In this document: positions 1 through 64,000 of the stretch, one piece after another
How positions within the stretch are numbered: the stretch's first letter is position 1
Layout of the letters: each line of letters opens with the position of its first letter
NCBI GenBank assembly: GCA_016839555.1
Contig: JAEOUA010000001.1
Coordinates: 128,001-192,000, forward strand
Direction of reading: 5' to 3'
From: Promethearchaeota archaeon
GTDB taxonomy: Archaea; Asgardarchaeota; Lokiarchaeia; Sigyniarchaeales; SOKP01
DNA length: 64,000 nucleotides
The notes under the pieces: generated by a model
The model's input: the letters and a program-made list of their open reading frames with translations, nothing else
Told to the model about the DNA's origin: nothing
The model's database searches: none
Made by a program: the position numbers and the translations under genes

Positions 1-2
1 TC

Positions 3-572
3 TCAATTTTTCAATGTCGAGTTAAACGATATACTAATGAATTAGGATTAGCACTGACTAATAAAAAAATAAAAAAACTATCCGAAGCTTGTCTTAATGC
101 ATGGCAAAAATATGTATTAATAGACCCTAATGTGGCTCCATTACTTAAAGAGTTACAGAAATTCAAAAAATTAGCGTTAATTTCTAAATTTGATCACCCG
201 CCTCATTTATACAATATTCTAAGAACAAATGAAATATTAGATTATTTTGATTATATAGTTATTTCTGGAGAAGTAGGTATTAAAAAACCAAATCCAGAGA
301 TCTTTTCTTTCGCACTCAAAGAGTTAAACCTTTCTCCCTCTGAGGTTATTTATATTGGAGATGCCCCTGAAGACATTCACGCCGCTCAATCTGCCAATAT
401 AATTCCCATTATAATAAAAAGGAAAAATCTAGAACATTATTCACTCCAAACTGATTTTAAAAATAATGGCTACTCTCCTAATTTAAATTTACCAAATTAT
501 CAGAATGCATTTCATATTAATGCTTTAACAGATCTTTATGAGATTTTTAAGCTCAATAGATATAAAAGTTAG
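3..572 (+). CDS. HAD-superfamily hydrolase, 5' end outside window
   Basis: Frame is open from position 3. It carries HAD motifs II-IV: LISKF, GIKKPNPEIF, YIGDAPEDI. Motif I is not in the window. Confidence 0.85.
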   Translation, partial: SIFQCRVKRYTNELGLALTNKKIKKLSEACLNAWQKYVLIDPNVAPLLKELQKFKKLALISKFDHPPHLYNILRTNEILDYFDYIVISGEVGIKKPNPEIFSFALKELNLSPSEVIYIGDAPEDIHAAQSANIIPIIIKRKNLEHYSLQTDFKNNGYSPNLNLPNYQNAFHINALTDLYEIFKLNRYKS

Positions 573-1296
573 GAAATGCAATCCTCATCGGAAATCCCTT
601 CATATCAAATTCATAAGACTTGGGAAAGAAATTTAAAGCAGATTTTCCTTTAGAAGCAGAAACTGCCAAGACCCATGCATCTAAAACATCATCAATTGCC
701 AAATCATTTCTCTTGAAATTATTTTTAGCAAAATCTAAAGGATTTTTTTTGAAATTATTAAAAGAATTTAGAAGGGTGAATCTTTGTTCTATGCCTTTTT
801 GAGTTTTTTTATAAAATCCCAATGGTTTCTTATTTTTTAAAGCAGTAAAACAAACTTCAGGATGGCTTTCAATTATTATATCAGAAGCTTGATGATCTTT
901 TTTAAGAAGTGTATCCACTTCTTTGATTTTAGACATAATATTATAAGTTTGCTTCGATAGTCCTTTTCCGGTTAATTCTCTGTTAATATTATTAGCTTCT
1001 TGGTATGAAGAAGCATCTAAAGCTTTCCTACAAGGAGTTGGAAATATTGAAGAGGATCTTTTTTTAGTTAAATATATACGAGCAGCCGTATCGCACAACC
1101 TTGCTTTAGCACCTTCAGATCTTAACCCAATTGGTATATCTATAAGGATTAATTTAGAATCATAATATTTTTTCCATAAAGAGTTTATATTTCTAAAAAT
1201 TTCTATATTCCATTGTTTCTGATTAAGGATAAAACTCACCCAACCATAAGAACAAGAATCAATGCCTAAATAAGTATTATCCGTCATAATTTTCAT
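553..1296 (-). CDS. DUF429-family protein (predicted RNase H-fold nuclease)
   Basis: YLGIDSCSYGW, LIDIPIGL, R.CD, ESHPEVCF and DDVLDA motifs are typical of DUF429. Confidence 0.8.
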   Translation of the reverse strand: MKIMTDNTYLGIDSCSYGWVSFILNQKQWNIEIFRNINSLWKKYYDSKLILIDIPIGLRSEGAKARLCDTAARIYLTKKRSSSIFPTPCRKALDASSYQEANNINRELTGKGLSKQTYNIMSKIKEVDTLLKKDHQASDIIIESHPEVCFTALKNKKPLGFYKKTQKGIEQRFTLLNSFNNFKKNPLDFAKNNFKRNDLAIDDVLDAWVLAVSASKGKSALNFFPKSYEFDMKGFPMRIAFPNFYIY

Positions 1297-1320
1297 ACAA
1301 AATAAAAGATATAAAGTGTT

Positions 1321-2778
1321 TTAATTTTGCTGTGAATGAACAGGTGCGGGGATTCGCCCTCGCCTGTTAATAAATCTCTCACATGATACGTTTTTTACCG
1401 GCATGACTACAGATTCACCCAATAATCCACCAAACTTAACCTCTTCACCTACATTCTTTCCAATGACAGGTATTATTCTTACTCCCATTGTTTTATTATT
1501 AATCATCCCAATTGCCATTGCGTCAGCAATAATTCCAGAAATGGCAGTGGGAAAGGTTGAACCTGGAATACAAATCATATCTAATCCTACAGAACAAACA
1601 GAAGTCATCGCTTCAAGTTTCTCTATTGTTAAAATCCCCTTACGAGCTGCATCTGTCATTATTTTGTCTTCACTAACAGGAATAAACGCCCCAGATAAAC
1701 CTCCTACATAAGAGGATGCCATTAACCCTCCTTTTTTAACGGCGTCTGTTAATAATGCTAATGCAGCGGTAGTTCCTGGACATCCGGTAGTTTCTAATCC
1801 CATGTCTTCTAAAATACCTGCCACGCTGTCAAATGGTCTAGTTGTTGGAGCTAATGATAAATCTACTATACCAAAAGGTACATCCAACCTTTTTGAAGCT
1901 TCCTGAGCTACTAACTGCCCCATTCTTGTGATTTTAAATGCTGTTTTCTTTATTCTTTCTGCTAATTGTTCAAAATCAGAATTTTCCTCATTTTTCACCA
2001 CATTTCTAATAACTCCTGGTCCTGATACTCCCACATTGATACAAGATTCTGCTTCTCCGATTCCATGGAATCCTCCAGCCATAAATGGATTATCTTCGAC
2101 TGCATTGGCAAATACAATTAATTTAGCGCATCCTATTGAATTTTTATTTTGAGTTTTTTTTGCTATTTTATGAATAATATCTCCCATCATTTTTACAGCA
2201 TTCATATTCATCCCAGATCGAGTTGAAGCTACATTTACAGAACCGCACACTCTTTCTGTTGATGATAATACTGCTGGTAAACTTTTAATTACACAGAAAT
2301 CCGCACGCGTAAACCCTTTATGAACCAATGCTGAATAACCTCCTAAATAATCTATATTTACTTCTTTAGCGGCTTTATCAAGACTCTTAGCGATTTCTAA
2401 ACAGCAATTAATAATATCTTCTGATAATTCGTATGTTGATAATTGATTTTTATTATGTAAAGGGTTATTAAGAGCATTAATATATTCGAATGAAATTTCT
2501 TGTATAGATTTTAAATTTCCTAATATTAATGAAATTGGTGTAATCGTGATTCTCCTATTGATAATTGGAATACCAAAATCATCTTCAATAGAACTTGCCA
2601 CCTTGGATAAATTTTTTGCAAATGAGATTATTTTGTTTTCAATATTCTCTTTTATCTCATCCAAATTAGGAGAAGCACAATCTAATAAATTAATACCCAT
2701 TGTGATAGTTCTAACATCAAGCCCTTGTTCTTTTATCATTAATCTAGTTTCTAGAACCTCTTCAGGTGTAAAAGACAT
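1321..2778 (-). CDS. PFL-family / UPF0210 (DUF711) protein
   Basis: LDVRTITMGINLLDC, EDNPFMAGGFHG, GIVDLSLAPT, GGLSGAFIPVSED. It follows an ACT gene, the usual pairing for this family. Confidence 0.92.
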   Translation of the reverse strand: MSFTPEEVLETRLMIKEQGLDVRTITMGINLLDCASPNLDEIKENIENKIISFAKNLSKVASSIEDDFGIPIINRRITITPISLILGNLKSIQEISFEYINALNNPLHNKNQLSTYELSEDIINCCLEIAKSLDKAAKEVNIDYLGGYSALVHKGFTRADFCVIKSLPAVLSSTERVCGSVNVASTRSGMNMNAVKMMGDIIHKIAKKTQNKNSIGCAKLIVFANAVEDNPFMAGGFHGIGEAESCINVGVSGPGVIRNVVKNEENSDFEQLAERIKKTAFKITRMGQLVAQEASKRLDVPFGIVDLSLAPTTRPFDSVAGILEDMGLETTGCPGTTAALALLTDAVKKGGLMASSYVGGLSGAFIPVSEDKIMTDAARKGILTIEKLEAMTSVCSVGLDMICIPGSTFPTAISGIIADAMAIGMINNKTMGVRIIPVIGKNVGEEVKFGGLLGESVVMPVKNVSCERFINRRGRIPAPVHSQQN

Positions 2779-2792
2779 ATACGATCACTCCC

Positions 2793-3062
2793 TTAAATTC
2801 TATGCATTATACGAAAGACATCCTCATGTTGAATTGAAATGAAAACTCCAATTTCATCACCCGCCTTTTGAAGATCTTCATTAACTTCTTTTAAGATCGA
2901 ATTGCTTGTTTCAAAATCTACAACCATTATCATAGTAAAGAATTCTTTCGCATAAGATTGAGATATATCAGTTATATTAACATTATGTTGAGCTAGAATT
3001 GTTGAAACTGTTGCAACAATTCCGGGTTTATCCAATCCAATTACACTAACGATTGCTTTCAT
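2793..3062 (-). CDS. ACT-domain protein (UPF0237)
   Basis: KAIVSVIGLDKPGIVA...NITDISQ...QHEDVFRIMHRI. Lies directly upstream of the DUF711 gene. Confidence 0.92.
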   Translation of the reverse strand: MKAIVSVIGLDKPGIVATVSTILAQHNVNITDISQSYAKEFFTMIMVVDFETSNSILKEVNEDLQKAGDEIGVFISIQHEDVFRIMHRI

Positions 3063-3250
3063 TTTAATAACAACAAATTTTTATTAATATTATAAATTCA
3101 TTCGAAGTTTATCAGCTTTATGGTCTAAAAAATAGTATTAGTTAGAATTAATTAGAAATTGAGATTAATTTCTTATATCATGTTATTTATTAAATTTTAA
3201 ATATTGAATTTAGGGATTTCATAGAATAAAATGATAATTAGGAATGAATT

Positions 3251-3882
3251 TTAAATATTTTTGCCCTCCTTTAATAATTCTAATTCTTTTTCCGATAAAA
3301 AACCTTTAAACTTAATTATATCTTCTATTTTTGCTAAGAGTTCGGTGTTAGTTTTAGCATCTGATAATTTCTTTTAAGCTTATTAATTCTATTTTGAATT
3401 TCCATAATTTTATCTTTATTTGAAAATAACTCCTTTTTAACTTGGATATTATCATCTATTTTCTGAGTTAAATCAACTCTTAATTGATCTAATTCCTTAT
3501 TTCTATCATCTATTATTTTATTTATTTCTAACATTTTCTGTTGTAATTCAATATCGGTTTTTTTGATGTTTTTTAATTTTTCTAATTTATTTCGAAGTTC
3601 TGTCAATTCTTTATTGGTTTCTTCATTTTCTTTGTCTAATAGATCAATTATTTTCCCTTTATTTGAAAGTTCTGCTAATAATTCCTTTAAAAAACTCTCG
3701 GAATTGGCTAATTTTATTTTGGTATCTATGATTATTGCTTCTTCATTTTCAATGGTTCTCCTTAATTCCAGAACTCGTCGTTCAAGAACATTACTTTTAG
3801 CTTTTAGATCTAAAAGATAAGTTCCTTTTACCTTTTGTTTTGACTCAGGCTTCTCTTCTGCTTTATTCCAATCAATAGACAT
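3251..3882 (-). CDS. Coiled-coil protein; annotated ORF stops at 3334 but the C-terminus appears to continue in the -1 frame to 3251
   Basis: Heptad-rich K/E/L sequence. The alternative frame from about 3372 reads KLSDAKTNTELLAKIEDIIKFKGFLSEKELELLKEGKNI*. Confidence 0.65.
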
Positions 3883-4064
3883 TTTTTATAATTCCAAGTT
3901 TATTAACTAAAAAATATTTAGGCAAATTAAATTAATTTAAAAAGATTTGAACAAATGCCTATAAATAAACTTATATCTAAGATATAATATATATAAGTTT
4001 AAAATCTTATTAAATTGTTTATTAAAATACATAATATGCTGTATATAATTAAATGTGATGTACA

Positions 4065-4616
4065 TTGCTAATTGTTGCAATAACGGGTGCTTCTGGAATA
4101 GCAATTACCGTTAAAATGTTGGAAATCCTCAAATCTAAAAATATAGAAACCGAGTTAATTATATCAAAAGCCGCGACAAAAATTATAAAAGCAGAAACAA
4201 ATTTTGATGTTTCCGAAATTTATGAGCTTGCCACAAGATATTTTGATATAAATGATTTATCTGCTCCACCAGCAAGCGGATCCCACAAATTTGATAAAAT
4301 GATAATAATCCCCTGTTCCATGAAAACACTTTCCGCAATTGCTCATGGATATGCTGATAATCTAATAACAAGAGCTGCTGATGTTGCAATGAAAGAAAAG
4401 AGAAAACTTATACTTGCAGTTAGAGAAAGTCCCTTTAATGCTATTCATTTAGAGAATATGCTCAAATTGGCGAAATTGGGGGTTATTATTGCACCTCCAA
4501 TTCCTTCTTATTATATAAAACCTAAAAATGTTGATGAGTTAATAAATCAAACTGCCGGACGTTATCTAGACTTATTAGATATAGCATATGAAATTAAACG
4601 ATGGGGAAATAAATAA
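4065..4616 (+). CDS. ubiX: Flavin prenyltransferase UbiX
   Basis: VAITGASG, ASGS, PCSMKTLSAIAHG, RAADVAMKEKRKL, RESP motifs. Confidence 0.95.
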   Translation: MLIVAITGASGIAITVKMLEILKSKNIETELIISKAATKIIKAETNFDVSEIYELATRYFDINDLSAPPASGSHKFDKMIIIPCSMKTLSAIAHGYADNLITRAADVAMKEKRKLILAVRESPFNAIHLENMLKLAKLGVIIAPPIPSYYIKPKNVDELINQTAGRYLDLLDIAYEIKRWGNK

Positions 4617-4702
4617 AAAAAAAATTGAAACTGCCTTCTTTAATTCATAGTTAAATTCTTTAAAGAGAGCAATTGTTATTAATTAATAGGAAGAATTTTT
4701 AA

Positions 4703-5974
4703 ATGGAGTGCATAACTGTGAGATCTTTTTTACAAAAACTTGAAGTAAATAACTATGAAAAAACTATAGAAAGTGATCAATTAGCTAAAATTATTAAGGA
4801 AAATGGAGAAAGACCTACTAAATTTAAAATGAACTCCTTTAAATTTCCAATAGTGTCTGGATTAATCAATAATAGAGAAAAAATAGCTTTAGCTTTAGGA
4901 ATTGATAAAACTAAAATTATCTCTTTTATGATAGAAAAGCTAAATAATCTAAAAAAATGCAATTTAACTAAAAATGCACCTTTTTTAGAGAATAAAATTA
5001 ATCTTTCGCCAGAATTACATATAGATCAATTCTTACCAGTAATAGATTTCTACATGGGAAAAGGGTATACAACCTCAAGCATTGTTATCTGTGATTTCCC
5101 TGGAGAACAAAGGCAAAATGCATCTTTTCATAGAATGCTGTATCTTGGAGATAATAAATTTTCTATTAGAATTGTGGCACAAAGACATTTAGATAAAGCC
5201 TATGTAAACGCTATCGAAAATAATAGAGATTTAAAAGTGGCAGTTATTTTTGGGGTGCATCCCGCGATTGAAATTGCGGCAGCTTCTTCAGCACCTAATA
5301 TGGATGAGTTGGAATTAGCTTCCGCCATTTTAGATGGATTAGATGTGTGTCAACTTTCTAATGGAATCAATGTTCCTAGTAATTCTGAGTTCGTGATTGA
5401 AGGAAGAATAACAAAAAATCTTGCCCCCGAAGGTCCTTTTGTCGATTTAACGGGAACTGCAGATAAAATTAGGCAGCAACCTATTTTAGAAGCGGATACG
5501 CTATATTTTAGAGATGATCCTATTTTTAGAACAATTTTACCGGGTGGAAAAGAACATAGAATGTTAATGGGAGTTACTCAGGAGCCAAGAATCTATAAAG
5601 GAATTCAAAATACAATTCCCACTGTTAAAAACGTGATTTTAACACAAGGAGGCTGCTCTTGGCTCCATGCAGTTGTTCAAATCAAGAAACGAACTGAGGG
5701 AGATCCTAAAAATGCTATTATGGCAGCATTAGCTTCTCACCCAAGCTTGAAACGCGTTATTATTGTAGATGATGATATAGATATTGATGACTCCGATGAT
5801 ATTGAATGGGCAATAGCCACAAGAGTTCAGCCAAATAAAGATATTATATTTATTCCAAATGCAAAAGGGTCTTCTCTCGATCCATCATCTGATGATAGTA
5901 TTACTTGTAAATGGGGCATAGATGCTACAAAGCCGCTTAAGAATAATGAATCATTTAATAAGGTTGAATTTTAA
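4703..5974 (+). CDS. UbiD-family prFMN decarboxylase, probably anhydromevalonate phosphate decarboxylase
   Basis: EGPFVDLTG, PGGKEH, GGCSWLHAVVQI, VDDDID, WAIATR, GSSLDPS. Clustered with AcnX subunits, MVK and IPK. Confidence 0.9.
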   Translation: MECITVRSFLQKLEVNNYEKTIESDQLAKIIKENGERPTKFKMNSFKFPIVSGLINNREKIALALGIDKTKIISFMIEKLNNLKKCNLTKNAPFLENKINLSPELHIDQFLPVIDFYMGKGYTTSSIVICDFPGEQRQNASFHRMLYLGDNKFSIRIVAQRHLDKAYVNAIENNRDLKVAVIFGVHPAIEIAAASSAPNMDELELASAILDGLDVCQLSNGINVPSNSEFVIEGRITKNLAPEGPFVDLTGTADKIRQQPILEADTLYFRDDPIFRTILPGGKEHRMLMGVTQEPRIYKGIQNTIPTVKNVILTQGGCSWLHAVVQIKKRTEGDPKNAIMAALASHPSLKRVIIVDDDIDIDDSDDIEWAIATRVQPNKDIIFIPNAKGSSLDPSSDDSITCKWGIDATKPLKNNESFNKVEF

Positions 5975-7104
5975 TGTATCTCACTAAGGATGAAGAAGCG
6001 ATTCTAAATGGAGAACTTGGCGAAATAAAAGCTAAAGCTATGAGAATTTTAGCAACTTTAGGTGATATTTTTGATGCAGATAAATTAATTCCCATTGAGT
6101 CAGCTCAAATTGCCGGAGTATCATATAAAACAATTGGAGATGCGGGTTTAGAGTTTCTCGAAGATTGGTCAAACACAAAGGTAATCATCGAAAGTAGAAT
6201 GAACCCTGCGGGGATGGATTTGAAAAACTGGAGAGAAATGGGAATTAGTGAAACTTTTGCTGAAAAACAATTAAGAATTATTAAAGCATTAACTTCCATG
6301 GGCGTAAAAGAAAGCTGTTCATGTACACCATATCATGCGGGATTAGTACCCAAAAAAGGCTCTCACATTGCTTGGTCTGAATCCTCTGCTGTAGTTTATG
6401 CTAATTCTGTTCTCGGAGCTATGACCAATCGAGAAGGTGGGCCTAGCGCGCTTTCTGCAGCTTTAATAGGTAAAACACCAAATTATGGACTTCATTTGAA
6501 AAAGAACCGAATTTCTGAAGTAGTTTTTGATATTAATTTCGAATTATCTGATTTAGATTATTCATTATTAGGGTATTATATTGGATCAATAGCAAAAAAT
6601 AAAATTCCTGCAATTATTGGTATTAAACACGCATCCAATTTACAATTAAAAGCACTTGGAGCTGGTGCGGCTGCTGGAGGAGGAGTTGCGATGTTTATGA
6701 TTGAAAATCTTACACCTGAATATGAAATTATAAAAAATCCTGAAAAAATTACTGTGGAATATGATGAATTAGTAAAAATTCAAGAACAATTTTGCACTTG
6801 CGAGCATCCTGATATTATTACTTTTGGATGTCCTCATTGTTCCTATGAAGAGATTATAGATATTTTTGATAAAGTAAAAACTGAGCAAGAAATATGGATT
6901 TGTACCTCCAGAGAAGTCAAGGAAAGATTTCAAAAAATACCAAATAACATAAAGCTTTTTTGTGATACATGTATGGTAGTGGCTCCTATTGAAGAAATCG
7001 GAATAACCTGTTTGGCAACAGACTCCACTAAATGTGCACATTATTCTCAAAATTTATCCAATCTTAAAACCTTAATTAAATCCCGTGAGGAACTTATATC
7101 ATGA
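5974..7104 (+). CDS. Aconitase X catalytic subunit (DUF521), probable phosphomevalonate dehydratase large subunit
   Basis: GVSYKTIGDAG, CSCTPY, WSESSA, TNREGGPS, GCPH, DTCMVVAP. Confidence 0.92.
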   Translation: MYLTKDEEAILNGELGEIKAKAMRILATLGDIFDADKLIPIESAQIAGVSYKTIGDAGLEFLEDWSNTKVIIESRMNPAGMDLKNWREMGISETFAEKQLRIIKALTSMGVKESCSCTPYHAGLVPKKGSHIAWSESSAVVYANSVLGAMTNREGGPSALSAALIGKTPNYGLHLKKNRISEVVFDINFELSDLDYSLLGYYIGSIAKNKIPAIIGIKHASNLQLKALGAGAAAGGGVAMFMIENLTPEYEIIKNPEKITVEYDELVKIQEQFCTCEHPDIITFGCPHCSYEEIIDIFDKVKTEQEIWICTSREVKERFQKIPNNIKLFCDTCMVVAPIEEIGITCLATDSTKCAHYSQNLSNLKTLIKSREELIS

Positions 7105-7487
7105 GAATCAATGGTAATAAAATCGTTCCCGGGATTGTAAAAGCATTTTCTATTGTCAGTGAAAAACCGATTTCTTTTCTTGGTGATATAGATCCAAAAA
7201 AAGGAGTTATTATTGATAAATACAATCCCTTAAAAGGCGAATCCATAGTAAATAAATGTTTGATTTTTCCTTATGGAAAAGGCTCTACCGTTGGCTCCTA
7301 TATTATTTATCAGTTATATAAAAATAATAAAGCTCCAGCTGCCATAATAAATAAAAAAGCAGAAGCAATTATCGCAGTCGGGGCTATTATCTCTGATATT
7401 CCTATGATAGATGGGATCCCCATTGAAAAAATCCCTAACAATACAGAAATCCTCGTGAATGCCAATGAAGGATATGTAGAATTTTAA
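7101..7487 (+). CDS. Aconitase X swivel subunit (DUF126), probable phosphomevalonate dehydratase small subunit
   Basis: ISFLGDIDPKKG, GKGSTVGSY, APAAII. ATGA overlap with the large subunit. Confidence 0.92.
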   Translation: MRINGNKIVPGIVKAFSIVSEKPISFLGDIDPKKGVIIDKYNPLKGESIVNKCLIFPYGKGSTVGSYIIYQLYKNNKAPAAIINKKAEAIIAVGAIISDIPMIDGIPIEKIPNNTEILVNANEGYVEF

Positions 7488-7511
7488 TAAAAAACAATCA
7501 TTACATAAACT

Positions 7512-8129
7512 ATGGAAACATTATTAAAGCGATTTAACCAAATATCAGGTGGAGTATTTGGAATTATATCGCTCGTAATTATGAGTATCATGGGAATCCT
7601 TTCATATAAATATTATCCTTCCCAAGAGTTCAAGCTGTTTTTATATGTTGTTAGTGAATTAGGAGCGGGGCAAGGTGCTATCTTTTTCAATGGAGGGTTA
7701 ATAATATCTGGTGTCTTTTTAATTCCTTTCTTTTTAAAGCTAAATACATATTTAGGTAAAGATCAGTCACAACGTTTACGTATAATATTGTTAATTTTAG
7801 GATTAATCTCTAGTTGTTCATATTTACTTTTAGGATTCTTTCCAATTAATATTATAATTCACATGTTTTTAGTATTTAATATTTTCTTCATCGGAATGAT
7901 AAATATAGTGATTTTAAATGTTCTTATTGCTAAAAACGATAAAATTCTTGATAAATTCTTGATAATATTTGGTTTAATATATGGAATCTCCGTCTTTTTA
8001 TACTTCTTCACACTACTTTTTTATTATACAATCCATTCCATATTTGAATGGTTTATGATTATCTTTTTTTCATTATGGATATTTTCTCATTCAATCTATT
8101 TAATAATCCAAAATAGCAGGTTTAATTGA
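7512..8129 (+). CDS. Multi-pass membrane protein, DUF998-like
   Basis: About six hydrophobic segments; VSELG...FFNGGL and later H and EW residues resemble DUF998. Confidence 0.65.
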   Translation: METLLKRFNQISGGVFGIISLVIMSIMGILSYKYYPSQEFKLFLYVVSELGAGQGAIFFNGGLIISGVFLIPFFLKLNTYLGKDQSQRLRIILLILGLISSCSYLLLGFFPINIIIHMFLVFNIFFIGMINIVILNVLIAKNDKILDKFLIIFGLIYGISVFLYFFTLLFYYTIHSIFEWFMIIFFSLWIFSHSIYLIIQNSRFN

Positions 8130-8218
8130 TTATATCTATATTGAATAATAAAAATTAAGCAACAATCTCATCATATTTTCATTAAAACAAAATATTTTGA
8201 ATATTTACTTCTATTAAA

Positions 8219-8602
8219 TCATTCATTTTTATTAGTTGAATCAATTGCTTGTTCAATAAAATAAAGCAATTCCACCATTTCAAAAGGTTTATTGATAAAA
8301 GCATAAGCACTCATAGATATTACTTCATATTTAACTATACAATCAGCACTTGCAAAAATAACTTTAGTTTTATTATTAATTTCCAAAATTTTTTTCATAG
8401 CATCTATTCCACTAATTCCGGGCATTCGATGGTCCATTATAATTATTGACGGTTTTTTAATGGAGCTTTTATATTTTAATATTGCATCTTGACCATTATA
8501 AGCAAGTTCAATCTCGTTTAATCCCTTTTGCTCCAAGAACATTTTATATAATGCTAAAAGGTCTTGATCATCATCAACAATAAGAATCTTTGGTTTAATC
8601 AT
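8219..8602 (-). CDS. Single-domain response regulator (CheY-like receiver)
   Basis: ILIVDDD, MDHRMPGISG (phospho-Asp), FASA, KPF. Confidence 0.93.
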   Translation of the reverse strand: MIKPKILIVDDDQDLLALYKMFLEQKGLNEIELAYNGQDAILKYKSSIKKPSIIIMDHRMPGISGIDAMKKILEINNKTKVIFASADCIVKYEVISMSAYAFINKPFEMVELLYFIEQAIDSTNKNE

Positions 8603-8885
8603 TAAAGCTATCTATACCTACTAATTAATGTAATTTTATATGCTATTTACCTAAACCTTAATTCCTTATTTATAATGTATTAACAATTTTTAAATATATT
8701 CATTATATTTCAAAGATCATTTAATTAAAAGCAATATATAGCATATTTATAACTCTTAGAAAGGAAAATTATTCTATAATGAAAAAGAGTAATTTATTTT
8801 TATAATATTCTAAAAAAGAAAGCTTATAATTGAATTACGAAGAAAAAAATCATTTTATTTGATTTTATTTCTATAAAATTTCTTT

Positions 8886-9704
8886 CTATGATGGAATTTT
8901 AATATTTGTACATTTCAACTTTTCATTGTTAAGCGCTTTAAAAATATTTCCTTCTACTAATCCATTTATAATTTGAACTGGAATATTTAAAGTGCAAATT
9001 GATTTAATATTGTCAAGCTTTCCTTTAATTCCACCTGTTACATCTATTTTTTTTCCCAAATTAGCTAAAGGAAGACTCCCTATGTCATTACAATTTATTT
9101 CTTCTACTACTTCTATTTTATCTTTAGATTTGTTATAGAGGTAAATACCATCCTCTTCAAACGCAAAAATAACTTTGTTTATATTAAATTCTTTCAAATT
9201 TTGACATAATAAAAGAATTATTTTATCCCCAGAAAGTATTGAGAAATTTCCATCCAAACTGAAAATTATATCTCCATAAACTACTGGTAGAATACCTAAT
9301 TTAAGACATTGCTTAATAGCATCTAGATTGCAAAAGACTTCTCCATTATTATTAATAAAAATTGAAGATGTTTGGATAGAAAGAGTGGGTATTTTCTGCT
9401 CTAAAAATTTCTGAATTATATAGGAATTTAATTGGACCATTACTTCATGAGTTTTAGACAATCCAAAAATTTGATTTTCAATAGAATTTTTTCTGCCTCT
9501 ACTGATTTCATATTCTTGAGCGATAGGATGTCCAAATGACCCTCCTCCATGAACTATTATTAGTTTTTTATTACTTCTAATTATTTCATTGATAGAATTC
9601 TGAATAATTTCTTTTCTTAATGAAAAGGGTTCATTTTTTGAAGTTATTAAACTTCCTCCTAGCTTTAATATCATAATATCTTCATTTTTTTTCACAAATA
9701 ACAC
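8886..9704 (-). CDS. Isopentenyl phosphate kinase
   Basis: LKLGGSLIT, VHGGGSFGH (IPK-specific His), SGD, DVTGG. Confidence 0.92.
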   Translation of the reverse strand: MLFVKKNEDIMILKLGGSLITSKNEPFSLRKEIIQNSINEIIRSNKKLIIVHGGGSFGHPIAQEYEISRGRKNSIENQIFGLSKTHEVMVQLNSYIIQKFLEQKIPTLSIQTSSIFINNNGEVFCNLDAIKQCLKLGILPVVYGDIIFSLDGNFSILSGDKIILLLCQNLKEFNINKVIFAFEEDGIYLYNKSKDKIEVVEEINCNDIGSLPLANLGKKIDVTGGIKGKLDNIKSICTLNIPVQIINGLVEGNIFKALNNEKLKCTNIKIPS

Positions 9705-10653
9705 CTAGTTTATCATTTTTCGCTATAAAACTTTTATATCCTTTAGCTTTAAGTATAGAAGAAATTTTCTCTAAGTCTTTTCTCTTTCCTAATGTGATTA
9801 CACATCCACCTAGTCCCGCACCTGTTAATTTAGAACCAAATGCACCATTTTTCAAGGATATATTAATAATTTCAGAGATTTGTTCGTTAGAAACTTGGAG
9901 ATTTGATAAATATTTTTGATTAAGATTCATTAATTTTCCGATTTCTTGGATATTATTTCTAGTTAATTCAACTTTTGCTTTTTTAGTAATTTTTCCAATT
10001 TGTTTTAAGAATTGTTCCGTTTGTTTAGAATTTATTTCTTTTAAATGTCTTATTCGGTTGATGGCTTCTTTTGTATTATGCTCAATGTTGGTATAGGTAA
10101 TTAAAAATAAAAATTCTTGTGGTATCTTAACATAATCAAATTTTCCATTTTCAAAATATATAGCATTTCCAAACGTACAAATAGTATTATCTATGCCACT
10201 TGGGCTTCCGTGAACTATTTTTTCCAGCTCATACGCTAAGGAATTAATTTCTTCTTTTTTTAAATTTAATTCATAATAACAATTTAAAGCATTGATTAAT
10301 GAAACAGCGATCGAAGCGGAAGAACCTAAGCCCGCACTTGGGAAAAGATTGCTTATTATTTTTATTTCAACGTTTTCTATCTGCACACCATAATCTTTCT
10401 GGAAATTGTAAAAACATTCTGATATTTGGTTATATTTGGAGGAAAATTTTTGGCTTAAAGTTTTAATATTATTTGCTTCGAAAACTTGATCATAATTATA
10501 TAAAATAATCTTAATTTTGTTTTCTTCGATTTCATTAATTCGACATTCTGAATTTACTGATATAGCCATTGCTATAGCAGGAAATCCATAAACAACAGCA
10601 TGCTCACCAAATAAAATACTTTTCCCAGGTGCAATTGAAATAACAGATCTCAC
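9682..10653 (-). CDS. mvk: Mevalonate kinase
   Basis: GHMP motifs APGKSILFGEHAVVYG, PSAGLGSSAS, HGSPSGID, KLTGAGLGG. Confidence 0.95.
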   Translation of the reverse strand: MRSVISIAPGKSILFGEHAVVYGFPAIAMAISVNSECRINEIEENKIKIILYNYDQVFEANNIKTLSQKFSSKYNQISECFYNFQKDYGVQIENVEIKIISNLFPSAGLGSSASIAVSLINALNCYYELNLKKEEINSLAYELEKIVHGSPSGIDNTICTFGNAIYFENGKFDYVKIPQEFLFLITYTNIEHNTKEAINRIRHLKEINSKQTEQFLKQIGKITKKAKVELTRNNIQEIGKLMNLNQKYLSNLQVSNEQISEIINISLKNGAFGSKLTGAGLGGCVITLGKRKDLEKISSILKAKGYKSFIAKNDKLGVICEKK

Positions 10654-10790
10654 TTATTACTTTCACTTTTTATTTTCTAATTCATCCAATATTTCTTTAT
10701 CTATATTAATGAAATAATTTAAATAAAAAGAGATAATTGATGTATTCTAAAAAAAATTAATGAAAGATATTATTTAGAAACTAAAGAATT

Positions 10791-10857
10791 GTTAACCAAG
10801 TTAATAGAGATCTTAACTAAGGAAGCTAATTCTTACCTTAACTTGAGTTAAGATAAG
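10791..10857. repeat. Cluster of TTAAC-N3/4-GTTAA palindromes
   Basis: gttaaccaagttaat, atcttaac and cttaacttgagttaag. 10837-10857 is the exact reverse complement of 59097-59117. Confidence 0.7.
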
Positions 10858-12473
10858 GGAGCAATGGTCTTTATATAATATGGAGACCAATTAAGTAATC
10901 CTTTTTCCGCAAGGTCATCATCGCTAATCTTCACTCTTCTAATACAATATTCTAATGTATTATCCTTTAGCACATTATTCTCTACTCTTACTAATCCCTT
11001 ATTTAAATAACGTAAATCATATGAGCTAAGATGAATTGGATTAGATATCAATCGTGCATATAACGGGAAAAATCTTTCATGAAATCCAGAATGTCCTTGT
11101 GGACAATGATCTAAACCATCAATGTCAGGGATAATACAGCCCTCATCGCAAAAATTCAATATAAATCCTCTATTTTCATTTAATTCATGCGGTGTGATTT
11201 TCCCAATAGCAAAATCAGGTATAGATTTACCCTCTTTTATTAATTCATATTCTTGTATACTTTTTTTCTGCTTATAAGTGATATATTCACTGATTTTTGG
11301 ACTTTTTTCAACAATTTTACGGAATCCACTTTTTAATTTAAGTAATCCAGCAATTGCTGTAGCGCCAGAACCATAGGATCCAAAGTAAATGGTATCATTT
11401 TCATTAGCATAATCCTCGATAATAAATTGTATTTGAGACCACAATGCAGCATTATACATATTTCCAAAATGCATAGGAACAGAAAGGTGTGGTAGTATCT
11501 TTGCTTTTATGTTAGACATTACCCAATTCGAAAGATTTTCCAATTTTTGTGAGGATAATCCCCTCTCCTTAAGATTAAAATAGATATATTCTGGAACGAC
11601 GATAATATCTTGCAAAAATATATCTAGTTTTTTAAAAATAGAATCTGTTAAGGATTTCTGCTTTGTTTTTAATAAATTACTTATATTGTTAATCCATCGT
11701 TTTTGGATAATTTGTCTCATACATTTTATCGGTAATTTAGAGAATGGAGCATGGAATGCATAGTAGTCTGCGTAAAATTCTCCAATATTTTCTATTAGAT
11801 TATCATAAGCGTCTAATTGTAATTTTAAATAACTATCGACTGAATAATGGCCAAAAACCTGGGCATTTTCTTCATTTGCAGGTCTCCAAAAATCATTTAC
11901 GTTTCCAGAAACTATACCAAATTTCTTACTAAATCTTGCAATTCTAGGATTTCTTGAAATGACTAAGGCTACAGCACCAGAACCTTGTGTTGGCTCACTA
12001 GGACTCCACAATGGATAAGATGAAATGTCGGCGCTAATCACTAAAGCCTTATTAATTACATCTTTTTCTATTAACCCAATCGCATTTAAGGTAGCTAATG
12101 TGCCTCCCGCACAGGCATTATAAATATCTTGTGTTAAGCAATTAGGCGAAACATTAAGTAATTGAGCAAATATATTCGAAACGGATTTCACAGCATAAGT
12201 TATTGTTTCAGTTCCTACAAATATTGCATCGATCTCTTTCGGGTTAATATCACCTCTAATTAACGCATTGTATCCGGCTTTAAGCCCAATCGAAATAATA
12301 TCCTCATCCGCCTCAGGCAGACGCATCTCCTTTAATAGTAATCCTTTTCTATATTTATCAGGATCCACATTTCTCTTTTTGGCTAATTCCTCTAAATTTA
12401 CATAATATCTTGGAGCATGAAATCCTATACTATCTATGCCGATGTCTGTAAATAAGAAGTCGTTGCTTATCAT
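10848..12473 (-). CDS. HMG-CoA synthase with internal insertion and Cys/His-rich C-terminal extension
   Basis: GTET, NACAGG (catalytic Cys), EPTQGSGAVA, DFWRP, FHAPF, GNMYN, SYGSG. At 541 aa it is much longer than typical prokaryotic HMGS. Confidence 0.9.
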   Translation of the reverse strand: MISNDFLFTDIGIDSIGFHAPRYYVNLEELAKKRNVDPDKYRKGLLLKEMRLPEADEDIISIGLKAGYNALIRGDINPKEIDAIFVGTETITYAVKSVSNIFAQLLNVSPNCLTQDIYNACAGGTLATLNAIGLIEKDVINKALVISADISSYPLWSPSEPTQGSGAVALVISRNPRIARFSKKFGIVSGNVNDFWRPANEENAQVFGHYSVDSYLKLQLDAYDNLIENIGEFYADYYAFHAPFSKLPIKCMRQIIQKRWINNISNLLKTKQKSLTDSIFKKLDIFLQDIIVVPEYIYFNLKERGLSSQKLENLSNWVMSNIKAKILPHLSVPMHFGNMYNAALWSQIQFIIEDYANENDTIYFGSYGSGATAIAGLLKLKSGFRKIVEKSPKISEYITYKQKKSIQEYELIKEGKSIPDFAIGKITPHELNENRGFILNFCDEGCIIPDIDGLDHCPQGHSGFHERFFPLYARLISNPIHLSSYDLRYLNKGLVRVENNVLKDNTLEYCIRRVKISDDDLAEKGLLNWSPYYIKTIAPLS

Positions 12474-12965
12474 ATTATATCAGCTCTCTTCTGTACAAAT
12501 GTTTGATTTTACAAATTTTAAAGAATAATTAAGATTCTTTTTTTTTACTTAATCAAACATTTTATTAAAAGTTAATCTATTGAATCTAGCTTCATATTTA
12601 ACTCTTTGCTTGAAGAAGAGCTTTATGACGATTCATAATGTTATAATTAGTGATTCTTTCATATTGTTAAAGATCTGTAAAATAAAACTTTATACTTTTT
12701 ATTTTAATTTTTATATATAATGGCTTTTATATGAAAACCAAAAAATAACACAGAAAAGTATGAAAAAGTAAAAATAAAAGTTCTAAAAACAAATATTTTA
12801 TTAATTAAATTAGGATAATAACTCTGTAGGAAAGCAGTATTTATTTTTCTTCTAATAGTATATCTTTAAATTCCTTAATTAATTTGTTTTAATAATATTA
12901 AAATTATTATTAGTATTTTCCTTTTTAAAATTAATATTTATTTATCTAGATAAAATGTTGAATAA

Positions 12966-13703
12966 ATGTTGAACAAATTACAAGAACTCAAAAATACTGT
13001 AAGTGACAAATTACCAAAACATGTGGGGATAATCCCCGATGGAAATCGACGATGGGCAAGGAATCATAACATAGATATTAAAATAGGCCATATCACCGGA
13101 TATAAAACTTTAAAAGATATATTATATAGCTTCTTCGATGCAGGCATAAAATATTTAACCGTATATGCACTCTCTTTGGAAAATGCCATGAAAAGAAGTA
13201 AAGAGGAGCTAGCCTATATCTATAAAATCATTATAAAAGCGATTGAGACGATAATGAGTGAAGAAATCGTAGTTAAAGAAGAAGTGCGATTTCGAATTTT
13301 AGGACGATTAGAATTATTACCTCCTGAAGTAAAAGCGAAAGTCGACGAGATGCATGAATTCACAAAAAATTTTAATAAAAACTTTGTGAATATATTGATT
13401 ATGTATGATGGGCAAGCGGAAATAGCAGATGGAATAAAAGAAATCATCAGAAATGGTGTAAAACCAGAGGAAGTTAATCGGAAACTAATTAAAAATTATC
13501 TTTATACGAAAAATACCCCAGAAGTAGATTTTATCATACGCACAGGGATGGAAGATGGTGCTCGAATAAGTGGGTTTATGCTATGGGATGCCTCATACGC
13601 AGAATTTAAATTTCGAAATGAATATTGGCCTGAATATTCAGCAGATCTGCTGGTTCAAGATTTAAAGGAATATATTAGTCGCAATAGAAGAAAGGGAAAA
13701 TAA
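12966..13703 (+). CDS. uppS: cis-prenyltransferase (UppS family)
   Basis: HVGIIPDGNRRWA, YALSLEN, DFIIRTG, RISGFMLW, YWP, RRKGK. Confidence 0.93.
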   Translation: MLNKLQELKNTVSDKLPKHVGIIPDGNRRWARNHNIDIKIGHITGYKTLKDILYSFFDAGIKYLTVYALSLENAMKRSKEELAYIYKIIIKAIETIMSEEIVVKEEVRFRILGRLELLPPEVKAKVDEMHEFTKNFNKNFVNILIMYDGQAEIADGIKEIIRNGVKPEEVNRKLIKNYLYTKNTPEVDFIIRTGMEDGARISGFMLWDASYAEFKFRNEYWPEYSADLLVQDLKEYISRNRRKGK

Positions 13704-14024
13704 TAATTAGTAGATATCTTAATTTCTCATTAATTTTACTTATTATAAAGGATTTCACTTTAGATTTTCTGCAAAGTGAAGAAAATATTATCGTAAAATT
13801 TTTTAATCTTAATTTAATTCTCTACTCTTAACTAATCAAATATATTTTGATTATCCAATAAATTCTAGATTTAAGTTTTTTTTAGAGATCTTAGAATAAA
13901 ATTTAAATAAAGACTTAATTTTGTCTGTTTGATTGATTAAAATGACGCAGGAAAAAGAAAAAATCTTCACGAGAAACATAACAATAGAAATAATATACTA
14001 GAAAAAAAAACCGATGGAATTGAG

Positions 14025-14849
14025 GTGAATAATATGGGAAAACAAATACCAGAAGGAGAACCTCTGGAAGAAGATCAATTACCAGAAAAAATTCAAGAAT
14101 TGCAAAACGAATTAAAAGAAAAATCAGAAACCATTACAGATTTACAGAATCAACTAGATACTATTATATCTTCTAATTATGAATTAAAAAAAACTATAAA
14201 TAAGCTTAAGGAAGAAATAGAAGAAAAAGATTCAAAATTTTCAGAATTTGAGGAGGTAATTGAGGAAAAAAATTCCCAACTCTCTGAATTCAAGGAAGAA
14301 ATTGAGCAGAAAGATTTAAAACTGAAGGAGGCGGAAAAAGCACTTGAGGAGCGAAAGTCTAAACTTTCTGAATTTGAAGGAATAATTGATGGAAAGAACT
14401 CCCAACTCTCTGAAATTCAAAAACAGTTAGAACAAAAGGACTTACAATTAACCGAATTGAAGAATGAGAAAGAGCAAAGTATTATAAACCTCTCTGAATT
14501 GCAAGATGCTCTAGATAATAAAAAATTAAAATTATCAGAATTAGATGAAGAAATAGTGCGAAAAAATGCAAAATTAATAACTCTCGAGGAACTTCTTAAT
14601 CAAAAAACCCAGGAAAATAAGGATTTAACTAAAAAGATGCAAGAATTAAAAAAATATAACGAGATCTATTTAGATACTATAGCAGAACTAAAAATTTCAA
14701 TAAAAAAGCTTAACCAAAAATCTCAGGCTGAAATTGAATCTCAAAAAGAAAACCAGAATCAAATTATAGAACTTAAAAAGGAATTAAAAGTTATAAGAAG
14801 AGAAAGAGACCATTATAAGGAAATTATTAAAGAAAAAGATTTGCTTTAA
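14025..14849 (+). CDS. Long coiled-coil protein with 14-aa internal repeats
   Basis: EEKDSKFSEFEEVI / EEKNSQLSEFKEEI / EQKDLKLKEAEKAL repeats. Almost entirely heptad-type sequence. Confidence 0.85.
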   Translation: MNNMGKQIPEGEPLEEDQLPEKIQELQNELKEKSETITDLQNQLDTIISSNYELKKTINKLKEEIEEKDSKFSEFEEVIEEKNSQLSEFKEEIEQKDLKLKEAEKALEERKSKLSEFEGIIDGKNSQLSEIQKQLEQKDLQLTELKNEKEQSIINLSELQDALDNKKLKLSELDEEIVRKNAKLITLEELLNQKTQENKDLTKKMQELKKYNEIYLDTIAELKISIKKLNQKSQAEIESQKENQNQIIELKKELKVIRRERDHYKEIIKEKDLL

Positions 14850-14903
14850 AGTAATAAGAAAAAATATTACTTATAAATTTACTTTATTTTTGAAGATAAG
14901 ATA

Positions 14904-15626
14904 TTATTGCTTTATAAATTTATTTTGAATCAATTTAGGCATTAAAAATCCGATATAAAAACAAATCGCACTGGTGATAAGGATGCTTTTCGTTATGAGT
15001 ATAGTAATTGGGGTAACCTGCATGATAACTTCCACTACGGACCCCGCTCCATAAAATATAAAGGCAACAAGAAGAAATCTTCCCATTAATTTGACCCTAG
15101 GGACTTCTGATTTCATGGCTTTTCGTGAAAATAAAATCCCTGTTATTATAGCATATATTACAGCGCAAAAGAGATATATAACCATGAATGGACCAAATCT
15201 TAATTGAAATGGGGCAACTTGATATCCGAGCATATCGATGTTCGTGAAGAGGAATGCAATTAGAAGGGTTTCAGCAAGTACTAATGTAATTAAAACTATT
15301 AAAATTAGCCATTTTCTGTTCTCTGTCATTAAAAAGTCTGCAACAGCAATGGTCCAGCACATGATGAAAAATGGAATCGGAACGTAACCAATAAAAAATG
15401 TTTGGATCAAGGACAATTTCTCACCTATAATCAGTACCATAAAAAACGTGATAGAATCCGGAATCCATGGATTAACAAGCCCAATCCAACTTAATCCTAC
15501 AAGTAGTAATTGTTTTTTCTTATAGTTGAAGTAATTGGAGAGGATTTTCAATGCCACGATGAATGAAATAACTATTAATATCGTACTCATTAGTCCTTGA
15601 AATAATTCAACAGGTTCGAAAATCAT
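14904..15626 (-). CDS. About 7-TM membrane protein, paralog of 50955..51683
   Basis: About seven hydrophobic segments. Shares KSE.P.....GRFL..AFIF...G and Y.GF..P with 50955..51683. Confidence 0.8.
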   Translation of the reverse strand: MIFEPVELFQGLMSTILIVISFIVALKILSNYFNYKKKQLLLVGLSWIGLVNPWIPDSITFFMVLIIGEKLSLIQTFFIGYVPIPFFIMCWTIAVADFLMTENRKWLILIVLITLVLAETLLIAFLFTNIDMLGYQVAPFQLRFGPFMVIYLFCAVIYAIITGILFSRKAMKSEVPRVKLMGRFLLVAFIFYGAGSVVEVIMQVTPITILITKSILITSAICFYIGFLMPKLIQNKFIKQ

Positions 15627-16278
15627 TTATTATTCACTCTAATTATATTAAATCTTTAAATAATTCTTATACTAGATTATTATTCTCTTTAAAAAAACCC
15701 TCTGTTTTCTAAATTCTTCCAATTTTTAGTTTAAGACAAAAATAGGAAAAGAGCTTATTTAAATTTATCCTTTTTTCTAACTTTCTTATCACTCATAGAA
15801 ACCAAATAAAACCTTGAAATAATACAAAATAAAAAGAAATATTCTTCTTTTAAAACTTTAGATTCCCCACCAAGTTGACATCATATCTGTCTGCAATGTT
15901 TTTTTTCGAAATTTTACGAGAACTTACCAGTTTTTTATTAGTAAGATATTTAATAACATCTTTATTAATTTAAAATATTTTTTTTTAATTAAACCAGAAT
16001 TATAAAAAAAAATGGCAAAAATAATGTTTTCTATAAAAACCTATTTTTAATAAGAAATTTAAATAAAATCTAAGATTCTATTTTCCCATTTCTCCTACGG
16101 AATTTAGGAATTTCAAAAAGAATAATTTATATAGATAAAATGATATTTTAATATAGAAGGAGTTATATTTGAAATAAATATCTTTTAAGTATTATTAATT
16201 ATTATTAAATTAAAATTAAAATAATTAAATGAGTAGTGAATAAAAATTTCGATTGATACTAAAAGTTTCGATAGAATA

Positions 16279-16701
16279 TTGAGTAAGATAATAAAATCGG
16301 AAAGCGGTATTAAGAAAGTAATTTTAGTTGACAGAACAGGATTAACGATCGCAAGCGTATCAAAGTTTTCATATTTCCCTGCCGATGTTGACGGCATTGG
16401 AGCCATAGCCAGTGCTGTGTTTTGTGCCTCGGAAGAACAGGGTAAAAATCTAGAGCTGGGCGCATTAGATATTGTAACCTCTGAATTTTTGGGTGGAAAA
16501 ATTTTTGCAGCAAGCTGCGGCCCAAAAGGAGTATTATGTTTAATTTCTGATCCAGATATTAATATCGGATTAATTAGGCTCATTTTAAAAAGATCTGGTG
16601 ACGAATTAAAGGAGATTTTAGATGAATTCTTATCAGAAGTTCCAGAAGCTGCAGATTCTGGCTTAGATCTTAGCGATCTGGACGAATTAACCCCAGAATA
16701 A
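16279..16701 (+). CDS. Roadblock/LC7 (MglB-like) protein with acidic tail; true start possibly ATT at 16246
   Basis: KKVILVDRTGLTIAS, GIGAIASAVF, GLIRLILKR. The frame is open upstream to 16240. Confidence 0.9.
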   Translation: MSKIIKSESGIKKVILVDRTGLTIASVSKFSYFPADVDGIGAIASAVFCASEEQGKNLELGALDIVTSEFLGGKIFAASCGPKGVLCLISDPDINIGLIRLILKRSGDELKEILDEFLSEVPEAADSGLDLSDLDELTPE

Positions 16702-16847
16702 TTCTACTTTTTTTATCTCCTTTTCAACTATTTCCCTTTTAAACTTCCCTTATTCTAAATTAATTAAGATTTTTCTATAATTTAATTTTTAAATTTGTAT
16801 TAATTGATGTATAAATATAAAAATTATATTAATATTATTGATTTACT

Positions 16848-17651
16848 ATGAATTTAGGTCTTGAAAATAAGATTGCGTTAGTCTTAGCCTCGAGCAATGG
16901 AATAGGATTGGCTTGTGCTAATTCTTTTTATCAAGAAGGAGCAAATGTGATGATTTGTAGTCGCTCTGAAGAGAATTTAAAAGCGGCGAAGGCACAGATT
17001 TTAAAAACTAAATCCATTAGTACTAATAACATAGTAGAATGGACTGTAGCAGATTTAATGGATGAAGATGACATAAAAAACCTTGTTAACAAAACAATGG
17101 AGAAATTTGGAAGAATAGACGTATTAGTCCATAATGCTGGAGGTCCACCTTCAAAACCAATCAGCAATGTTTCGGAGGAAGAATGGGTTAATTCGATCCA
17201 GTTAAATCTTAAATCATTTATCACTATATCGAAGTTAATTATTCCCATAATGCAAAAGCAAAGAGGGGGAGTAATTATTGCCCTTACCTCGGTTTCTGTT
17301 AAACAACCTTTAGAAAACTTAGTCTTGTCAAACACCACACGTTTAGGTGTAGTGGGGTTTGCAAAAACACTTTCAAATGAATATGCGAATGCAAATATAA
17401 GAGTAAATGTCGTATGTCCTGGTCCTACACTTACCAATAGGATGATAGAAATAATTCAAAGTAATATGAAGCAAATGAATAAATCAGAGGAGGAAATTAA
17501 GAAACAATGGACTAATCAAATTCCTATGGGTAGAATGGGCAAACCAGAAGAAATATCCAATTTAGTAACCTTTTTAGCCTCCGATAAAGCTAGCTTTATT
17601 ACTGGGACAACGATTCAAGTTGACGGGGGGTTTGTAGATGGAACATTTTAA
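16848..17651 (+). CDS. SDR-family oxidoreductase
   Basis: ASSNGIG, IDVLVHNAGGP, SNTTR (atypical YxxxK), NVVCPG, ITGTTIQVDGG. Confidence 0.92.
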   Translation: MNLGLENKIALVLASSNGIGLACANSFYQEGANVMICSRSEENLKAAKAQILKTKSISTNNIVEWTVADLMDEDDIKNLVNKTMEKFGRIDVLVHNAGGPPSKPISNVSEEEWVNSIQLNLKSFITISKLIIPIMQKQRGGVIIALTSVSVKQPLENLVLSNTTRLGVVGFAKTLSNEYANANIRVNVVCPGPTLTNRMIEIIQSNMKQMNKSEEEIKKQWTNQIPMGRMGKPEEISNLVTFLASDKASFITGTTIQVDGGFVDGTF

Positions 17652-17672
17652 AAAAAGAACAAAAATTAATAA

Positions 17673-18740
17673 TTAAAATAACTGGGGATTAGTAATTCCC
17701 ATATATTTATCAATAACCTCAAAAATCTCTTCCTTGCTGCCTATATATCCAAATAATTGATGTGTCGCACTGCTTTGCGATTTTTTATTTATTGTTTGAA
17801 ATTTATTTAGTTGTAATTCAATTTCTCCAAATTGTAGAGATTCTTTCTGTGGAGATTCAGAATTATAGGATTGGATTACACCGATCTCAGATTCAGGGTG
17901 ATCACGGGCTATATCAAAACAATCATTTTGAGTTTTAGGCACATCATCGGATAATTTAACTAAGAATCCATATTCTTCTTGATTGGGAATTTTAAGAACA
18001 TACCCAATTCTTGCATTCTTTGAGAAATCAATGTCTTCTGGACGAATGGCAAGCTTATATATTTCTTTCACATCAATTTTAAAGCCTACATAATTTTTAT
18101 CAATAAAAAGACGGTCTTTAGGTATGGCTCGAAAGTAATATAAAGGTTTAGGGTTAGTTTTTATAGGGATAATGACAGTCCCAGGATTTTCTGCACCACC
18201 ACTAATTACGGTCGCTAAACTCCATCCATTAATGTGTTGATCTGATTTATTTATTGTGCAAGTGTCTATATATTGAATTCCACAATATTCCATCCCAGTA
18301 AAGATTGGTTCTTTAATTAATTGTATCTTTCTTGTGATATCTCCTTCATATTTCTCTTTGTTCATCTGATTTGTTATAGATAATGTTGTGTAAAGGGTGC
18401 AGCTAGTAGATGATTGTTCCCTTATATTATAATTAGCAGGATCTAATCCAGCAGGACAGAACCATCCTTCCCAAGACTCTGGATCTTTATAGAAAAATTT
18501 TCTTTCAGGACTTAGCCAATATCGATCGCCTCCAATTTCGAAACGATTATTTTTGATAATATTTCTTAACTCTGGATTTATCCATAGAAGACTAAGAAAT
18601 TTCGTCTTTGGAAAGATGCCTAAAGGTCTTCCGCCATATTCAGAAATTATTGTGGAACCCATATTATTCGAGCTTAATTCTAAATAATTGACTATTCCAT
18701 TGAGCGTAGATTTTAAATTTTCTTTAGTATAATAATTCAT
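17673..18740 (-). CDS. Conserved hypothetical protein, DUF6786-like (possible beta-sandwich/mutarotase-like fold)
   Basis: YGGRPLG, LLWINP, GGDRYWLSPE, IQSYN, FGEIE. Family assignment is from recall only. Confidence 0.55.
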   Translation of the reverse strand: MNYYTKENLKSTLNGIVNYLELSSNNMGSTIISEYGGRPLGIFPKTKFLSLLWINPELRNIIKNNRFEIGGDRYWLSPERKFFYKDPESWEGWFCPAGLDPANYNIREQSSTSCTLYTTLSITNQMNKEKYEGDITRKIQLIKEPIFTGMEYCGIQYIDTCTINKSDQHINGWSLATVISGGAENPGTVIIPIKTNPKPLYYFRAIPKDRLFIDKNYVGFKIDVKEIYKLAIRPEDIDFSKNARIGYVLKIPNQEEYGFLVKLSDDVPKTQNDCFDIARDHPESEIGVIQSYNSESPQKESLQFGEIELQLNKFQTINKKSQSSATHQLFGYIGSKEEIFEVIDKYMGITNPQLF

Positions 18741-18811
18741 ATATAGTAGTAAGAAGAATAATAATTTGAATTTTTAATTCTTTTAAACTAATAAGAAAAT
18801 CTTTATTATAA

Positions 18812-20110
18812 CTATAATCGCTTTTTTCTTATCTGAGATCGATATAAATCCATGTGTTTACGTAAATAATTGCGCTTTTTGATAATGCTTAAATCTGTTT
18901 CTTCTAAAATATTTTCCATAAATGATCTAAACTGTTCTAGATCAAAATTTAAAGAAAATAACTCTTCTATACTTAAATCTTGGAGGTATTTGATTTTTCT
19001 CTTAATATTTTCAAAAATTTTACTCTCTATATTAGGTGATGTTTCCCCAACTTTCTGTTTTTTTAATTTATTAAAATTTAGCAACTCATCAAAAATAAAA
19101 ATCATAAGATCTGTAATAATCGGTGTTAAATCATAAACCCATGCAACACCATCTAATTTTTTATTATTATTTATCTCTTCAATTTTTTTTAAACGTATTG
19201 AAATGAGTTCTTTCAATTCCTCTTTATTACATATATCTCTAAAATCTTGGAGAAAACTCTCGAAAAGATTTTCTGTTAAGAAGTTTAATAAGTTTAGATC
19301 AAAATCCTTATAAGTATAGATTTTGCCAAATTTAAAATAAGAATTTAGTAGATGTATAGACGCTTTTTCAATTTCTTTAGGATTTGGCTTTTTTTTATTT
19401 ATAAAATATGTTTTTAGAGTCTTTTCTAAGAAGGAGAAGCTAAATTGAACCTCTTCCGTTTCTTTAGTATTAGCTTCTTTTATCTCAGAAATACCTATCG
19501 TAACTTTTACATCTCTTCTTGATTTTATTATTCTTTGATAATCTTTCTTGATTATCTCTTTTAGCCCTATTCTTAATATAAAAATATTACTCGGATTATT
19601 ATTAATAAAAATATCTGGAGGAATTTCTTCCTTACATTCTTTTAATATCTTTAAAAAATCAAAACTCTCATTTTCATAATCATAAAAAAATATTTTATAA
19701 ATAACGGCAAAAATATATTTTGGAAAATTTTTTTTTATTATCCCTCTAAGAAATTTGTCATAATCAATAAAAAAACGAGAAATCGAGTCATCAATCGCCA
19801 GGTTTATATTTTCTCCAGGATATTCTTGTAAAATAATATATCTTTTATATTCCAGTCTAATCTTTTGTGCTCGAATCCATTCAAAAATAAAATCAAGAAG
19901 ATTAATTCCTAAAAAATCCTTTTTCTGAAAAAATTTAAGAATTTTTTGAATTTCTGATTCAGAAGTTCCAATTGATTGACTCACTAAAAATTTTGCTGCT
20001 ATCTCGATTTCGGATAACTCTTGATATGATTTTTTAATTCTTTCATAAAAATCATTCAATCGACCTTCTTCTAATTTATAAATTTCACTCAAATAAGTAT
20101 CTTCTGTCAT
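18812..20110 (-). CDS. Hypothetical, mostly helical protein
   Basis: 432-aa ORF with host-like composition and no recognised motif. 14 bp downstream of 20125..21186. Confidence 0.75.
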   Translation of the reverse strand: MTEDTYLSEIYKLEEGRLNDFYERIKKSYQELSEIEIAAKFLVSQSIGTSESEIQKILKFFQKKDFLGINLLDFIFEWIRAQKIRLEYKRYIILQEYPGENINLAIDDSISRFFIDYDKFLRGIIKKNFPKYIFAVIYKIFFYDYENESFDFLKILKECKEEIPPDIFINNNPSNIFILRIGLKEIIKKDYQRIIKSRRDVKVTIGISEIKEANTKETEEVQFSFSFLEKTLKTYFINKKKPNPKEIEKASIHLLNSYFKFGKIYTYKDFDLNLLNFLTENLFESFLQDFRDICNKEELKELISIRLKKIEEINNNKKLDGVAWVYDLTPIITDLMIFIFDELLNFNKLKKQKVGETSPNIESKIFENIKRKIKYLQDLSIEELFSLNFDLEQFRSFMENILEETDLSIIKKRNYLRKHMDLYRSQIRKKRL

Positions 20111-20124
20111 TTATTTTTTTTTAA

Positions 20125-21186
20125 TTAATTAGGTTTATCCAAATTAATTTTAATGTTATTTAAATCTTCATCTGATGATATATACCATTTATAGAAACTA
20201 AATTTAGAATTAAAATCCCTCACAGAATTACTAATGTCTTTATTTTTATCTAAATATGTTCTAAGCTTTTTTCGAAAGATAGAGATATTTTTTGATTCTT
20301 TAATATATTTATCTTTAGCTGGTATTAAAATAGCTCCTATGCTCTTTTTATGTGAATTGACTATTGCATACTCCTCAATATACATTACTTTTTTAGTTTT
20401 AAAACTCAGATTAATAGTTCTAAGATTTGGAACTATACCTTGAATATTAAATAATTGCAAGGTATCTTTTATTAATTCTTCATAATAAATGGGTAATGTG
20501 GAAATAATATAATATGAAGGAATTTCTAAACAAATATCTTCACACAATGAATCATCTTTCTCAAATGTATAAAAGATAGAATTTTTTTTAGACTCCTCAA
20601 TATCATTTGATATCAACCCAACACAAAAAAATTTTTGATGCTCAGTTAGATATACTTTTCTGGCAGAACCTAAGTTATATTCCAGTAAATTAACACCTCT
20701 CATTAATTCCTTATTGATGAATTTTAACCTATTAAAATTATGCTTTTTTATTCTTTCATTATAATATTGACCTTGAACTATACTCGGGTGGATATATTTT
20801 GTCAATTTTTCATATAAGGGCTTAATGTCTTCAGTATGAGGTGTACTAATAAATGCTGAAAGATATGTCATTTCCCCATTCATAGAGGGCAAATTAGAAT
20901 TTAATGAAAAAAAAGACTGAAGTTGATCCGCTTTTGAAGTTTCTGTTTGTTTTAAATAAAGAATTGCCTCCACAAAATCGATTCTCCAACTTTCAGATAT
21001 ATTTTCCGCATCTGTCATATATACAGGACCCAAGAATTTGAAAGGAAGTATCTCTAACTCAATCTTTTTAACTTCAGAGATCGGTTTAAAATGATGAATA
21101 TGTTTAAAAATGAGATTGTTCTCATCAGAATAAAATAAGCCTGTTAATCCTGATTTATTTAAATAGTTATTATTCATATTTACCAT
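20125..21186 (-). CDS. Hypothetical protein
   Basis: 353-aa ORF with no recognised motif. Confidence 0.75.
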   Translation of the reverse strand: MVNMNNNYLNKSGLTGLFYSDENNLIFKHIHHFKPISEVKKIELEILPFKFLGPVYMTDAENISESWRIDFVEAILYLKQTETSKADQLQSFFSLNSNLPSMNGEMTYLSAFISTPHTEDIKPLYEKLTKYIHPSIVQGQYYNERIKKHNFNRLKFINKELMRGVNLLEYNLGSARKVYLTEHQKFFCVGLISNDIEESKKNSIFYTFEKDDSLCEDICLEIPSYYIISTLPIYYEELIKDTLQLFNIQGIVPNLRTINLSFKTKKVMYIEEYAIVNSHKKSIGAILIPAKDKYIKESKNISIFRKKLRTYLDKNKDISNSVRDFNSKFSFYKWYISSDEDLNNIKINLDKPN

Positions 21187-21513
21187 AATATCTTTATATC
21201 CACTTCCCTTAATTCCTAAGGTAAAATAAATAGAGCTTATTATTTAAAAAATAATAGTAATTAAAATTTATCCTAATTCTCTACTATTGTATTATGATTT
21301 ATTTCTATTTATACTTATACTTTTCAAAAGATTCTTCCGAAATTAAGGATGCTCCTTCTTAGAGATTTGTCAAATATAACTCATGAGCACAACAGAACTC
21401 CATTAAGAATAATCATTAATAATATAGGATTTTGAAAAAATATGATAATATTAATCTAGAAGTACAATAATTATTAAAACTTTAAAAACTATAAAAATAA
21501 TAAAAAAAAATTA

Positions 21514-22191
21514 ATGATTGAAATGATTCAATTTATTTTCCTTATATTTTTCTTATTCTTTACGAGTTTACATATTATCATAATTGCATTAAAAAAATCA
21601 AAATTAGAGCCTATCATAGTTGTTATTTTTCCATTTTTGATTTTATATTATCTTTTTGGGGCCCCCCTTTCAGAGGTCGATTGGTTAATCGTTTTTGGCC
21701 TCATATGCGGGTTGCTCGCAAATTTATTTTTCGTGTCTCATGAAAATGAGAGTATGTTTCTTAATGGAATTATAGTGCGTCTTGTGGGAAATTTTTTCTA
21801 TATTCTTTCTTTTACTCAGTCATTTATCAATTTTTCCGGATTTCATTTATGGAAATTATTTTTATTAATTCCAGGAGTTATTATAATTCTATTTACTTAT
21901 ATAAGAATAAAGGGAGAAATGCAGCTGATGCAATTAGCGATGATAATTTATATGGGGGTTATAATGGTTATGTATGTATGCTCAGTATTGAGATTACCTT
22001 CTTCAGCAGGATTAGATTATTGGCTGGTATGGATAGGCACCACTATTTATATGATATCTTCTGGAATAATCGCAATAGACACGTTAGATGAGAAAATACC
22101 ATTTACTGGGGTATATATTTTGTCAACTTACTTTTTAGCGCTGTTTTTGATAGTTCAAGGATACATATTTTATGGAATATCTTCGATTTAA
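21514..22191 (+). CDS. YhhN/TMEM86-like membrane protein, degenerate copy
   Basis: Aligns along its length with 22299..22964, but GD>AN, H>N and SD>SS at the conserved sites. Confidence 0.8.
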   Translation: MIEMIQFIFLIFFLFFTSLHIIIIALKKSKLEPIIVVIFPFLILYYLFGAPLSEVDWLIVFGLICGLLANLFFVSHENESMFLNGIIVRLVGNFFYILSFTQSFINFSGFHLWKLFLLIPGVIIILFTYIRIKGEMQLMQLAMIIYMGVIMVMYVCSVLRLPSSAGLDYWLVWIGTTIYMISSGIIAIDTLDEKIPFTGVYILSTYFLALFLIVQGYIFYGISSI

Positions 22192-22298
22192 TTTTATTTT
22201 TTAATGTTGCTTAAGGTGTATTTAAATATTATAAGGTCTTATTTAAGATATTATCTGAATTTGATAGAATAAATTAAGATAACTATGGATGATTTTAA

Positions 22299-22964
22299 AT
22301 GATTCAATATATCTTTTTGGCACTCTTTTTTATTGTGTATACTGTGCATGTTTTTAATGAAATAATTGATAAAAAGACAATCCGCTATATCACTAAACCC
22401 CTACTTATGCCGCTTATTATTCTATATTACATTTTTGGAGTAGGATTTCAATCTATATATTGGCTTTTGATAATAGCTCTAGTGTTCGGGTGGTTAGGAG
22501 ACATATTTTTAATGTTGGGTCATGAAGGAAACTGGTTTATGCTAGGACTTGGCTCATTCTTAATTGGACATATTTTCTATATTATCCTTTATCTCCTTAT
22601 CAATGAAAATATTCTCATGTTTCCTCTTTGGGGCTTATTGTTATTGATTCCCTTAATTTTTCTTGCACTTTTCTTTTACTTGAGAATTCATGGCAAAATG
22701 GAAGAACTAACTATTCCAACAATAATTTACATCATTACTATATTCTCAATGAGCGTATGTGCATCATTATTATTGTCAACTTTCAATCTTATTTCATTTC
22801 TATTCGTATATCTAGGGCCTATATTGTTCATGATTTCTGATGGAATGATTGCATTAAATAAATTCAATAAGCCTATACAAGATAGTGGGGTTTATATAAT
22901 GTTCACCTATGGATTGGCCCAATTCTTTATTGCTCAAGGAATTTTATTATCTCAAATCTTATAA
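22299..22964 (+). CDS. YhhN/TMEM86 lysoplasmalogenase-family protein
   Basis: TKPLLMP, WLGDIFL, FLIGHIFY, FMISDGMIA, TYGLAQ. Confidence 0.9.
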   Translation: MIQYIFLALFFIVYTVHVFNEIIDKKTIRYITKPLLMPLIILYYIFGVGFQSIYWLLIIALVFGWLGDIFLMLGHEGNWFMLGLGSFLIGHIFYIILYLLINENILMFPLWGLLLLIPLIFLALFFYLRIHGKMEELTIPTIIYIITIFSMSVCASLLLSTFNLISFLFVYLGPILFMISDGMIALNKFNKPIQDSGVYIMFTYGLAQFFIAQGILLSQIL

Positions 22965-23224
22965 CTCTTTTTTTTATTTTTTAATGAACCCTAATTAAAT
23001 AGTTACGAAAGAAATAGACTAATTTAAAACATATATAGTAATTTTTAGAGTTGTTAAAATCGAGAAAGGATATATTTTCATGGCTCTATATTGATAATAT
23101 AGAATACTAAAGTTTAATTGATTCAACTAATTTATAAATAATACAATAATAGTAAAAATTGGAAGATACAAAGAAACTTTAAATAAATACTGCAAAAATA
23201 TAAAAATTCAAACTGATCCCAAAA

Positions 23225-23437
23225 ATGCTTGAAGAAGATGAAAAATTATATGAAGAAATAGAACAGATGACAATTTTTGTTAGAATCTCTGCACCACATA
23301 AATATAAGCAGAAGCATGATTCCCAAAAAATTCTAAATACGTTAAAGGAGCGATTAGAATTCTTAGAAACCCTCCAAGAAGAAATAAATACATTAGAAGC
23401 ACAAATACAAGATTTAAAAGTGTCTAAGAAAACCTAA
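23225..23437 (+). CDS. Small hypothetical protein with coiled-coil C-terminus
   Basis: 70-aa ATG ORF filling an intergenic gap, with typical composition. Confidence 0.6.
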   Translation: MLEEDEKLYEEIEQMTIFVRISAPHKYKQKHDSQKILNTLKERLEFLETLQEEINTLEAQIQDLKVSKKT

Positions 23438-23494
23438 GTGCTAAAATATTCTATTATTTTTAAAAATCCTTAATATACATTATATTCAAATTAA

Positions 23495-23597
23495 GCCTCT
23501 GTAGCTCAGTCGGTAGAGCGTTGCCTTGGTAATATCTGAGATTACTCTCAGATAAGCAATTAGGCAAAGGTCGCGGGATCATGTCCCGCCAGGGGCT
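23495..23597 (+). tRNA. tRNA-Thr(GGT) with 30-nt intron at 37/38 (23532-23561)
   Basis: Acceptor GCCTCTG/CAGGGGC, D stem GCTC/GAGC, anticodon stem TTGCC/GGCAA, T stem GCGGG/CCCGC. Intron hairpin TATCTGAG/CTCAGATA. Confidence 0.9.
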
Positions 23598-23636
23598 CTC
23601 TTTTATTAAATCTATAGAGAATATATTCAATATGAA

Positions 23637-24395
23637 TTATATTTCCAATTTTATTAAATCTTTTCCGATTATAATATCATTTTTAAATATATTTTCTGCT
23701 TGTTGTTTCATTATAGGAATTTGATTTTCAAAAACCGGTGAAATATGAACTAATATGAGTTTTTTAGAATTAGATTTTTTTGCAATCGTCGCTGCATCAG
23801 AAGAAGTACAATGACCATGTTTATGAGCAAATCGCTGAAGTTTATCCGGAAAAGTAGCCTCACATATTAGTATATCTGAGCCTTTTGCTAAATTTATAAT
23901 CTTTTGATTTGGTTTTGTATCGCCTGTATATGTTATGACCGACTTACTATCTTTAATTCGATATGCATAGGCGGGAAATATATGCTCTACTTTTATTGAT
24001 CTGATGGTATAATTAGTGTTTATCTCTTGAATTTTTTCCGAATCTTCCAATTCAGTATATTGAATTCTAAGACTTCCCAATTTTTCTGGAGTATGAGCAA
24101 GTTTCAATATTAATTTGATAGTGTTTTCAGTATTTGGAGGACCTATAATTTGCAATTTTTTTGATATCCCACTAATCCAATAATACCAAATAAGGGAGAT
24201 AATTCCCATAAAATGATCATTATGTAAATGAGTTAGACAAATGATTTCGATAGAATCAATCACTCCTAACTGTTGTAGTTTCTGAGTAGTTCCTTCTCCA
24301 CAATCCAGCAATAAATCATCATTAATAAGGAATGCGGGATACGACCTTGATTTCGAAATGATGGAGCCTGATGTTCCGATTAATATTAACCTCAT
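23637..24395 (-). CDS. MBL-fold hydrolase, RNase Z-like
   Basis: IGTSGS, LLDCGEG, THLHNDH, YTGDT, CEATF, HGHCT, LVHIS. Confidence 0.85.
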   Translation of the reverse strand: MRLILIGTSGSIISKSRSYPAFLINDDLLLDCGEGTTQKLQQLGVIDSIEIICLTHLHNDHFMGIISLIWYYWISGISKKLQIIGPPNTENTIKLILKLAHTPEKLGSLRIQYTELEDSEKIQEINTNYTIRSIKVEHIFPAYAYRIKDSKSVITYTGDTKPNQKIINLAKGSDILICEATFPDKLQRFAHKHGHCTSSDAATIAKKSNSKKLILVHISPVFENQIPIMKQQAENIFKNDIIIGKDLIKLEI

Positions 24396-24544
24396 TTTAA
24401 GTTCAGATAATAATTTAAGAAACGTTCTCTCTACTTTAAGAAAATTAAGATATAACTTATTTTTAACTGATTATCTTAATTTGAGATATAAAATTATTAA
24501 AAGAAATTAATAAATAAAATATAAAAAAAAATATCAAAAAAAAA

Positions 24545-24850
24545 TTAAATAAAAGATTTTTTCGACTTCCAAGTTAATATTATTACACCTATTCCAAAAC
24601 TAGTTAGTAGTAGGAATATGCCATAACCGGGAATTTGTTCTGACGAGGTGGATGGAAGAAACAGAGGGAATGAAAAGGCATTTGTGGTACCGGGTTGAAT
24701 CGATAACACAGTCGCATAGATACCATATCCACTGAGGTCTTGTAAATTACTTTCCCATGTAACGGCGAAAGTATTGTTGGAGAGTGCGCATATGGAAGGA
24801 TGCTATTGATTGTTTGTCCAATATTTGTTCACCCGAAATTCCGCTGTGAT
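24545..24850 (-). pseudogene. Remnant of a surface protein: EFRVN-type beta-repeat plus IPGY-TM-basic C-terminal sorting tail, with in-frame TAG
   Basis: Manual translation: ITAEFRVNKYWTNNQ*HPSICALSNNTFAVTWESNLQDLSGYGIYATV...SSEQIPGYGIFLLLTSFGIGVIILTWKSKKSFI*. TAG at 24803-24805; no signal peptide. Confidence 0.75.
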
Positions 24851-25045
24851 TTTTTTTAAATTATGTTTAACGATATTTTCAAATCCTATCACAAATTACA
24901 TAATTTATATTTTATTTAGCATTAACTTTTAATAATCAGTGTAATTCTAAACCTATTTTAAGTTATGATTAAATAGTATAAAATAATAAAAAATAAGAAT
25001 AATCTTTCTTAATCTAAAATAGAGGTTTAGTATAATAATACCTGA

Positions 25046-25175
25046 GCCGGCGTGGCTTAGCTGGTTATAAAGCGCCTTCAAGCTTGGCTACAGCGCCAGA
25101 CTCATAATCCTACTGAAATAATGGGTCAGACTGGATGTAATCTGGAGGTCGTGGGCTCGTATCCCACCGCCGGCA
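25046..25175 (+). tRNA. Elongator tRNA-Met(CAT) with two introns (D-arm about 25069-25091; 37/38 at 25107-25139)
   Basis: Acceptor GCCGGCG/CGCCGGC-A, anticodon stem CCAGA/TCTGG with CT-CAT-A, T stem GTGGG/CCCAC. Two extra segments must be removed to form a cloverleaf. Confidence 0.85.
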
Positions 25176-25288
25176 TTTTTTTATTTCAATCATTTTTCTT
25201 GCTTTTTTATCCAAATATTTATCTTATTTAGAATAATAAATGTCAAATAAGAAAATCTAATTAAAAACAAATGCTTTCTAATTGAGCA

Positions 25289-25573
25289 TTAAAGTTCTTT
25301 AGAAAAATGAGAATTTTCTGTGGATGGTCCATAATCATTTGAGACTCCCTTGATTTGAATGATTTGTTTCACAAAATGAACTCTCTCAAATACATAGGCA
25401 GTTTTCCAAATAAAATAAGTTTTAATCTTTCTCGCTTGGATATCAGTTAACCATTTTTTATAGCATTTTTTTGAGCAAAACCATAATGCATCCTCGGAAA
25501 GTGCTACATTATGATGAACAACCTTTCGAATATTTTTTCTGGAAACAAGCTGCTTACAATATTCACAATACAT
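25289..25573 (-). CDS. Small zinc-finger protein (TRASH / zf-FCS-like)
   Basis: CEYC...WFCSKKC. Confidence 0.7.
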   Translation of the reverse strand: MYCEYCKQLVSRKNIRKVVHHNVALSEDALWFCSKKCYKKWLTDIQARKIKTYFIWKTAYVFERVHFVKQIIQIKGVSNDYGPSTENSHFSKEL

Positions 25574-25755
25574 CCTAAATTTTAACTTATTATACAGATT
25601 TTTTAGTGACTTAATATATCATTTTGCAAACTTATATAAACAAAAAATATTTATGAAAGTTCATCTGCATTTCATATTTAAAAAATCGCATTAGAGTCTT
25701 TTTTCTTTGTAAAAGTAGCATTAATTTTTAAAAAAATAAGGAATGTGCCAAAAAA

Positions 25756-26574
25756 TCAGTTTTTTTGATTATTTTTTACGATCGTGCCACCCGCTCTTTT
25801 TTCAGCTTTTTTTTTAAATTTTAATTGAAATCCAGGTGTGTAATTCATGTATTTTGGAATTGGATATCTTAGTCCTGCTTTATGAGTTGCTTCTAATCCT
25901 TCTAAAACGAGATTTATTTTATCATTAGGGATTGAAATTAAGAGTTCGTTATCTTCCGCCCCACCCCATACACGATCTCCATTTCCTAGAATTATTAATT
26001 GAGGTTCTTTAAGTTGAAATGGTTTGATTACGCCCTCATGGCAAGATCCCATTCTTCCAGCAGCACTAAATGACATAACGCCCCCTTTCATATATAAATA
26101 TGCTTGAATAAAGCGCATAGCCTGCGCTGGATTGCAATAAATTTGAATAACATCAGGGATGATTTTCGTTCTTGTTAATGGGGATATTACCAAACCAATA
26201 TATCCTTTAGGAAGTATATACAAACACTTATCTAATTTTTTCGAAGTCTCAAAATCCTTTGAATAGAGTCCTATATTAAATTGATGCCCCCATTTAGCTG
26301 TTTCCTCTGAAATTAAATCCCAAGAATAAACAATTCTCGCTAATTTACATGCGATATCTTCTTCTGTTATCGCTATAGTCCAACCATAAGATCTTGCCAT
26401 TCGAAAATTTTGACACACGAAATTTTGTAATTTTAAATCTCTTTTTGGTCTTTTTGCGGTTTTAGGAATTTCTGATTCATTTTGTATTAATTTTATGGCA
26501 AGAGGAAAAGTTTCGGGTCTAATATATTTCTCTATTTTTTTTCCATATTCTTTATAAATATTTAATTTTTCCAT
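25756..26574 (-). CDS. DUF169-family protein
   Basis: FPLAIK, FVCQ, PDV...NPAQAM, SC, GDR...E motifs. Confidence 0.85.
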   Translation of the reverse strand: MEKLNIYKEYGKKIEKYIRPETFPLAIKLIQNESEIPKTAKRPKRDLKLQNFVCQNFRMARSYGWTIAITEEDIACKLARIVYSWDLISEETAKWGHQFNIGLYSKDFETSKKLDKCLYILPKGYIGLVISPLTRTKIIPDVIQIYCNPAQAMRFIQAYLYMKGGVMSFSAAGRMGSCHEGVIKPFQLKEPQLIILGNGDRVWGGAEDNELLISIPNDKINLVLEGLEATHKAGLRYPIPKYMNYTPGFQLKFKKKAEKRAGGTIVKNNQKN

Positions 26575-26649
26575 TGGAGATATAATTTTAATTATTCTTT
26601 TAATGAAAATAGGTGAATTTTATATTAAAAAGAATTGCTTATTATATTT

Positions 26650-28212
26650 ATGGAACGATTAAATTCCGAAAAAATTTCTTCCGAACAAATGGCAATATTA
26701 GATAATAATGCTGAGTGGCTTGGACTTCCAAAAGGGTATCTTATGGAATGCGCTGGTTATTCTTTTGCGACTGAAATTGTTAAGCGATATGATTTAAATG
26801 AAAATTCAAAAGTTTTAATATTCTGTGGAACGGGAAATAACGGTGGGGATGGTTTTGTTGTTGCTCGCCATTTGTCTTCATTCCATGTTAAATCAAAAGT
26901 TATATTATTAGGAAATCCAATGAAAATCAGAAGTGAGGAAGCAAATTTAAACTGGAATATTATTTCGAATTCTTTAACCTACATGATTGAAACTTCAATT
27001 ATTAATGACTCCACAGATATAGTTAATCTTGGAATATTAATTGACAAAGAACGCCCCGATTATAAATTAATTATTGATGGGTTATTAGGTACAGGTATTA
27101 GAGGAAAAGTCAGAGAACCGGTTGCAACTGCTATAGATTTTATAAATGAAGTGCGAACGCACCAAAAAATTCCCGTAGCGTCTATTGATGTTCCTTCTGG
27201 ACTAGATCCCGATACGGGAGAAGCTGCTGATAAAGCAGTGAAAGCAGATTTGGTAATAACTTTTCATAGAAATAAAAAGGGAATGAAAGTTGATAATGAA
27301 TATATTTCCGAGATTATAGTAAAACCAATTGGCATCCCCACAGAAGCGAAATTATTTCTGGGCAGAGGAGATTTTCTTAACGCATTAAAATATCGAAAGA
27401 AAGATTTTCATAAAGGACAATTTGGGAGGATGCTTGTTATTGGAGGATCTAAAAACTATTCGGGCGCTCCTGCCTTTTCTTCTCTAACAGGAATTAAATT
27501 TGGGCTTGATTTAGTAATAACCTATACTCCTCAAGTAATTGCTGATGTATTAAGATCATATTCTCCAAACATGATTGTACGTTCATATAAAGGAGATTGG
27601 TTAAATATGGATTCATTTGAAGAAATTGCATGGTTAATTGATTGGGCAAATGCGATCCTAATTGGTCCTGGAATGGGAGAAAAACCAGAGACAGAGGAAT
27701 TATTAGTTAATCTCTTAAAAAAGATTAAGGCAGAGCAAAAAAGTTTTGTACTTGATGCTGATGCGCTTAAATTAGTAAAAAATCATTTAAATTTATTAAA
27801 AGGGCAATCATGCATTTTAACTCCTCATGAAGGAGAGTTTAAAATAATGACAGAGATAGATCTTCCCCCATATGAGCAGATCAAAAAAAGAGGAAATAAA
27901 ATTTCTGAAATTGCAAAAGATTTAGAATTAACACTTTTAGTGAAAGGTCCTTATGATTATATAACCAATGGAACGATTCTAAAAATAAATAGAACCGGAT
28001 GTCCTGAAATGGCAGTAGGAGGAACAGGTGATGTTCTAGCTGGGTTGTGTAGTGCCTTTTTAGCTACGGAAAATTCTCCATATTTGTCTGCTTGTTCCGC
28101 AGCCTTTCTAAATGGTTATCTTGGAGAATATTGTAAGGAAAAAATAGGACCTAGATTCAATGCATTAGACATGGTTTATAATCTTAATGATGCAATTCTA
28201 AAGCTAAGATAA
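26650..28212 (+). CDS. nnr: Bifunctional NAD(P)H-hydrate epimerase/dehydratase
   Basis: LMECAG, GTGNNGGDG, SIDVPSG, HKGQFG, YSGAP, LDADAL, TPHEGEF, GGTGDVLAG. ATG at 26650 is preferred over TTG at 26635. Confidence 0.95.
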   Translation: MERLNSEKISSEQMAILDNNAEWLGLPKGYLMECAGYSFATEIVKRYDLNENSKVLIFCGTGNNGGDGFVVARHLSSFHVKSKVILLGNPMKIRSEEANLNWNIISNSLTYMIETSIINDSTDIVNLGILIDKERPDYKLIIDGLLGTGIRGKVREPVATAIDFINEVRTHQKIPVASIDVPSGLDPDTGEAADKAVKADLVITFHRNKKGMKVDNEYISEIIVKPIGIPTEAKLFLGRGDFLNALKYRKKDFHKGQFGRMLVIGGSKNYSGAPAFSSLTGIKFGLDLVITYTPQVIADVLRSYSPNMIVRSYKGDWLNMDSFEEIAWLIDWANAILIGPGMGEKPETEELLVNLLKKIKAEQKSFVLDADALKLVKNHLNLLKGQSCILTPHEGEFKIMTEIDLPPYEQIKKRGNKISEIAKDLELTLLVKGPYDYITNGTILKINRTGCPEMAVGGTGDVLAGLCSAFLATENSPYLSACSAAFLNGYLGEYCKEKIGPRFNALDMVYNLNDAILKLR

Positions 28213-28378
28213 TTTTTCTTTTTACTACATTTTTAATCTAAGAGTATATTATTGATTTAAGTATTAAGGATACTTTTTTATATTAGAAGTCTATTATTTA
28301 TTTATTAGAGTTTTTATAATTTTATCATTTTAAAATAGAATATATTAATATTAAGTATTAAGAATAAAATTCAAGAAA

Positions 28379-29176
28379 ATGCAGGTATTTAAGATAAATG
28401 ACGATGGAACAACCACAGAACTAAAATCTAAAGGTCCAGTAAAAGATATTCTAGAAGAATCAGAATGTTATGTGCTTGTTGCAGACGGAATAAAAAAAGT
28501 ATATCTCTGGAAAGGACAGCAAAGTAGCGTTCGAAAAAAATTCATTGGTGCAAAAAGATCTCAGGAAATACGAGGACAAGTTGGCATGCATTACGCAGTC
28601 ACACCATTAGATCAAGGGGATGAGGATCTTGAATTTATTAAGCTTATTGGAGGCAAAACTACCGAAGGAATAGCTAAGGGTATTGATGAAAGCGACTTGG
28701 ATGAAAGGGCTACTGCTCCTATATCGAAATCTTCCTCTCCGCCAAGGATTAGCAGCTCCGGCGGAAATCAAGGACCTTTATACAGAGGAGCAGGATCTAT
28801 GCAAACCTTCACTGCAGATCAAACACAAATAGATTTTGAGAAAATTATGGAAAAATTAGACGAATCTGAATTGCCTCCTGGATTTGAAAGAGAATTAATT
28901 ATCATAGGCAACCATGCATATTCCGTAGTTGAAAAGGTCCAAACATTTTTAGGCAAAAAGCAAGTGGAAAAAGTGATGGAAAAAGTAGGAACTATCCCAG
29001 AGGGAATATTTTTTGCAAAGGATTATACACCAAGAATTTTCTCTGAAAATGGAAAAATAATGGCAATTGAATTTTTAAAACAAGTAGGGGGCGGTGCTAA
29101 TCCTTCGAAACAAATAAATAGAAAAAAAACGCTTGATGATCAAATAAAAAGCCAACTCATCAAGAAAAAGAAATAA
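28379..29176 (+). CDS. Single gelsolin-domain protein with a second C-terminal domain (Asgard 1DGelX-like)
   Basis: ECYVLV...KVYLWKGQQSSVRKKFIGAK...DQGDED.EF gelsolin signature, then a Ser/Pro linker and a second globular domain. Confidence 0.85.
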   Translation: MQVFKINDDGTTTELKSKGPVKDILEESECYVLVADGIKKVYLWKGQQSSVRKKFIGAKRSQEIRGQVGMHYAVTPLDQGDEDLEFIKLIGGKTTEGIAKGIDESDLDERATAPISKSSSPPRISSSGGNQGPLYRGAGSMQTFTADQTQIDFEKIMEKLDESELPPGFERELIIIGNHAYSVVEKVQTFLGKKQVEKVMEKVGTIPEGIFFAKDYTPRIFSENGKIMAIEFLKQVGGGANPSKQINRKKTLDDQIKSQLIKKKK

Positions 29177-29195
29177 ATGATCTGTGAGGTTCATT

Positions 29196-29585
29196 ATGTC
29201 TTTAACACCTGAAGAAGCAGAAGGCTTATCGAAGTTTTTAGGGAGTATCACAGAGCATTCTGAATTAGAGGCATTAGCATTAATTACTCGTGAGGGGTTG
29301 AGATTAGCTTTTTCTTCTGTACCTGGATATAATATTGATCCCGATTTATTTTCAAGCTTAAGTGCAGTGGTAGTCCAGTCGAGCACTGATGCCATTTCTA
29401 CTTTAGGTTATCATGACATGCTTGAAACCATTATACGCGGTGAAAATGCTTTCATTATCTTGAGTGATGCCGGAAGATTTTTATTAATGGGAGCTAGCCG
29501 CAAAATAGAAGACCTCGGGAAAATCGTATCAGTATTTCGCTATTATTCCGGTGAGATTCGTAAAAGATATCCTAAAATCGAATAA
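29196..29585 (+). CDS. Roadblock/LC7 (MglB-like) protein
   Basis: ALALITREGLRLA, DLFSSLSA, ETIIRGENAFIIL, LGKI. ATG at 29196 follows GTGAGG. Confidence 0.85.
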   Translation: MSLTPEEAEGLSKFLGSITEHSELEALALITREGLRLAFSSVPGYNIDPDLFSSLSAVVVQSSTDAISTLGYHDMLETIIRGENAFIILSDAGRFLLMGASRKIEDLGKIVSVFRYYSGEIRKRYPKIE

Positions 29586-29824
29586 GCTCTAAAAATTACT
29601 CATATTTATCTAATTCTTAGAATATTATAATATTTTTTATTTAACTTCATCATTTTGCTTTATAAATAATATAGATCTGAGTTTCTTAATAAAATTCAAG
29701 AGAAATATAGAGCATAAATTTTTATCATCTTAAGCTTTTCATATATTCTCTTATGGAAGAGATTTATATTTACGTACTTCATTAATATTTATAACAGATA
29801 ATTATTAATCATTATTGATAATCA

Positions 29825-30226
29825 ATGAAAGATGTGAGGATTGTTACATTTGATAATCGAGGACGTTTAGTGGTACCTAAAATAATACGAAAAAGCCTTG
29901 GATTAACAGAAGATACCCAATTAATGATGGTTGCCGATTCAGAAAGTAAAGAAATTCGGATCACTCCCGTAGCATTTGATTCAAGACAAAAACCCATAAA
30001 ATTAAAAATTAAAATTCAGGATGCACCAGGGAGCTTAGCAAAAATTGCTTCCACGTTCGGAAAATTAGGGATATCTTTAATGTATGGTGAATCTGCTGTG
30101 TTGGAGAAAGATAAAACAGCTATATGGACCGTTATCAGCCCTACTCCAAATATTTCTTTAGAGGAACTTAAAGAAAAGTTGATGAAAGAAGGAGGGGCGA
30201 TTGATATAGAAATAATATCACTTTAA
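29825..30226 (+). CDS. AbrB/MazE-type DNA-binding domain fused to ACT domain
   Basis: DNRGRLVVPKIIRKSLGL (AbrB) followed by IQDAPGSLAKIASTFGKLGISL (ACT). Confidence 0.88.
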   Translation: MKDVRIVTFDNRGRLVVPKIIRKSLGLTEDTQLMMVADSESKEIRITPVAFDSRQKPIKLKIKIQDAPGSLAKIASTFGKLGISLMYGESAVLEKDKTAIWTVISPTPNISLEELKEKLMKEGGAIDIEIISL

Positions 30227-30308
30227 TTAATAAGAATATTAGATAAACAAATTTATAAGAAGTTTTCTTTTTAATTATAATAATAATTTATATATTTTGT
30301 TGAGAATT

Positions 30309-30992
30309 ATGCCAAAAAAGAAAGAACAAAAAGAAGAGAGGGAATATTCATTAGAGGAAGCATTAAAATCCTCTCAAAAAACGGGAAGTGACTTACAGAA
30401 TTTTTTAAGTGCTTTATCTAAAGGAAAAGGATTTTATCAAGGAATTCAAAAACCAGAAGAAAAAAAAGAGCAAGAAAAAACAGATCCTCAGTTATCATAT
30501 GATGGAGAACCTTCTAAAAAGGCAGCAGAGGATTATATTATAGAGGATATTTCTATTTCAGAAAAAAAAACTAAAAGTGTTAAAAAGGAAGTAGATATTT
30601 CAAAAGAGGCAAAAGAGACAAAAAAAGATGAGGAATTACAAAAAATATCTATTTACAAGAAATTAAATGAATTTTTCCAGCAAGTCTTTGAAAATTATGA
30701 GATAAGATATAATAGATGGGAAGATTCTATAAATGCTTTAGTTTCTGTGTTACGAAAAATGAGAAAAGTCACCAAAGATAATACTCAACAATTAGTATCT
30801 GGTATTAAAAATATCTATGGGGAGATTAAAACAAATTTAGAGCAATTTAAAATAAAGCGGGATGAAATGGAGAAGGTTTCCGGTGTAAATATTGAAGAAA
30901 TGTCGAGAGAGTTCAAAAAATTGATTGGATTAATGAGCATCCAATTAAAGGAATATCAATTACGCAAATTAACAGATGAATTATTTTATTAG
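30309..30992 (+). CDS. Hypothetical protein: charged disordered N-half, helical/coiled-coil C-half
   Basis: K/E-rich sequence. ATG at 30309 lies within the ORF 30297..30992. Confidence 0.75.
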   Translation: MPKKKEQKEEREYSLEEALKSSQKTGSDLQNFLSALSKGKGFYQGIQKPEEKKEQEKTDPQLSYDGEPSKKAAEDYIIEDISISEKKTKSVKKEVDISKEAKETKKDEELQKISIYKKLNEFFQQVFENYEIRYNRWEDSINALVSVLRKMRKVTKDNTQQLVSGIKNIYGEIKTNLEQFKIKRDEMEKVSGVNIEEMSREFKKLIGLMSIQLKEYQLRKLTDELFY

Positions 30993-31076
30993 CTTTTATT
31001 CTACATTTCATTATATTAATATCTTAATTATATTTATTATTTCATTTCGTTTTTATATAACTATTATATATTAAAA

Positions 31077-32216
31077 ATGTCCTATGGAACTTCTAAATAT
31101 AGTAGAGCGCTTATTTTAGATATCGGAAGCAGTAATTTTCGAATGGGATGGGCGGGCTCAGATGACCCTGAAATTATAGAGTCTTTTATCTATGCTCGGA
31201 CTACAAATTTTCAATTTCAATCGGAATTTATTGATGGCTTTAAAGAAATTTTTTCTAATAAAATAGAGAATGATTATCTATTCGGAAGCGAAGCTTTAAG
31301 TTATCAAGGGATTTTAAAGCTAGAAGATCTTAACAGAGAAGAGAATCCAAATATTTTTATTAAATATTTTCTTCATCAATATCAGAAGCTAAACATTCCT
31401 TCTGAATTCCGATTTAAACAACATATAATTTTAATCGATCCATTTTTAATGAGTGATTTAGAAAAAGACAAATATAAAAAAATATTTTTTGAGCGTTTAA
31501 AATTTCCTTCATTATTATTTCTTCCTTCTGATATGGCAATACTCACGACGTTAAATAAAGTCGATGGAGTTATTGTCAATATAGGTGCAAAAAATACTTA
31601 TATATCTTCAGTTTATCATGGATTTACCGATTCAATGGCAAAAGATAGTGTTCCTATTGGTGGTCGAGAATTAACTAACTATTTTTTAAATATGATTTTG
31701 ACGGGGAAAGGAGCTAATAAAAATTTCTTTTTTGATTTTTGGATGGCTAAAAAAATAAAAGAAGAAATGGCATTATGTGTTTTACATCCAAAACAAGAAA
31801 GAAATAAAATTCAAGAAGATTTTATTGAATACGATAAAATAATACATTTACCAAATAAATATAGTTTTAAAATTAATTTTGAAAGGTTTATGTTAGTTGA
31901 ACCTCTATTTAACCCCCAATTAATCCATATTGACCATAGAAATATTATTGAAAGTATTGTAAAGACCGTTAAATTTTGGGAAAGAGAACAGAGACCTGAA
32001 TTATTATCAAACATTATTATATCAGGGGGAAGTAGTCAAATTCCTGGATTGAAAAAAAGGATAGAATTTGAATTAAAAAAACATTTTGCAGACAAATTGG
32101 AACCCGTGATAAAAGTAATTTCTCCTCAGAGTCGTGAGAATATGGCTTGGATTGGCGCTTCAATCTTATCTTCTCAAGGAAAATTAAAAGAAGGGCTCAA
32201 AAATCCTGATTTATAA
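31077..32216 (+). CDS. Divergent actin-family (actin-related) protein
   Basis: LILDIGSSNFRMGWAGSDDP, IGGRELTNY, IKEEMALC, ERFMLVEPLFNP, NIIISGGSSQIPGLKKRI, AWIGASILS match eukaryote-type actin motifs. Confidence 0.93.
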   Translation: MSYGTSKYSRALILDIGSSNFRMGWAGSDDPEIIESFIYARTTNFQFQSEFIDGFKEIFSNKIENDYLFGSEALSYQGILKLEDLNREENPNIFIKYFLHQYQKLNIPSEFRFKQHIILIDPFLMSDLEKDKYKKIFFERLKFPSLLFLPSDMAILTTLNKVDGVIVNIGAKNTYISSVYHGFTDSMAKDSVPIGGRELTNYFLNMILTGKGANKNFFFDFWMAKKIKEEMALCVLHPKQERNKIQEDFIEYDKIIHLPNKYSFKINFERFMLVEPLFNPQLIHIDHRNIIESIVKTVKFWEREQRPELLSNIIISGGSSQIPGLKKRIEFELKKHFADKLEPVIKVISPQSRENMAWIGASILSSQGKLKEGLKNPDL

Positions 32217-32292
32217 TAAAATATACTGATCTCTATATTTTGATAATTAATTACAAATTTGAAAGCATAATAAAAATAAAGGAAAAAAAAAA

Positions 32293-34866
32293 ATGTTGAG
32301 AAGCTTTAACCGTGAAGAAAGTTTCTTAAGCGATTTTCAAGAGCGATATCAGCAAGGAAAAGAATTACTTTCTCAAGGAGATCATCATTGGGCAACTCGC
32401 TTAATTGTTGACCTTTTTTTTCGTATAGAAAGTGAAGTTTGGATTTCCACTCAAAAAAAGCAACAATTAATTCTAAAATTATCAAAGCTCTGGATAAATT
32501 ATATTAATTCTCTTAAAATTAATGGAGAAATTACTGATCTAATTAAATATATTGATGCATATGATAGACTTTTTTCATTTCTTATTCAGATAGAAAATTA
32601 TAATATGTTTGAGATTTCTATTAACGAATTATTAAGAGTACTTGTGAAAATGGATGATTTACCAATCTCAAAAATCTCAAAATTTATTAACTCTATTTCT
32701 GTAAAATTTATCGAACAAGAAAACTATATTGAATTAATTGAAATACAATTTTTGTTAATTTTTCTTCAAGATTCAATTGTTCATGTAATATATTTTCATG
32801 AAATAATGGATTATTTATCTCAAATAATGAAAAAAATTGAACCATCCAAAAGAACACTATTTTTATATATGATCTTAGAAAATGTGAATATTAAATTTGA
32901 TCTTAGAGTGGATATTAAAGATTTTGTAGAAAATATAGGTAAAAAAGTAATCCATTTGGTCTTCCCTCAATTAAAAGAATATTTTAGTGTTCTCAATACA
33001 ATTGTCATAAACGAGCGAACATTTAATTCTATTAAAGATGATTTAATCAATTTATTTTCTTATTTAAATAATATTGGTGAATCTTCTTGGACAATAGTTA
33101 TTATTAGAAATCTTTTCTTTTATATTAATCAATTTGAATCATTTGAGGCTGCAATAGAACAAATTCATCAATTCATTGAATTTTCAATTGATAGAAGTCG
33201 GTTAAATGTTGTTTACACCACCTATGATTATCTAGAATCCATTTTATTGACGCAATCAAAGGAGCAATATCATAATAAATTAATTGAATTATGGGCTGAT
33301 GCTTGTAATAATTTTGCTAATATGAAACAAAAAGATTTTTTGTTGTTGGCTATTGAAAGATTGGTTGAATATCTACAAATTCCTGAAAATAAATCAAATA
33401 TATTCCATTACTTACATTCTTGTAATTATTTATGGAAATTTAGATCAATTTTCTTCTCCTTTAAAGAACAAGATTTTTGGAGGATGATTTTTTATAGAGC
33501 GCTTTACCAAGAAGGTAGTATAAATCTTGCCAAAAAAATCATTCCTTTTTTAAATAAGAATCTCCAAGCCTTCGTGCAAGATTGTGAATCCTTATATAAT
33601 AAAGCTCTTGCAGTAAAAAATGAGATCTATACTCTCGAAGAGAAGAAAGATTATTATCTTCAACAAAAAAACCATCATATTGTAAATATGGTTATCAAAA
33701 TTAATTCCATTGGTGAATTCTCATATCGGATTTATTATTCCGATGAAAATATATTAGAAAGCACCTTTAGAAAAGAACATTGGAATGATACATATATTGT
33801 CAAAATATATAATGATCTATTTTTTAATAACGATGGAAAAAGCTATAATTTTAATTTAAAGGAATTTGGAAAAATATTATATCTTTTACTTCCAAAAGAA
33901 ATTCGAGATTATTTTTCTCAATTTAGAACTCAAGTTCTAAGACCTCAAATTTATTTTGTTTTTGATAAAATGACTATTCCCTTTGAATTTATTTATAAAG
34001 AAGGATTTTTTTTATTTGCCTATTCTATCGGGTATAATATAGGTGCCCCCCTCATTATGGGAGCAAAATTCTTAATAGAAAAAGAACATTCTCAAAAAAT
34101 TACAACAGATCATGGATCAGAAGCATTATTAATAGATTCAATTAACGCTTTAGCTCCAAAACATTGGCAGGAAGATGAAAATAGAAAGAAATTATTATAT
34201 GAATTTCCATCAGGAGCCAATGAATTAAACTATATTAAAGAACTATTTGATAATAGACCTGAAATTCAGAATTTAAAAGTATTATTAGGTTCTGAAAGTA
34301 CGAAAGGAACAATTTTAGAAGAAATATCTCAAGGTAATTACCATATAATCTATTTTGTAGGAAATATAATTTTTTCAGAATCTCATCCAAGTTATAGTTA
34401 TTTTATCACAAATGATGAATCTATCCTGAAATTTATAGATCTATTTAATGCGTTGGAAACTCAAGAGAAAAAAGTAAAGCCAATTTTATTCTTCGATACC
34501 CAAATGTTTGATAGAAAAGGAAATAGATTAAAAGAAGCATTAGGATTTTTCTCTGAGATTATTTCAGAATTAAATTTTAATAATGTTAAGGGAGTTATTT
34601 GTAGAAACTATACCGATTTTAATATAGATACCAAAAAAATAATTTCAGAGTTTTTTAACAATCTTCTTGAAAAAAACAGCTTAGGTATTTCTTTGCTTAA
34701 AGCTCGTGAAACTCTTCTACCGAAAATACCAAAACTAATTAAGAAGCAATTGGATGGAGAAAATCCCGTAGATCCAGACATTGATAAAAGTAAACATGTT
34801 AATATTGAGAATAGTCAAAAGTTTTTGAGTTTTCTATTATTTGGTGAGCCATGGAATAAAATATAG
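32293..34866 (+). CDS. Large helical-repeat protein with C-terminal CHAT (caspase/HetF)-like domain lacking the catalytic His/Cys
   Basis: LKEFGKILYLLLP, IPFEFI, ANELNYI, TKGTIL..I...YHIIYFVGN, LFFDTQ, FF..L....SLGISLLKAR and FLLFGEP follow the CHAT motif order. Confidence 0.75.
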   Translation: MLRSFNREESFLSDFQERYQQGKELLSQGDHHWATRLIVDLFFRIESEVWISTQKKQQLILKLSKLWINYINSLKINGEITDLIKYIDAYDRLFSFLIQIENYNMFEISINELLRVLVKMDDLPISKISKFINSISVKFIEQENYIELIEIQFLLIFLQDSIVHVIYFHEIMDYLSQIMKKIEPSKRTLFLYMILENVNIKFDLRVDIKDFVENIGKKVIHLVFPQLKEYFSVLNTIVINERTFNSIKDDLINLFSYLNNIGESSWTIVIIRNLFFYINQFESFEAAIEQIHQFIEFSIDRSRLNVVYTTYDYLESILLTQSKEQYHNKLIELWADACNNFANMKQKDFLLLAIERLVEYLQIPENKSNIFHYLHSCNYLWKFRSIFFSFKEQDFWRMIFYRALYQEGSINLAKKIIPFLNKNLQAFVQDCESLYNKALAVKNEIYTLEEKKDYYLQQKNHHIVNMVIKINSIGEFSYRIYYSDENILESTFRKEHWNDTYIVKIYNDLFFNNDGKSYNFNLKEFGKILYLLLPKEIRDYFSQFRTQVLRPQIYFVFDKMTIPFEFIYKEGFFLFAYSIGYNIGAPLIMGAKFLIEKEHSQKITTDHGSEALLIDSINALAPKHWQEDENRKKLLYEFPSGANELNYIKELFDNRPEIQNLKVLLGSESTKGTILEEISQGNYHIIYFVGNIIFSESHPSYSYFITNDESILKFIDLFNALETQEKKVKPILFFDTQMFDRKGNRLKEALGFFSEIISELNFNNVKGVICRNYTDFNIDTKKIISEFFNNLLEKNSLGISLLKARETLLPKIPKLIKKQLDGENPVDPDIDKSKHVNIENSQKFLSFLLFGEPWNKI

Positions 34867-34986
34867 CCATATCATTCTAAAGTTTTAATATCATAAACAA
34901 ATATTGTTTATAATTATTAAAAATAACTTTAAATATAATTTATTTATTCTATTAATATAGAATCATAAAAGGAGTAAAGAAAAAAA

Positions 34987-35511
34987 TTGTCTGACAGATT
35001 ATTAGAACTCAGAATCGAAAATCAGAAATTAAAAAATCAAGTTGAACAATTAGAAAATAAAATATTATCGTTGGTAGGAAATATTGAAATTGAAGTATCA
35101 CAAAAAGGTTTATTAAATGAAGAGATATTAATTTTATTTGAAAATACAGAAAAAAATTTAAATATTTTAACGCCTTATATCGATAAATTCTATAATAATG
35201 AGCTAAAAAGATTAAGCCAAAAAGGTATTAATATATTGGTTATTATTCATGATAGAAGTTTAATTCCTAATAAATATAGAATATTTTATGATGAATTAAA
35301 AACAAAATCAAACATTCATATTGTAAATAATCCAAATATAAAATGTCTTGTAATATTTAATGAAAAAAATGGTATTTATTCTGGAGGCGCTCTGGATAAA
35401 GATGTATTAGATAAATCAATTTTAATTGAAACTAAAATAAATGAAGCAACTAAACTCTATAAAATCAAGCAAATCTATAATCTTTTCCTCCCATCATTTA
35501 TGAGAAAATAG
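34987..35511 (+). CDS. Coiled coil plus PLD-like domain lacking the HKD motif
   Basis: EKNLNILTPYID, KGINILVI, NIKCLVIFNEKNGIYSGGAL (in place of HxKxxxxD...GSxN). Confidence 0.7.
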   Translation: MSDRLLELRIENQKLKNQVEQLENKILSLVGNIEIEVSQKGLLNEEILILFENTEKNLNILTPYIDKFYNNELKRLSQKGINILVIIHDRSLIPNKYRIFYDELKTKSNIHIVNNPNIKCLVIFNEKNGIYSGGALDKDVLDKSILIETKINEATKLYKIKQIYNLFLPSFMRK

Positions 35512-35573
35512 GATGAATATTATAGTTTTTTATTATATTTCTTTTCTTTAATAGTTTTTAGTTTTTAAAAAAG

Positions 35574-36065
35574 TTAAAGAATAATTTTATTTTCATATAA
35601 AAAATTAGATATATCATCGGCTACTAATTCTCTAGCAACTTGAATCTCACATTTATTCCAAATTTTTGTTTCTTTAATATTTTCCCATTCTTTCTCACTA
35701 AGATAATCTTCATTAATTTTATGAGTGTTTTTTAAATCATCAAGAATATTATCATTTACCCTAAAAACACTAATTTTATAATAAAGAACAAATCGTCTTC
35801 TACCATTTGGATAATTAATCTCTTGAATGTTTAAATTTAGTTCATCAATTAATCTTGATATTAATAATTGATTGATATTGCTATTATTTCCATTTTGTTG
35901 GAATTGGATAATTATTCTAGATTTATAATAATTTTCATTAGAATCTATGATATTAATAAATATATTGGCATTTCTTCTTAGGTCGTTTATTCTATAATCT
36001 TCATCTTCGCCTGTTTCACGAGCTATTTTTTTTAATGCTAGAATTACAGTGTCAGTTTTCATCAT
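35574..36065 (-). CDS. Hypothetical protein
   Basis: 163-aa ORF downstream of the R-M gene, with no recognised motif. Confidence 0.6.
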   Translation of the reverse strand: MMKTDTVILALKKIARETGEDEDYRINDLRRNANIFINIIDSNENYYKSRIIIQFQQNGNNSNINQLLISRLIDELNLNIQEINYPNGRRRFVLYYKISVFRVNDNILDDLKNTHKINEDYLSEKEWENIKETKIWNKCEIQVARELVADDISNFLYENKIIL

Positions 36066-36268
36066 AAGAATAAGTTATAAAAATTAATTTTAAGATTATA
36101 TCAACTTTATTCTTATTTATATTGAGAGAGAATGTAAAATTAGTAATTTTTTATGAAAATTTCTGATTAATATTAAATAAGCTAAAAGATTTATATTAAA
36201 TCAAAAATCTAGAGACAATAATGAAATAAAATTCTCTAAAATCATAAAATAAAATTAGTGATTCTAAT

Positions 36269-39244
36269 TTATTCCAAAAGATATTCCTTTATTATTTTTA
36301 GCCCTTTAACACCTTTTAAAATCTTAAGTCCAAGTTTTCTTATGTTATCATGTTCCTCCTTAATTAATCTTCGAATTGTAGACATTTTCAATTCTTCTCC
36401 TGAATTAGCTAATTCCTCTATTTTAATTGAACATTGCTTAGCGAACCTTGCTATTTCTTTTTGGTCTTTACTACTAGAAAATTTTGGAATATTAAAATAT
36501 AATGGTCGCTTATGATGATGTCTAGTATCGCTTATGGTTTTAGTACTTTTATAAAGTTTTTTGATATTAAGCATGCCACATAAATAATATGCTTCTTCTT
36601 CAATATCAGTTCCATAATAGTATAAAGTTGAATCTACAAAAATTATACCTTTAGGATCTTCTATAACTGCTGCCATAAGAGATTTTGCATTTGGAAAAAC
36701 AATTTTATATTTTTTTCTTTGCTCTTTTCTTACTTTACCATTTTTACATAATTTATTTCGATAATTTATCCCAATATCATAGAGATTATATTTATTTTCC
36801 TCTCTATATATCTTTTTTATCTTATTCCAATGTTTTCTACTATATGGACCAATTTTTTCTGGTTTATATTCAAGATTTTTATTTAAGGGTAGAAATATAT
36901 CATAAAGTTTTATATAATAAGGGAATAAACCTCTAGACAAGGTTGCCTTAAATAAATTTTCAGTCTCTACTCTTTCTCTGCTGAAATGTTTGTTTTTCCA
37001 AAAACCTTTTGCTTGAGGAGAAATCCAAGGTTCAATAATGGAGATTCTTCCATTCTCAGTTTGATCTAATATTTCTACATACAATAAAGATTTTGGTATC
37101 ATATCTGCTCCTTGAATAAATTCGGAATAATATTCAGAAAGACTAAAAGGAAGTAATTCATCTTTTTGCTCAGGTCTAATTAATTTTTTTATAAGATATT
37201 TTTCTCCTCTTTGAGGTTCAAAATATGCGTAAGGAGTAAGTTCAAATTTTTTTTGTTTTTCCATTATTTGGGCATCAAAATATGTACATTTAGCAGGATA
37301 TTTTTCAAATACATCTCGCCGACGAGCAATTTCAGTAATAAAACTACCAAAAAAGCAACAACAATCTATATTAAATACTAAGTCATTGAACTCAAAAAAT
37401 TCAATATCTTTAAAAATGTCGAATCTTCGGGCTTTTTGATTTTGAGATGAAACTAATAAAGATCGTGGCATTACAAAACCAACTCTTCCTTTTCCATCTC
37501 TTCTTAAATATAAATTCGGTATTTTATACAAAAATATGATTGCTTCTTCAATATTTGTAACATTATGAGCTCCGGGTTTGATATTATATTGTTCAGAAAT
37601 TTTTTTCATATCATTACGTAATTTTATATCTGCATCTTTATATGTAAGCCAAGGAGGATTAGTAATAATTAAGTCCATCTTTTTCTGTAATAATAAGGAT
37701 CTAATACCAACAAGATTATTAAGAATATATAACCAGATATGATCTTTTTCTTGAGCTTTTAATTCGAATAATTCTTCAAAAAATTCTAAAATTGGGTGCC
37801 TAATCTTGGATTGATCACTTAGAAAGGAGTTATCAAAATTAATTGAAATTCTTGCTAAAGCAGCTTCCCAAACATCATCAAAATTATGAAAATCTTCCCA
37901 GACATTATATATTGATCTAACTAGTTTCTGAAAAAGTTCTATGTTTTTCTCAGTTAAAACATCACCAGGTATTCGTAATTCTATTTCATCTCCAAGTAAA
38001 TCAACACAAAAACTATAAAACTTCCCAAGTTGGACATCTTGAGTTGGTGAAAATTGAAGAGGATCGATTGAATTGCATAAAAAAACATTAATAGAAATCT
38101 TTTCAATCCATTTCCGATGGGATTTTAAATATAATAATATGTTTGCTTTAGAAGTAAGAATGGCAATAGGATTAATATCAAATCCAAAAATATTATTTAC
38201 AGCTTCAAACCATTCATTTGGGGGTTTTTTATCTGAAAATGATATATTATCATCGATTTTTTTAAGGATTTCAATAAGAAATGTTCCAGATCCACATGAT
38301 GAGTCTAATACACGCATTCCTAATTTATATTCTTTTTCAACCATTTTTTTACATAATCGTTCAGGAGTATAATATTCTCCTAATCGATGTCTAACACCAG
38401 CAATAATCATTTCTTGATAAATTGCTCTAAAAATGTCGGTAGCTTTAAACTCCATGGTTTTCATTTTGTTAAAAAATTCATCGCATAACCCTTCTACATT
38501 TATTACCCATCTAAAAAAATCATAATGAAATAATGAAATTCCTAATAATTCAAAATAATTTTCCAATCCTTTAAAAGAATCTCTGGAATATTCACCTGGT
38601 TCCATGAATTCTTGATAAAGAATTAATTTCAATAACATGCTCAGATAAGAATGTCTAAAGAATAACTCTTTTCCAACATCTTCATCATGATAAGCTAATG
38701 AAAAGTGTTTTTTCCATTGTTGAAAGCAAACTGTCTTTTCCCCATTTCGTTCTATAAAATGGTTCTCCAAGCGTGAATATGCTAATATATACATAGGAGA
38801 ATTTATTCCAAATAAAATAGCAAATTGTTCAGAATCTATGATCTTTGGACCTAAAACACTTTCAATTAAAGATATTATCGTTTTTTCATTAATATCTCGT
38901 TTATTCTGTATTACTAATTCTTTATTGAAATAATAAATATATTTTTCTGAAATTACTATTAGAAGATTTGGATATTTACCACGAGTGGAAAAATATTCAT
39001 TAATATATTGTGTACCCTTTGTTTTGACCCATTTTTCTAAGTCTTTCTCAGTTATGTTATATTTATAATCAATGATTACATCACCAATTAAACAATCAGG
39101 TCTTCCTTCTAAGACTCTCTCTTGAGCTTGATATTCTAATTCCAATCTATCAAATATACTGTCAAACCAATGCTCTATATCAAATTCTTTCGTTGCTTTG
39201 TTTAATTGGGTTAAATCCATTTCAATGTCTTTAAGTATAATCAT
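36269..39244 (-). CDS. Fused restriction-modification enzyme (Type IIG/IIC-like, N6-adenine MTase)
   Basis: N-terminal RPDCLIGDVIIDYK (PD-(D/E)xK), LGEYYTP, VLDSSCGSGTFL, GFDINP, NPPW, and a C-terminal TRD-like region. Confidence 0.88.
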   Translation of the reverse strand: MIILKDIEMDLTQLNKATKEFDIEHWFDSIFDRLELEYQAQERVLEGRPDCLIGDVIIDYKYNITEKDLEKWVKTKGTQYINEYFSTRGKYPNLLIVISEKYIYYFNKELVIQNKRDINEKTIISLIESVLGPKIIDSEQFAILFGINSPMYILAYSRLENHFIERNGEKTVCFQQWKKHFSLAYHDEDVGKELFFRHSYLSMLLKLILYQEFMEPGEYSRDSFKGLENYFELLGISLFHYDFFRWVINVEGLCDEFFNKMKTMEFKATDIFRAIYQEMIIAGVRHRLGEYYTPERLCKKMVEKEYKLGMRVLDSSCGSGTFLIEILKKIDDNISFSDKKPPNEWFEAVNNIFGFDINPIAILTSKANILLYLKSHRKWIEKISINVFLCNSIDPLQFSPTQDVQLGKFYSFCVDLLGDEIELRIPGDVLTEKNIELFQKLVRSIYNVWEDFHNFDDVWEAALARISINFDNSFLSDQSKIRHPILEFFEELFELKAQEKDHIWLYILNNLVGIRSLLLQKKMDLIITNPPWLTYKDADIKLRNDMKKISEQYNIKPGAHNVTNIEEAIIFLYKIPNLYLRRDGKGRVGFVMPRSLLVSSQNQKARRFDIFKDIEFFEFNDLVFNIDCCCFFGSFITEIARRRDVFEKYPAKCTYFDAQIMEKQKKFELTPYAYFEPQRGEKYLIKKLIRPEQKDELLPFSLSEYYSEFIQGADMIPKSLLYVEILDQTENGRISIIEPWISPQAKGFWKNKHFSRERVETENLFKATLSRGLFPYYIKLYDIFLPLNKNLEYKPEKIGPYSRKHWNKIKKIYREENKYNLYDIGINYRNKLCKNGKVRKEQRKKYKIVFPNAKSLMAAVIEDPKGIIFVDSTLYYYGTDIEEEAYYLCGMLNIKKLYKSTKTISDTRHHHKRPLYFNIPKFSSSKDQKEIARFAKQCSIKIEELANSGEELKMSTIRRLIKEEHDNIRKLGLKILKGVKGLKIIKEYLLE

Positions 39245-39499
39245 ATATATAAAATTGATTTTTAAGCTTAAAATTCTTTTTCTATAAAAAACTGAAAAAA
39301 TATTAGAAACACACTTCTATAAAGTTAATTTTACTAAATTCTTAATGAACAAAAGAAAAAGCAATATTTACTAATAAGATACGATAAATTTTATTGGAAA
39401 GCAAATTTTTAAATTAATATAGTTCTATAGATTTAATATAGAATATCTATTCGATTTAATATAAAAAATTTAATAGGAATTATCATAAGGTTATAACAG

Positions 39500-40105
39500 A
39501 TGCCCAGCCGGCGTGGAGATGGAACACTCGTTTTCAAGATATGTTTTTATGGTCCCAGCCTTGGCGGTAAAACAACTGCCTTAGAGTGGGTTTATAATAA
39601 AGAAGGCCTTGCTAGCGGAGACATGCAGCAAATTGCGGATCCTACTGGAAGGACACTCTTTTTTGACAGGGTTGTGGCTAAGGTAAGCAATGTTGTTTTT
39701 CAAGTTTACACTGTTGCCGGTCAGCGTAGGCATAAATTTCAGAGGCAAACTGTTTTAAAAGGTACAGATGCCATAATTTTTGTGTGGGATAGTTTAATTG
39801 ACCAATGGGAAGAAAATATCTGGTCTTTGAAAGAATTATTACGATTTTATGGGAAAAAACTAATTTCGTCCAAACCAGGGGATCCACCCGAGGTTCCTAT
39901 GGTAGTAATGGCGAATAAGCGCGATTTAGATGATATAATAAAGGTAGATAAAGTTCGAGAAGCTTTAAATACAGCACATCTAGATGATACCTTAGTCTAT
40001 GAGACAATAGCGATCACCGGTGCAAATGTCAAGCGTGCATTTGTCTTTGCATCCCGACAAGCCGTTCTGAACCACTATAAAAAGCTTTCAGGGGAAGTTT
40101 CTTAG
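39500..40105 (+). CDS. MglA-like small GTPase
   Basis: KICFYGPSLGGKTT (G1), GRTLFFD (MglA switch I with Arg), YTVAGQ (G3), NKRD (G4), TIAITG (G5). Confidence 0.92.
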   Translation: MPSRRGDGTLVFKICFYGPSLGGKTTALEWVYNKEGLASGDMQQIADPTGRTLFFDRVVAKVSNVVFQVYTVAGQRRHKFQRQTVLKGTDAIIFVWDSLIDQWEENIWSLKELLRFYGKKLISSKPGDPPEVPMVVMANKRDLDDIIKVDKVREALNTAHLDDTLVYETIAITGANVKRAFVFASRQAVLNHYKKLSGEVS

Positions 40106-40167
40106 TAATACTTAAAGATCCCTAATAATTACTCTTTTTGATTTTGAATTTTACCTGAATTAGAGAA

Positions 40168-40695
40168 TTATATATATTTAATTTCGAAATTCACTTTATT
40201 TTTCGATATTTCCAGAAATGCATAGGAATTGACATCAGTAAATTTCTTATCGGTAGGAGTACCAGGATTAAGATAAAGTTTGCCATCTCTTTCTTCTTTA
40301 AATGGATGATGGGTATGCCCAAAGAGAATAATATCATATTTAGATAAATTATAACTTTTATTTAATCGCTCAATAATTCTATATGGTCCTCCGCTTCCAT
40401 GAGTTAGAAATATTTTATGTCCTAATATCTCTAATTCCTTTTCTGTGGGTAATTTTTCATTAATTTCACGATTATCCATATTTCCGGAGATTGCAATTAT
40501 TTTATCTTTATCAAAATTCTCGATAAGACTATTATAAGTCTCTAACGTAGTGAAATCTCCTAAATGAAAAATATAATCGACATTTTTATCCTTAAAATCT
40601 TTAATAATTTGTTGGGGAATTTCTGAGCCTCGGGAAGGAAGATGAGTATCTGAAATTACTCCTATGAGGATTTTATCCTTATTTATCTGCATCAT
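40168..40695 (-). CDS. YfcE/MJ0936 (Vps29-like fold) metallophosphoesterase
   Basis: ISDTH, HLGD, GNMD, THG, GHTH, NPGT. Confidence 0.92.
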   Translation of the reverse strand: MMQINKDKILIGVISDTHLPSRGSEIPQQIIKDFKDKNVDYIFHLGDFTTLETYNSLIENFDKDKIIAISGNMDNREINEKLPTEKELEILGHKIFLTHGSGGPYRIIERLNKSYNLSKYDIILFGHTHHPFKEERDGKLYLNPGTPTDKKFTDVNSYAFLEISKNKVNFEIKYI

Positions 40696-40837
40696 TTTAC
40701 CATCTTACTATAGAATAATTCTTATTCTATTAAAAATTCGTATTAATTTGAAAATATAGATAAGAAAAACTTTATATTCTGTTAGTTTTTCTCGTTTATA
40801 ATAAAAGAAGATGTTTGGAAAAAAGTGCTAAAAATAG

Positions 40838-42001
40838 ATGAGTATTTTTAAAGAGGATATAGAAGAAGCGAAAAATCGGCTTAAACTTTGGTGGGATCAT
40901 GAAATACTTGATCGACCTTGCATTTCGTATATATTTCCTAAAGAAGGAAAAAAAATACCACATACTGATATTATTTTGGAATATTTTGATCCTTTTCATT
41001 TAGCAGAATTTTGGGATGATATAAAGGGTGCTCTTGATACATTCGAAAAGATTTCAAAAATATTTTATTTTGGAGGAGAAAATATTCCACGATTTTTTCC
41101 AAATTATGGACCCGGTATTATGGCTTCAGTATTGGGAATAATGCCGGAATATAAATCTAGAACTGTATGGTTTTCAAGAGATACCAGCGAAAAGAAAATA
41201 GTGCCATTACTTGAGAATGTAAAAATTAATATGAATAATCCTTGGTATGAAAGATTAATAAAAACCACCGAAATATCTGCTAAACGAGCAGGAGTTAATT
41301 ATTGTATTGCGGTACAAGATCTGGGAGGGATTTTAGACATCATTTCTTCCTTTCTAGGACCTACAAAATTAATTTTAACAATGAAAAGGAATCCTGAACT
41401 TATCGATACCTGTCGGTCAATTATTCTTGAAAAATGGATGAAAGTATATGATGAACTTCAGAAAATAATTGAGCGCTATTCAGATGGCTATAATAGTTGG
41501 ATGAACATTTGGTGTCATAAACCTTGGTACCCCATACAATGTGATTTTGCTGCTTTTTTATCGCCTGAGTGGTACCGAAGATTTGTATTACCGGATATTA
41601 TTGCCCAAGCAGACCAAATGGACTATGCCATTTATCATTTGGATGGTCCTGATGCACTAATTCATTTGGATGAAATACTAAAGATTGAATCAATTGACGG
41701 AATTCAATGGGTTCCCGGAGCAGGAAATGAACTTAAATGTAGTGATTATTGGTTACCTGTTTATAAAAAGATCCAAGAAAAAGGAAAAAATGTCGTAATA
41801 GATTTTTTTGAATTGCCCGAACGATTATCTCATTTTTATAATGTCTTAGATCCGAATAAATTGTTTATTATTTTAATTTTTATGGATCATTTGAGAGCCA
41901 AATTTTTCACTCCCAAATTTTTTGGAGGTGAAGGAGGTGAAGGAACATTTAGAAACTTTAAAAGAACCTATCGCCGCCAAGCAAAAGAGCAAAGAATATA
42001 A
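40838..42001 (+). CDS. Uroporphyrinogen decarboxylase-like / corrinoid methyltransferase-related TIM-barrel protein
   Basis: DRPC, PNYGPG, DLGGILD, QCDF, YHLDGP, IQWVPGAG. Confidence 0.7.
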   Translation: MSIFKEDIEEAKNRLKLWWDHEILDRPCISYIFPKEGKKIPHTDIILEYFDPFHLAEFWDDIKGALDTFEKISKIFYFGGENIPRFFPNYGPGIMASVLGIMPEYKSRTVWFSRDTSEKKIVPLLENVKINMNNPWYERLIKTTEISAKRAGVNYCIAVQDLGGILDIISSFLGPTKLILTMKRNPELIDTCRSIILEKWMKVYDELQKIIERYSDGYNSWMNIWCHKPWYPIQCDFAAFLSPEWYRRFVLPDIIAQADQMDYAIYHLDGPDALIHLDEILKIESIDGIQWVPGAGNELKCSDYWLPVYKKIQEKGKNVVIDFFELPERLSHFYNVLDPNKLFIILIFMDHLRAKFFTPKFFGGEGGEGTFRNFKRTYRRQAKEQRI

Positions 42002-42031
42002 TCATCATAATTTTTCTATAAAAAGATTTCA

Positions 42032-45000
42032 TTATAATTGTTTAGCACATTTACCAATTCCTGAAACAGAATCATCCTTATATAAATTAATCACTCTCAC
42101 ACCTTTAGCTTTTCTATGAGTTATTCTTACGGATTCTACTGGTACTCTAATAACTTGACCCTTTTCAGTACCAATAATGATGTCCTTTTCCTTGGCAATT
42201 TTTACAGCGATTACAGAGTCATCATCTGCTAAATTTATGTTATAAACACCCTTCGCACCCCTGCCTGTTTTTCTATACTCTTTTACATAAGTTCTTTGAC
42301 CTATTCCATTTTTAGTAATTGTCAAAATAATATCATCATTACTCACCAAAAGAGTATCAACCACAGAGTCTCCGTCTCTTAAATCAGCACCCTTAACGCC
42401 TATAGCAGGTCTACCTAATTCTCTAAGCTCTGATTCATCAAATCTGATCGCATAACCTTTTTTAGTAGCAATAAAAATATCCTGCAATTCATTAGTAAGT
42501 CTTTTTACGCTGACTAAACTATCATCCTTCCTAATTCTTTGTGCTTTTATTCCTGTTTTTCGGACTTTTGAAAATATTTTTAATCGAATCTTTTTTACAA
42601 TTCCATTTTCGGTTACCATTATTAACCGATTATTATTATTAAAATTATTAATAGGTATCATTTCAGATATTTTTTCATTATCCCGAAGTGGAATAATATT
42701 GACAATCGGTTTTCCTTTCGCTATGCGGGTTTGTTGCGGAATTTCAAAACATTTAATTGAATAAACTCTTCCTTTTGAAGTAAAGAAGAGGATATTATCA
42801 TGCGTGGAACATACAAATAAATCATTTATAAAATCCTCCTCTCCTACTTCCATTCCTTTTTTCCCCCGTCCTCCCCGATGCTGAGCCCGATATGATTTCA
42901 CAGATATTCTTTTTACATAATGATTTTTTGTTAATATCACCATAGTGGGTTCTTTTTTAATAAAATCTTTTTTTTGCATATTTCTAATTGGTTCTGAGTC
43001 CTCGATTTGGGTTCTCCTCTCGTCTCCATATGTTTCCATTAATTCTGCCAGTTCTTGTTTAATTATGTTAAGTCTCTTTTCTTTACTTTCCAAAATTTTC
43101 TTAATTTCTTCTATTTGATTTGTTAATGCTTTTTGTTCATCAAATAATTTTTGCTGTTCTAAATTTGTTAATCGAGAGAGCGGCATTTGTAGAATTGCCT
43201 TTACTTGAATTTCTGTAAGATTATAGGCATTCATTAATTTTATTTTCGCATCATTTTTATCTTTTGCATTTTTAATCATTTGAACAATATTATCTATATT
43301 ATTTAATGCAATTATTAGTCCCTTAACTTTATGAAGACGCTTTTTAGCCTTCTTAAGTGCATATTCATTTCTTTTATAGATAATATCAAGTCGATGATTA
43401 ATGTATTCTTCAATTAATTCCTTAAGTGTAAGAATCTTCGGTAATTTTCCATTTTCAATTAACACAAGGTTTTTTATGTTAAAACTGTTAAATAATTGGG
43501 TTCTTTTATATAATTTATTTTCTATTATTTCTGGTTGAGCTTTCTCCTTTAATTCTAAAACAATTCTCATTCCTTTTCTATCGGATTCATCTCGTAAATC
43601 ACTTACATCTTCTATAACTCCTTCTTTTATGAGTTTTGCAATCTTTTTGAGCAAAGAAGATTTATTTAACAAATAGGGAATCTCTGTAATTACTAGTCTT
43701 CTTCTATTATCTTTTTCTTCTAACTCGATTTTGCCTTTAATTTTAATTTTTCCAGATCCACTGCTATATGCATTATGTATTCCTGAAGGATTGGTAATGA
43801 TCCCTCCAGTTGGAAAATCAGGTCCTTTTATAATTTCCATTAGTTCTTCCAAAGAAATATCTGGGTTATCTATTGATGCTATAATTCCTTCACAGACCTC
43901 CGTTATATTATGAGGAGGCATTGAAGTGGACATCCCAACAGCAATTCCCTTAGTTCCATTTATCAAGATATTAGGAATTTTTGATGGTAAATAAATAGGT
44001 TCTTTTAAAGTATTATCAAAATTTGGTTGAAATTCAACAGTCTCGCGATCTATGTCTTCGACTAATTCACTGGCTATTCTAGACATTCGAGCTTCAGTGT
44101 TATGATTGATGAATCCATTCGCTGTAAATGAATGACAATCCGAGTCTACCCGAATTGAATAAACATGATCCTCGGAAAGGTGATTAATTGAATCTATTTC
44201 TTGGAAGAGATAATTATTCTCTATAAGTTCTTCAAGTAATGATACTTCATATGCTTCAATAAATGTTTTGATGTGATTTATCTTCTTCTTAAGAGAATTA
44301 TATCTATCGATATTCTGTTTTTGAAAGTATTCATTAAACCGGTAGTTATATTTACCTTTAAAGTAATCCGCTAAGTAAGGAATAAAATCAGTTTTACTAA
44401 GTCTTGTACCATCTATTTCCCGAAGCTCCTCAAGTTTCTCTGATTTCCTAGATGAAAAGAATCCAATCTCGTCAGCAAACCTTAGTTTTGATTCCATTCC
44501 AAGTATAGTAATCCTATATGTATCATTTCTCGGATCTGGGATGAGATGACTAGTTATGATCCCAAAACAAAGTAATATATATTTCAACTGGTGATGTAAC
44601 TTAATACTTTCTGAAGTGTAATTTAGGTTAGATGATTTTCCTCCATGTCTTTTATCTGTGATTATTTGGATTGATCCATCTCTCTCAAACAAACCCTGTA
44701 AAAAAGAAGCTACAACGGATTTACTTGATCTTAATACCGAAAATGGAATCTCTTTCTCATCTGATTTGACTGGATCGAGCCCGATACTATAGAGAAAATC
44801 AAGAACATCCCTATAGTGTAGAGAAAATTCCTTCCATCCTTCATATTCGGGCCTTTCATACAGAAAGATCCCCGGGAATGAATTTAATAATCCATTCTTC
44901 ACTTTCTCATAATATTCATGATCCTTATTGTTGAAAGAGAGACGTTGCTGAACTGTATCTGATATACTGCCTTCTGCTACGAGAGCTCCAAGAGAAAATG

Positions 45001-45892
45001 CCAATTCTTCGGTGATCTCTGTTGGAAATTCTACCTCACGTCTTTTATCGGAACTCTCCGGGATGTGATGTACTGTACTATAATTTTTTTTTGGGAACAA
45101 TCCTTTTCGATTAAGAATCACAATATCCTCTTTAGAAATTTCTCTTAAAGTCTTCCAAACAGTCATTGGCTTACCATTGGAATCCTTACTCCAACATAGT
45201 ACAGGATGGTTTTCCGATCCCTTAATTGAATAACCTTGTTTGGTGACCACCTGGATGATATTGTGAACTCCAGAATCAAAAAATTTTGTTGCTCTGTTAA
45301 TATTCCCTTTATAAGAAAGAATCTCAATATCTATATCTCCTTCATAACCTTCGGACACGATTGATTGAAGCATATAATTATTATTCATTTCGATATTTTT
45401 AATGTCCTTTTGAATACCAATCTTTTTACTTAAAATTGAGGAGGTCTTATTTCTAACTTTCTCTGAAAGCTTTTTTATTGGGATCAAACCCTCTCCAGTG
45501 AGGATAAGAGTATCACCTGTTACGCAGTACCTCATGGCTGCTGGTGGATCGCCGTCTATAGAGCCAAAATTACCTTGAGGATTGATTAATGAGTATCTCA
45601 TGGAAAAGTCTTGTGCCATACGTACAAGGCTGTTATAAACTGCAGCATCACCGTGAGGGTGATATTTCCCTAAGGTATCTCCCACGATTCTTGCAGACTT
45701 TACATGAGGTCTATTATAAAATTGATTATTATCCGTCATAGACCAAATAATTCTTCGATGAACTGGTTTTAATCCATCTCGCACATCAGGAATAGCTCTC
45801 CCAACAACTACAGACATCGCATAGTCAATGTAGCTTTCTTTCATTTCTCTCTTTAATAAAATTTCCTTAATATTTTCGTTTTCGGTTGTCAA
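42032..45892 (-). CDS. gyrA: DNA gyrase subunit A, intein-containing
   Basis: RAIPDVRDGLKPVHRR, YHPHGD, AAMRY/TEARM, GPDFPTGG, GyrA-box QHRGGRG, C-terminal pinwheel repeats. Confidence 0.97.
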   Translation of the reverse strand: MTTENENIKEILLKREMKESYIDYAMSVVVGRAIPDVRDGLKPVHRRIIWSMTDNNQFYNRPHVKSARIVGDTLGKYHPHGDAAVYNSLVRMAQDFSMRYSLINPQGNFGSIDGDPPAAMRYCVTGDTLILTGEGLIPIKKLSEKVRNKTSSILSKKIGIQKDIKNIEMNNNYMLQSIVSEGYEGDIDIEILSYKGNINRATKFFDSGVHNIIQVVTKQGYSIKGSENHPVLCWSKDSNGKPMTVWKTLREISKEDIVILNRKGLFPKKNYSTVHHIPESSDKRREVEFPTEITEELAFSLGALVAEGSISDTVQQRLSFNNKDHEYYEKVKNGLLNSFPGIFLYERPEYEGWKEFSLHYRDVLDFLYSIGLDPVKSDEKEIPFSVLRSSKSVVASFLQGLFERDGSIQIITDKRHGGKSSNLNYTSESIKLHHQLKYILLCFGIITSHLIPDPRNDTYRITILGMESKLRFADEIGFFSSRKSEKLEELREIDGTRLSKTDFIPYLADYFKGKYNYRFNEYFQKQNIDRYNSLKKKINHIKTFIEAYEVSLLEELIENNYLFQEIDSINHLSEDHVYSIRVDSDCHSFTANGFINHNTEARMSRIASELVEDIDRETVEFQPNFDNTLKEPIYLPSKIPNILINGTKGIAVGMSTSMPPHNITEVCEGIIASIDNPDISLEELMEIIKGPDFPTGGIITNPSGIHNAYSSGSGKIKIKGKIELEEKDNRRRLVITEIPYLLNKSSLLKKIAKLIKEGVIEDVSDLRDESDRKGMRIVLELKEKAQPEIIENKLYKRTQLFNSFNIKNLVLIENGKLPKILTLKELIEEYINHRLDIIYKRNEYALKKAKKRLHKVKGLIIALNNIDNIVQMIKNAKDKNDAKIKLMNAYNLTEIQVKAILQMPLSRLTNLEQQKLFDEQKALTNQIEEIKKILESKEKRLNIIKQELAELMETYGDERRTQIEDSEPIRNMQKKDFIKKEPTMVILTKNHYVKRISVKSYRAQHRGGRGKKGMEVGEEDFINDLFVCSTHDNILFFTSKGRVYSIKCFEIPQQTRIAKGKPIVNIIPLRDNEKISEMIPINNFNNNNRLIMVTENGIVKKIRLKIFSKVRKTGIKAQRIRKDDSLVSVKRLTNELQDIFIATKKGYAIRFDESELRELGRPAIGVKGADLRDGDSVVDTLLVSNDDIILTITKNGIGQRTYVKEYRKTGRGAKGVYNINLADDDSVIAVKIAKEKDIIIGTEKGQVIRVPVESVRITHRKAKGVRVINLYKDDSVSGIGKCAKQL
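44099..45526 (-). mobile_element. Intein (476 aa) with LAGLIDADG-type homing endonuclease, inserted after GyrA Tyr122
   Basis: Y|CVTGDT, block B GSENHPV, LGALVAEG and FLQGLFERDG, VYSIRVDSDCHSFTANGFINHN|T. Confidence 0.95.
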
Positions 45893-45964
45893 AAAAAGAC
45901 CCGTTCTTTTTGAATTTAAGATTTATATTAAAAATAAATATAAGATTATATAATTTCTAACTAG

Positions 45965-47974
45965 TTAAATATCAAGAACAGAGACCTCATCATAATTATC
46001 AATTATAAATTTTCGTCTAGGCTTTACTTCTTTTCCCATTAATTGCGTGAAAATTTTATCGGTTTCCAAGTAATCCTCGTAAATAACGCGCTTGAGGACC
46101 CTTGTTTCTCTGTTCATTGTTGTTTGATATAACTCATCTGGAGACATTTCTCCCAGTCCTTTGTATCTTTTAATATTTATTGCACTTGAATCTTTTAACT
46201 CATATTTTTCCATAAGTTCTTTAATATATTCATCCCTCTGTCTGTCTGAATATACATATTTACCCGTTTTTTTATAATTAAAATAATATAATGGAGGTGC
46301 TGCGACATATAAATGTCCATTATCGATTAAAGGGCGCATATATCTAAAGAAAAATGTAAGCAGAAGGGTTTCTATATGGGCTCCATCCACATCTGCATCG
46401 CAAAAGATTATGACTTTATTATATCTTAAACTATCCAAATCAAAGTCTTCATCGTTCACTCCCTGAACCCCAATCCCAAGAGCTTTTATAATAGCTAAAA
46501 TTTCATTATTTTTGAGAATTCTGTCTATTCTGGCTTTTTCTACGTTTAAAATTTTACCTCTTAACGGCAGAATCGCTTGGTAATTTCTATCTCTGCCCTG
46601 TTTAGCACTTCCTCCAGCACTATCACCCTCTACAATAAAGATTTCACATTCTTTAGGATCATTAGAAGAACAATCTGCCAATTTTCCTGGCATTCGTGCA
46701 TTATTAAGAACTGATTTTCGCCTTATTAACTGCCGAGCTTTTTTCGCCGCTTCTCTAGCTTTTTTAGCATCAATCGATTTATTTATGATTTTCTTACCAA
46801 CCACAGGATTATTTTCTAAAAATTTCATTAAATCTTCAGTAAGGACTTGGCTTATTGCTTGGCGAGCCTCTGGATTTCCTAATTTTATCTTTGTTTGACT
46901 CTCAAATTGAGGATCTGGTAATTGAATAGACACAACTGCGGAAAGCCCTTCTCTCGTATCACCCCCACTTAAAGTGAGACCTTTATACTTTTTTCCCATA
47001 TATTCTTCGATATAACTATTCAAGGTGCGAGTTAAGGCAGACTTGAATCCGGTAAGATGTGTTCCTCCCTCTATCGTATTTATAGTATTACAATAAGTTA
47101 AAATGTTTGTTTGATACCCTTGGTTATATTGCATCGCAATTTCAACTCTGATACTATTTTTTTCCCCTTTTTTCGTCTCATCAATATATTCATTTTGAAT
47201 ATAAATGATTTCGTCATGGAGTGGTTGTTTTTCTTCATTTAAATGAGCTATAAACTCTTTTAACCCTTCCTCATAATGAAATGCTTTTTGTTCTTCAGTG
47301 TTCTTGTCGTAAATTTCAAACTTTGCCTGAGGGGTAAGAAATGCTAGTTCACGCATGCGATTAGCTATCGTGGAAAACTGAAATATTGACTCTCCCTCAT
47401 TGAACTCAAAAATTTCATCATCAGGGTAAAATCTAATATTTGTTCCCTGCTTTTCTTTGGGACTGTCCATTATTATTGGATCTGAAGCTTTCTTTCCCCG
47501 AGAAAATTTCTGCTTATAACATTGACCATCTCGGTAAATTTTAAGATCTAACCATTTTGATAACGCATTTACGACTGAAAGGCCGACTCCGTGAAGCCCC
47601 CCTGAAATTTTATACATTTTATTATCAAATTTTCCTCCCGCGTGTAAATGTTCCATAATTACTTCCACTGCGGGTTTATTAAATTCTTCATGAATATCTA
47701 TTGGTATTCCTCGCCCGTTATCTCTTACTTCTACGGAGTTATCCTCATGAAATATAACTCTAATATGGTCAGCATAGCCACTAATAGCTTCATCCACGCA
47801 GTTATCAATGACTTCCATAACAAGGTGGTGAAGACCTCTTGCCCCTGTATCGCCTACATACATACTTGGCCTCTTTCTGACACCTTCCAAGCCTTTCAAC
47901 ACTTTTATGCTTTTTGCATCGTAGTGATTTTGCTCAGGTTCAGTTAGGTCCTCAATCCCCTTTTTTTCTGCCAT
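45965..47974 (-). CDS. gyrB: DNA gyrase subunit B
   Basis: VRKRPSMYVG, EVIDNCVDE, HAGGKF, GLHGVG, VEGDSAGG, PLRGK, DADVDG, RYKGLGEM. Confidence 0.97.
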   Translation of the reverse strand: MAEKKGIEDLTEPEQNHYDAKSIKVLKGLEGVRKRPSMYVGDTGARGLHHLVMEVIDNCVDEAISGYADHIRVIFHEDNSVEVRDNGRGIPIDIHEEFNKPAVEVIMEHLHAGGKFDNKMYKISGGLHGVGLSVVNALSKWLDLKIYRDGQCYKQKFSRGKKASDPIIMDSPKEKQGTNIRFYPDDEIFEFNEGESIFQFSTIANRMRELAFLTPQAKFEIYDKNTEEQKAFHYEEGLKEFIAHLNEEKQPLHDEIIYIQNEYIDETKKGEKNSIRVEIAMQYNQGYQTNILTYCNTINTIEGGTHLTGFKSALTRTLNSYIEEYMGKKYKGLTLSGGDTREGLSAVVSIQLPDPQFESQTKIKLGNPEARQAISQVLTEDLMKFLENNPVVGKKIINKSIDAKKAREAAKKARQLIRRKSVLNNARMPGKLADCSSNDPKECEIFIVEGDSAGGSAKQGRDRNYQAILPLRGKILNVEKARIDRILKNNEILAIIKALGIGVQGVNDEDFDLDSLRYNKVIIFCDADVDGAHIETLLLTFFFRYMRPLIDNGHLYVAAPPLYYFNYKKTGKYVYSDRQRDEYIKELMEKYELKDSSAINIKRYKGLGEMSPDELYQTTMNRETRVLKRVIYEDYLETDKIFTQLMGKEVKPRRKFIIDNYDEVSVLDI

Positions 47975-48651
47975 TAATAATCGGTTTTTTTTGTTAATAG
48001 TTATTTTTCATTCTATGAAAAAAACGTCTTAATAGGAATTAGATCCTTAAATACATAGAAAAATTGAGTTATTCTTCCTTATATAATAATAGTAAGTACG
48101 ATAATTTAAATGTATATACAAATAAAATATCTTGGAAATGCTTCTAAAGTGAAATTAAATGATTTAATTGATATTTGCTTCAATAAAAAATAATATTTTT
48201 AATATTATAAATCATATATTCACTCAAATATGTTGTATGCTCTTTAAATCAAGTATTTTTTTATTTTAAAAAAAACTTTCCAAAAAGTAAATACATCAGC
48301 ACACTTCGAATAATTATCAATTCAAGCATTAATTTCAATATTTAGATATAATTTAAGGAAGTAAAACAAATTTTCCTGATTTTTGAAGGATTTAATTGAT
48401 AATTCAATAAACAAAGAATTAATAAGTCGCCTCGGATGAAAAACCAAATGACTCTAAAAGAAGATTATATTGATATGTTTTTCTAGAAGATGATAATTTA
48501 TCCTACTAACCATAATGAAGTTTATATTTTTTGCTTCAAAAATTCTGAGGCTAAATTTAGTATTTTTTCTACTATTTTATAAAATTTTATTTTTATAGAG
48601 CAAAAGCCTTTTTTTAAATGTTACTCAGAGTTCCATTCTAAGAATATATAT

Positions 48652-48930
48652 TTAATTTAATTCTTTCAGTAAAATATGTTTCATTGATTTCTTATCTCGT
48701 TTTGACAACTTTGAATTCTCTTCCTCCATAATAAGACCCTCTTGCCTAATTAATGCAAGATAAAGGATGATCATATTTTTTTGAAATGAAGTGCTATAAA
48801 TAGAGGGAAAACAGATCTTCCTGCAGAAGGCATAAGTAGCCCATTGAGCTATTTTCTCTCTAGGATAATGAGAAGGTTCAAATAAACTAACGAACCGTTC
48901 GTAACACAAGATTTCTTTTGTTCTACTCAT
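48652..48930 (-). CDS. Small hypothetical protein
   Basis: 92-aa ATG ORF in line with its neighbours; no motif recognised. Confidence 0.55.
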   Translation of the reverse strand: MSRTKEILCYERFVSLFEPSHYPREKIAQWATYAFCRKICFPSIYSTSFQKNMIILYLALIRQEGLIMEEENSKLSKRDKKSMKHILLKELN

Positions 48931-49046
48931 TTTCTTTATAAGGGTGTTTAATTATGATACTTACGTGAAGCTATAAAAAGAGATATATCATCTGTATATT
49001 AGATACCTAATATCAAAAAAACAGGCAAAAAATAAAATATAAAAAA

Positions 49047-49553
49047 TTAAATTTCTATTATTTCTGCTTCCATCTTATCTGTATCTACAATTGCAAATGA
49101 CGCTTTATGGCTTAAATAACCGCAAGCTTCACCGGGATTTACTACTAACACACCATTATCATAGGTTTTATTCATAACATCATGAGTGTGTCCAAAAAGA
49201 ACAATATCAAAATTGCCCGATTTTGCGATGGAATCTACGACTTCCTCATTTGGCATGTGTGCCGCAAATACCCTTTTGCCGTCAAATTCAGATATTAATT
49301 CCATACCTACTAAATGACAGATTTGGCCGAGATTTTCTTTGAGAAACACTCGATCCCCATCATTATTACCATAGACCCCATAAAAATTAGCTTTTATCTT
49401 TTCATTCAGATTATCGAATACTCTGAAGGTAAATGGAGACACATAATCGCCACAATGGATGAGGGCATCTACATTCCTTTGGTTTAAAATAGAAACTGCT
49501 TTAGAAATATTATCCATATGGTCATGAGTATCAGAAATCACTCCAATCTTCAT
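49047..49553 (-). CDS. YfcE/MJ0936 metallophosphoesterase
   Basis: ISDTHD, HCGD, GNNDGD, GHTH, NPGEACG. Confidence 0.93.
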   Translation of the reverse strand: MKIGVISDTHDHMDNISKAVSILNQRNVDALIHCGDYVSPFTFRVFDNLNEKIKANFYGVYGNNDGDRVFLKENLGQICHLVGMELISEFDGKRVFAAHMPNEEVVDSIAKSGNFDIVLFGHTHDVMNKTYDNGVLVVNPGEACGYLSHKASFAIVDTDKMEAEIIEI

Positions 49554-49645
49554 TATTTATTTCTCCTATTTTCGATTTTACGATAGATTATTTTTTAATA
49601 ACTTAAATTTTTAAATTAATTAAAAATTTAACTTTAATCTATTTT

Positions 49646-49843
49646 TTGATCCTATCATTAATAACCCTTTTACTAACGGCTGTTCTTTTTATTGGAGTAA
49701 TTCAAATTATTTTAGATTATTTTTTTCATGATTTTTTTTGGCTTTTGGATTTTCCTTTTTGGGAGTGGGTTTTATTTATCGCACTTACTATACAATTACT
49801 TTTTATAGGATTAATAGTCACTGAACAAATTTCTTCTTCTTAA
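49646..49843 (+). CDS. Possible small two-TM protein
   Basis: 65-aa TTG ORF with two hydrophobic segments; T-rich DNA could give this by chance. Confidence 0.4.
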   Translation: MILSLITLLLTAVLFIGVIQIILDYFFHDFFWLLDFPFWEWVLFIALTIQLLFIGLIVTEQISSS

Positions 49844-49986
49844 TATTAAACAGTATATAACATTAATTTTTAAATATTTGAAAATAATTAAGCATTCAAT
49901 ATCCTTGATGATGTTTATATGTCTTAAAAATAATAATGAATTAATTGAACATTAATAAATATAAAAATTAAAAAATTTACAAAATC

Positions 49987-50832
49987 ATGGTCTCTAATCA
50001 AGAACCTCTTTCAGAACCGTCAAAGGAAAAAAAATTCTTTAAAAAAATTGCCCTAATATTGTTTTTCATCTTATCTTATGCATTAATAACGCTTTCTGTA
50101 ATTCTTAAATTAATATTTAAACAAGCATTTCCCGAAATACTTTATTGGATTCTTTCGGCTTGGAGCCCAACCATATCTGCGATTTTTATATCTGGATTGA
50201 GTGGTGGATGGAATCAGATAAAATCATTACTTAAAGGTTTTCTTAAATGGCGAGTTGGAATCAAATGGTACCTTGCAGCATTTTTCATAATGCTGGGACC
50301 TCTTGCTTTTGCGCTGATTTATAATTTATTTGGAGGGGAATCTCCTGGAATCGACCCAAGCCTTACTGCCCCCATACTATTATATTACTTACTTTTTACT
50401 TTCCTTTCTGGTCCTTTAAGCGAGGAGGCGGGATGGAGAGGATTTGCCTTACCAAGATTGCAGTCAAGATTCAGCGCATTAGTATCAAGTATTTTCTTGG
50501 GGTTAATATGGGCATTTTGGCATTTACCTCTATATTTTGTTGAAGATAGACTTGCATTGTATATATTTGTTCCATTAGTGCTTGTTATTTCAATTCTTAT
50601 GACTTGGGTTTACAATAATTCCCGTGGGAGCCTTATATTGACCATAATCATGCATTTCAGTTTTAACTTTGACATGGCATTTCTTGTAGGTTATTTAGGA
50701 TTAATGCCACAGATGGTCTTTTATATTAGCGCAAGTATAGGAATAGGTGTATATCTGATCGCTGTTATTCTATATGCTGGACCTAAAAAACTTTCGAGAA
50801 AACCTGAATCAGAAATCCCTCGCTTAAATTAA
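49987..50832 (+). CDS. CPBP (CAAX/Abi) intramembrane glutamic protease
   Basis: EEAGWRG, WAFWHLP, MHFSFN. Confidence 0.93.
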   Translation: MVSNQEPLSEPSKEKKFFKKIALILFFILSYALITLSVILKLIFKQAFPEILYWILSAWSPTISAIFISGLSGGWNQIKSLLKGFLKWRVGIKWYLAAFFIMLGPLAFALIYNLFGGESPGIDPSLTAPILLYYLLFTFLSGPLSEEAGWRGFALPRLQSRFSALVSSIFLGLIWAFWHLPLYFVEDRLALYIFVPLVLVISILMTWVYNNSRGSLILTIIMHFSFNFDMAFLVGYLGLMPQMVFYISASIGIGVYLIAVILYAGPKKLSRKPESEIPRLN

Positions 50833-50954
50833 TTTTAAACTTTTTTCCTTAATTTCCCTAATAATCTATTTTTTCAGCGTCTATATACGCCTAGAATAAC
50901 CTATATCTCAAATTTGTCCTAAGGTTTATATATTATGGTGTCTGATATAGATTT

Positions 50955-51683
50955 ATGATTAATATCGTAGATTTTTATATCAATATTTTTACCCTGATAT
51001 TCGTCGTTTTTTCAATTATTATAGGATTAAAGATGTCATCGAAATACTTTGAATTTAAGAAGAAAGAGTTTATACCAGTTGGTTTAACCTATATTTTTTT
51101 AAGCTCAGCATGGTGGGGGACTCTACTCTCTTTTTTAACTGTATTAATCTTTGGTCAACCAATTAACAAATATCTTTTTGTAATTTTAAATAATGCTTTT
51201 CTTCCATTGGCACTAGTTTTTTGGATTAATGTGTATTCGCAAATGAACGTAAAAAGGAAAAAACTGGTCCAAGTTATATTTGGGATTATATGTATCTTGT
51301 GGGAGCTAGTACTCTTTCTTTTTTTAATAGTAGATATTAATATCTTGTACGGTTTCACAGATGTTCCTGAGAGTGATCTATATTATTCTAATAGAAAAAT
51401 TGTGCTTATTATTTTTCCAATTATTGGTATTTTATCAGCCTTAATAACAGGACTGCTATTTGCTCGAGTTGCTTTAAAATCAGAGGATCCTAAAACGAAT
51501 TGGAAAGGGAGGTTTTTAGCTACAGCTTTTATCTTTTTCAGTATTGGAGCATTTTTAGATGCATTACTCCCTAGAGATCTTATTCTTTTAGTAATTATTA
51601 GATTAATTTTAATTGCAAGTGTCTTTGAATATTATCTTGGCTTCTTTCTCCCAGATAAAATAGCTAATCTCTTAATAAAGTAA
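50955..51683 (+). CDS. About 7-TM membrane protein, paralog of 14904..15626
   Basis: KY...KKK....VGL, KSEDP...WKGRFL, YYLGFFLP. Confidence 0.8.
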   Translation: MINIVDFYINIFTLIFVVFSIIIGLKMSSKYFEFKKKEFIPVGLTYIFLSSAWWGTLLSFLTVLIFGQPINKYLFVILNNAFLPLALVFWINVYSQMNVKRKKLVQVIFGIICILWELVLFLFLIVDINILYGFTDVPESDLYYSNRKIVLIIFPIIGILSALITGLLFARVALKSEDPKTNWKGRFLATAFIFFSIGAFLDALLPRDLILLVIIRLILIASVFEYYLGFFLPDKIANLLIK

Positions 51684-51763
51684 AATAATAGGCTTTCATT
51701 TTTTTTTTATTATATAATATTTTTTTAGCAGATGTGTCTTAAGTTTAATATAAGAATAAAAAA

Positions 51764-52852
51764 ATGATTTATATGATTGAAAAGGTTTTAAATTCTGAAA
51801 AGGAAGCAATTAATAATGAATTAAAAAGATATTATAATCAATTAATTCAACGTAAAGAGGATATTTTATTTAAAGATTTTATTAGTGAATTTAAAGGATT
51901 TATTTTAAACAAACAAGCAAAACGTCTTCACCCTATTCTTTTAATTCAAGCATTCAAGGGGATTATTAATCCTTTATATCTGCAAGATGAAATCAAGGAA
52001 ATCAGAAAAGTTGCTATTTCTGTTGAATTTTTACATAATGCTCATTTAATACAAGATGATTTGGTAGATGATGATCAAAATCGTCGAGGTGCTTTGACAC
52101 TTCATTATCAATTTAAAAATGAATTGGAAAAAATCTTGAAAAATAATACTAACGAGCTTAATTCACAAGTCTCGAAGAGATATGGCACCAATATGGCTCT
52201 TCTTGGTGGGACTTATAGTTATTTATTAGGAATTGATATACTCAAAAGTTCTACTTTTGCAGAGAAATTGAAATTACTATCAATAAAAGAATATACAGAA
52301 GCTATAGATTACGTACTGAAAGGGCAAATAATTGAGGAATATCTAAATTCTCATAACATTACTATGACCATCGAACAATATCTAAGTATTGCTGAAATGA
52401 TTAGAGCTCGTGTTTTCGAAAGATCAGCAAAAATTGGAGCCATCTTAGCAAAAGGAAACATTCATTATCAAATAGAGCCTCTCTCAGAAGCGATGCTTAA
52501 AATAGGACAAGCTTATGCTATCATAGACGATGTATTAGATATTACAGATGATATTAAGGGAAAAAAGAAAAATAAATTTCCATATCTCTTGGCTCTCAAT
52601 AATGTAAATGAACACCAAGGGAAATTATTGAATGAAATTTATAATAAACCTCAATTAACCGAAGATGATGTTGCCCAAGTTAAAAATATTTTTTCTGAAA
52701 CTAACGCAATTCAAATAGCTATGCAATTTTCTAAAAATTTAATAAACCAAGCTCAAAAAAATCTTGAGCAAATTTATCCCGACCTTAATAAAGAGCAAAA
52801 AAGTTTTTTTAATGAATTTGCCGATTATATCTATAAAATAGGAATACAATAG
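51764..52852 (+). CDS. trans-polyprenyl diphosphate synthase (GGPP synthase-like)
   Basis: AKRLHP, QDDLVDDDQNRRG (FARM), GQ, DDVLD (SARM). Confidence 0.9.
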   Translation: MIYMIEKVLNSEKEAINNELKRYYNQLIQRKEDILFKDFISEFKGFILNKQAKRLHPILLIQAFKGIINPLYLQDEIKEIRKVAISVEFLHNAHLIQDDLVDDDQNRRGALTLHYQFKNELEKILKNNTNELNSQVSKRYGTNMALLGGTYSYLLGIDILKSSTFAEKLKLLSIKEYTEAIDYVLKGQIIEEYLNSHNITMTIEQYLSIAEMIRARVFERSAKIGAILAKGNIHYQIEPLSEAMLKIGQAYAIIDDVLDITDDIKGKKKNKFPYLLALNNVNEHQGKLLNEIYNKPQLTEDDVAQVKNIFSETNAIQIAMQFSKNLINQAQKNLEQIYPDLNKEQKSFFNEFADYIYKIGIQ

Positions 52853-53024
52853 GTAAGAATTAAATTATCCTTTCAATTATTTCTTACTTTTATTTGAATT
52901 AGAACTTTACAATCTTAATATTTAAAGTGCTTTTACAAAATAAAGAAAAAATCTAAAAAGTTTCCTTCACTCATATAGCTAAAGCGAGCAGTTTAAAATC
53001 AAATAATATTTAGGGCTAAAAATA

Positions 53025-53936
53025 ATGATGAATAAATTACTTCCTGAACAAATCGTTATAAGACCTCCTGTCGAAGCTTATTCGGTGCTTATTGCAGTAA
53101 CAGGTGGGTGCAGCTGGAATAAATGTGCCTTCTGTGGTACATATAAGAGTGGCGTATACGGTGGAATTCAAGAATATGCCATTAGAGATATAGAAGATAT
53201 CAAAAAGAATATTGATTTCTATGCTGAAAAAAATTACCATGGATATCCCGTGTTTTTAGCGGGTGGAAATCCTACTTCAGCCCCCACAGATTTTCTCGTG
53301 GAAATTATTAAATATGTGAGACAAAAGTTACATAATGTGCCAAGAGTTAGTTGCTATGCCAAGGCATTAGATATTTTACGAAAATCTGATGATGAATTAC
53401 AACAATTAGCAGATGTGGGATTGGATATAGCATATATGGGCTTAGAGAGCGGCTCGAGTAAAGTTCTCAGAATAATGCGAAAAGGAACTAATGCAGAATC
53501 AATGATCAAAGCGGGAAAACGGATAATGGGAGCGGGTATAAAATTATCGCTATATGTTTTATTAGGATTAGGGGGTAAACAATATTCCGAGGAACATATG
53601 AAAGGTACGGCCAGAGTTTTAACAGAAATTAATCCTAATATTTTTCGCTTTAGAACAGTACACGTGATTCCTAATACTCCTTTATATGAATGGGTTAAAA
53701 AAGGCGAATTTCAATTATTAACACCTCTAGAAAATATTAAAGAGGAGCGAGATATTATTGCCAACCTTGGGGATAATGTAACTTCAGAAGTATATAATGA
53801 CCATGTAAGTAATTATGTTTCGATTGAAACAGAAAATATTCAAAAGGATAAGGAACGATTTATAACAACTTTAAATGAATTAATTGATGATCCAAGAATA
53901 ATGGCTATGCCAAGAAAAAATCTTACAATAATGTGA
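53025..53936 (+). CDS. Radical SAM protein
   Basis: IRPPVEA, GCSWNKCAFC (CxxxCxxC), GLESG, LLGLGG, DHVSNY. Confidence 0.92.
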   Translation: MMNKLLPEQIVIRPPVEAYSVLIAVTGGCSWNKCAFCGTYKSGVYGGIQEYAIRDIEDIKKNIDFYAEKNYHGYPVFLAGGNPTSAPTDFLVEIIKYVRQKLHNVPRVSCYAKALDILRKSDDELQQLADVGLDIAYMGLESGSSKVLRIMRKGTNAESMIKAGKRIMGAGIKLSLYVLLGLGGKQYSEEHMKGTARVLTEINPNIFRFRTVHVIPNTPLYEWVKKGEFQLLTPLENIKEERDIIANLGDNVTSEVYNDHVSNYVSIETENIQKDKERFITTLNELIDDPRIMAMPRKNLTIM

Positions 53937-54106
53937 ATGATCCTTCGTTGTTTTATTAAAGAAATTAGTAAAGTTTATTTAAAATGGCAACAAATTATAT
54001 TAAAAAGCGATATATTCTTAGATTATTATCTTTTTGAAATAAATCTATAAATTTTTAATATTCACATTTTTTATACATTATAAAAATTTTATATTTTATT
54101 AAAAAA

Positions 54107-55570
54107 ATGTCAGACTATTTTCGTAAAAAAGTGCATTCTGAAGAAATTATTGCGACATTTAATGATATATTAATTTTGCCGGGGTATACAAGGAGTATTG
54201 ATATAGATATCTCTGCTAAATTACGTAAATATCATTTTAATATCCCTATAATGTCCGCTGCTATGGATACGGTCACAGAAGAGGAAATGGCGATAAAAAT
54301 GGCTTTATTAGGTGGCTTGGGGGTGCTACATAGAAATTGCTCTTTTGAAAAGCAATTAGAGATGTGCCAAAAAGTGAAAAGAGCAAGATCTTTTGTAATT
54401 ATGGATGTTGCAACAATTAATATTGATGCATCTGTAAAAGAGGCAAAACATCATATGGAAGAGAAAGGTATCAGCGGACTTGTAGTTACAAATTCAGAAA
54501 ACAAAGCTTCCGGAATTTTTACCAAGAGAGATATTCCTTATTCAGAAACAGACATTAGGGAAGGGAAGGTAAGAGATTATATGACTCGTGACCTTATTTC
54601 AATCCAGCCGGGTGTATCGAGAGAAGAAGCTTTAGAAGTATTATTTAAAAATAGAATTGAGAAACTCCCTATAATTGAAAATGGATATCTCAGAGGATTA
54701 ATAACCAAAAAGGACTTGAAACCTGAATTTCCTCTTGCTTCAATAGATGAGAAGGGAAGATTACTTTGTGGTCTGGCAATTAGTCCAAAAGTTCCTGAAT
54801 CCCTTCAACTCCAAAATGTATTAAAAAAGATTGATAAAAATGTAGATATCTTTTTTACAGATGTTGCTGATTTTTATAAAGAGATGGATATACAAGGAAT
54901 AAGAAAATTAATGGAGCTTGTAGAGTCTGATTTTGTTTTGGGAAATATTGGAACTTATAAAGCTGCTGAACATCTTTTAACAAAATGTGATTTTGTTGAT
55001 GAAAGAATTTTAGGTATTAAAGTTGGGATGGGTTCTGGAAGTATTTGTTCTACCTCAATTCAAACTGGAGTGGGAGCTCCAACACTTTTCGCCACCGCTC
55101 AAGTTGCCGATGCGATTCAAGATTATAATCCAAACATAGGATTAATTGCTGATGGAGGCTTCGCAAACCCCGGAGATTTACCTAAAGCCTTTTCTGTGGG
55201 AGCGGATATGATTATGTCTGGTCATTTCTTTGCCGGATGTACTGAATCTCCCGGTTATATTGATACAATACAAGGTCGCAAAGTTAAAATTTATCGCGGT
55301 ATGGGTAGTAAAGAAGCTCGTACTTCAAATTATATACTTGATAGATATGTGGAGGGTGCAAAAACACTTCCCGAAGGAGTATCTGACTATGTTCCTTATG
55401 TTGGACCACTTTCAGGCGTTATAGAAACTCTTACAGAAGGTATTACAAATGGTATGATATATGCAGGAGCGCAAAATATTGAAGAGATGAAATCAGCCGA
55501 AGTTGGACTGGTGAGTGCTGTTGGTATAAGAGAACAGAAACCCCATGATTTGATCGGACGGTATGAATAA
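54107..55570 (+). CDS. guaB: IMP dehydrogenase with CBS pair
   Basis: TFNDILILPG, SAAMDTVTE, KVGMGSGSICST (catalytic Cys), IADGG, YRGMGS, PEGV. Confidence 0.92.
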   Translation: MSDYFRKKVHSEEIIATFNDILILPGYTRSIDIDISAKLRKYHFNIPIMSAAMDTVTEEEMAIKMALLGGLGVLHRNCSFEKQLEMCQKVKRARSFVIMDVATINIDASVKEAKHHMEEKGISGLVVTNSENKASGIFTKRDIPYSETDIREGKVRDYMTRDLISIQPGVSREEALEVLFKNRIEKLPIIENGYLRGLITKKDLKPEFPLASIDEKGRLLCGLAISPKVPESLQLQNVLKKIDKNVDIFFTDVADFYKEMDIQGIRKLMELVESDFVLGNIGTYKAAEHLLTKCDFVDERILGIKVGMGSGSICSTSIQTGVGAPTLFATAQVADAIQDYNPNIGLIADGGFANPGDLPKAFSVGADMIMSGHFFAGCTESPGYIDTIQGRKVKIYRGMGSKEARTSNYILDRYVEGAKTLPEGVSDYVPYVGPLSGVIETLTEGITNGMIYAGAQNIEEMKSAEVGLVSAVGIREQKPHDLIGRYE

Positions 55571-55770
55571 GAAATAAAAATTAGAAACCATTAAGTTTCC
55601 AACCATTTAACAATTATTTATTTACGAATTCTACTATATATTTTAGGATAAGAGATATACATCATCAAAATATTATTTTAGTTGAAGATGAAGCAGAAAT
55701 AGAAGAAAGTGAAGAAATAAAGTATATTCATAATTCTAAAACTTATAAACATAATCATTTCCATAATTTC

Positions 55771-55798
55771 CTTCGTAACCATGAACATGGTTATGAAG
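55771..55798. terminator. Hairpin between convergent guaB and HEPN genes (possible terminator)
   Basis: CTTCGTAACCAT-GAAC-ATGGTTATGAAG, a 12-bp stem with one G-T pair. Confidence 0.4.
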
Positions 55799-55810
55799 AA
55801 TAGAAGAAAA

Positions 55811-56230
55811 TTATTGTTTTTCCTTTAAATATTTTTTAACAATATTAACTGTTTCATCTGCTAATTTATAAGCTTCTTTTGCAGAATTTTCTGTAAAAAC
55901 TTCCGCTGGAATGGAATCTGGTAAACTATTGGGATATCTAGTGGGAATATAATAAGTATCTAGGAAAGAGATTTTATTACTTAGGACATTTAATGAATCA
56001 TTAAATTCTAATACCCAATCTAGTAACTTTTTTATTGAGTGTCCAATGACCAAATCTTGCTTATTAAAATAAAGTATTGATTTTAATGCTTTTTCTACAA
56101 TTTGTTGAAAGAGAAAACAAACCAAATAATACCGTTTATTTTCTAGCAAGATTTTAGCACTTTTCAAATCTTCAATTGATTGATTTAGCCATCTTTTTGC
56201 TTCTTCCTTATATTTATTCATTTCTTTCAT
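55811..56230 (-). CDS. HEPN-domain protein (MNT-associated)
   Basis: WL.QS.EDL..A, QQ.VEKALK, GHSI, YIPTRYP. Confidence 0.92.
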   Translation of the reverse strand: MKEMNKYKEEAKRWLNQSIEDLKSAKILLENKRYYLVCFLFQQIVEKALKSILYFNKQDLVIGHSIKKLLDWVLEFNDSLNVLSNKISFLDTYYIPTRYPNSLPDSIPAEVFTENSAKEAYKLADETVNIVKKYLKEKQ

Positions 56231-56561
56231 AAATTAATTTTCCTTCTTTTAAAATATGTTCGATAAATAAATTATTTTCCTTCATTTTTTCAATCTCAGA
56301 TGGCGTGTAAGCTAATATATCCACATCCGAAGGTTGAATAGTTAAATAAATTTCTTTAAGACGCTCAATAAATAATTTGTTAGAATCTATTATTACTAAA
56401 AGATCAATATCGCTCATTATATTTAATTCATTTCTTACAGCAGATCCAAATAAAATTATCTTTTTAACACCTATTTGAATTAAACGATTCTTTACTCTCT
56501 CTAATTCTTTTTCTAAATGAGCTAAGTGTTCTTCTTTTAATTTTTTAATTTTTTGGAACAT
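56214..56561 (-). CDS. Minimal nucleotidyltransferase (MNT) antitoxin
   Basis: LFGSAVR......SDIDLLVI and DILAYTP.E. Overlaps the HEPN gene. Confidence 0.92.
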   Translation of the reverse strand: MFQKIKKLKEEHLAHLEKELERVKNRLIQIGVKKIILFGSAVRNELNIMSDIDLLVIIDSNKLFIERLKEIYLTIQPSDVDILAYTPSEIEKMKENNLFIEHILKEGKLIYERNE

Positions 56562-56648
56562 TATTTAATATAAAGAATTTGTATATTAAAATAGATTCTC
56601 TTTAACTAATTAATTAATACATAAAATAAAAGAAAGACAGACCTTAAA

Positions 56649-56864
56649 TTATTGTAGCTCTCTCGAGGGATTTAGGTCTATTTTTTTGAATAATTTCTCA
56701 ATCTCATCAAAGGTGATTAAATTATCTTTAACCATCTGTCGTATTAATTTATACGCTCCGCATTCGTATTCCCTCTCCCAATATTCTTGGTCTTTAGCAT
56801 AAAAATTACATTTATGACATACCAAACTAATTAGTTTTCGATTTAATGGGGTAATATATTTCCT
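56649..56864 (-). CDS. Small Cys-rich protein missed by the ORF track; start uncertain (TTG at 56825) or 5'-damaged
   Basis: Manual translation: RKYITPLNRKLISLVCHKCNFYAKDQEYWEREYECGAYKLIRQMVKDNLITFDEIEKLFKKIDLNPSRELQ*. Confidence 0.55.
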   Translation of the reverse strand, partial: RKYITPLNRKLISLVCHKCNFYAKDQEYWEREYECGAYKLIRQMVKDNLITFDEIEKLFKKIDLNPSRELQ

Positions 56865-57143
56865 AAATTTTTTTTTAAAATCTTATTATTATACTCCTTC
56901 TTTACTTCTATTTAAATTCTCTGATAATTAAAAATAAAGGGGTACTATTGCTACTTTTCAAGTTGAAGCCATAGTTTTAATGGTTGATAAAAGAAAAAAA
57001 ATTAAATAATATTCTCATTCAATCCTTAATATTTTTAATTTTTCTAGTAATTGGCTAGAAAGATAATTAAAAATTATACAAAATATTCATTAATATTGTT
57101 GAAATTGGAATGCAATAAATCATTTTAATAGTTATGAGTTTTT

Positions 57144-58745
57144 ATGAAAAAAATTGAAAGAGTATTAGTAAGTGTTTTTGATAAAACTGGAGTCGTTGAT
57201 TTCGTAAAAGCTTTAGTAGATGAATTTGATGTTGAAATACTCTCAACGGGCGGAACAGGCAAGCTTCTGGAAAAAAATGGTCTAAAAATTGTTAAGATTT
57301 CAGAATACACCGGTTTACCTGAGATGTTCGAAGGGAGAGTTAAAACATTACATCCTAAAATCGAAGGAGGGATTCTCTATAGAAGAGAAATTGAAAAAGA
57401 TGTGTTAGACGCCAAGAAATATAATATTCCTCCAATTGATATGGTAGTATGCAATTTATATCAATTTAAAGAGGCGATCTCTAAACCGGATATTACTCTA
57501 CAGGAAGCACTAGAAATGATAGATATTGGGGGCCCTACAATGATTCGAGCAGCGGCAAAAAATTATCCAGATGTAGTAGTTGTTCCAGATCCAAAATATT
57601 ATACACTTATTATTGATGAGTTAAAAAAAAACAATGGTATCATCGGCGATCAATTAAGGGCAACTTTAGCCCAAGATGTTTTTCTTATTATGGCGGAATA
57701 TAATGCAATTATTGCTAATTATCTCCAAGATCAAATATCTAACAAAATTCTCCCTGATAAAATTGTAAAAGTTTATGAGAAAGTCCAAGATTGTCGATAC
57801 GGGGAAAACTGGGATCAAGCAGCCGCATATTACCAAGATCTGTCTGCAACCCTTGGATTACATAATATAAGACAATTATGGGGGAAGGAAATTTCTTTTA
57901 ATAATTATTTAGATATTGATTCTTGCATGCAAATGTTATTAGATTTTGGAAAAGAGGATTATGTTACCGCTATTTTAAAGCATACCTCACCAAATGGGAT
58001 TGCATTAGACAGAAAAAATCAGTTAGAATCTGTGAAAAGAGCTTTTAGTACCGATCCTATGTCTGCCTTTGGAGGTATTTGGGGGATAAATAAACCATTA
58101 ACAGAGGAAATAGCAGATTATATTATTAACAAAGAAAATATTTTTATAGAAGTAATTATGGCACCCCAATTTGAGCCTGATGCACTTAAAATCCTAAAAC
58201 AGAAGAAAGATTTAAGAATTTTAGAATTTGGGAACTTAATTGAAATGGAAAAAGAGATATATCAAAATTTAGAATTAAGGAGTGTATTGGGAGGGGTATT
58301 AATTCAAGAATATGATCATAAACCAATTGTAAAAGAATGGAATGTGGTAAGTAATAGAAAAATATCAGAAGAAGAAAAAAATGCATTAATTTTTGCATAT
58401 AAAGTTTCTAAATGGGCAAAATCTAATTCTGCATGTTTTGCACAAATTTATAATGATGGTATGTATACAATTGGAATTGGAGCCGGCCAGCAATCCAGGG
58501 TTCATGTAGTAAAACTTGCTGCTCAAAAGGCAGTAGAATTCGGTCATAAAGAGGCATTAAAAGAATCATTCATGGGAACAGACTCCTTTTTCCCATTTGC
58601 CGATGGTTTAGAAGCTGCAGTAGAGGCGGGAGCAAAGGCAATTATTAATCCTGGAGGCTCAATAAGGGATGATCTTATAATTAAAAGAGCTAACGAATTA
58701 GGGTGCTCTCTGGTTTTTACTGGTAAAAGAGTTTTCCTTCATTAA
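57144..58745 (+). CDS. purH: Bifunctional AICAR transformylase / IMP cyclohydrolase
   Basis: SVFDKTG, STGGT, GRVKTLHP, IDIGGPTMIRAAAKN, RYGEN, KH, SAFGG, KSN, PGGSIRD. Confidence 0.96.
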   Translation: MKKIERVLVSVFDKTGVVDFVKALVDEFDVEILSTGGTGKLLEKNGLKIVKISEYTGLPEMFEGRVKTLHPKIEGGILYRREIEKDVLDAKKYNIPPIDMVVCNLYQFKEAISKPDITLQEALEMIDIGGPTMIRAAAKNYPDVVVVPDPKYYTLIIDELKKNNGIIGDQLRATLAQDVFLIMAEYNAIIANYLQDQISNKILPDKIVKVYEKVQDCRYGENWDQAAAYYQDLSATLGLHNIRQLWGKEISFNNYLDIDSCMQMLLDFGKEDYVTAILKHTSPNGIALDRKNQLESVKRAFSTDPMSAFGGIWGINKPLTEEIADYIINKENIFIEVIMAPQFEPDALKILKQKKDLRILEFGNLIEMEKEIYQNLELRSVLGGVLIQEYDHKPIVKEWNVVSNRKISEEEKNALIFAYKVSKWAKSNSACFAQIYNDGMYTIGIGAGQQSRVHVVKLAAQKAVEFGHKEALKESFMGTDSFFPFADGLEAAVEAGAKAIINPGGSIRDDLIIKRANELGCSLVFTGKRVFLH

Positions 58746-59096
58746 TAAAATTTTAATTTTCTTCATTCTATCAGTAAAATAAGAAAAATGCTATAATGAG
58801 CATACCTATAATAACTGAATGAATTTAAGATATGTTCTTAATCGTTCTCAAATAGGAAAATCAATAGAGTTAGAGGGAATACAAAAAAAATAAAAACTAA
58901 AAGTTTTTTTCAGGTAAAAATTAGAGATCTCGATCTTCATCCGATCGTTGCTAAAAAATATCGGTGATATCCCAAAAAAACCTTTTTAGCGCTAGAATCT
59001 CAATAAAAAGAGCATTTATTATTATCATCCTTATAAAATCTGAGGAGGATTAAGGTCTTTCCTTAAAGTTTCTCAAAAAAATAAAAAAGGTTAATA

Positions 59097-59154
59097 CTTA
59101 TCTTAACTCAAGTTAAGTCCTATCTTAACATAGTTAATATTGATCTTAACTCAT
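59097..59154. repeat. Three ATCTTAAC units at about 21-22 bp spacing, two completing TTAAC-N3/4-GTTAA palindromes
   Basis: cttatcttaactcaagttaag tcc tatcttaacatagttaat attgatcttaactcat. Confidence 0.7.
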
Positions 59155-59751
59155 AAAGAAAAAAAACTAAATGTAGAAAAAACAAAAAAATATAAGTATA
59201 AATATGAAATTTTTGGATCTTTAACCTAATTTCCCATAAAAATACGACTTTTCTTTTAAAAGAAGCTACTATAACTTTATTAATTAGTTTCGAAATTATA
59301 TTAAAAATAAAAATTAATAATTATAATTCTTATATTTCATGGAAATTCAAAAAAAAGAGAGAAGTATGATAGTTTTACCTGTTATCATAAAACAAAATTC
59401 TATAAAGATATTAAATGTGGTAATTAAAAATTAAGAAAATGGATTTATATAATTATTAATCCACTAATATTACTTTTTTTTGACAAAATATCTGTTATAA
59501 ATATTCTATTTTTTCCACAAAAGTTATGAAAATCAACGACATTTTCAACTAAATATTTACCTAAAAGAAAACATTTCCTAGAACTCATATTTAATATAAT
59601 GCTTTCGGTAAACAATATTTATATATGTATAGATTTATATAAGAAGAGATAATAAATTATTATATATACTATTAATTCTACAATTCAAACTATCACAAAA
59701 AGATCTATATTTTACAGCATGTAATTCATTAAATAGAGGCATAATATAAGC

Positions 59752-60033
59752 ATGGATTTCTTTTTAAAAAATTTAAGTGATACATTAACTGCAATCAATG
59801 AACTGATTGAAAATAATGTAAATCTAGTTAATACAAAACGTGTAAGACGATGTATTAACGTTTCCTCAAGTAATAGGAGCAAAATAAATTTTATCTGGAG
59901 ATCCTTAGCTTATCTTGAAGATCAAGGAATTTTAAAAGCCAATGGCGCTTCTAGTCCTAAAAATTATAATATACTGCCCGATGAGAAAATTGATATAGAT
60001 GAATTTATTAAAAAAGTAAAAGAAGAGAGATAA
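59752..60033 (+). CDS. Small probable winged-helix protein
   Basis: VNTKRVRR...KINFIWRSLAYLEDQGIL...SPKNYNI has a helix-turn-helix plus wing pattern. Confidence 0.6.
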   Translation: MDFFLKNLSDTLTAINELIENNVNLVNTKRVRRCINVSSSNRSKINFIWRSLAYLEDQGILKANGASSPKNYNILPDEKIDIDEFIKKVKEER

Positions 60034-60043
60034 TGAATAAATC

Positions 60044-62806
60044 CTAATTCTCTTTTGTTAAATTTAATTCTTCTCTCAATTCCATCAGCTTTTTTTTTGT
60101 TTTTTCATCATCCGGCTTCTTCATTAATCTTTTCTGATAAAATAGGATATTTTCATATTTATATTCTAATTTATTGAATAATTGCACCCATAGATTAAAT
60201 CCCTCCATTAAATCTATTATATCCTCATCCTCAGCGAATATTTTTATATCTTCTCTTATTGCTTCCTTTAAATAAGGAGAAGACCTGAATTTTTTCATGG
60301 ATATACCCTGTTTTTTTATTAATTCTTCATTTACTCTATTAATGAATGCTTCTAGTTCATTCTTCCAATATATATCTCTTTTATTAATTTTGTGAATCGT
60401 ATCTTCAATCCATTTTACTTCTTTAGCCGAGATGGTAGATTTTTTTATTAAAATTTTTTTAATTTTTTGAAATTCAGAATTAAATTTTTCAATATAATTA
60501 TAAACTCGTCTGTTAAACTCGTGAAAACTAGCATTATAATCATTTGCGAAAACTATTTCTTCATTCGTAAAAGTTAATGTTTTTTCATCAAATTGTCCTT
60601 TTAATTTTCCAGCTTCGTAAAGATGATAAAAAATTTCTTTAAGAAGACTAATGTCATTAGGGGATAATTCTTTTTCATAAAAAAAATCATATAAGGAAAA
60701 AATAAATATTTCAGATAACATTATATTTTTTATTCCTCGCTCTGTGTAAAACCGTATTTCATTCTCTACTTCGTAAAAAATCCCCTTTATTTTTTCAGAT
60801 TTTTGTAATTCTTCAATCAACTCTTTCATTAATTTCGAATTTACATCATAGTTGCCTAATGAAATGAAATCTTTAGCGGATGATTCCTTTTTGATAAATT
60901 GTTTTATTTTCTTTTTTGCATTCTCTATTTTTGATGGATTAAAGAGTAACACTTCTCCCTTTTTTAAATATGATACTCCTAAAGAATTAATAAACTCAAA
61001 AAAGGACTCATAATCCATACCTGTTTTTTCCATATATTTTGATATCTTTATTTTATCTTTCTTTTTAATTTCATTGGCTATAGAACTAACTTTTTCATCC
61101 AATTCATTTTTTAATGTATGCTCCTCAATATTTAGTTTAGTAGCTAATTGTTCAATTTTTTGAACTTTTTCTCGTGAGTCTCTCATCTGATCAATTTTTT
61201 CAAGCTCAGATTTTATATATTTTGAATAATAAAATTTATCTTTAGATATATTCCAAATTCCAGTTCTTTCATCTATATATGTAGAGAATATATCTTTTAA
61301 CAATAATTCACTTAGCTGTAATTTTTTTGAGATTTTTTTTATATCAAAATATCCGATAATTTTTGAGTTATGCAGCTCTTGCTCGAATTTAATTTTTCCA
61401 ATATTGGTTAACCAACTAGTACCCTTATGAAATTTCGTTAAATATTCATTTGGCAAAAGTCGTACCAATTTTAAAAAGGATGGTGTTGTTAATTTCCCCC
61501 GATATTTTTTTAAATCAATACTGGCTTCCCTAGTAGCAATCTCGGAAATTTCTTGCTTAATGTTGGGCAAATTATAAAAAATCTCCTTCTTTTTTCCAAC
61601 CAATAAGAGATTTTCTTCATTTTCTACAAGTTCTTTTATACATTTATGAATATACTTTAGGGGAAGATAATTATAATCTTTTATAGATATTGTTCCTTTT
61701 TCCTTCAGATCACCTAATAAGGTCGAATAAATAAATTTAAAAGGATAGAAATAGAAATCTGAAAAATATCCTTGAATATGTCCTAATCTTAATAAGGTTT
61801 CAATAAATAAGGCAATATCTGGAGATTCTAAAACATTCGAAAAAATTTTTAATATTTCTTCATGGGAAATCTTTCTATTTTGTTCAAAAAAATCTAATAC
61901 TTTATCCCTTTCTAACTCATAGAAATATATTTTATTAGTTTTTTGATTATTAGTATAAAAGTAAAGTTCCTTCTCTTTTAAACTTGAATTTTTAAAGTCC
62001 TTTAAATATTCTTTAAAGGTTATATTATTTTCTTTTCTAATTTCAGTAAAATCGTACCTTTTCATAATGAATACATTTTGTAATGTCTCTATTAAATTAT
62101 CCTTTTCTTGCTCCTTATTATTGGTTAAGTGTACTTTTATCTCAGGGAATAGCGTCTGGAGTAGTGAAAGTAAACCTAATTTTAGTTTATCCATTTTGTT
62201 ATTCTCTATTGATTTGAGTATTTGAACTGAATAAGCTCTTATAGAATAAAGCTGTCTAAAATTGTAATTATTGCACTGACTAAGGAAATTAATGATTGAT
62301 AAGATATTATCAGTATTTTCATCTTTAATTTCGATTCCTAGAGCATCTAATAAAGTGTTTTTATTATTACATATTGATCTAGGATTTTTCTTTACCATTC
62401 GATCTAAAAAAAAATAGCAATTGTCTCTTATATCTTTTTTATTGGTTAATAATAATTTAGCAAATATATCATAATAGTTTTGTTTTAAAAGTTTAGGGTG
62501 ATGTAAGAGATAAAATCCTAAAATTATAATTGAATTAACCTTTAATTTAATATTTTCTGAATTTATGAGTGATTCAATTTTCCCAATAAAAGAAGAATTG
62601 AGTATTTCAGGATAAATTTCAATCAATATACTTAAAATATAAGTAATTGGTACCTGCAGATTTTCATTTTTTTCCAAAAGAAGTTGAAACTCCTTTATTT
62701 TTGATGCAAGCTTTCCTTGTTTATCTTTTTCTATATACTTATTTATTTTTTTTACATAGGAAAGTAATTCTGGGAACTCTTGAAAATTTTCAACTTTAAA
62801 AGACAT
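60044..62806 (-). CDS. 920-aa protein: N-terminal HEAT/ARM-like repeats, tandem winged-helix-like modules, helical tail
   Basis: SENIKLKVNSIIILG and KKDIRDNCYFFL (HEAT-like). LLRLGHIQGYF, LQKSEKIKGIF and LYEAGKLKGQFD resemble WH/PCI wings. Confidence 0.65.
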   Translation of the reverse strand: MSFKVENFQEFPELLSYVKKINKYIEKDKQGKLASKIKEFQLLLEKNENLQVPITYILSILIEIYPEILNSSFIGKIESLINSENIKLKVNSIIILGFYLLHHPKLLKQNYYDIFAKLLLTNKKDIRDNCYFFLDRMVKKNPRSICNNKNTLLDALGIEIKDENTDNILSIINFLSQCNNYNFRQLYSIRAYSVQILKSIENNKMDKLKLGLLSLLQTLFPEIKVHLTNNKEQEKDNLIETLQNVFIMKRYDFTEIRKENNITFKEYLKDFKNSSLKEKELYFYTNNQKTNKIYFYELERDKVLDFFEQNRKISHEEILKIFSNVLESPDIALFIETLLRLGHIQGYFSDFYFYPFKFIYSTLLGDLKEKGTISIKDYNYLPLKYIHKCIKELVENEENLLLVGKKKEIFYNLPNIKQEISEIATREASIDLKKYRGKLTTPSFLKLVRLLPNEYLTKFHKGTSWLTNIGKIKFEQELHNSKIIGYFDIKKISKKLQLSELLLKDIFSTYIDERTGIWNISKDKFYYSKYIKSELEKIDQMRDSREKVQKIEQLATKLNIEEHTLKNELDEKVSSIANEIKKKDKIKISKYMEKTGMDYESFFEFINSLGVSYLKKGEVLLFNPSKIENAKKKIKQFIKKESSAKDFISLGNYDVNSKLMKELIEELQKSEKIKGIFYEVENEIRFYTERGIKNIMLSEIFIFSLYDFFYEKELSPNDISLLKEIFYHLYEAGKLKGQFDEKTLTFTNEEIVFANDYNASFHEFNRRVYNYIEKFNSEFQKIKKILIKKSTISAKEVKWIEDTIHKINKRDIYWKNELEAFINRVNEELIKKQGISMKKFRSSPYLKEAIREDIKIFAEDEDIIDLMEGFNLWVQLFNKLEYKYENILFYQKRLMKKPDDEKTKKKLMELREELNLTKEN

Positions 62807-62997
62807 ATTATCTTTAATGATATAACCTTTCTACTATAATTCTTTCTGAGGTTTTACTCTACTTTCAATAATCCTTTTTATAATAAGTTTTTTACGATTT
62901 AATTTTGAAAATTAGAAATTTAATTTAATAAGTTGGATAAATAAGAATTGAAAAAAATAATAATAAAAAAAGAAGGTACTAAAAATTTATTTTTTAT

Positions 62998-63660
62998 TTA
63001 ATCAACTTCATCGGCTTCTACAGATACATATGATAAGAGTGCGTCAAGTTCTTCGACTCTTTTGTTTATATTAAGAACGGTAGGCAATTGGATAACTTCT
63101 TCTCTCTTTCCTGGCATGAGAACTAGCGAACCGGCTCTCAGAAAAAGAAATTCAAATACATCAGGAATAGTCTTCTTAATTCTTAAAGCACTTACGGGAT
63201 AGCGCTCTGCTGAAGCGAAAATACCGGATTTATGGTACATTTCATTTCTCTCGATTTTCCAATAATTAAAGCGAGAATTCACGAATACAAAGAAAAGAGT
63301 AAACGCAAATACAATGCTCATTATTAAGTAAAATTGCCAAGTCAAACCAAAATTAAATGCTTCTACTGTAGACACTTGAATAGTTAATCGACCACTTACC
63401 CATAAGAAAATAACAACTAAGATTGCCACCACGATAATTAAAACTAAAAGGAAAAATTTCGTGGAAGAAAAATCAAATGCGATAACAAATAAATTAATAA
63501 AGAAAACCGATATCCAGAAATAACCTAGAAAAGCATTGGGGCCGTCTGGAAATGCAAATAATTGTATAAGCCATAGAACGAAAGAAGTTAATGCTAAAGG
63601 GTAAAAGAAAATTACCTTTGGGTAGTTCCTTATGATTATTTCTTCTTTAGATTGAGACAT
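62998..63660 (-). CDS. Four-TM membrane protein with soluble C-terminal bPH-like region
   Basis: Four hydrophobic segments, then NYWKIERNEMYHKSGIF...PDVFEFLFLRAGSLVL. Confidence 0.65.
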   Translation of the reverse strand: MSQSKEEIIIRNYPKVIFFYPLALTSFVLWLIQLFAFPDGPNAFLGYFWISVFFINLFVIAFDFSSTKFFLLVLIIVVAILVVIFLWVSGRLTIQVSTVEAFNFGLTWQFYLIMSIVFAFTLFFVFVNSRFNYWKIERNEMYHKSGIFASAERYPVSALRIKKTIPDVFEFLFLRAGSLVLMPGKREEVIQLPTVLNINKRVEELDALLSYVSVEADEVD

Positions 63661-63806
63661 TTTTATTTCACTTTTATGATTATTTTGTAAATTTATTATT
63701 AATATTGGTTAATTATTAATTAATGCTGTTTTTTATTTAAAAATTATTTTCTCTAAAATATTTAGAGGATATCGTAAATTTTTAAGGTAGTCAAAAAGCA
63801 GAATAT

Positions 63807-64000
63807 TTAAAAATAGGAACTTATTGATTTAACCATTCGAGTGGAATATTCTATTTCCCTATTTCCTTCATTACTAATCCCCATATGGCCTGGTAAAAGG
63901 TACTTCACATCTAAGGTATTAACAAATTCGATTGATTTCGTCAATTTTTTAAGAGACCCATCGGGAAAATCATATCTCCCGAAACTTCCACCAATAAAAA
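63807..64000 (-). CDS. 3' end of an MBL-fold (glyoxalase II-like) hydrolase
   Basis: Manual translation: FIGGSFGRYDFPDGSLKKLTKSIEFVNTLDVKYLLPGHMG...SSYF*. Confidence 0.8.
   Translation of the reverse strand, partial: FIGGSFGRYDFPDGSLKKLTKSIEFVNTLDVKYLLPGHMGISNEGNREIEYSTRMVKSISSYF

Follow-up and report, generated by a model that had tools for sequence, protein, structure and literature searches.

A divergent actin-related protein and a dead separase/Csx29-like protein form an inseparable gene pair within a conserved block of Lokiarchaeia

Gene clusters in which an actin homologue is accompanied by dedicated partners include crenactin-arcadin, ParMRC and MamK-MamJ. In these systems the actin polymerises, and the partners are either small adaptors or proteins that bind DNA. 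The locus described here shares with them an actin-fold gene lying beside lineage-specific, non-enzymatic partner genes, and differs in that the partner of the actin-family protein (g5) is an 857-aa dead protease scaffold and in that g5 lacks conserved hydrolysis residues. This partner, g6, resembles Csx29 (the TPR-CHAT protein of the type III-E CRISPR Craspase) and eukaryotic separase in having an N-terminal solenoid of helical repeats ahead of a double caspase-like domain. Csx29 holds Cas7-11 and Csx30, and separase holds securin and kleisin on its scaffold; g6, in contrast, has neither the catalytic His nor the Cys, has no CRISPR neighbour, and its syntenic partner is an actin-family protein. 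Actin homologues other than Lokiactin have been reported in Lokiarchaeum ossiferum (PMC9834061). g5 resembles these Asgard actin-related proteins (ARPs) in belonging to the actin family without being a Lokiactin, but those were given no partner or function there, whereas g5 has a conserved gene partner. No description of this combination of genes was found in the literature on Asgard archaea with CHAT, separase or ARP partners.

The window (the whole stretch of DNA that was analysed, 64,000 nucleotides of one contig of a Promethearchaeota archaeon) contains the locus in an 11.7-kb stretch whose features, together with the gene preceding it, are collected in Table 1. The eight + strand open reading frames of the original prediction were all confirmed in place, and the identities it had assigned to them were borne out by Pfam, profile and structure-model matches (g1-g3, g5-g7 and g10) or, for g4, as a coiled-coil protein. 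The gaps between the genes measure 7-239 bp, in agreement with that prediction.

Table 1. Features of the locus, with coordinates in the window
Feature	Coordinates	Strand	Basis
NnrD/NnrE (YjeF) NAD(P)HX repair fusion	26635..28212	+	Pfam Carb_kinase 2e-48, YjeF_N 2e-41
g1, 1DGelX-type gelsolin (gelsolin domain, low-complexity linker, domain X)	28379..29176	+	profile against PDB
g2, roadblock/LC7	29184..29585	+	Robl_LC7 PF03259 26.4 bits, cut-off 23
g3, AbrB/SpoVT-type DNA-binding domain + ACT	29825..30226	+	Pfam ACT 7e-6, MazE_antitoxin 6e-5 (both scores slightly below cut-offs)
g4, orphan adaptor-like coiled-coil protein	30297..30992	+	ortholog alignment
g5, divergent actin-related protein (ARP)	31077..32216	+	Pfam Actin PF00022 151.4 bits, cut-off 27
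g6, TPR+CHAT protein, 857 aa	32293..34866	+	CHAT PF12770 27 bits, cut-off 24; model pLDDT 84.5
g7, N-terminal coiled coil + PLD-fold domain	34987..35511	+	model and profile matches
Variable slot: 163-aa orphan + 991-aa type IIG restriction-methyltransferase	35574..39244	-	Pfam N6_Mtase, Eco57I; PADLOC REase_MTase_IIG 3e-49
g10, MglA-like small GTPase	39500..40105	+	PDB MglA 1.4e-25

That a conserved unit exists around the actin-like gene, as had been proposed, is borne out. Wherever one of g5 and g6 occurs, the other lies next to it, with order and strand unchanged (~27 of 41 relatives from three families, plus 70 loci). Projected gaps between the two have a median of 57 bp, and several genomes have gaps of 2 bp or overlaps of 4 bp. 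Gaps throughout the g4-g7 block are short and conserved (medians 57-87 bp, with occasional overlaps), which would favour a single transcript. No ortholog of g5 occurs in the genomes without g6, in which the best matches are only at the level of Lokiactin. In a second family (f2), of which two genera have lost g5-g6, five genomes have g4 and g7 side by side without that pair; their loci share a context (Hef-PHP ... 405-aa protein) with that of Promethearchaeum syntrophicum, which itself carries all four genes (its g6 is DSAG12_01480). In one lineage of the window's own family (f1), the ARP gene and ~650 aa of g6 have been deleted together, leaving a 205-aa g6 remnant between g4 and g7. Thus g5-g6 is an inseparable pair, present or missing together, and nested between an older g4/g7 pair. 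The block is inherited vertically within one order: full-length g6 is present in 64 of the 68 genomes of the family, and a sample of 301 genomes of the phylum has none beyond the order. The orthologous open reading frames are intact (23-69% identity), and all of them keep the dead active sites of g6 and g7 described below.

g5 belongs to the actin family (its profile reaches PDB actins at 1e-58), as one of six such genes in this genome. It retains the phosphate-1 Asp and the adenine-side glycines. In the alignment with its orthologs it lacks conserved equivalents of actin D154, Q137 and H161: the actin motif DSGDG...H reads NIGAK...Y in g5 and N/D-x-G-E/A/Y...Y/R in the orthologs, and the position equivalent to Q137 is occupied by Q, K, M or R. 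Assignment of g5 as a Lokiactin or conventional actin was rejected on the grounds of these lost hydrolysis residues and an identity of 24-28% to the Lokiactin-type genes of the same genome. As to the eukaryotic Arp classes (Arp1-Arp10), the best 60 PDB matches listed for the g5 profile are all conventional or archaeal actins, with no Arps among them, and it is to conventional actins that the profile is closest within that set.

In g6 a TPR-like solenoid (residues ~1-445) and a middle domain of beta/alpha type precede a CHAT domain, which has the caspase fold. Its structure model retrieves Csx29 (2e-11) and separase (1e-6) in Foldseek, and its closest solved relatives are Csx29 and SAVED-CHAT. 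The caspase-like fold is recovered at Z 12-18 against Csx29, separase, gingipain, metacaspase and caspases; in the comparison (VIA) with Csx29, 293 residues align at Z 18.5 and rmsd 3.8 Å, and in that with the SD and CD domains of separase (VIA) 276 residues align at Z 17.4 and rmsd 3.8 Å. Sequence identity to Csx29 and separase is only 9-14% (9-12% in the case of separase), too low to show common descent with separase in particular. In an alignment with three active CHAT paralogs (in which G-H and C are present), the g6 orthologs carry G-N or G-I in place of G-H, and Q, K, H or R in place of the Cys, so that the His-Cys dyad is absent in all g6 orthologs. Invariant in g6 are family-specific loops (E495/W497 and N618/P622/W625). 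No gene for Cas7-11/gRAMP or Csx30 lies near the locus in the window or in 90 related loci.

g7 has no Pfam match, HTH domains included. By model and by profile it is similar to nucleases of the PLD fold (NucT, Nuc and Zucchini) as well as to TrmB/TrmBL2 (for NucT, TM 0.59-0.64 and E 1.9e-5 with the model), and the profile reaches, at 8e-11, PLDc_2 proteins that themselves score 7e-18 in Pfam. The PLD motif HxK(x)4D is changed to N-x-K-x4-F/W-N/S; none of the 19 orthologs has the His, and not all of them keep the Lys. With the actin residues of g5 and the CHAT dyad of g6, this makes three degenerate enzyme folds, as originally predicted. g7 resembles TrmB/TrmBL2 and pseudo-PLD scaffolds (FAM83) in combining a dimerisation helix with a PLD fold devoid of catalytic residues. 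It differs from TrmB/TrmBL2 in having no sugar-binding subdomain and no winged-helix DNA-binding domain (its coiled coil begins at residue 2) and in ending with an invariant LPSFMR tail of its own. Two distant g7-like proteins, P0071 and P0074, were rejected as members of the block: their contexts are unrelated, and the large protein encoded upstream of P0071 bears no likeness to g6 (hhalign probability 0.1).

The N-terminal half of g4 is disordered and begins with basic residues, which in most orthologs read MAKKKK. A disordered linker that varies between orthologs, and is rich in Pro in f2 and a third family (f3), leads to a conserved helical C-terminal domain of ~115 aa. The protein has no match among PDB sequences or in the protein Atlas. 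g3, probably a small-molecule-responsive regulator, precedes g4 in f1, in f3 and in a single genus of f2. It occurs also in genomes without g4-g7 and is a frequent yet dispensable upstream neighbour of the block.

The genes further out belong to other units. g1 matches the Asgard gelsolins of the 1DGelX type (PMC7444086) by architecture, one gelsolin domain followed by domain X: residues 4-96 match the Asgard gelsolin structures of Lokiarchaeal 2DGel (1.3e-9) and of a 1-domain gelsolin (4e-7) in profile comparison with the PDB, and the conserved C-terminal domain X (residues ~150-240) has no PDB match. Orthologs of g1 are present in 121 of the 121 genomes sampled from the class. The roadblock protein g2 (50-94% identity across the order) is its conserved neighbour, adjacent even in genomes without the ARP block, and the NnrDE fusion adjoins the gelsolin-X ortholog in families f1, f2, f5 and f33. 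NnrDE, outside the ARP block, is the first gene of a conserved NnrDE-gelsolinX-roadblock triplet, which is an older unit than the block and independent of it. What connects the block with actin filaments is only the ARP and, in one genus, a paralog of gelsolin-X that follows g7. At a second locus of the window's genome, a gelsolin-X paralog lies 3 kb from a weak PLD-like match, with opposite-strand lipid and transport genes between them.

Downstream, the opposite-strand genes before g10 are a restriction-modification block, as had been recognised (a type IIG enzyme and the 163-aa orphan). This slot is variable and outside the ARP block; most members of f1 have in its place a gene for a 730-736-aa methylase only, on the strand of the block. 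g10 is an MglA-type GTPase, closer among solved structures to MglA (1.4e-25) than to Rab7 (1.2e-9), and keeps RTLFFD and TVAGQ in alignment with MglA, that is, the intrinsic Arg of switch I and TxxGQ replacing DxxGQ. It is a conserved single-copy gene across the order (69-87% identity, including a family without g4-g7) with no specific linkage to the block; it is flanked by the restriction-modification gene and a metallophosphoesterase gene. g2 has the roadblock fold and g10 the motifs of the bacterial MglA/MglB module, but there is no roadblock gene beside g10, the neighbour of g2 by synteny is a gelsolin and not a GTPase, and in complete genomes g10 lies hundreds of kb from the g2-gelsolin pair.

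These distances bear on the central claim of the original prediction, that the seven genes and the MglA GTPase constitute one GTPase-switched actin-regulatory module, with the roadblock protein as the GAP of MglA and gelsolin-X acting on the ARP. Every family that it named is indeed found in the stretch, and the order gelsolinX-roadblock ... block ... MglA is widely syntenic inside the family. However, the same synteny takes in housekeeping genes (NnrDE, DUF169 and metallophosphoesterase) and is lost outside the family. Comparison of ~90 loci of related genomes splits the 11.7-kb stretch into independent units, with orthologs of gelsolin-X, roadblock, AbrB-ACT and MglA scattered: in the complete genome of P. 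syntrophicum, the distances from the ARP block are 316 kb for gelsolin-roadblock, 225 kb for AbrB-ACT and 825 kb for MglA, and in one genome of the same family as the window 90 kb separate gelsolin-X from the block. Even within the family, most genomes have an insert of 2.5-4.6 kb (often a VWA/copine-like gene) between roadblock and AbrB-ACT. Gelsolin-X with roadblock, and likewise MglA, are present in all sampled lineages, including those without any ARP block. Moreover, PMC10933270 notes that in strain MK-D1 GTPase genes do not, as a rule, share operons with roadblock genes. The scattering of orthologs largely refutes the reading as one module, which we regard as very improbable. The stretch is a mosaic of independent units rather than a single GTPase-switched cytoskeleton locus, and the ARP block is independent of gelsolin-X, roadblock and MglA.

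For the block itself, we see about an even chance that g4-g7, usually with g3 upstream, specify a non-enzymatic ARP complex built on a separase/Csx29-like scaffold, whose likeliest cellular role would be local control of the Lokiactin cytoskeleton. The solenoid and dead caspase domain of g6 might serve as scaffold or clamp for the ARP. The latter probably still binds ATP; with the conserved hydrolysis residues lost, it would serve as a nucleotide-dependent switch, or would seed or cap filaments, instead of polymerising. g4 and g7, both probably dimers, can be thought of as adaptors that would work also without the g5-g6 pair. The invariant g7 tail and g6 loops fit binding surfaces. On the other hand, some genera keep g4 and g7 without the ARP pair, so the four proteins need not be one obligate complex. 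A complex prediction for g6 residues 455-857, g7 and the ARP as scored partner gave ipSAE values of 0.01 and 0.12, the mark being 0.32, and speaks neither for nor against binding. We infer physical binding, ATP-switch behaviour and a cytoskeletal role for the block. The stronger version, in which the ARP, its dead separase-like scaffold, g4 and g7 would be a dedicated archaeal ARP machine for seeding, capping or anchoring filaments of Lokiactin, is a tentative idea and on balance unlikely.

Other roles for the block have to be set against control of the cytoskeleton. A DNA or chromatin module would have the ARP act like a nuclear ARP on its scaffold, with g7 as a DNA-binding dimer like TrmBL2 or Nuc, g4 as a basic-tailed adaptor and g3 as an AbrB-type DNA-binding regulator. 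The fold of g7, shared with the nucleases Nuc, NucT and Zucchini and with the archaeal chromatin protein TrmBL2, is consistent with this, as are the MAKKKK N-terminus of g4 and the neighbours of the block, the Hef helicase-nuclease and PHP in f2 and the conserved methylase-only gene in f1. The DNA-related neighbours and the likeness of g7 to TrmBL2 are what lend the proposal some probability. But g7 has neither the wHTH domain of TrmB nor the catalytic His. Net charge and pI of g4 and g7 give no clear signal of DNA binding (median pI is ~8.2 for the PLD domain of g7 and 6.6 for the C-terminal domain of g4, neither strongly basic), and since the flanking DNA-related genes vary between families they may be chance neighbours. 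We consider a DNA or chromatin role improbable. A decayed or unconventional defence or conflict system comes to mind because CHAT proteases and PLD nucleases often serve as effectors in defence and a restriction-modification gene is adjacent; the nearest solved relatives of g6, the Craspase protease Csx29 and SAVED-CHAT, and the type IIG enzyme downstream would suit it. Yet g3-g7 have no match in PADLOC, the two effector folds are catalytically dead throughout the orthologs, there is no Cas7-11-like or cyclase gene next to the block, and the block is single-copy and vertically inherited through the family rather than patchy, all of which makes a defence function hardly credible. Finally, g6 might be a pseudo-protease that acts on an active CHAT protease as decoy or regulator, much as pseudo-caspases regulate caspases, with the ARP incidental to it. 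Some related genomes do have active CHAT paralogs, but g6 is the sole CHAT-domain match in the genome of the window (which is 92% complete), and its strict coupling to the ARP would be left unexplained; a decoy role, too, has very little to be said for it.

What the comparison corrects is an attractive over-reading: gelsolin, roadblock and MglA are found here through family-level synteny and are not parts of one switch. What it provides is g6 as a testable candidate partner for an archaeal relative of actin. Asgard archaea have several ARPs beside Lokiactin, and a strictly co-inherited partner, with two candidate adaptors, opens one of these to direct experiments; the block is present in cultured P. 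syntrophicum, and natural variants exist that lack only the ARP pair. If the idea of a dedicated ARP machine is true, the block would be a prokaryotic counterpart of the ARP-containing complexes of eukaryotes, built on the protease fold that eukaryotes use as separase.

The 3.7-Mb, AT-rich genome (92% complete), of which the window is a part of contig 4, carries all eight plus-strand open reading frames of the original prediction at the coordinates given there. Pfam matches identify g2 as a roadblock protein, g3 as AbrB/MazE with ACT, g5 as an actin-related protein (ARP; 151 bits to actin), g6 as a CHAT protein and g10 as an Arf/Ras-like GTPase; g4 is a coiled-coil protein. Two proteins without a Pfam match, g1 and g7, were identified through ortholog profiles. 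The first ~96 residues of g1 match Asgard gelsolin structures and its second domain is conserved in the ortholog profile, an architecture that is that of 1DGelX (gelsolin-X; PMC7444086). G7 combines a coiled coil with a fold of the PLD type: NucT, Zucchini, Nuc, TrmB and TrmBL2 are structural matches of its model, and a profile search connects it at 8e-11 to bona fide PLDc_2 proteins. For g10 the match to MglA (1e-25) far exceeds that to any Rab (1e-9), and both the Arg of switch I and the TxxGQ motif are retained.

Neighbourhoods were compared at 20 loci of 20 kb, 52 further loci and 17 targeted loci, on contigs labelled Promethearchaeota or Promethearchaeia (Lokiarchaeia-type Asgard archaea). 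The genes of g5 and g6 are always adjacent where either occurs, in constant order and strand across three families of the order, and genomes that lack g6 lack a g5 ortholog too. Projected gaps between them have a median of 57 bp, with 2-bp gaps or 4-bp overlaps in several genomes. Everywhere, g4 and g7 flank this pair. Five genomes of a second family, f2, lack g5-g6 and have g4 and g7 directly side by side, in the order Hef helicase-nuclease, PHP protein, g4, g7 and a 405-aa orphan, which is the context of an f2 genome with all four genes. Within the window's own family, f1, one lineage has lost the ARP together with ~650 residues of g6 in a joint deletion; an intact 205-aa frame, the C-terminal part of g6, remains between g4 and g7. 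Full-length g6 is found in 64 of 68 sampled f1 genomes, in parts of f2 (DSAG12_01480 in the complete genome of Promethearchaeum syntrophicum) and in f3. F4 lacks it, as do all others of 301 genomes sampled from the phylum, where the only matches are unrelated CHAT paralogs. Strict adjacency, contiguity of g4 and g7 without the pair, joint deletion and the distribution of g6 together imply that the ARP and dead-CHAT genes are gained or lost as a single unit that sits inside an older g4/g7 pair. The block g4-g7 is single-copy and vertically inherited.

In the g6 model (pLDDT 84.5) a helical solenoid ends near residue 445 and is followed first by a small beta/alpha domain and then by one with a caspase fold; its top structural matches are the Csx29 TPR-CHAT protein and separase. 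When five orthologs are aligned with three active CHAT paralogs of relatives (Pfam CHAT 1e-22 to 1e-33), the G-H of the active site reads G-N or G-I, and Q, K, H or R stands in place of the catalytic Cys, and the same dyad loss is seen in every sequence of a 20-sequence alignment. The HxK motif of g7 is NxK in 19 of 19 orthologs. The ARP retains the phosphate-1 Asp and adenine-side glycines; equivalents of actin D154, Q137 and H161 are not kept. The proposal of three degenerate enzyme folds is thus correct. Both enzyme folds, CHAT and PLD, are dead in all orthologs, with reading frames intact down to 23% identity.

The simplest reading, in which we infer binding, is a non-catalytic complex: a separase/Csx29-like scaffold (g6) would hold the ARP, and g4 and g7 would be its adaptors. 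Candidate binding features, picked out by sequence conservation, are the invariant g7 tail LPSFMR, the family-specific invariant g6 loops E495/W497 and N618/P622/W625 and the conserved helical domain of g4. The most obvious guess for an actin-family protein is that it acts at the Lokiactin cytoskeleton. In one genus a gelsolin-X paralog lies right after g7. In g4, the conserved stretch LLSILRKMRKITKKNT (residues ~140-165) appears to be spaced like a WH2-type actin-binding motif; Pfam gives no WH2 match in g4. (The linker of f2 and f3 g4 orthologs, loci L022-L025, carries poly-proline runs.) A DNA- or chromatin-linked role of the block is possible as well, given the resemblance of g7 to TrmBL2 and Nuc and the DNA-related neighbours. 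That the block is a defence system, or g6 a protease decoy, is unlikely, because the folds are dead, PADLOC finds no match for g3-g7, inheritance is single-copy and vertical, and, apart from g6 itself, no CHAT domain that it could regulate occurs in this genome.

Directly after g7, most f1 genomes encode, in the orientation of the block, an Eco57I/MmeI-type methylase of 730-736 aa that lacks the nuclease part, a gene unusually stable for the restriction-modification type. This genome and one other have in its place a reversed, 991-aa full type IIG enzyme (59% identical to each other). The restriction slot is variable and lies outside the ARP block.

Coordinates of features in the window, on contig 4 and at loci of relatives (L-numbers)
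Feature	Location	Coordinates	Strand
NnrDE	window	26635-28212	+
NnrDE-1DGelX-roadblock triplet	window; also L081-L085, L089-L092	26635-29585	
WH2-like segment of g4	window	30700-30790	+
Type IIG restriction-methylase and 163-aa orphan	window, between g7 and g10		-
Full type IIG enzyme	window	36269-39244	-
DNA gyrase A	window	42032-47974	-
Actin-family gene	contig 4	193254-194201	
Methylase-only gene (~735 aa)	L033 and equivalents	13385-15595	
VWA/copine-like gene	L033	4202-6196	
VWA/copine-like gene	L055	5115-7289	
Gelsolin-X paralog	L099	5979-6929	
MglA-like gene with upstream duplicate of its first codons	L012	15889-19184	
GTPase-CHAT fusion	L093	1578-3242	

The remaining genes do not belong to the block. 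G3 precedes g4 in f1, in f3 and in one genus of f2, and also occurs in genomes without g4-g7. The repair enzyme NnrDE, g1 and g2 form a separate triplet, kept in four or more families of the class, also without the ARP block; gelsolin-X orthologs are present in 121 of 121 genomes sampled from the class, and roadblock still adjoins gelsolin-X where the block is missing. In two genomes the triplet's roadblock gene is inverted yet adjacent. A gelsolin-X paralog of 316 aa follows g3-g4-g7 directly, on the same strand, in an f2 genus without the ARP pair. Most f1 genomes have a 2.5-4.6-kb insert between g2 and g3, often with a VWA/copine-like gene (664-724 aa) that is missing from this genome and its closest relative; the 239-bp gap in the window is the exception. 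At L080 g3 is directly preceded by a coiled-coil protein of 1476 aa that has a hydrophobic stretch at its C-terminal end. G10 is single-copy, and its identity within the order is 69-87%, the family without g4-g7 included. In one relative (L012) a duplicate of the first 39 MglA-like codons, 97% identical to the window's protein, lies 2.5 kb upstream, with a 693-aa orphan frame on the other strand between it and the main copy, which is split in two frames; several other relatives have in-frame stops near the 5' end.

Among further observations, some 1.2 kb beyond the end of the window there is a further actin-family gene, with a frame of 500 aa that scores 228 bits to Pfam Actin; a 554-aa Ras-family GTPase-CHAT fusion that keeps His and Cys occurs in an Asgard genome of another family of the class; and the window's gyrase A (1286 aa), which adjoins gyrase B, has an intein bearing a LAGLIDADG endonuclease domain.

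Asgard ARPs, gelsolins, roadblocks and MglA-like GTPases have been reported (PMC9834061, PMC7444086, PMC10933270, PMC13716822); full-text literature searches found no description of a pairing between an ARP and a CHAT or separase-like protein, or of the gelsolin-roadblock link. The original prediction joined all eight genes in one GTPase-switched actin-regulatory module. In P. syntrophicum, g3 is 225 kb, gelsolin-X with roadblock 316 kb and MglA 825 kb from the block. Across related genomes the orthologs of these four are scattered, an outcome that the prediction itself counted against it; those of g4-g7 are not. The single module is mostly refuted, and what is left is a smaller, better-defined conserved ARP block that is open to experiment.

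What the first reader, a model, noticed from the sequence alone, without database searches (positions are those of the whole stretch)
31077..32216. Actin-related protein with altered nucleotide-hydrolysis motifs
Seen by manual alignment to actin: phosphate-1 DNGSGMCK becomes DIGSSNFR; phosphate-2 DSGDGVTH becomes NIGAKNTY (Asp and His161 lost); the Q137 segment IQAVLSL becomes PSDMAIL. The D-loop region is longer and the actin C-terminal tail is absent. Inference: this is not the conserved filament-forming Lokiactin but an ARP-like, possibly hydrolysis-poor subunit of a complex.
Basis: partly seen in the sequence, partly recalled or inferred. Interest (0 to 1): 0.7.

Follow-up and report, generated by a model that had tools for sequence, protein, structure and literature searches.

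The report
Divergent Asgard actin-related protein, partner-bound
This gene encodes a fast-evolving actin relative of Loki-type Asgard archaea that has lost actin's ATP-splitting residues and is always encoded next to, and is predicted to dock onto, a separase-like protein with a dead protease site, which gives a testable partner for an archaeal actin relative of unknown function.

Summary
Its motifs read DIGSSNFR, PSDMAIL and NIGAKNTY. The D-loop region is 9-11 residues longer than in actin and the C-terminal tail is missing.

It is not Lokiactin. The genome has two true Lokiactins, and the AU test rejects grouping with them (p 0.0004). Lokiactin stays 87-97% identical across genomes in which this protein drops to 29-54%. 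The gene is still under purifying selection (dN/dS 0.09-0.14).

The family belongs to a well-supported clade of one Lokiarchaeial order. Every member examined lies in the cassette helical protein – ARP – ~860-aa TPR-solenoid/dead-CHAT protein – ~174-aa protein. ARP and CHAT genes are present together or absent together.

A complex prediction passed (0.68; best control 0.00). It places the extended D-loop segment on the solenoid's N-terminus, so the pointed end would be capped.

The glycine loops and the adenosine-contacting Lys-Glu are conserved, so nucleotide binding is probably kept. Poor hydrolysis is inferred only.

The scan has found this same module before on other genomes. I found no paper describing it.

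The parts
31077..32216 (+). Actin-related protein gene (379 aa, P0001)
   Evidence: ORF. Pfam Actin 151 bits. AF2 model pLDDT 82 with an actin fold, Z 38.1. dN/dS 0.09-0.14.
31119..31142 (+). Phosphate-1 loop DIGSSNFR (actin D11-K18)
   Evidence: In the family: D 37/43, G17 invariant, R22 in 40/43.
31200..31265 (+). Extended D-loop segment (residues 42-63), the predicted docking element for the solenoid protein
   Evidence: Insertion of 9-11 residues. Residues 42 and 45-63 are in the predicted interface. G54 is invariant and F47, S49, I52 are at least 93% conserved in the family.
31302..31316 (+). YQGIL (residues 76-80), second element of the predicted interface, next to the shortened sensor loop
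   Evidence: Y76, I79 and L80 are invariant. Contacts have the lowest expected error. The sensor loop has a 3-residue deletion.
31524..31544 (+). PSDMAIL: the actin Q137 position is S151
   Evidence: The family has E at 151 in 29/43 and S in 7/43.
31578..31601 (+). Phosphate-2 loop NIGAKNTY (D154N, D157A, G158K, H161Y)
   Evidence: In the family: N 36/43; G170 invariant; E 36/43 at 171 (A in 5, including the window); Y/F 28/43 at 175.
32022..32036 (+). SGGSS loop (actin G301-G302-T303), conserved nucleotide-binding glycines
   Evidence: G317 and G318 are invariant.
32148..32216 (+). Truncated C-terminus: ends ...SQGKLKEGLKNPDL, with no actin C-terminal helix
30297..30992 (+). Upstream cassette gene: Lys-rich, disordered N-terminus plus a conserved ~110-aa helical C-terminal domain (231 aa)
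   Evidence: Homologues stand beside the ARP, directly upstream in most loci and after the ~860-aa gene in L016. Alignments A4/A5. No Pfam family.
32293..34866 (+). Downstream cassette gene: 857-aa TPR-like solenoid (1-445) plus CHAT-like domain (about 550-857) without the His-Cys dyad; predicted partner of the ARP
   Evidence: Pfam CHAT 27 bits. Model pLDDT 85. Foldseek hits Csx29 TPR-CHAT at E 4e-11, DdvA and separase. N691 stands in place of His and there is no Cys. Adjacent to the ARP in all genomes compared.
32341..32706 (+). Solenoid residues 17-138: predicted ARP-binding surface
   Evidence: These residues are more conserved than the rest of residues 1-450 (0.66 against 0.59; 343 of 20000 random subsets reach it).
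34987..35511 (+). Fourth cassette gene, 174 aa (short coiled coil plus a possible PLD-like fold)
   Evidence: Homologues follow the ~860-aa gene in L009, L011-L015 and L017-L021; none was found in L016, where the helical-protein gene follows instead. Atlas lead to PLD-like clusters at 0.88-0.89, a lead only.
29825..30226 (+). AbrB/SpoVT-ACT protein (133 aa), joined to the cassette in the window's own taxonomic family and in G130 only
   Evidence: Pfam ACT and MazE_antitoxin at the cut-offs. Homologues in L009, L011-L013 and L019.

Best explanation
The gene encodes a divergent actin-related protein specific to one order of Lokiarchaeia.

Proposed mechanism:
- It keeps the actin fold and probably still binds a nucleotide.
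- It has lost the residues that couple ATP hydrolysis to polymerisation in actin: the equivalents of Q137, D154 and H161, the H73 sensor loop and the C-terminal helix.
- It does not act as a self-polymerising filament protein. It is a stoichiometric subunit of a complex encoded by its own operon.
- Its enlarged D-loop segment (residues 45-63), residues 76-80 and two subdomain-4 loops (218, 258-262) dock onto the N-terminal helices of the next gene's product, an ~860-aa TPR-like solenoid fused to a catalytically dead CHAT (caspase/separase-like) domain.
- This caps the ARP's pointed-end face and leaves the barbed-end face free for a further partner.
- The nucleotide would then serve as a structural cofactor or slow switch.

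Shown: family membership, fold, motif changes, purifying selection, a clade separate from Lokiactin, cassette conservation and co-occurrence.
Predicted by model: the interface.
Inferred: weak ATPase, no homopolymer, the role of the free barbed end.
For: Identity and fold:
- Pfam Actin 151 bits.
- Actin fold with Z 38.1, rmsd 2.0 over 336 residues, and TM 0.80-0.86.

Not Lokiactin:
- Six actin-family genes in the genome. Two are Lokiactin-type and 27% identical to this one.
- A 20-row clade is split from the Lokiactins, eukaryotic actin and Arp1 with SH-aLRT 98 on each side of the midpoint root, one unrooted split (FastTree 100).
- AU p 0.0004.
- Between the same genomes Lokiactin is 87-97% identical and this ARP 29-54%.

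Functional gene: dN/dS 0.09-0.14; 35 invariant columns among 43 homologues.

Active site:
- N at D154 in 36/43 and no His at H161.
- Window subclade: S151, A171.
- G17, G170, G317, G318 and K228 are invariant; E229 is 35/43 E and 8/43 D.

Complex:
- The cassette helical protein – ARP – ~860 aa – ~174 aa is found in four loci at 48-53% ARP identity.
- It is also found in sister-clade loci at 27-33% identity. L016 has the order ARP – ~860 aa – helical protein, with no 174-aa homologue found.
- From the ARP stop to the ~860-aa start there are 0-36 nt, or the genes overlap, in most loci.
- In all 30 genomes whose coordinates I compared, the two genes are neighbours on one strand.
- In the window's taxonomic family, by my count from the two tables, about 113 genomes have both and 15 have neither. 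Seven of those 15 are 92-99% complete. The 6 discordant cases are fragments or lie at contig ends.
- Complex prediction: score 0.68, best of 3 controls 0.00. That mark was reached by 58 of 80 solved complexes and 2 of 110 mismatched pairs. The runs agree in at least 89% of contacts and partner pLDDT is at least 82.
- The interface uses the clade-specific insert and solenoid residues that are more conserved than their surroundings.
Against: - No experiment bears on it. The interface is a model's own confidence, and the calibration counts hold only roughly for a three-chain job with my own alignments.
- ARP interface residues are no more conserved than the rest of the protein (0.693 against 0.692).
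- Most family members carry Glu at the Q137 position (29/43) and Glu at the D157 position (36/43). MreB and Hsp70-type actin-fold ATPases use a Glu there (established knowledge), so the family as a whole may hydrolyse ATP. Only the window's small subclade lacks both.
- Gene neighbourhood among related genomes partly reflects shared descent.
- Nothing here excludes that the free protein also polymerises.
Confidence: 0.55

Rival explanations
1. It is a scaffolded nucleator or anchor for Lokiactin filaments. The solenoid holds the ARP by its pointed end, so the exposed barbed-end face templates or caps a Lokiactin filament, analogous in logic to Arp2/3 or the dynactin pointed-end complex. This is a specific extension of the main explanation.
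For: The predicted interface is confined to the pointed-end elements (D-loop, 76-80, 218, 258-262), which leaves subdomains 1 and 3 free. The genome has Lokiactins, a weak gelsolin-like gene and a Roadblock gene a few genes upstream.
Against: - The barbed-end groove is altered: Y143 becomes T157, G146 becomes N160, and the C-terminal helix is absent.
- The published Lokiactin co-immunoprecipitation in L. ossiferum reports profilin, gelsolins and an Arf GTPase, and no ARP (PMC13716822).
- I made no direct test.
Confidence: 0.15
2. It is an independent filament-forming actin paralogue, a second cytoskeletal polymer like crenactin or bacterial ParM/MreB. It would use alternative catalytic residues, and its operon neighbours would be regulators rather than stable partners, as arcadin-2 is for crenactin.
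For: - Full actin fold with all four subdomains.
- Glu at the Q137 position in 29/43 family members.
- Precedent of the crenactin 'arcade' cluster, whose arcadin-2 binds the hydrophobic groove (PMC5173319).
Against: - In the window protein both candidate catalytic positions are lost (S151, M153), together with D154, D157 and H161.
- The D-loop, the main longitudinal contact in actin-like filaments, is predicted to be buried in the solenoid.
- The sequence evolves far faster than the filament-former Lokiactin.
Confidence: 0.2
3. It is a decaying or functionless duplicate of actin whose motif changes are simply degeneration.
For: Loss of several catalytic residues; low Pfam score relative to its paralogues.
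Against: - Intact frame in more than 110 genomes.
- dN/dS 0.09-0.14 even inside the most degenerate subclade.
- 35 invariant columns.
- Conserved cassette.
Confidence: 0.02

Closest known systems
Asgard actin-related proteins other than Lokiactin ('asgardactins'; the three non-Lokiactin homologues of Ca. Lokiarchaeum ossiferum; PMC9834061, PMC8850707)
   Same: Same protein family and same organisms. The closed 6,035,313-bp genome G138 has four actin-family genes, as reported for L. ossiferum. One of them is the sister-clade ARP in the same cassette. The paper's RT-qPCR shows Lokiactin transcripts severalfold higher than those of the other three homologues.
   Different: The papers place these proteins in trees only. 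I found no paper that describes their partners, the cassette or the catalytic-site changes.
Lokiactin / eukaryotic actin
   Same: Same fold (Z 38.1, TM up to 0.86). Conserved glycine phosphate loops and the Lys-Glu that contact the adenosine in actin.
   Different: - 25-28% identity.
- Q137, D154, D157, H161 and the H73 sensor loop are changed.
- The D-loop is 9-11 residues longer and the C-terminal helix is missing.
- Separate clade (AU p 0.0004).
- About ten times more sequence divergence across the same genomes.
Eukaryotic ARPs that act as non-polymerising subunits of scaffolded complexes (Arp2/3 complex; Arp4, Arp5, Arp8 and Arp7/9 on HSA helices; Arp11 in dynactin)
   Same: An actin-fold protein with a diverged active site and insertions that is held by a helical scaffold. 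Structural similarity Z 29-35. Variable or absent ATPase in nuclear ARPs (established knowledge).
   Different: - No orthology shown. Arp1 is in my trees and does not group with it, and the other classes were not sampled by sequence.
- The partner, a TPR solenoid with dead CHAT, has no counterpart in those complexes.
- The predicted contact is through the pointed end, not the barbed-end groove that binds HSA helices (established knowledge).
Crenactin 'arcade' cluster (crenactin plus arcadins; PMC5173319)
   Same: An archaeal actin homologue encoded in a conserved cluster with lineage-specific partner proteins that bind it.
   Different: Crenactin is a bona fide filament former, and arcadin-2 binds its hydrophobic groove as a depolymeriser. 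Here the active site is degenerate, the partners are unrelated to arcadins, and the predicted contact is at the D-loop.
TPR-CHAT proteases (Csx29/Craspase), DdvA and separase (for the partner protein)
   Same: Helical solenoid followed by a caspase-like CHAT domain (Foldseek E 4e-11 to 1e-7, probability 1.0).
   Different: Global TM is only 0.22-0.27. The catalytic His is Asn (N691, nearly invariant) and the Cys is absent in the whole family. There is no CRISPR or cohesin context.

Membership tests
Actin family (Pfam PF00022) | Profile match above the curated cut-off | tested here: met
   151.4 bits against a cut-off of 27, E 3.5e-44.
Actin family (Pfam PF00022) | Four-subdomain actin fold | tested here: met
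   AF2 pLDDT 82. Actin Z 38.1, rmsd 2.0, 336 residues aligned. TM 0.80-0.86.
Actin family (Pfam PF00022) | Nucleotide-binding glycine loops and adenosine-contacting Lys-Glu | tested here: met
   G17, G170, G317, G318 and K228 are invariant; E229 is E or D in all 43. Actual nucleotide binding was not tested.
Canonical actin ATPase (polymerisation-coupled hydrolysis) | Q137, D154 and H161 around the attacking water; H73 sensor loop | tested here: not met
   S151, N168 and Y175; the sensor loop is shortened and lacks His. The enzymatic consequence is not testable here.
Lokiactin | Membership of the Lokiactin clade (sister of eukaryotic actin) | tested here: not met
   Separate clade (SH-aLRT 98). 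AU p 0.0004 against a joint clade with the genome's own Lokiactins.
Lokiactin | Very high conservation and presence across Asgard lineages | tested here: not met
   29-54% identity where Lokiactin keeps 87-97%. Family-level matches occur only in families f1-f3 of one order.
A named eukaryotic ARP class (Arp1 to Arp10) | Orthologous grouping with that class in a phylogeny | tested here: inconclusive
   Arp1/centractin rows (labelled) do not group with it. Arp2, Arp3 and the nuclear ARPs could not be fetched as named sequences. By PDB sequence score, actin (100-109 bits), Arp2 (97) and Arp1 (92) are about equidistant.
Lokiarchaeial ARP / dead-CHAT cassette (the module seen by this scan) | ARP directly upstream of an ~860-aa solenoid-CHAT gene, with the helical-protein and ~174-aa genes alongside | tested here: met
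   Window order 30297-35511. The same order is found in L009, L011-L015 and L017-L021. L016 differs: the helical-protein gene follows the ~860-aa gene and no 174-aa homologue was found.
Lokiarchaeial ARP / dead-CHAT cassette (the module seen by this scan) | Physical ARP-solenoid complex | tested here: inconclusive
   The model supports binding: 0.68 against best control 0.00; 58 of 80 solved complexes and 2 of 110 mismatched pairs reach the mark. A prediction is not a measurement.

The most novel reading that the evidence does not exclude
The ARP, held by its pointed end on a separase-like pseudo-protease scaffold, is the core of a previously undescribed archaeal machine. Its free barbed-end face would nucleate, cap or anchor Lokiactin filaments. 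This would be an Arp2/3-independent, scaffolded actin nucleator that arose in Lokiarchaeia.
Probability: 0.12. Interest if true: 0.9.

Novelty: new variant of a known kind. Interest (0 to 1): 0.62.

Why it matters
Asgard archaea carry several actin relatives besides Lokiactin, and none has a known function or partner. This family has three useful properties:
- a clearly degenerate hydrolysis site;
- a lineage-specific insert;
- a concrete, residue-level predicted partner, a TPR-like solenoid with a dead CHAT domain.

The module also appears to be present in a cultured strain (probably Ca. L. ossiferum). It would therefore be possible to test whether scaffold-bound, non-polymerising ARPs, a hallmark of eukaryotic Arp2/3, dynactin and chromatin remodellers, also arose in archaea. 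If the complex touches Lokiactin filaments, it bears on how regulated actin networks evolved.

Tried and rejected
- **Helical C-terminal domain of the upstream protein (residues 118-231) as an ARP binder.** It was in the complex job. It does not appear among the confident contacts, and with the solenoid replaced the score was 0.00. That is no support, which is not evidence against binding.
- **Naming eukaryotic ARP classes in the tree.** Only actin, Arp1/centractin and some unassigned protist ARPs could be labelled. Arp2/3 and the nuclear ARPs were not retrievable as sequences, so a specific eukaryotic affinity stays untested.
- **Alternative register placing family Q153 on actin Q137.** The model's strand/helix boundary and the ungapped HMMER alignment favour S151 = Q137.
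- **Interface-conservation test on the ARP side.** No enrichment.
- **Pseudogene reading.** Rejected.
- **Gelsolin annotation of the 265-aa upstream gene.** Only a sub-threshold Pfam hit (E 0.016).
- **Literature searches** for the cassette (Asgard + CHAT + actin; ARP + neighbourhood) found nothing relevant.

Full report
**1. The observation**

The ORF 31077-32216 (+) encodes 379 aa and is the only long frame there. It matches Pfam Actin at 151 bits, E 3.5e-44. The three quoted motifs are at residues 15-22 (DIGSSNFR), 150-156 (PSDMAIL) and 168-175 (NIGAKNTY).

The HMMER alignment to yeast actin and MAFFT alignments to this genome's own Lokiactins give these equivalences:

| Actin | This protein |
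|---|---|
| D11 | D15 |
| G13 | G17 |
| K18 | R22 |
| Q137 | S151 |
| D154 | N168 |
| G156 | G170 |
| D157 | A171 |
| G158 | K172 |
| H161 | Y175 |

- The AF2 model has a strand at 145-150 and a helix from 151.
- The D-loop region is 9-11 residues longer than in Lokiactin and yeast actin.
- The protein stops soon after the last core helix, so the actin C-terminal helix is missing.
- The sensor loop that holds H73 in actin is three residues shorter and unrelated in sequence.

**2. It is a real, selected gene of a discrete family**

- A word-indexed search found 70 homologues at 45-88% identity. All are from Loki-type Asgard metagenome bins, whatever label the bins carry.
- In a library clustered at 50% identity, the family collapses to one full-length representative (384 bits). 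The next hit has 183 bits and 28% identity.
- dN/dS against the two closest orthologues is 0.09-0.14.
- Among 43 members, 35 columns are invariant.

**3. It is not Lokiactin**

The genome (3.74 Mb, 12 contigs) has six actin-family genes:
- two Lokiactin-type (447 and 427 Pfam bits);
- one of 284 bits;
- one of 228 bits with a zinc-ribbon insert, just outside the window;
- this one (151 bits);
- a 317-aa one.

This protein is 27% identical to the Lokiactins.

Trees:
- A FastTree of 118 rows and an IQ-TREE LG+C20 tree of 55 rows both place the family (support 100) with three sister groups in a 20-row clade.
- That clade is split from everything else sampled with SH-aLRT 98 on each side of the midpoint root, that is, one unrooted split.
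- "Everything else" includes the Lokiactins, eukaryotic actins, Arp1/centractin and other Asgard ARPs, labelled through.
- Forcing the family together with the genome's Lokiactins costs 85 log-likelihood units (AU p 0.0004).

Across the same five genomes Lokiactin is 87-97% identical and this ARP 29-54%.

The fold is still closest to eukaryotic actin (Foldseek TM 0.80-0.86):

| Structure | Z |
|---|---|
| Eukaryotic actin | 38.1 (rmsd 2.0) |
| Eukaryotic Arps | 29-35 |
| Crenactin | 31.5 |
| MreB | 25 |

**4. The nucleotide site across the family**

Kept:
- G17, G170, G317, G318 and K228 are invariant.
- E229 is E or D throughout.
- D15 is D in 37/43 and R22 is R in 40/43.

Changed family-wide:
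- D154 is N in 36/43.
- H161 is Y, F, N, T or S.

Changed mainly in the window's subclade:
- The Q137 position is E in 29/43 members but S here.
- The D157 position is E in 36/43 but A here.

My reading is that nucleotide binding is probably retained. Hydrolysis is probably weak in the window protein and is uncertain for the family as a whole. Both statements are inferences.

**5. The genomic context is a conserved cassette**

The window order is:
- YjeF-type gene;
- 265-aa gene (sub-threshold gelsolin hit);
- Roadblock/LC7;
- AbrB-ACT;
- 231-aa helical protein;
- ARP;
- 857-aa protein;
- 174-aa protein.

The same order holds in four loci with 48-53% ARP identity. Unrelated genes are inserted only between the Roadblock and AbrB-ACT genes.

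The core is helical protein – ARP – ~860 aa – ~174 aa. It also holds in the sister groups at 27-33% ARP identity, with one variant: in L016 the order is ARP – ~860 aa – helical protein, and no 174-aa homologue was found. It holds as well in genomes G130, G138 and G143. The ARP stop and the ~860-aa start are 0-36 nt apart or overlap in most loci (76 nt in the window).

Genome survey of 400 genomes of the phylum:
- The 857-aa family is found in 117 of 134 genomes of the window's family, 1 of 1 in a second family and 7 of 14 in a third, all of the same order.
- Elsewhere there are only weak partial hits in three genomes of the same class, with this single-sequence query.
- Family-level or sister-level ARP matches have the same distribution.
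- In all 30 genomes whose coordinates I compared, the two genes are adjacent on one strand.
- In the window's family I count about 113 genomes with both and 15 with neither. Seven of those 15 are 92-99% complete.
- The 6 discordant cases are all fragments or contig ends.
- Related genomes are not independent, but co-absence occurs in at least five genera.

G138 is a closed 6,035,313-bp genome with four actin-family genes. This fits Ca. Lokiarchaeum ossiferum (PMC9834061). A closed 4.4-Mb genome (G135) lacks both genes.

**6. The partner**

- The 857-aa model (pLDDT 85) is an α-solenoid (1-445), a small β domain and a CHAT-like α/β domain.
- Foldseek finds Csx29 TPR-CHAT (E 4e-11), the anti-sigma factor DdvA and separases. 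Global TM is low, 0.22-0.27.
- The catalytic His is Asn (N691, nearly invariant) and no Cys stands at the nucleophile position in the family.

**7. Predicted complex**

I folded the solenoid (1-450), the helical domain of the upstream protein (118-231) and the ARP as the scored partner, each with its alignment.

- The score is 0.68 and the best of three controls is 0.00.
- That mark was reached by 58 of 80 solved complexes and 2 of 110 mismatched pairs.
- The runs agree in at least 89% of contacts, and partner pLDDT is at least 82.
- These counts hold only roughly for this three-chain job with my own alignments.
- I know of no solved complex resembling this pair, so a pass from memory is unlikely.
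- Confident contacts join ARP residues 42, 45-63, 76-80, 218 and 258-262 to solenoid residues 17-40, 83-98 and 117-138.

The insert is shared by the whole 20-row clade and is longest in the window's family. It contains invariant G54, Y76, I79 and L80.

The solenoid interface is more conserved than the rest of the N-terminal half (0.66 against 0.59; 343 of 20000 random subsets reach it). The ARP interface is only as conserved as the protein average.

**8. Reading**

A nucleotide-binding ARP that has probably lost efficient hydrolysis is clamped by its pointed end onto a dead-protease scaffold. The two small proteins are likely further members of the complex.

- A D-loop buried in a partner would block the canonical longitudinal filament contact.
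- The barbed-end face is free but altered: Y143 becomes T, G146 becomes N, and there is no C-terminal helix. A role in nucleating or capping Lokiactin is therefore possible but unsupported.
- The published Lokiactin co-IP lists profilin, gelsolins and an Arf GTPase, and no ARP (PMC13716822).

**9. Novelty**

- Asgard ARPs are known as tree leaves (PMC9834061; five 'asgardactin' clades in PMC8850707).
- I found no paper on this cassette or on the partner.
- This scan has already met the same module on several other genomes, and follow-up agents reached the same reading.

Noticed in passing
G000:C4:193254-194750 (locus L004:1477-2979), about 1.25 kb past the window's end: A 500-aa actin-family paralogue (Pfam 228 bits) carries an insertion of about 110 residues near the C-terminus with four CxxC pairs, which looks like zinc ribbons. 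Homologues of 509-560 aa exist in G130, G138, G143, G188 and G274.
   Followed up: partly
locus L006:1492-2445 (G000 contig C3): A 317-aa actin-like paralogue (112 Pfam bits) lacks about 60 residues of subdomain 4. It has the longest branch in the trees.
   Followed up: no
window 32293-34866: The 857-aa solenoid plus CHAT-like protein has no catalytic dyad (IYFVGNI in place of the His motif; FFDTQ in place of the Cys motif), and this holds family-wide. Its architecture resembles Csx29, DdvA and separase.
   Followed up: yes
window 34987-35511: The 174-aa protein has an N-terminal coiled coil and no Pfam family. The language-model atlas points to PLD-like clusters at 0.88-0.89, which is a lead only.
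   Followed up: partly
window 28379-29585: A 265-aa protein with a sub-threshold gelsolin-repeat hit (E 0.016) is followed 8 nt later by a Roadblock/LC7 protein (26 bits). The pair is syntenic in the window's taxonomic family but is separated from the ARP cassette by variable insertions (VWA protein, IS605/TnpB, others).
   Followed up: partly
window 36269-39244 (-) and 39500-40105 (+): A 991-aa MmeI/Eco57I-type methylase-restriction gene lies on the opposite strand here but on the cassette's strand in the other loci. It is followed by an Arf/Ras-like small GTPase that also recurs downstream in L011, L012 and L020.
   Followed up: no
locus L017:7700-8791 (-) (G138): In the closed 6.04-Mb genome the cassette ARP frame is open for 363 codons, but the first ATG/GTG/TTG leaves only 307 aa and cuts off the phosphate-1 loop. 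Either a non-canonical start codon is used or the annotation there is too short.
   Followed up: no
The genome search tables: Fifteen genomes of the window's own taxonomic family lack both the ARP and the 857-aa gene. Seven of them are 92-99% complete. The module is therefore dispensable and has been lost repeatedly, as a unit.
   Followed up: partly
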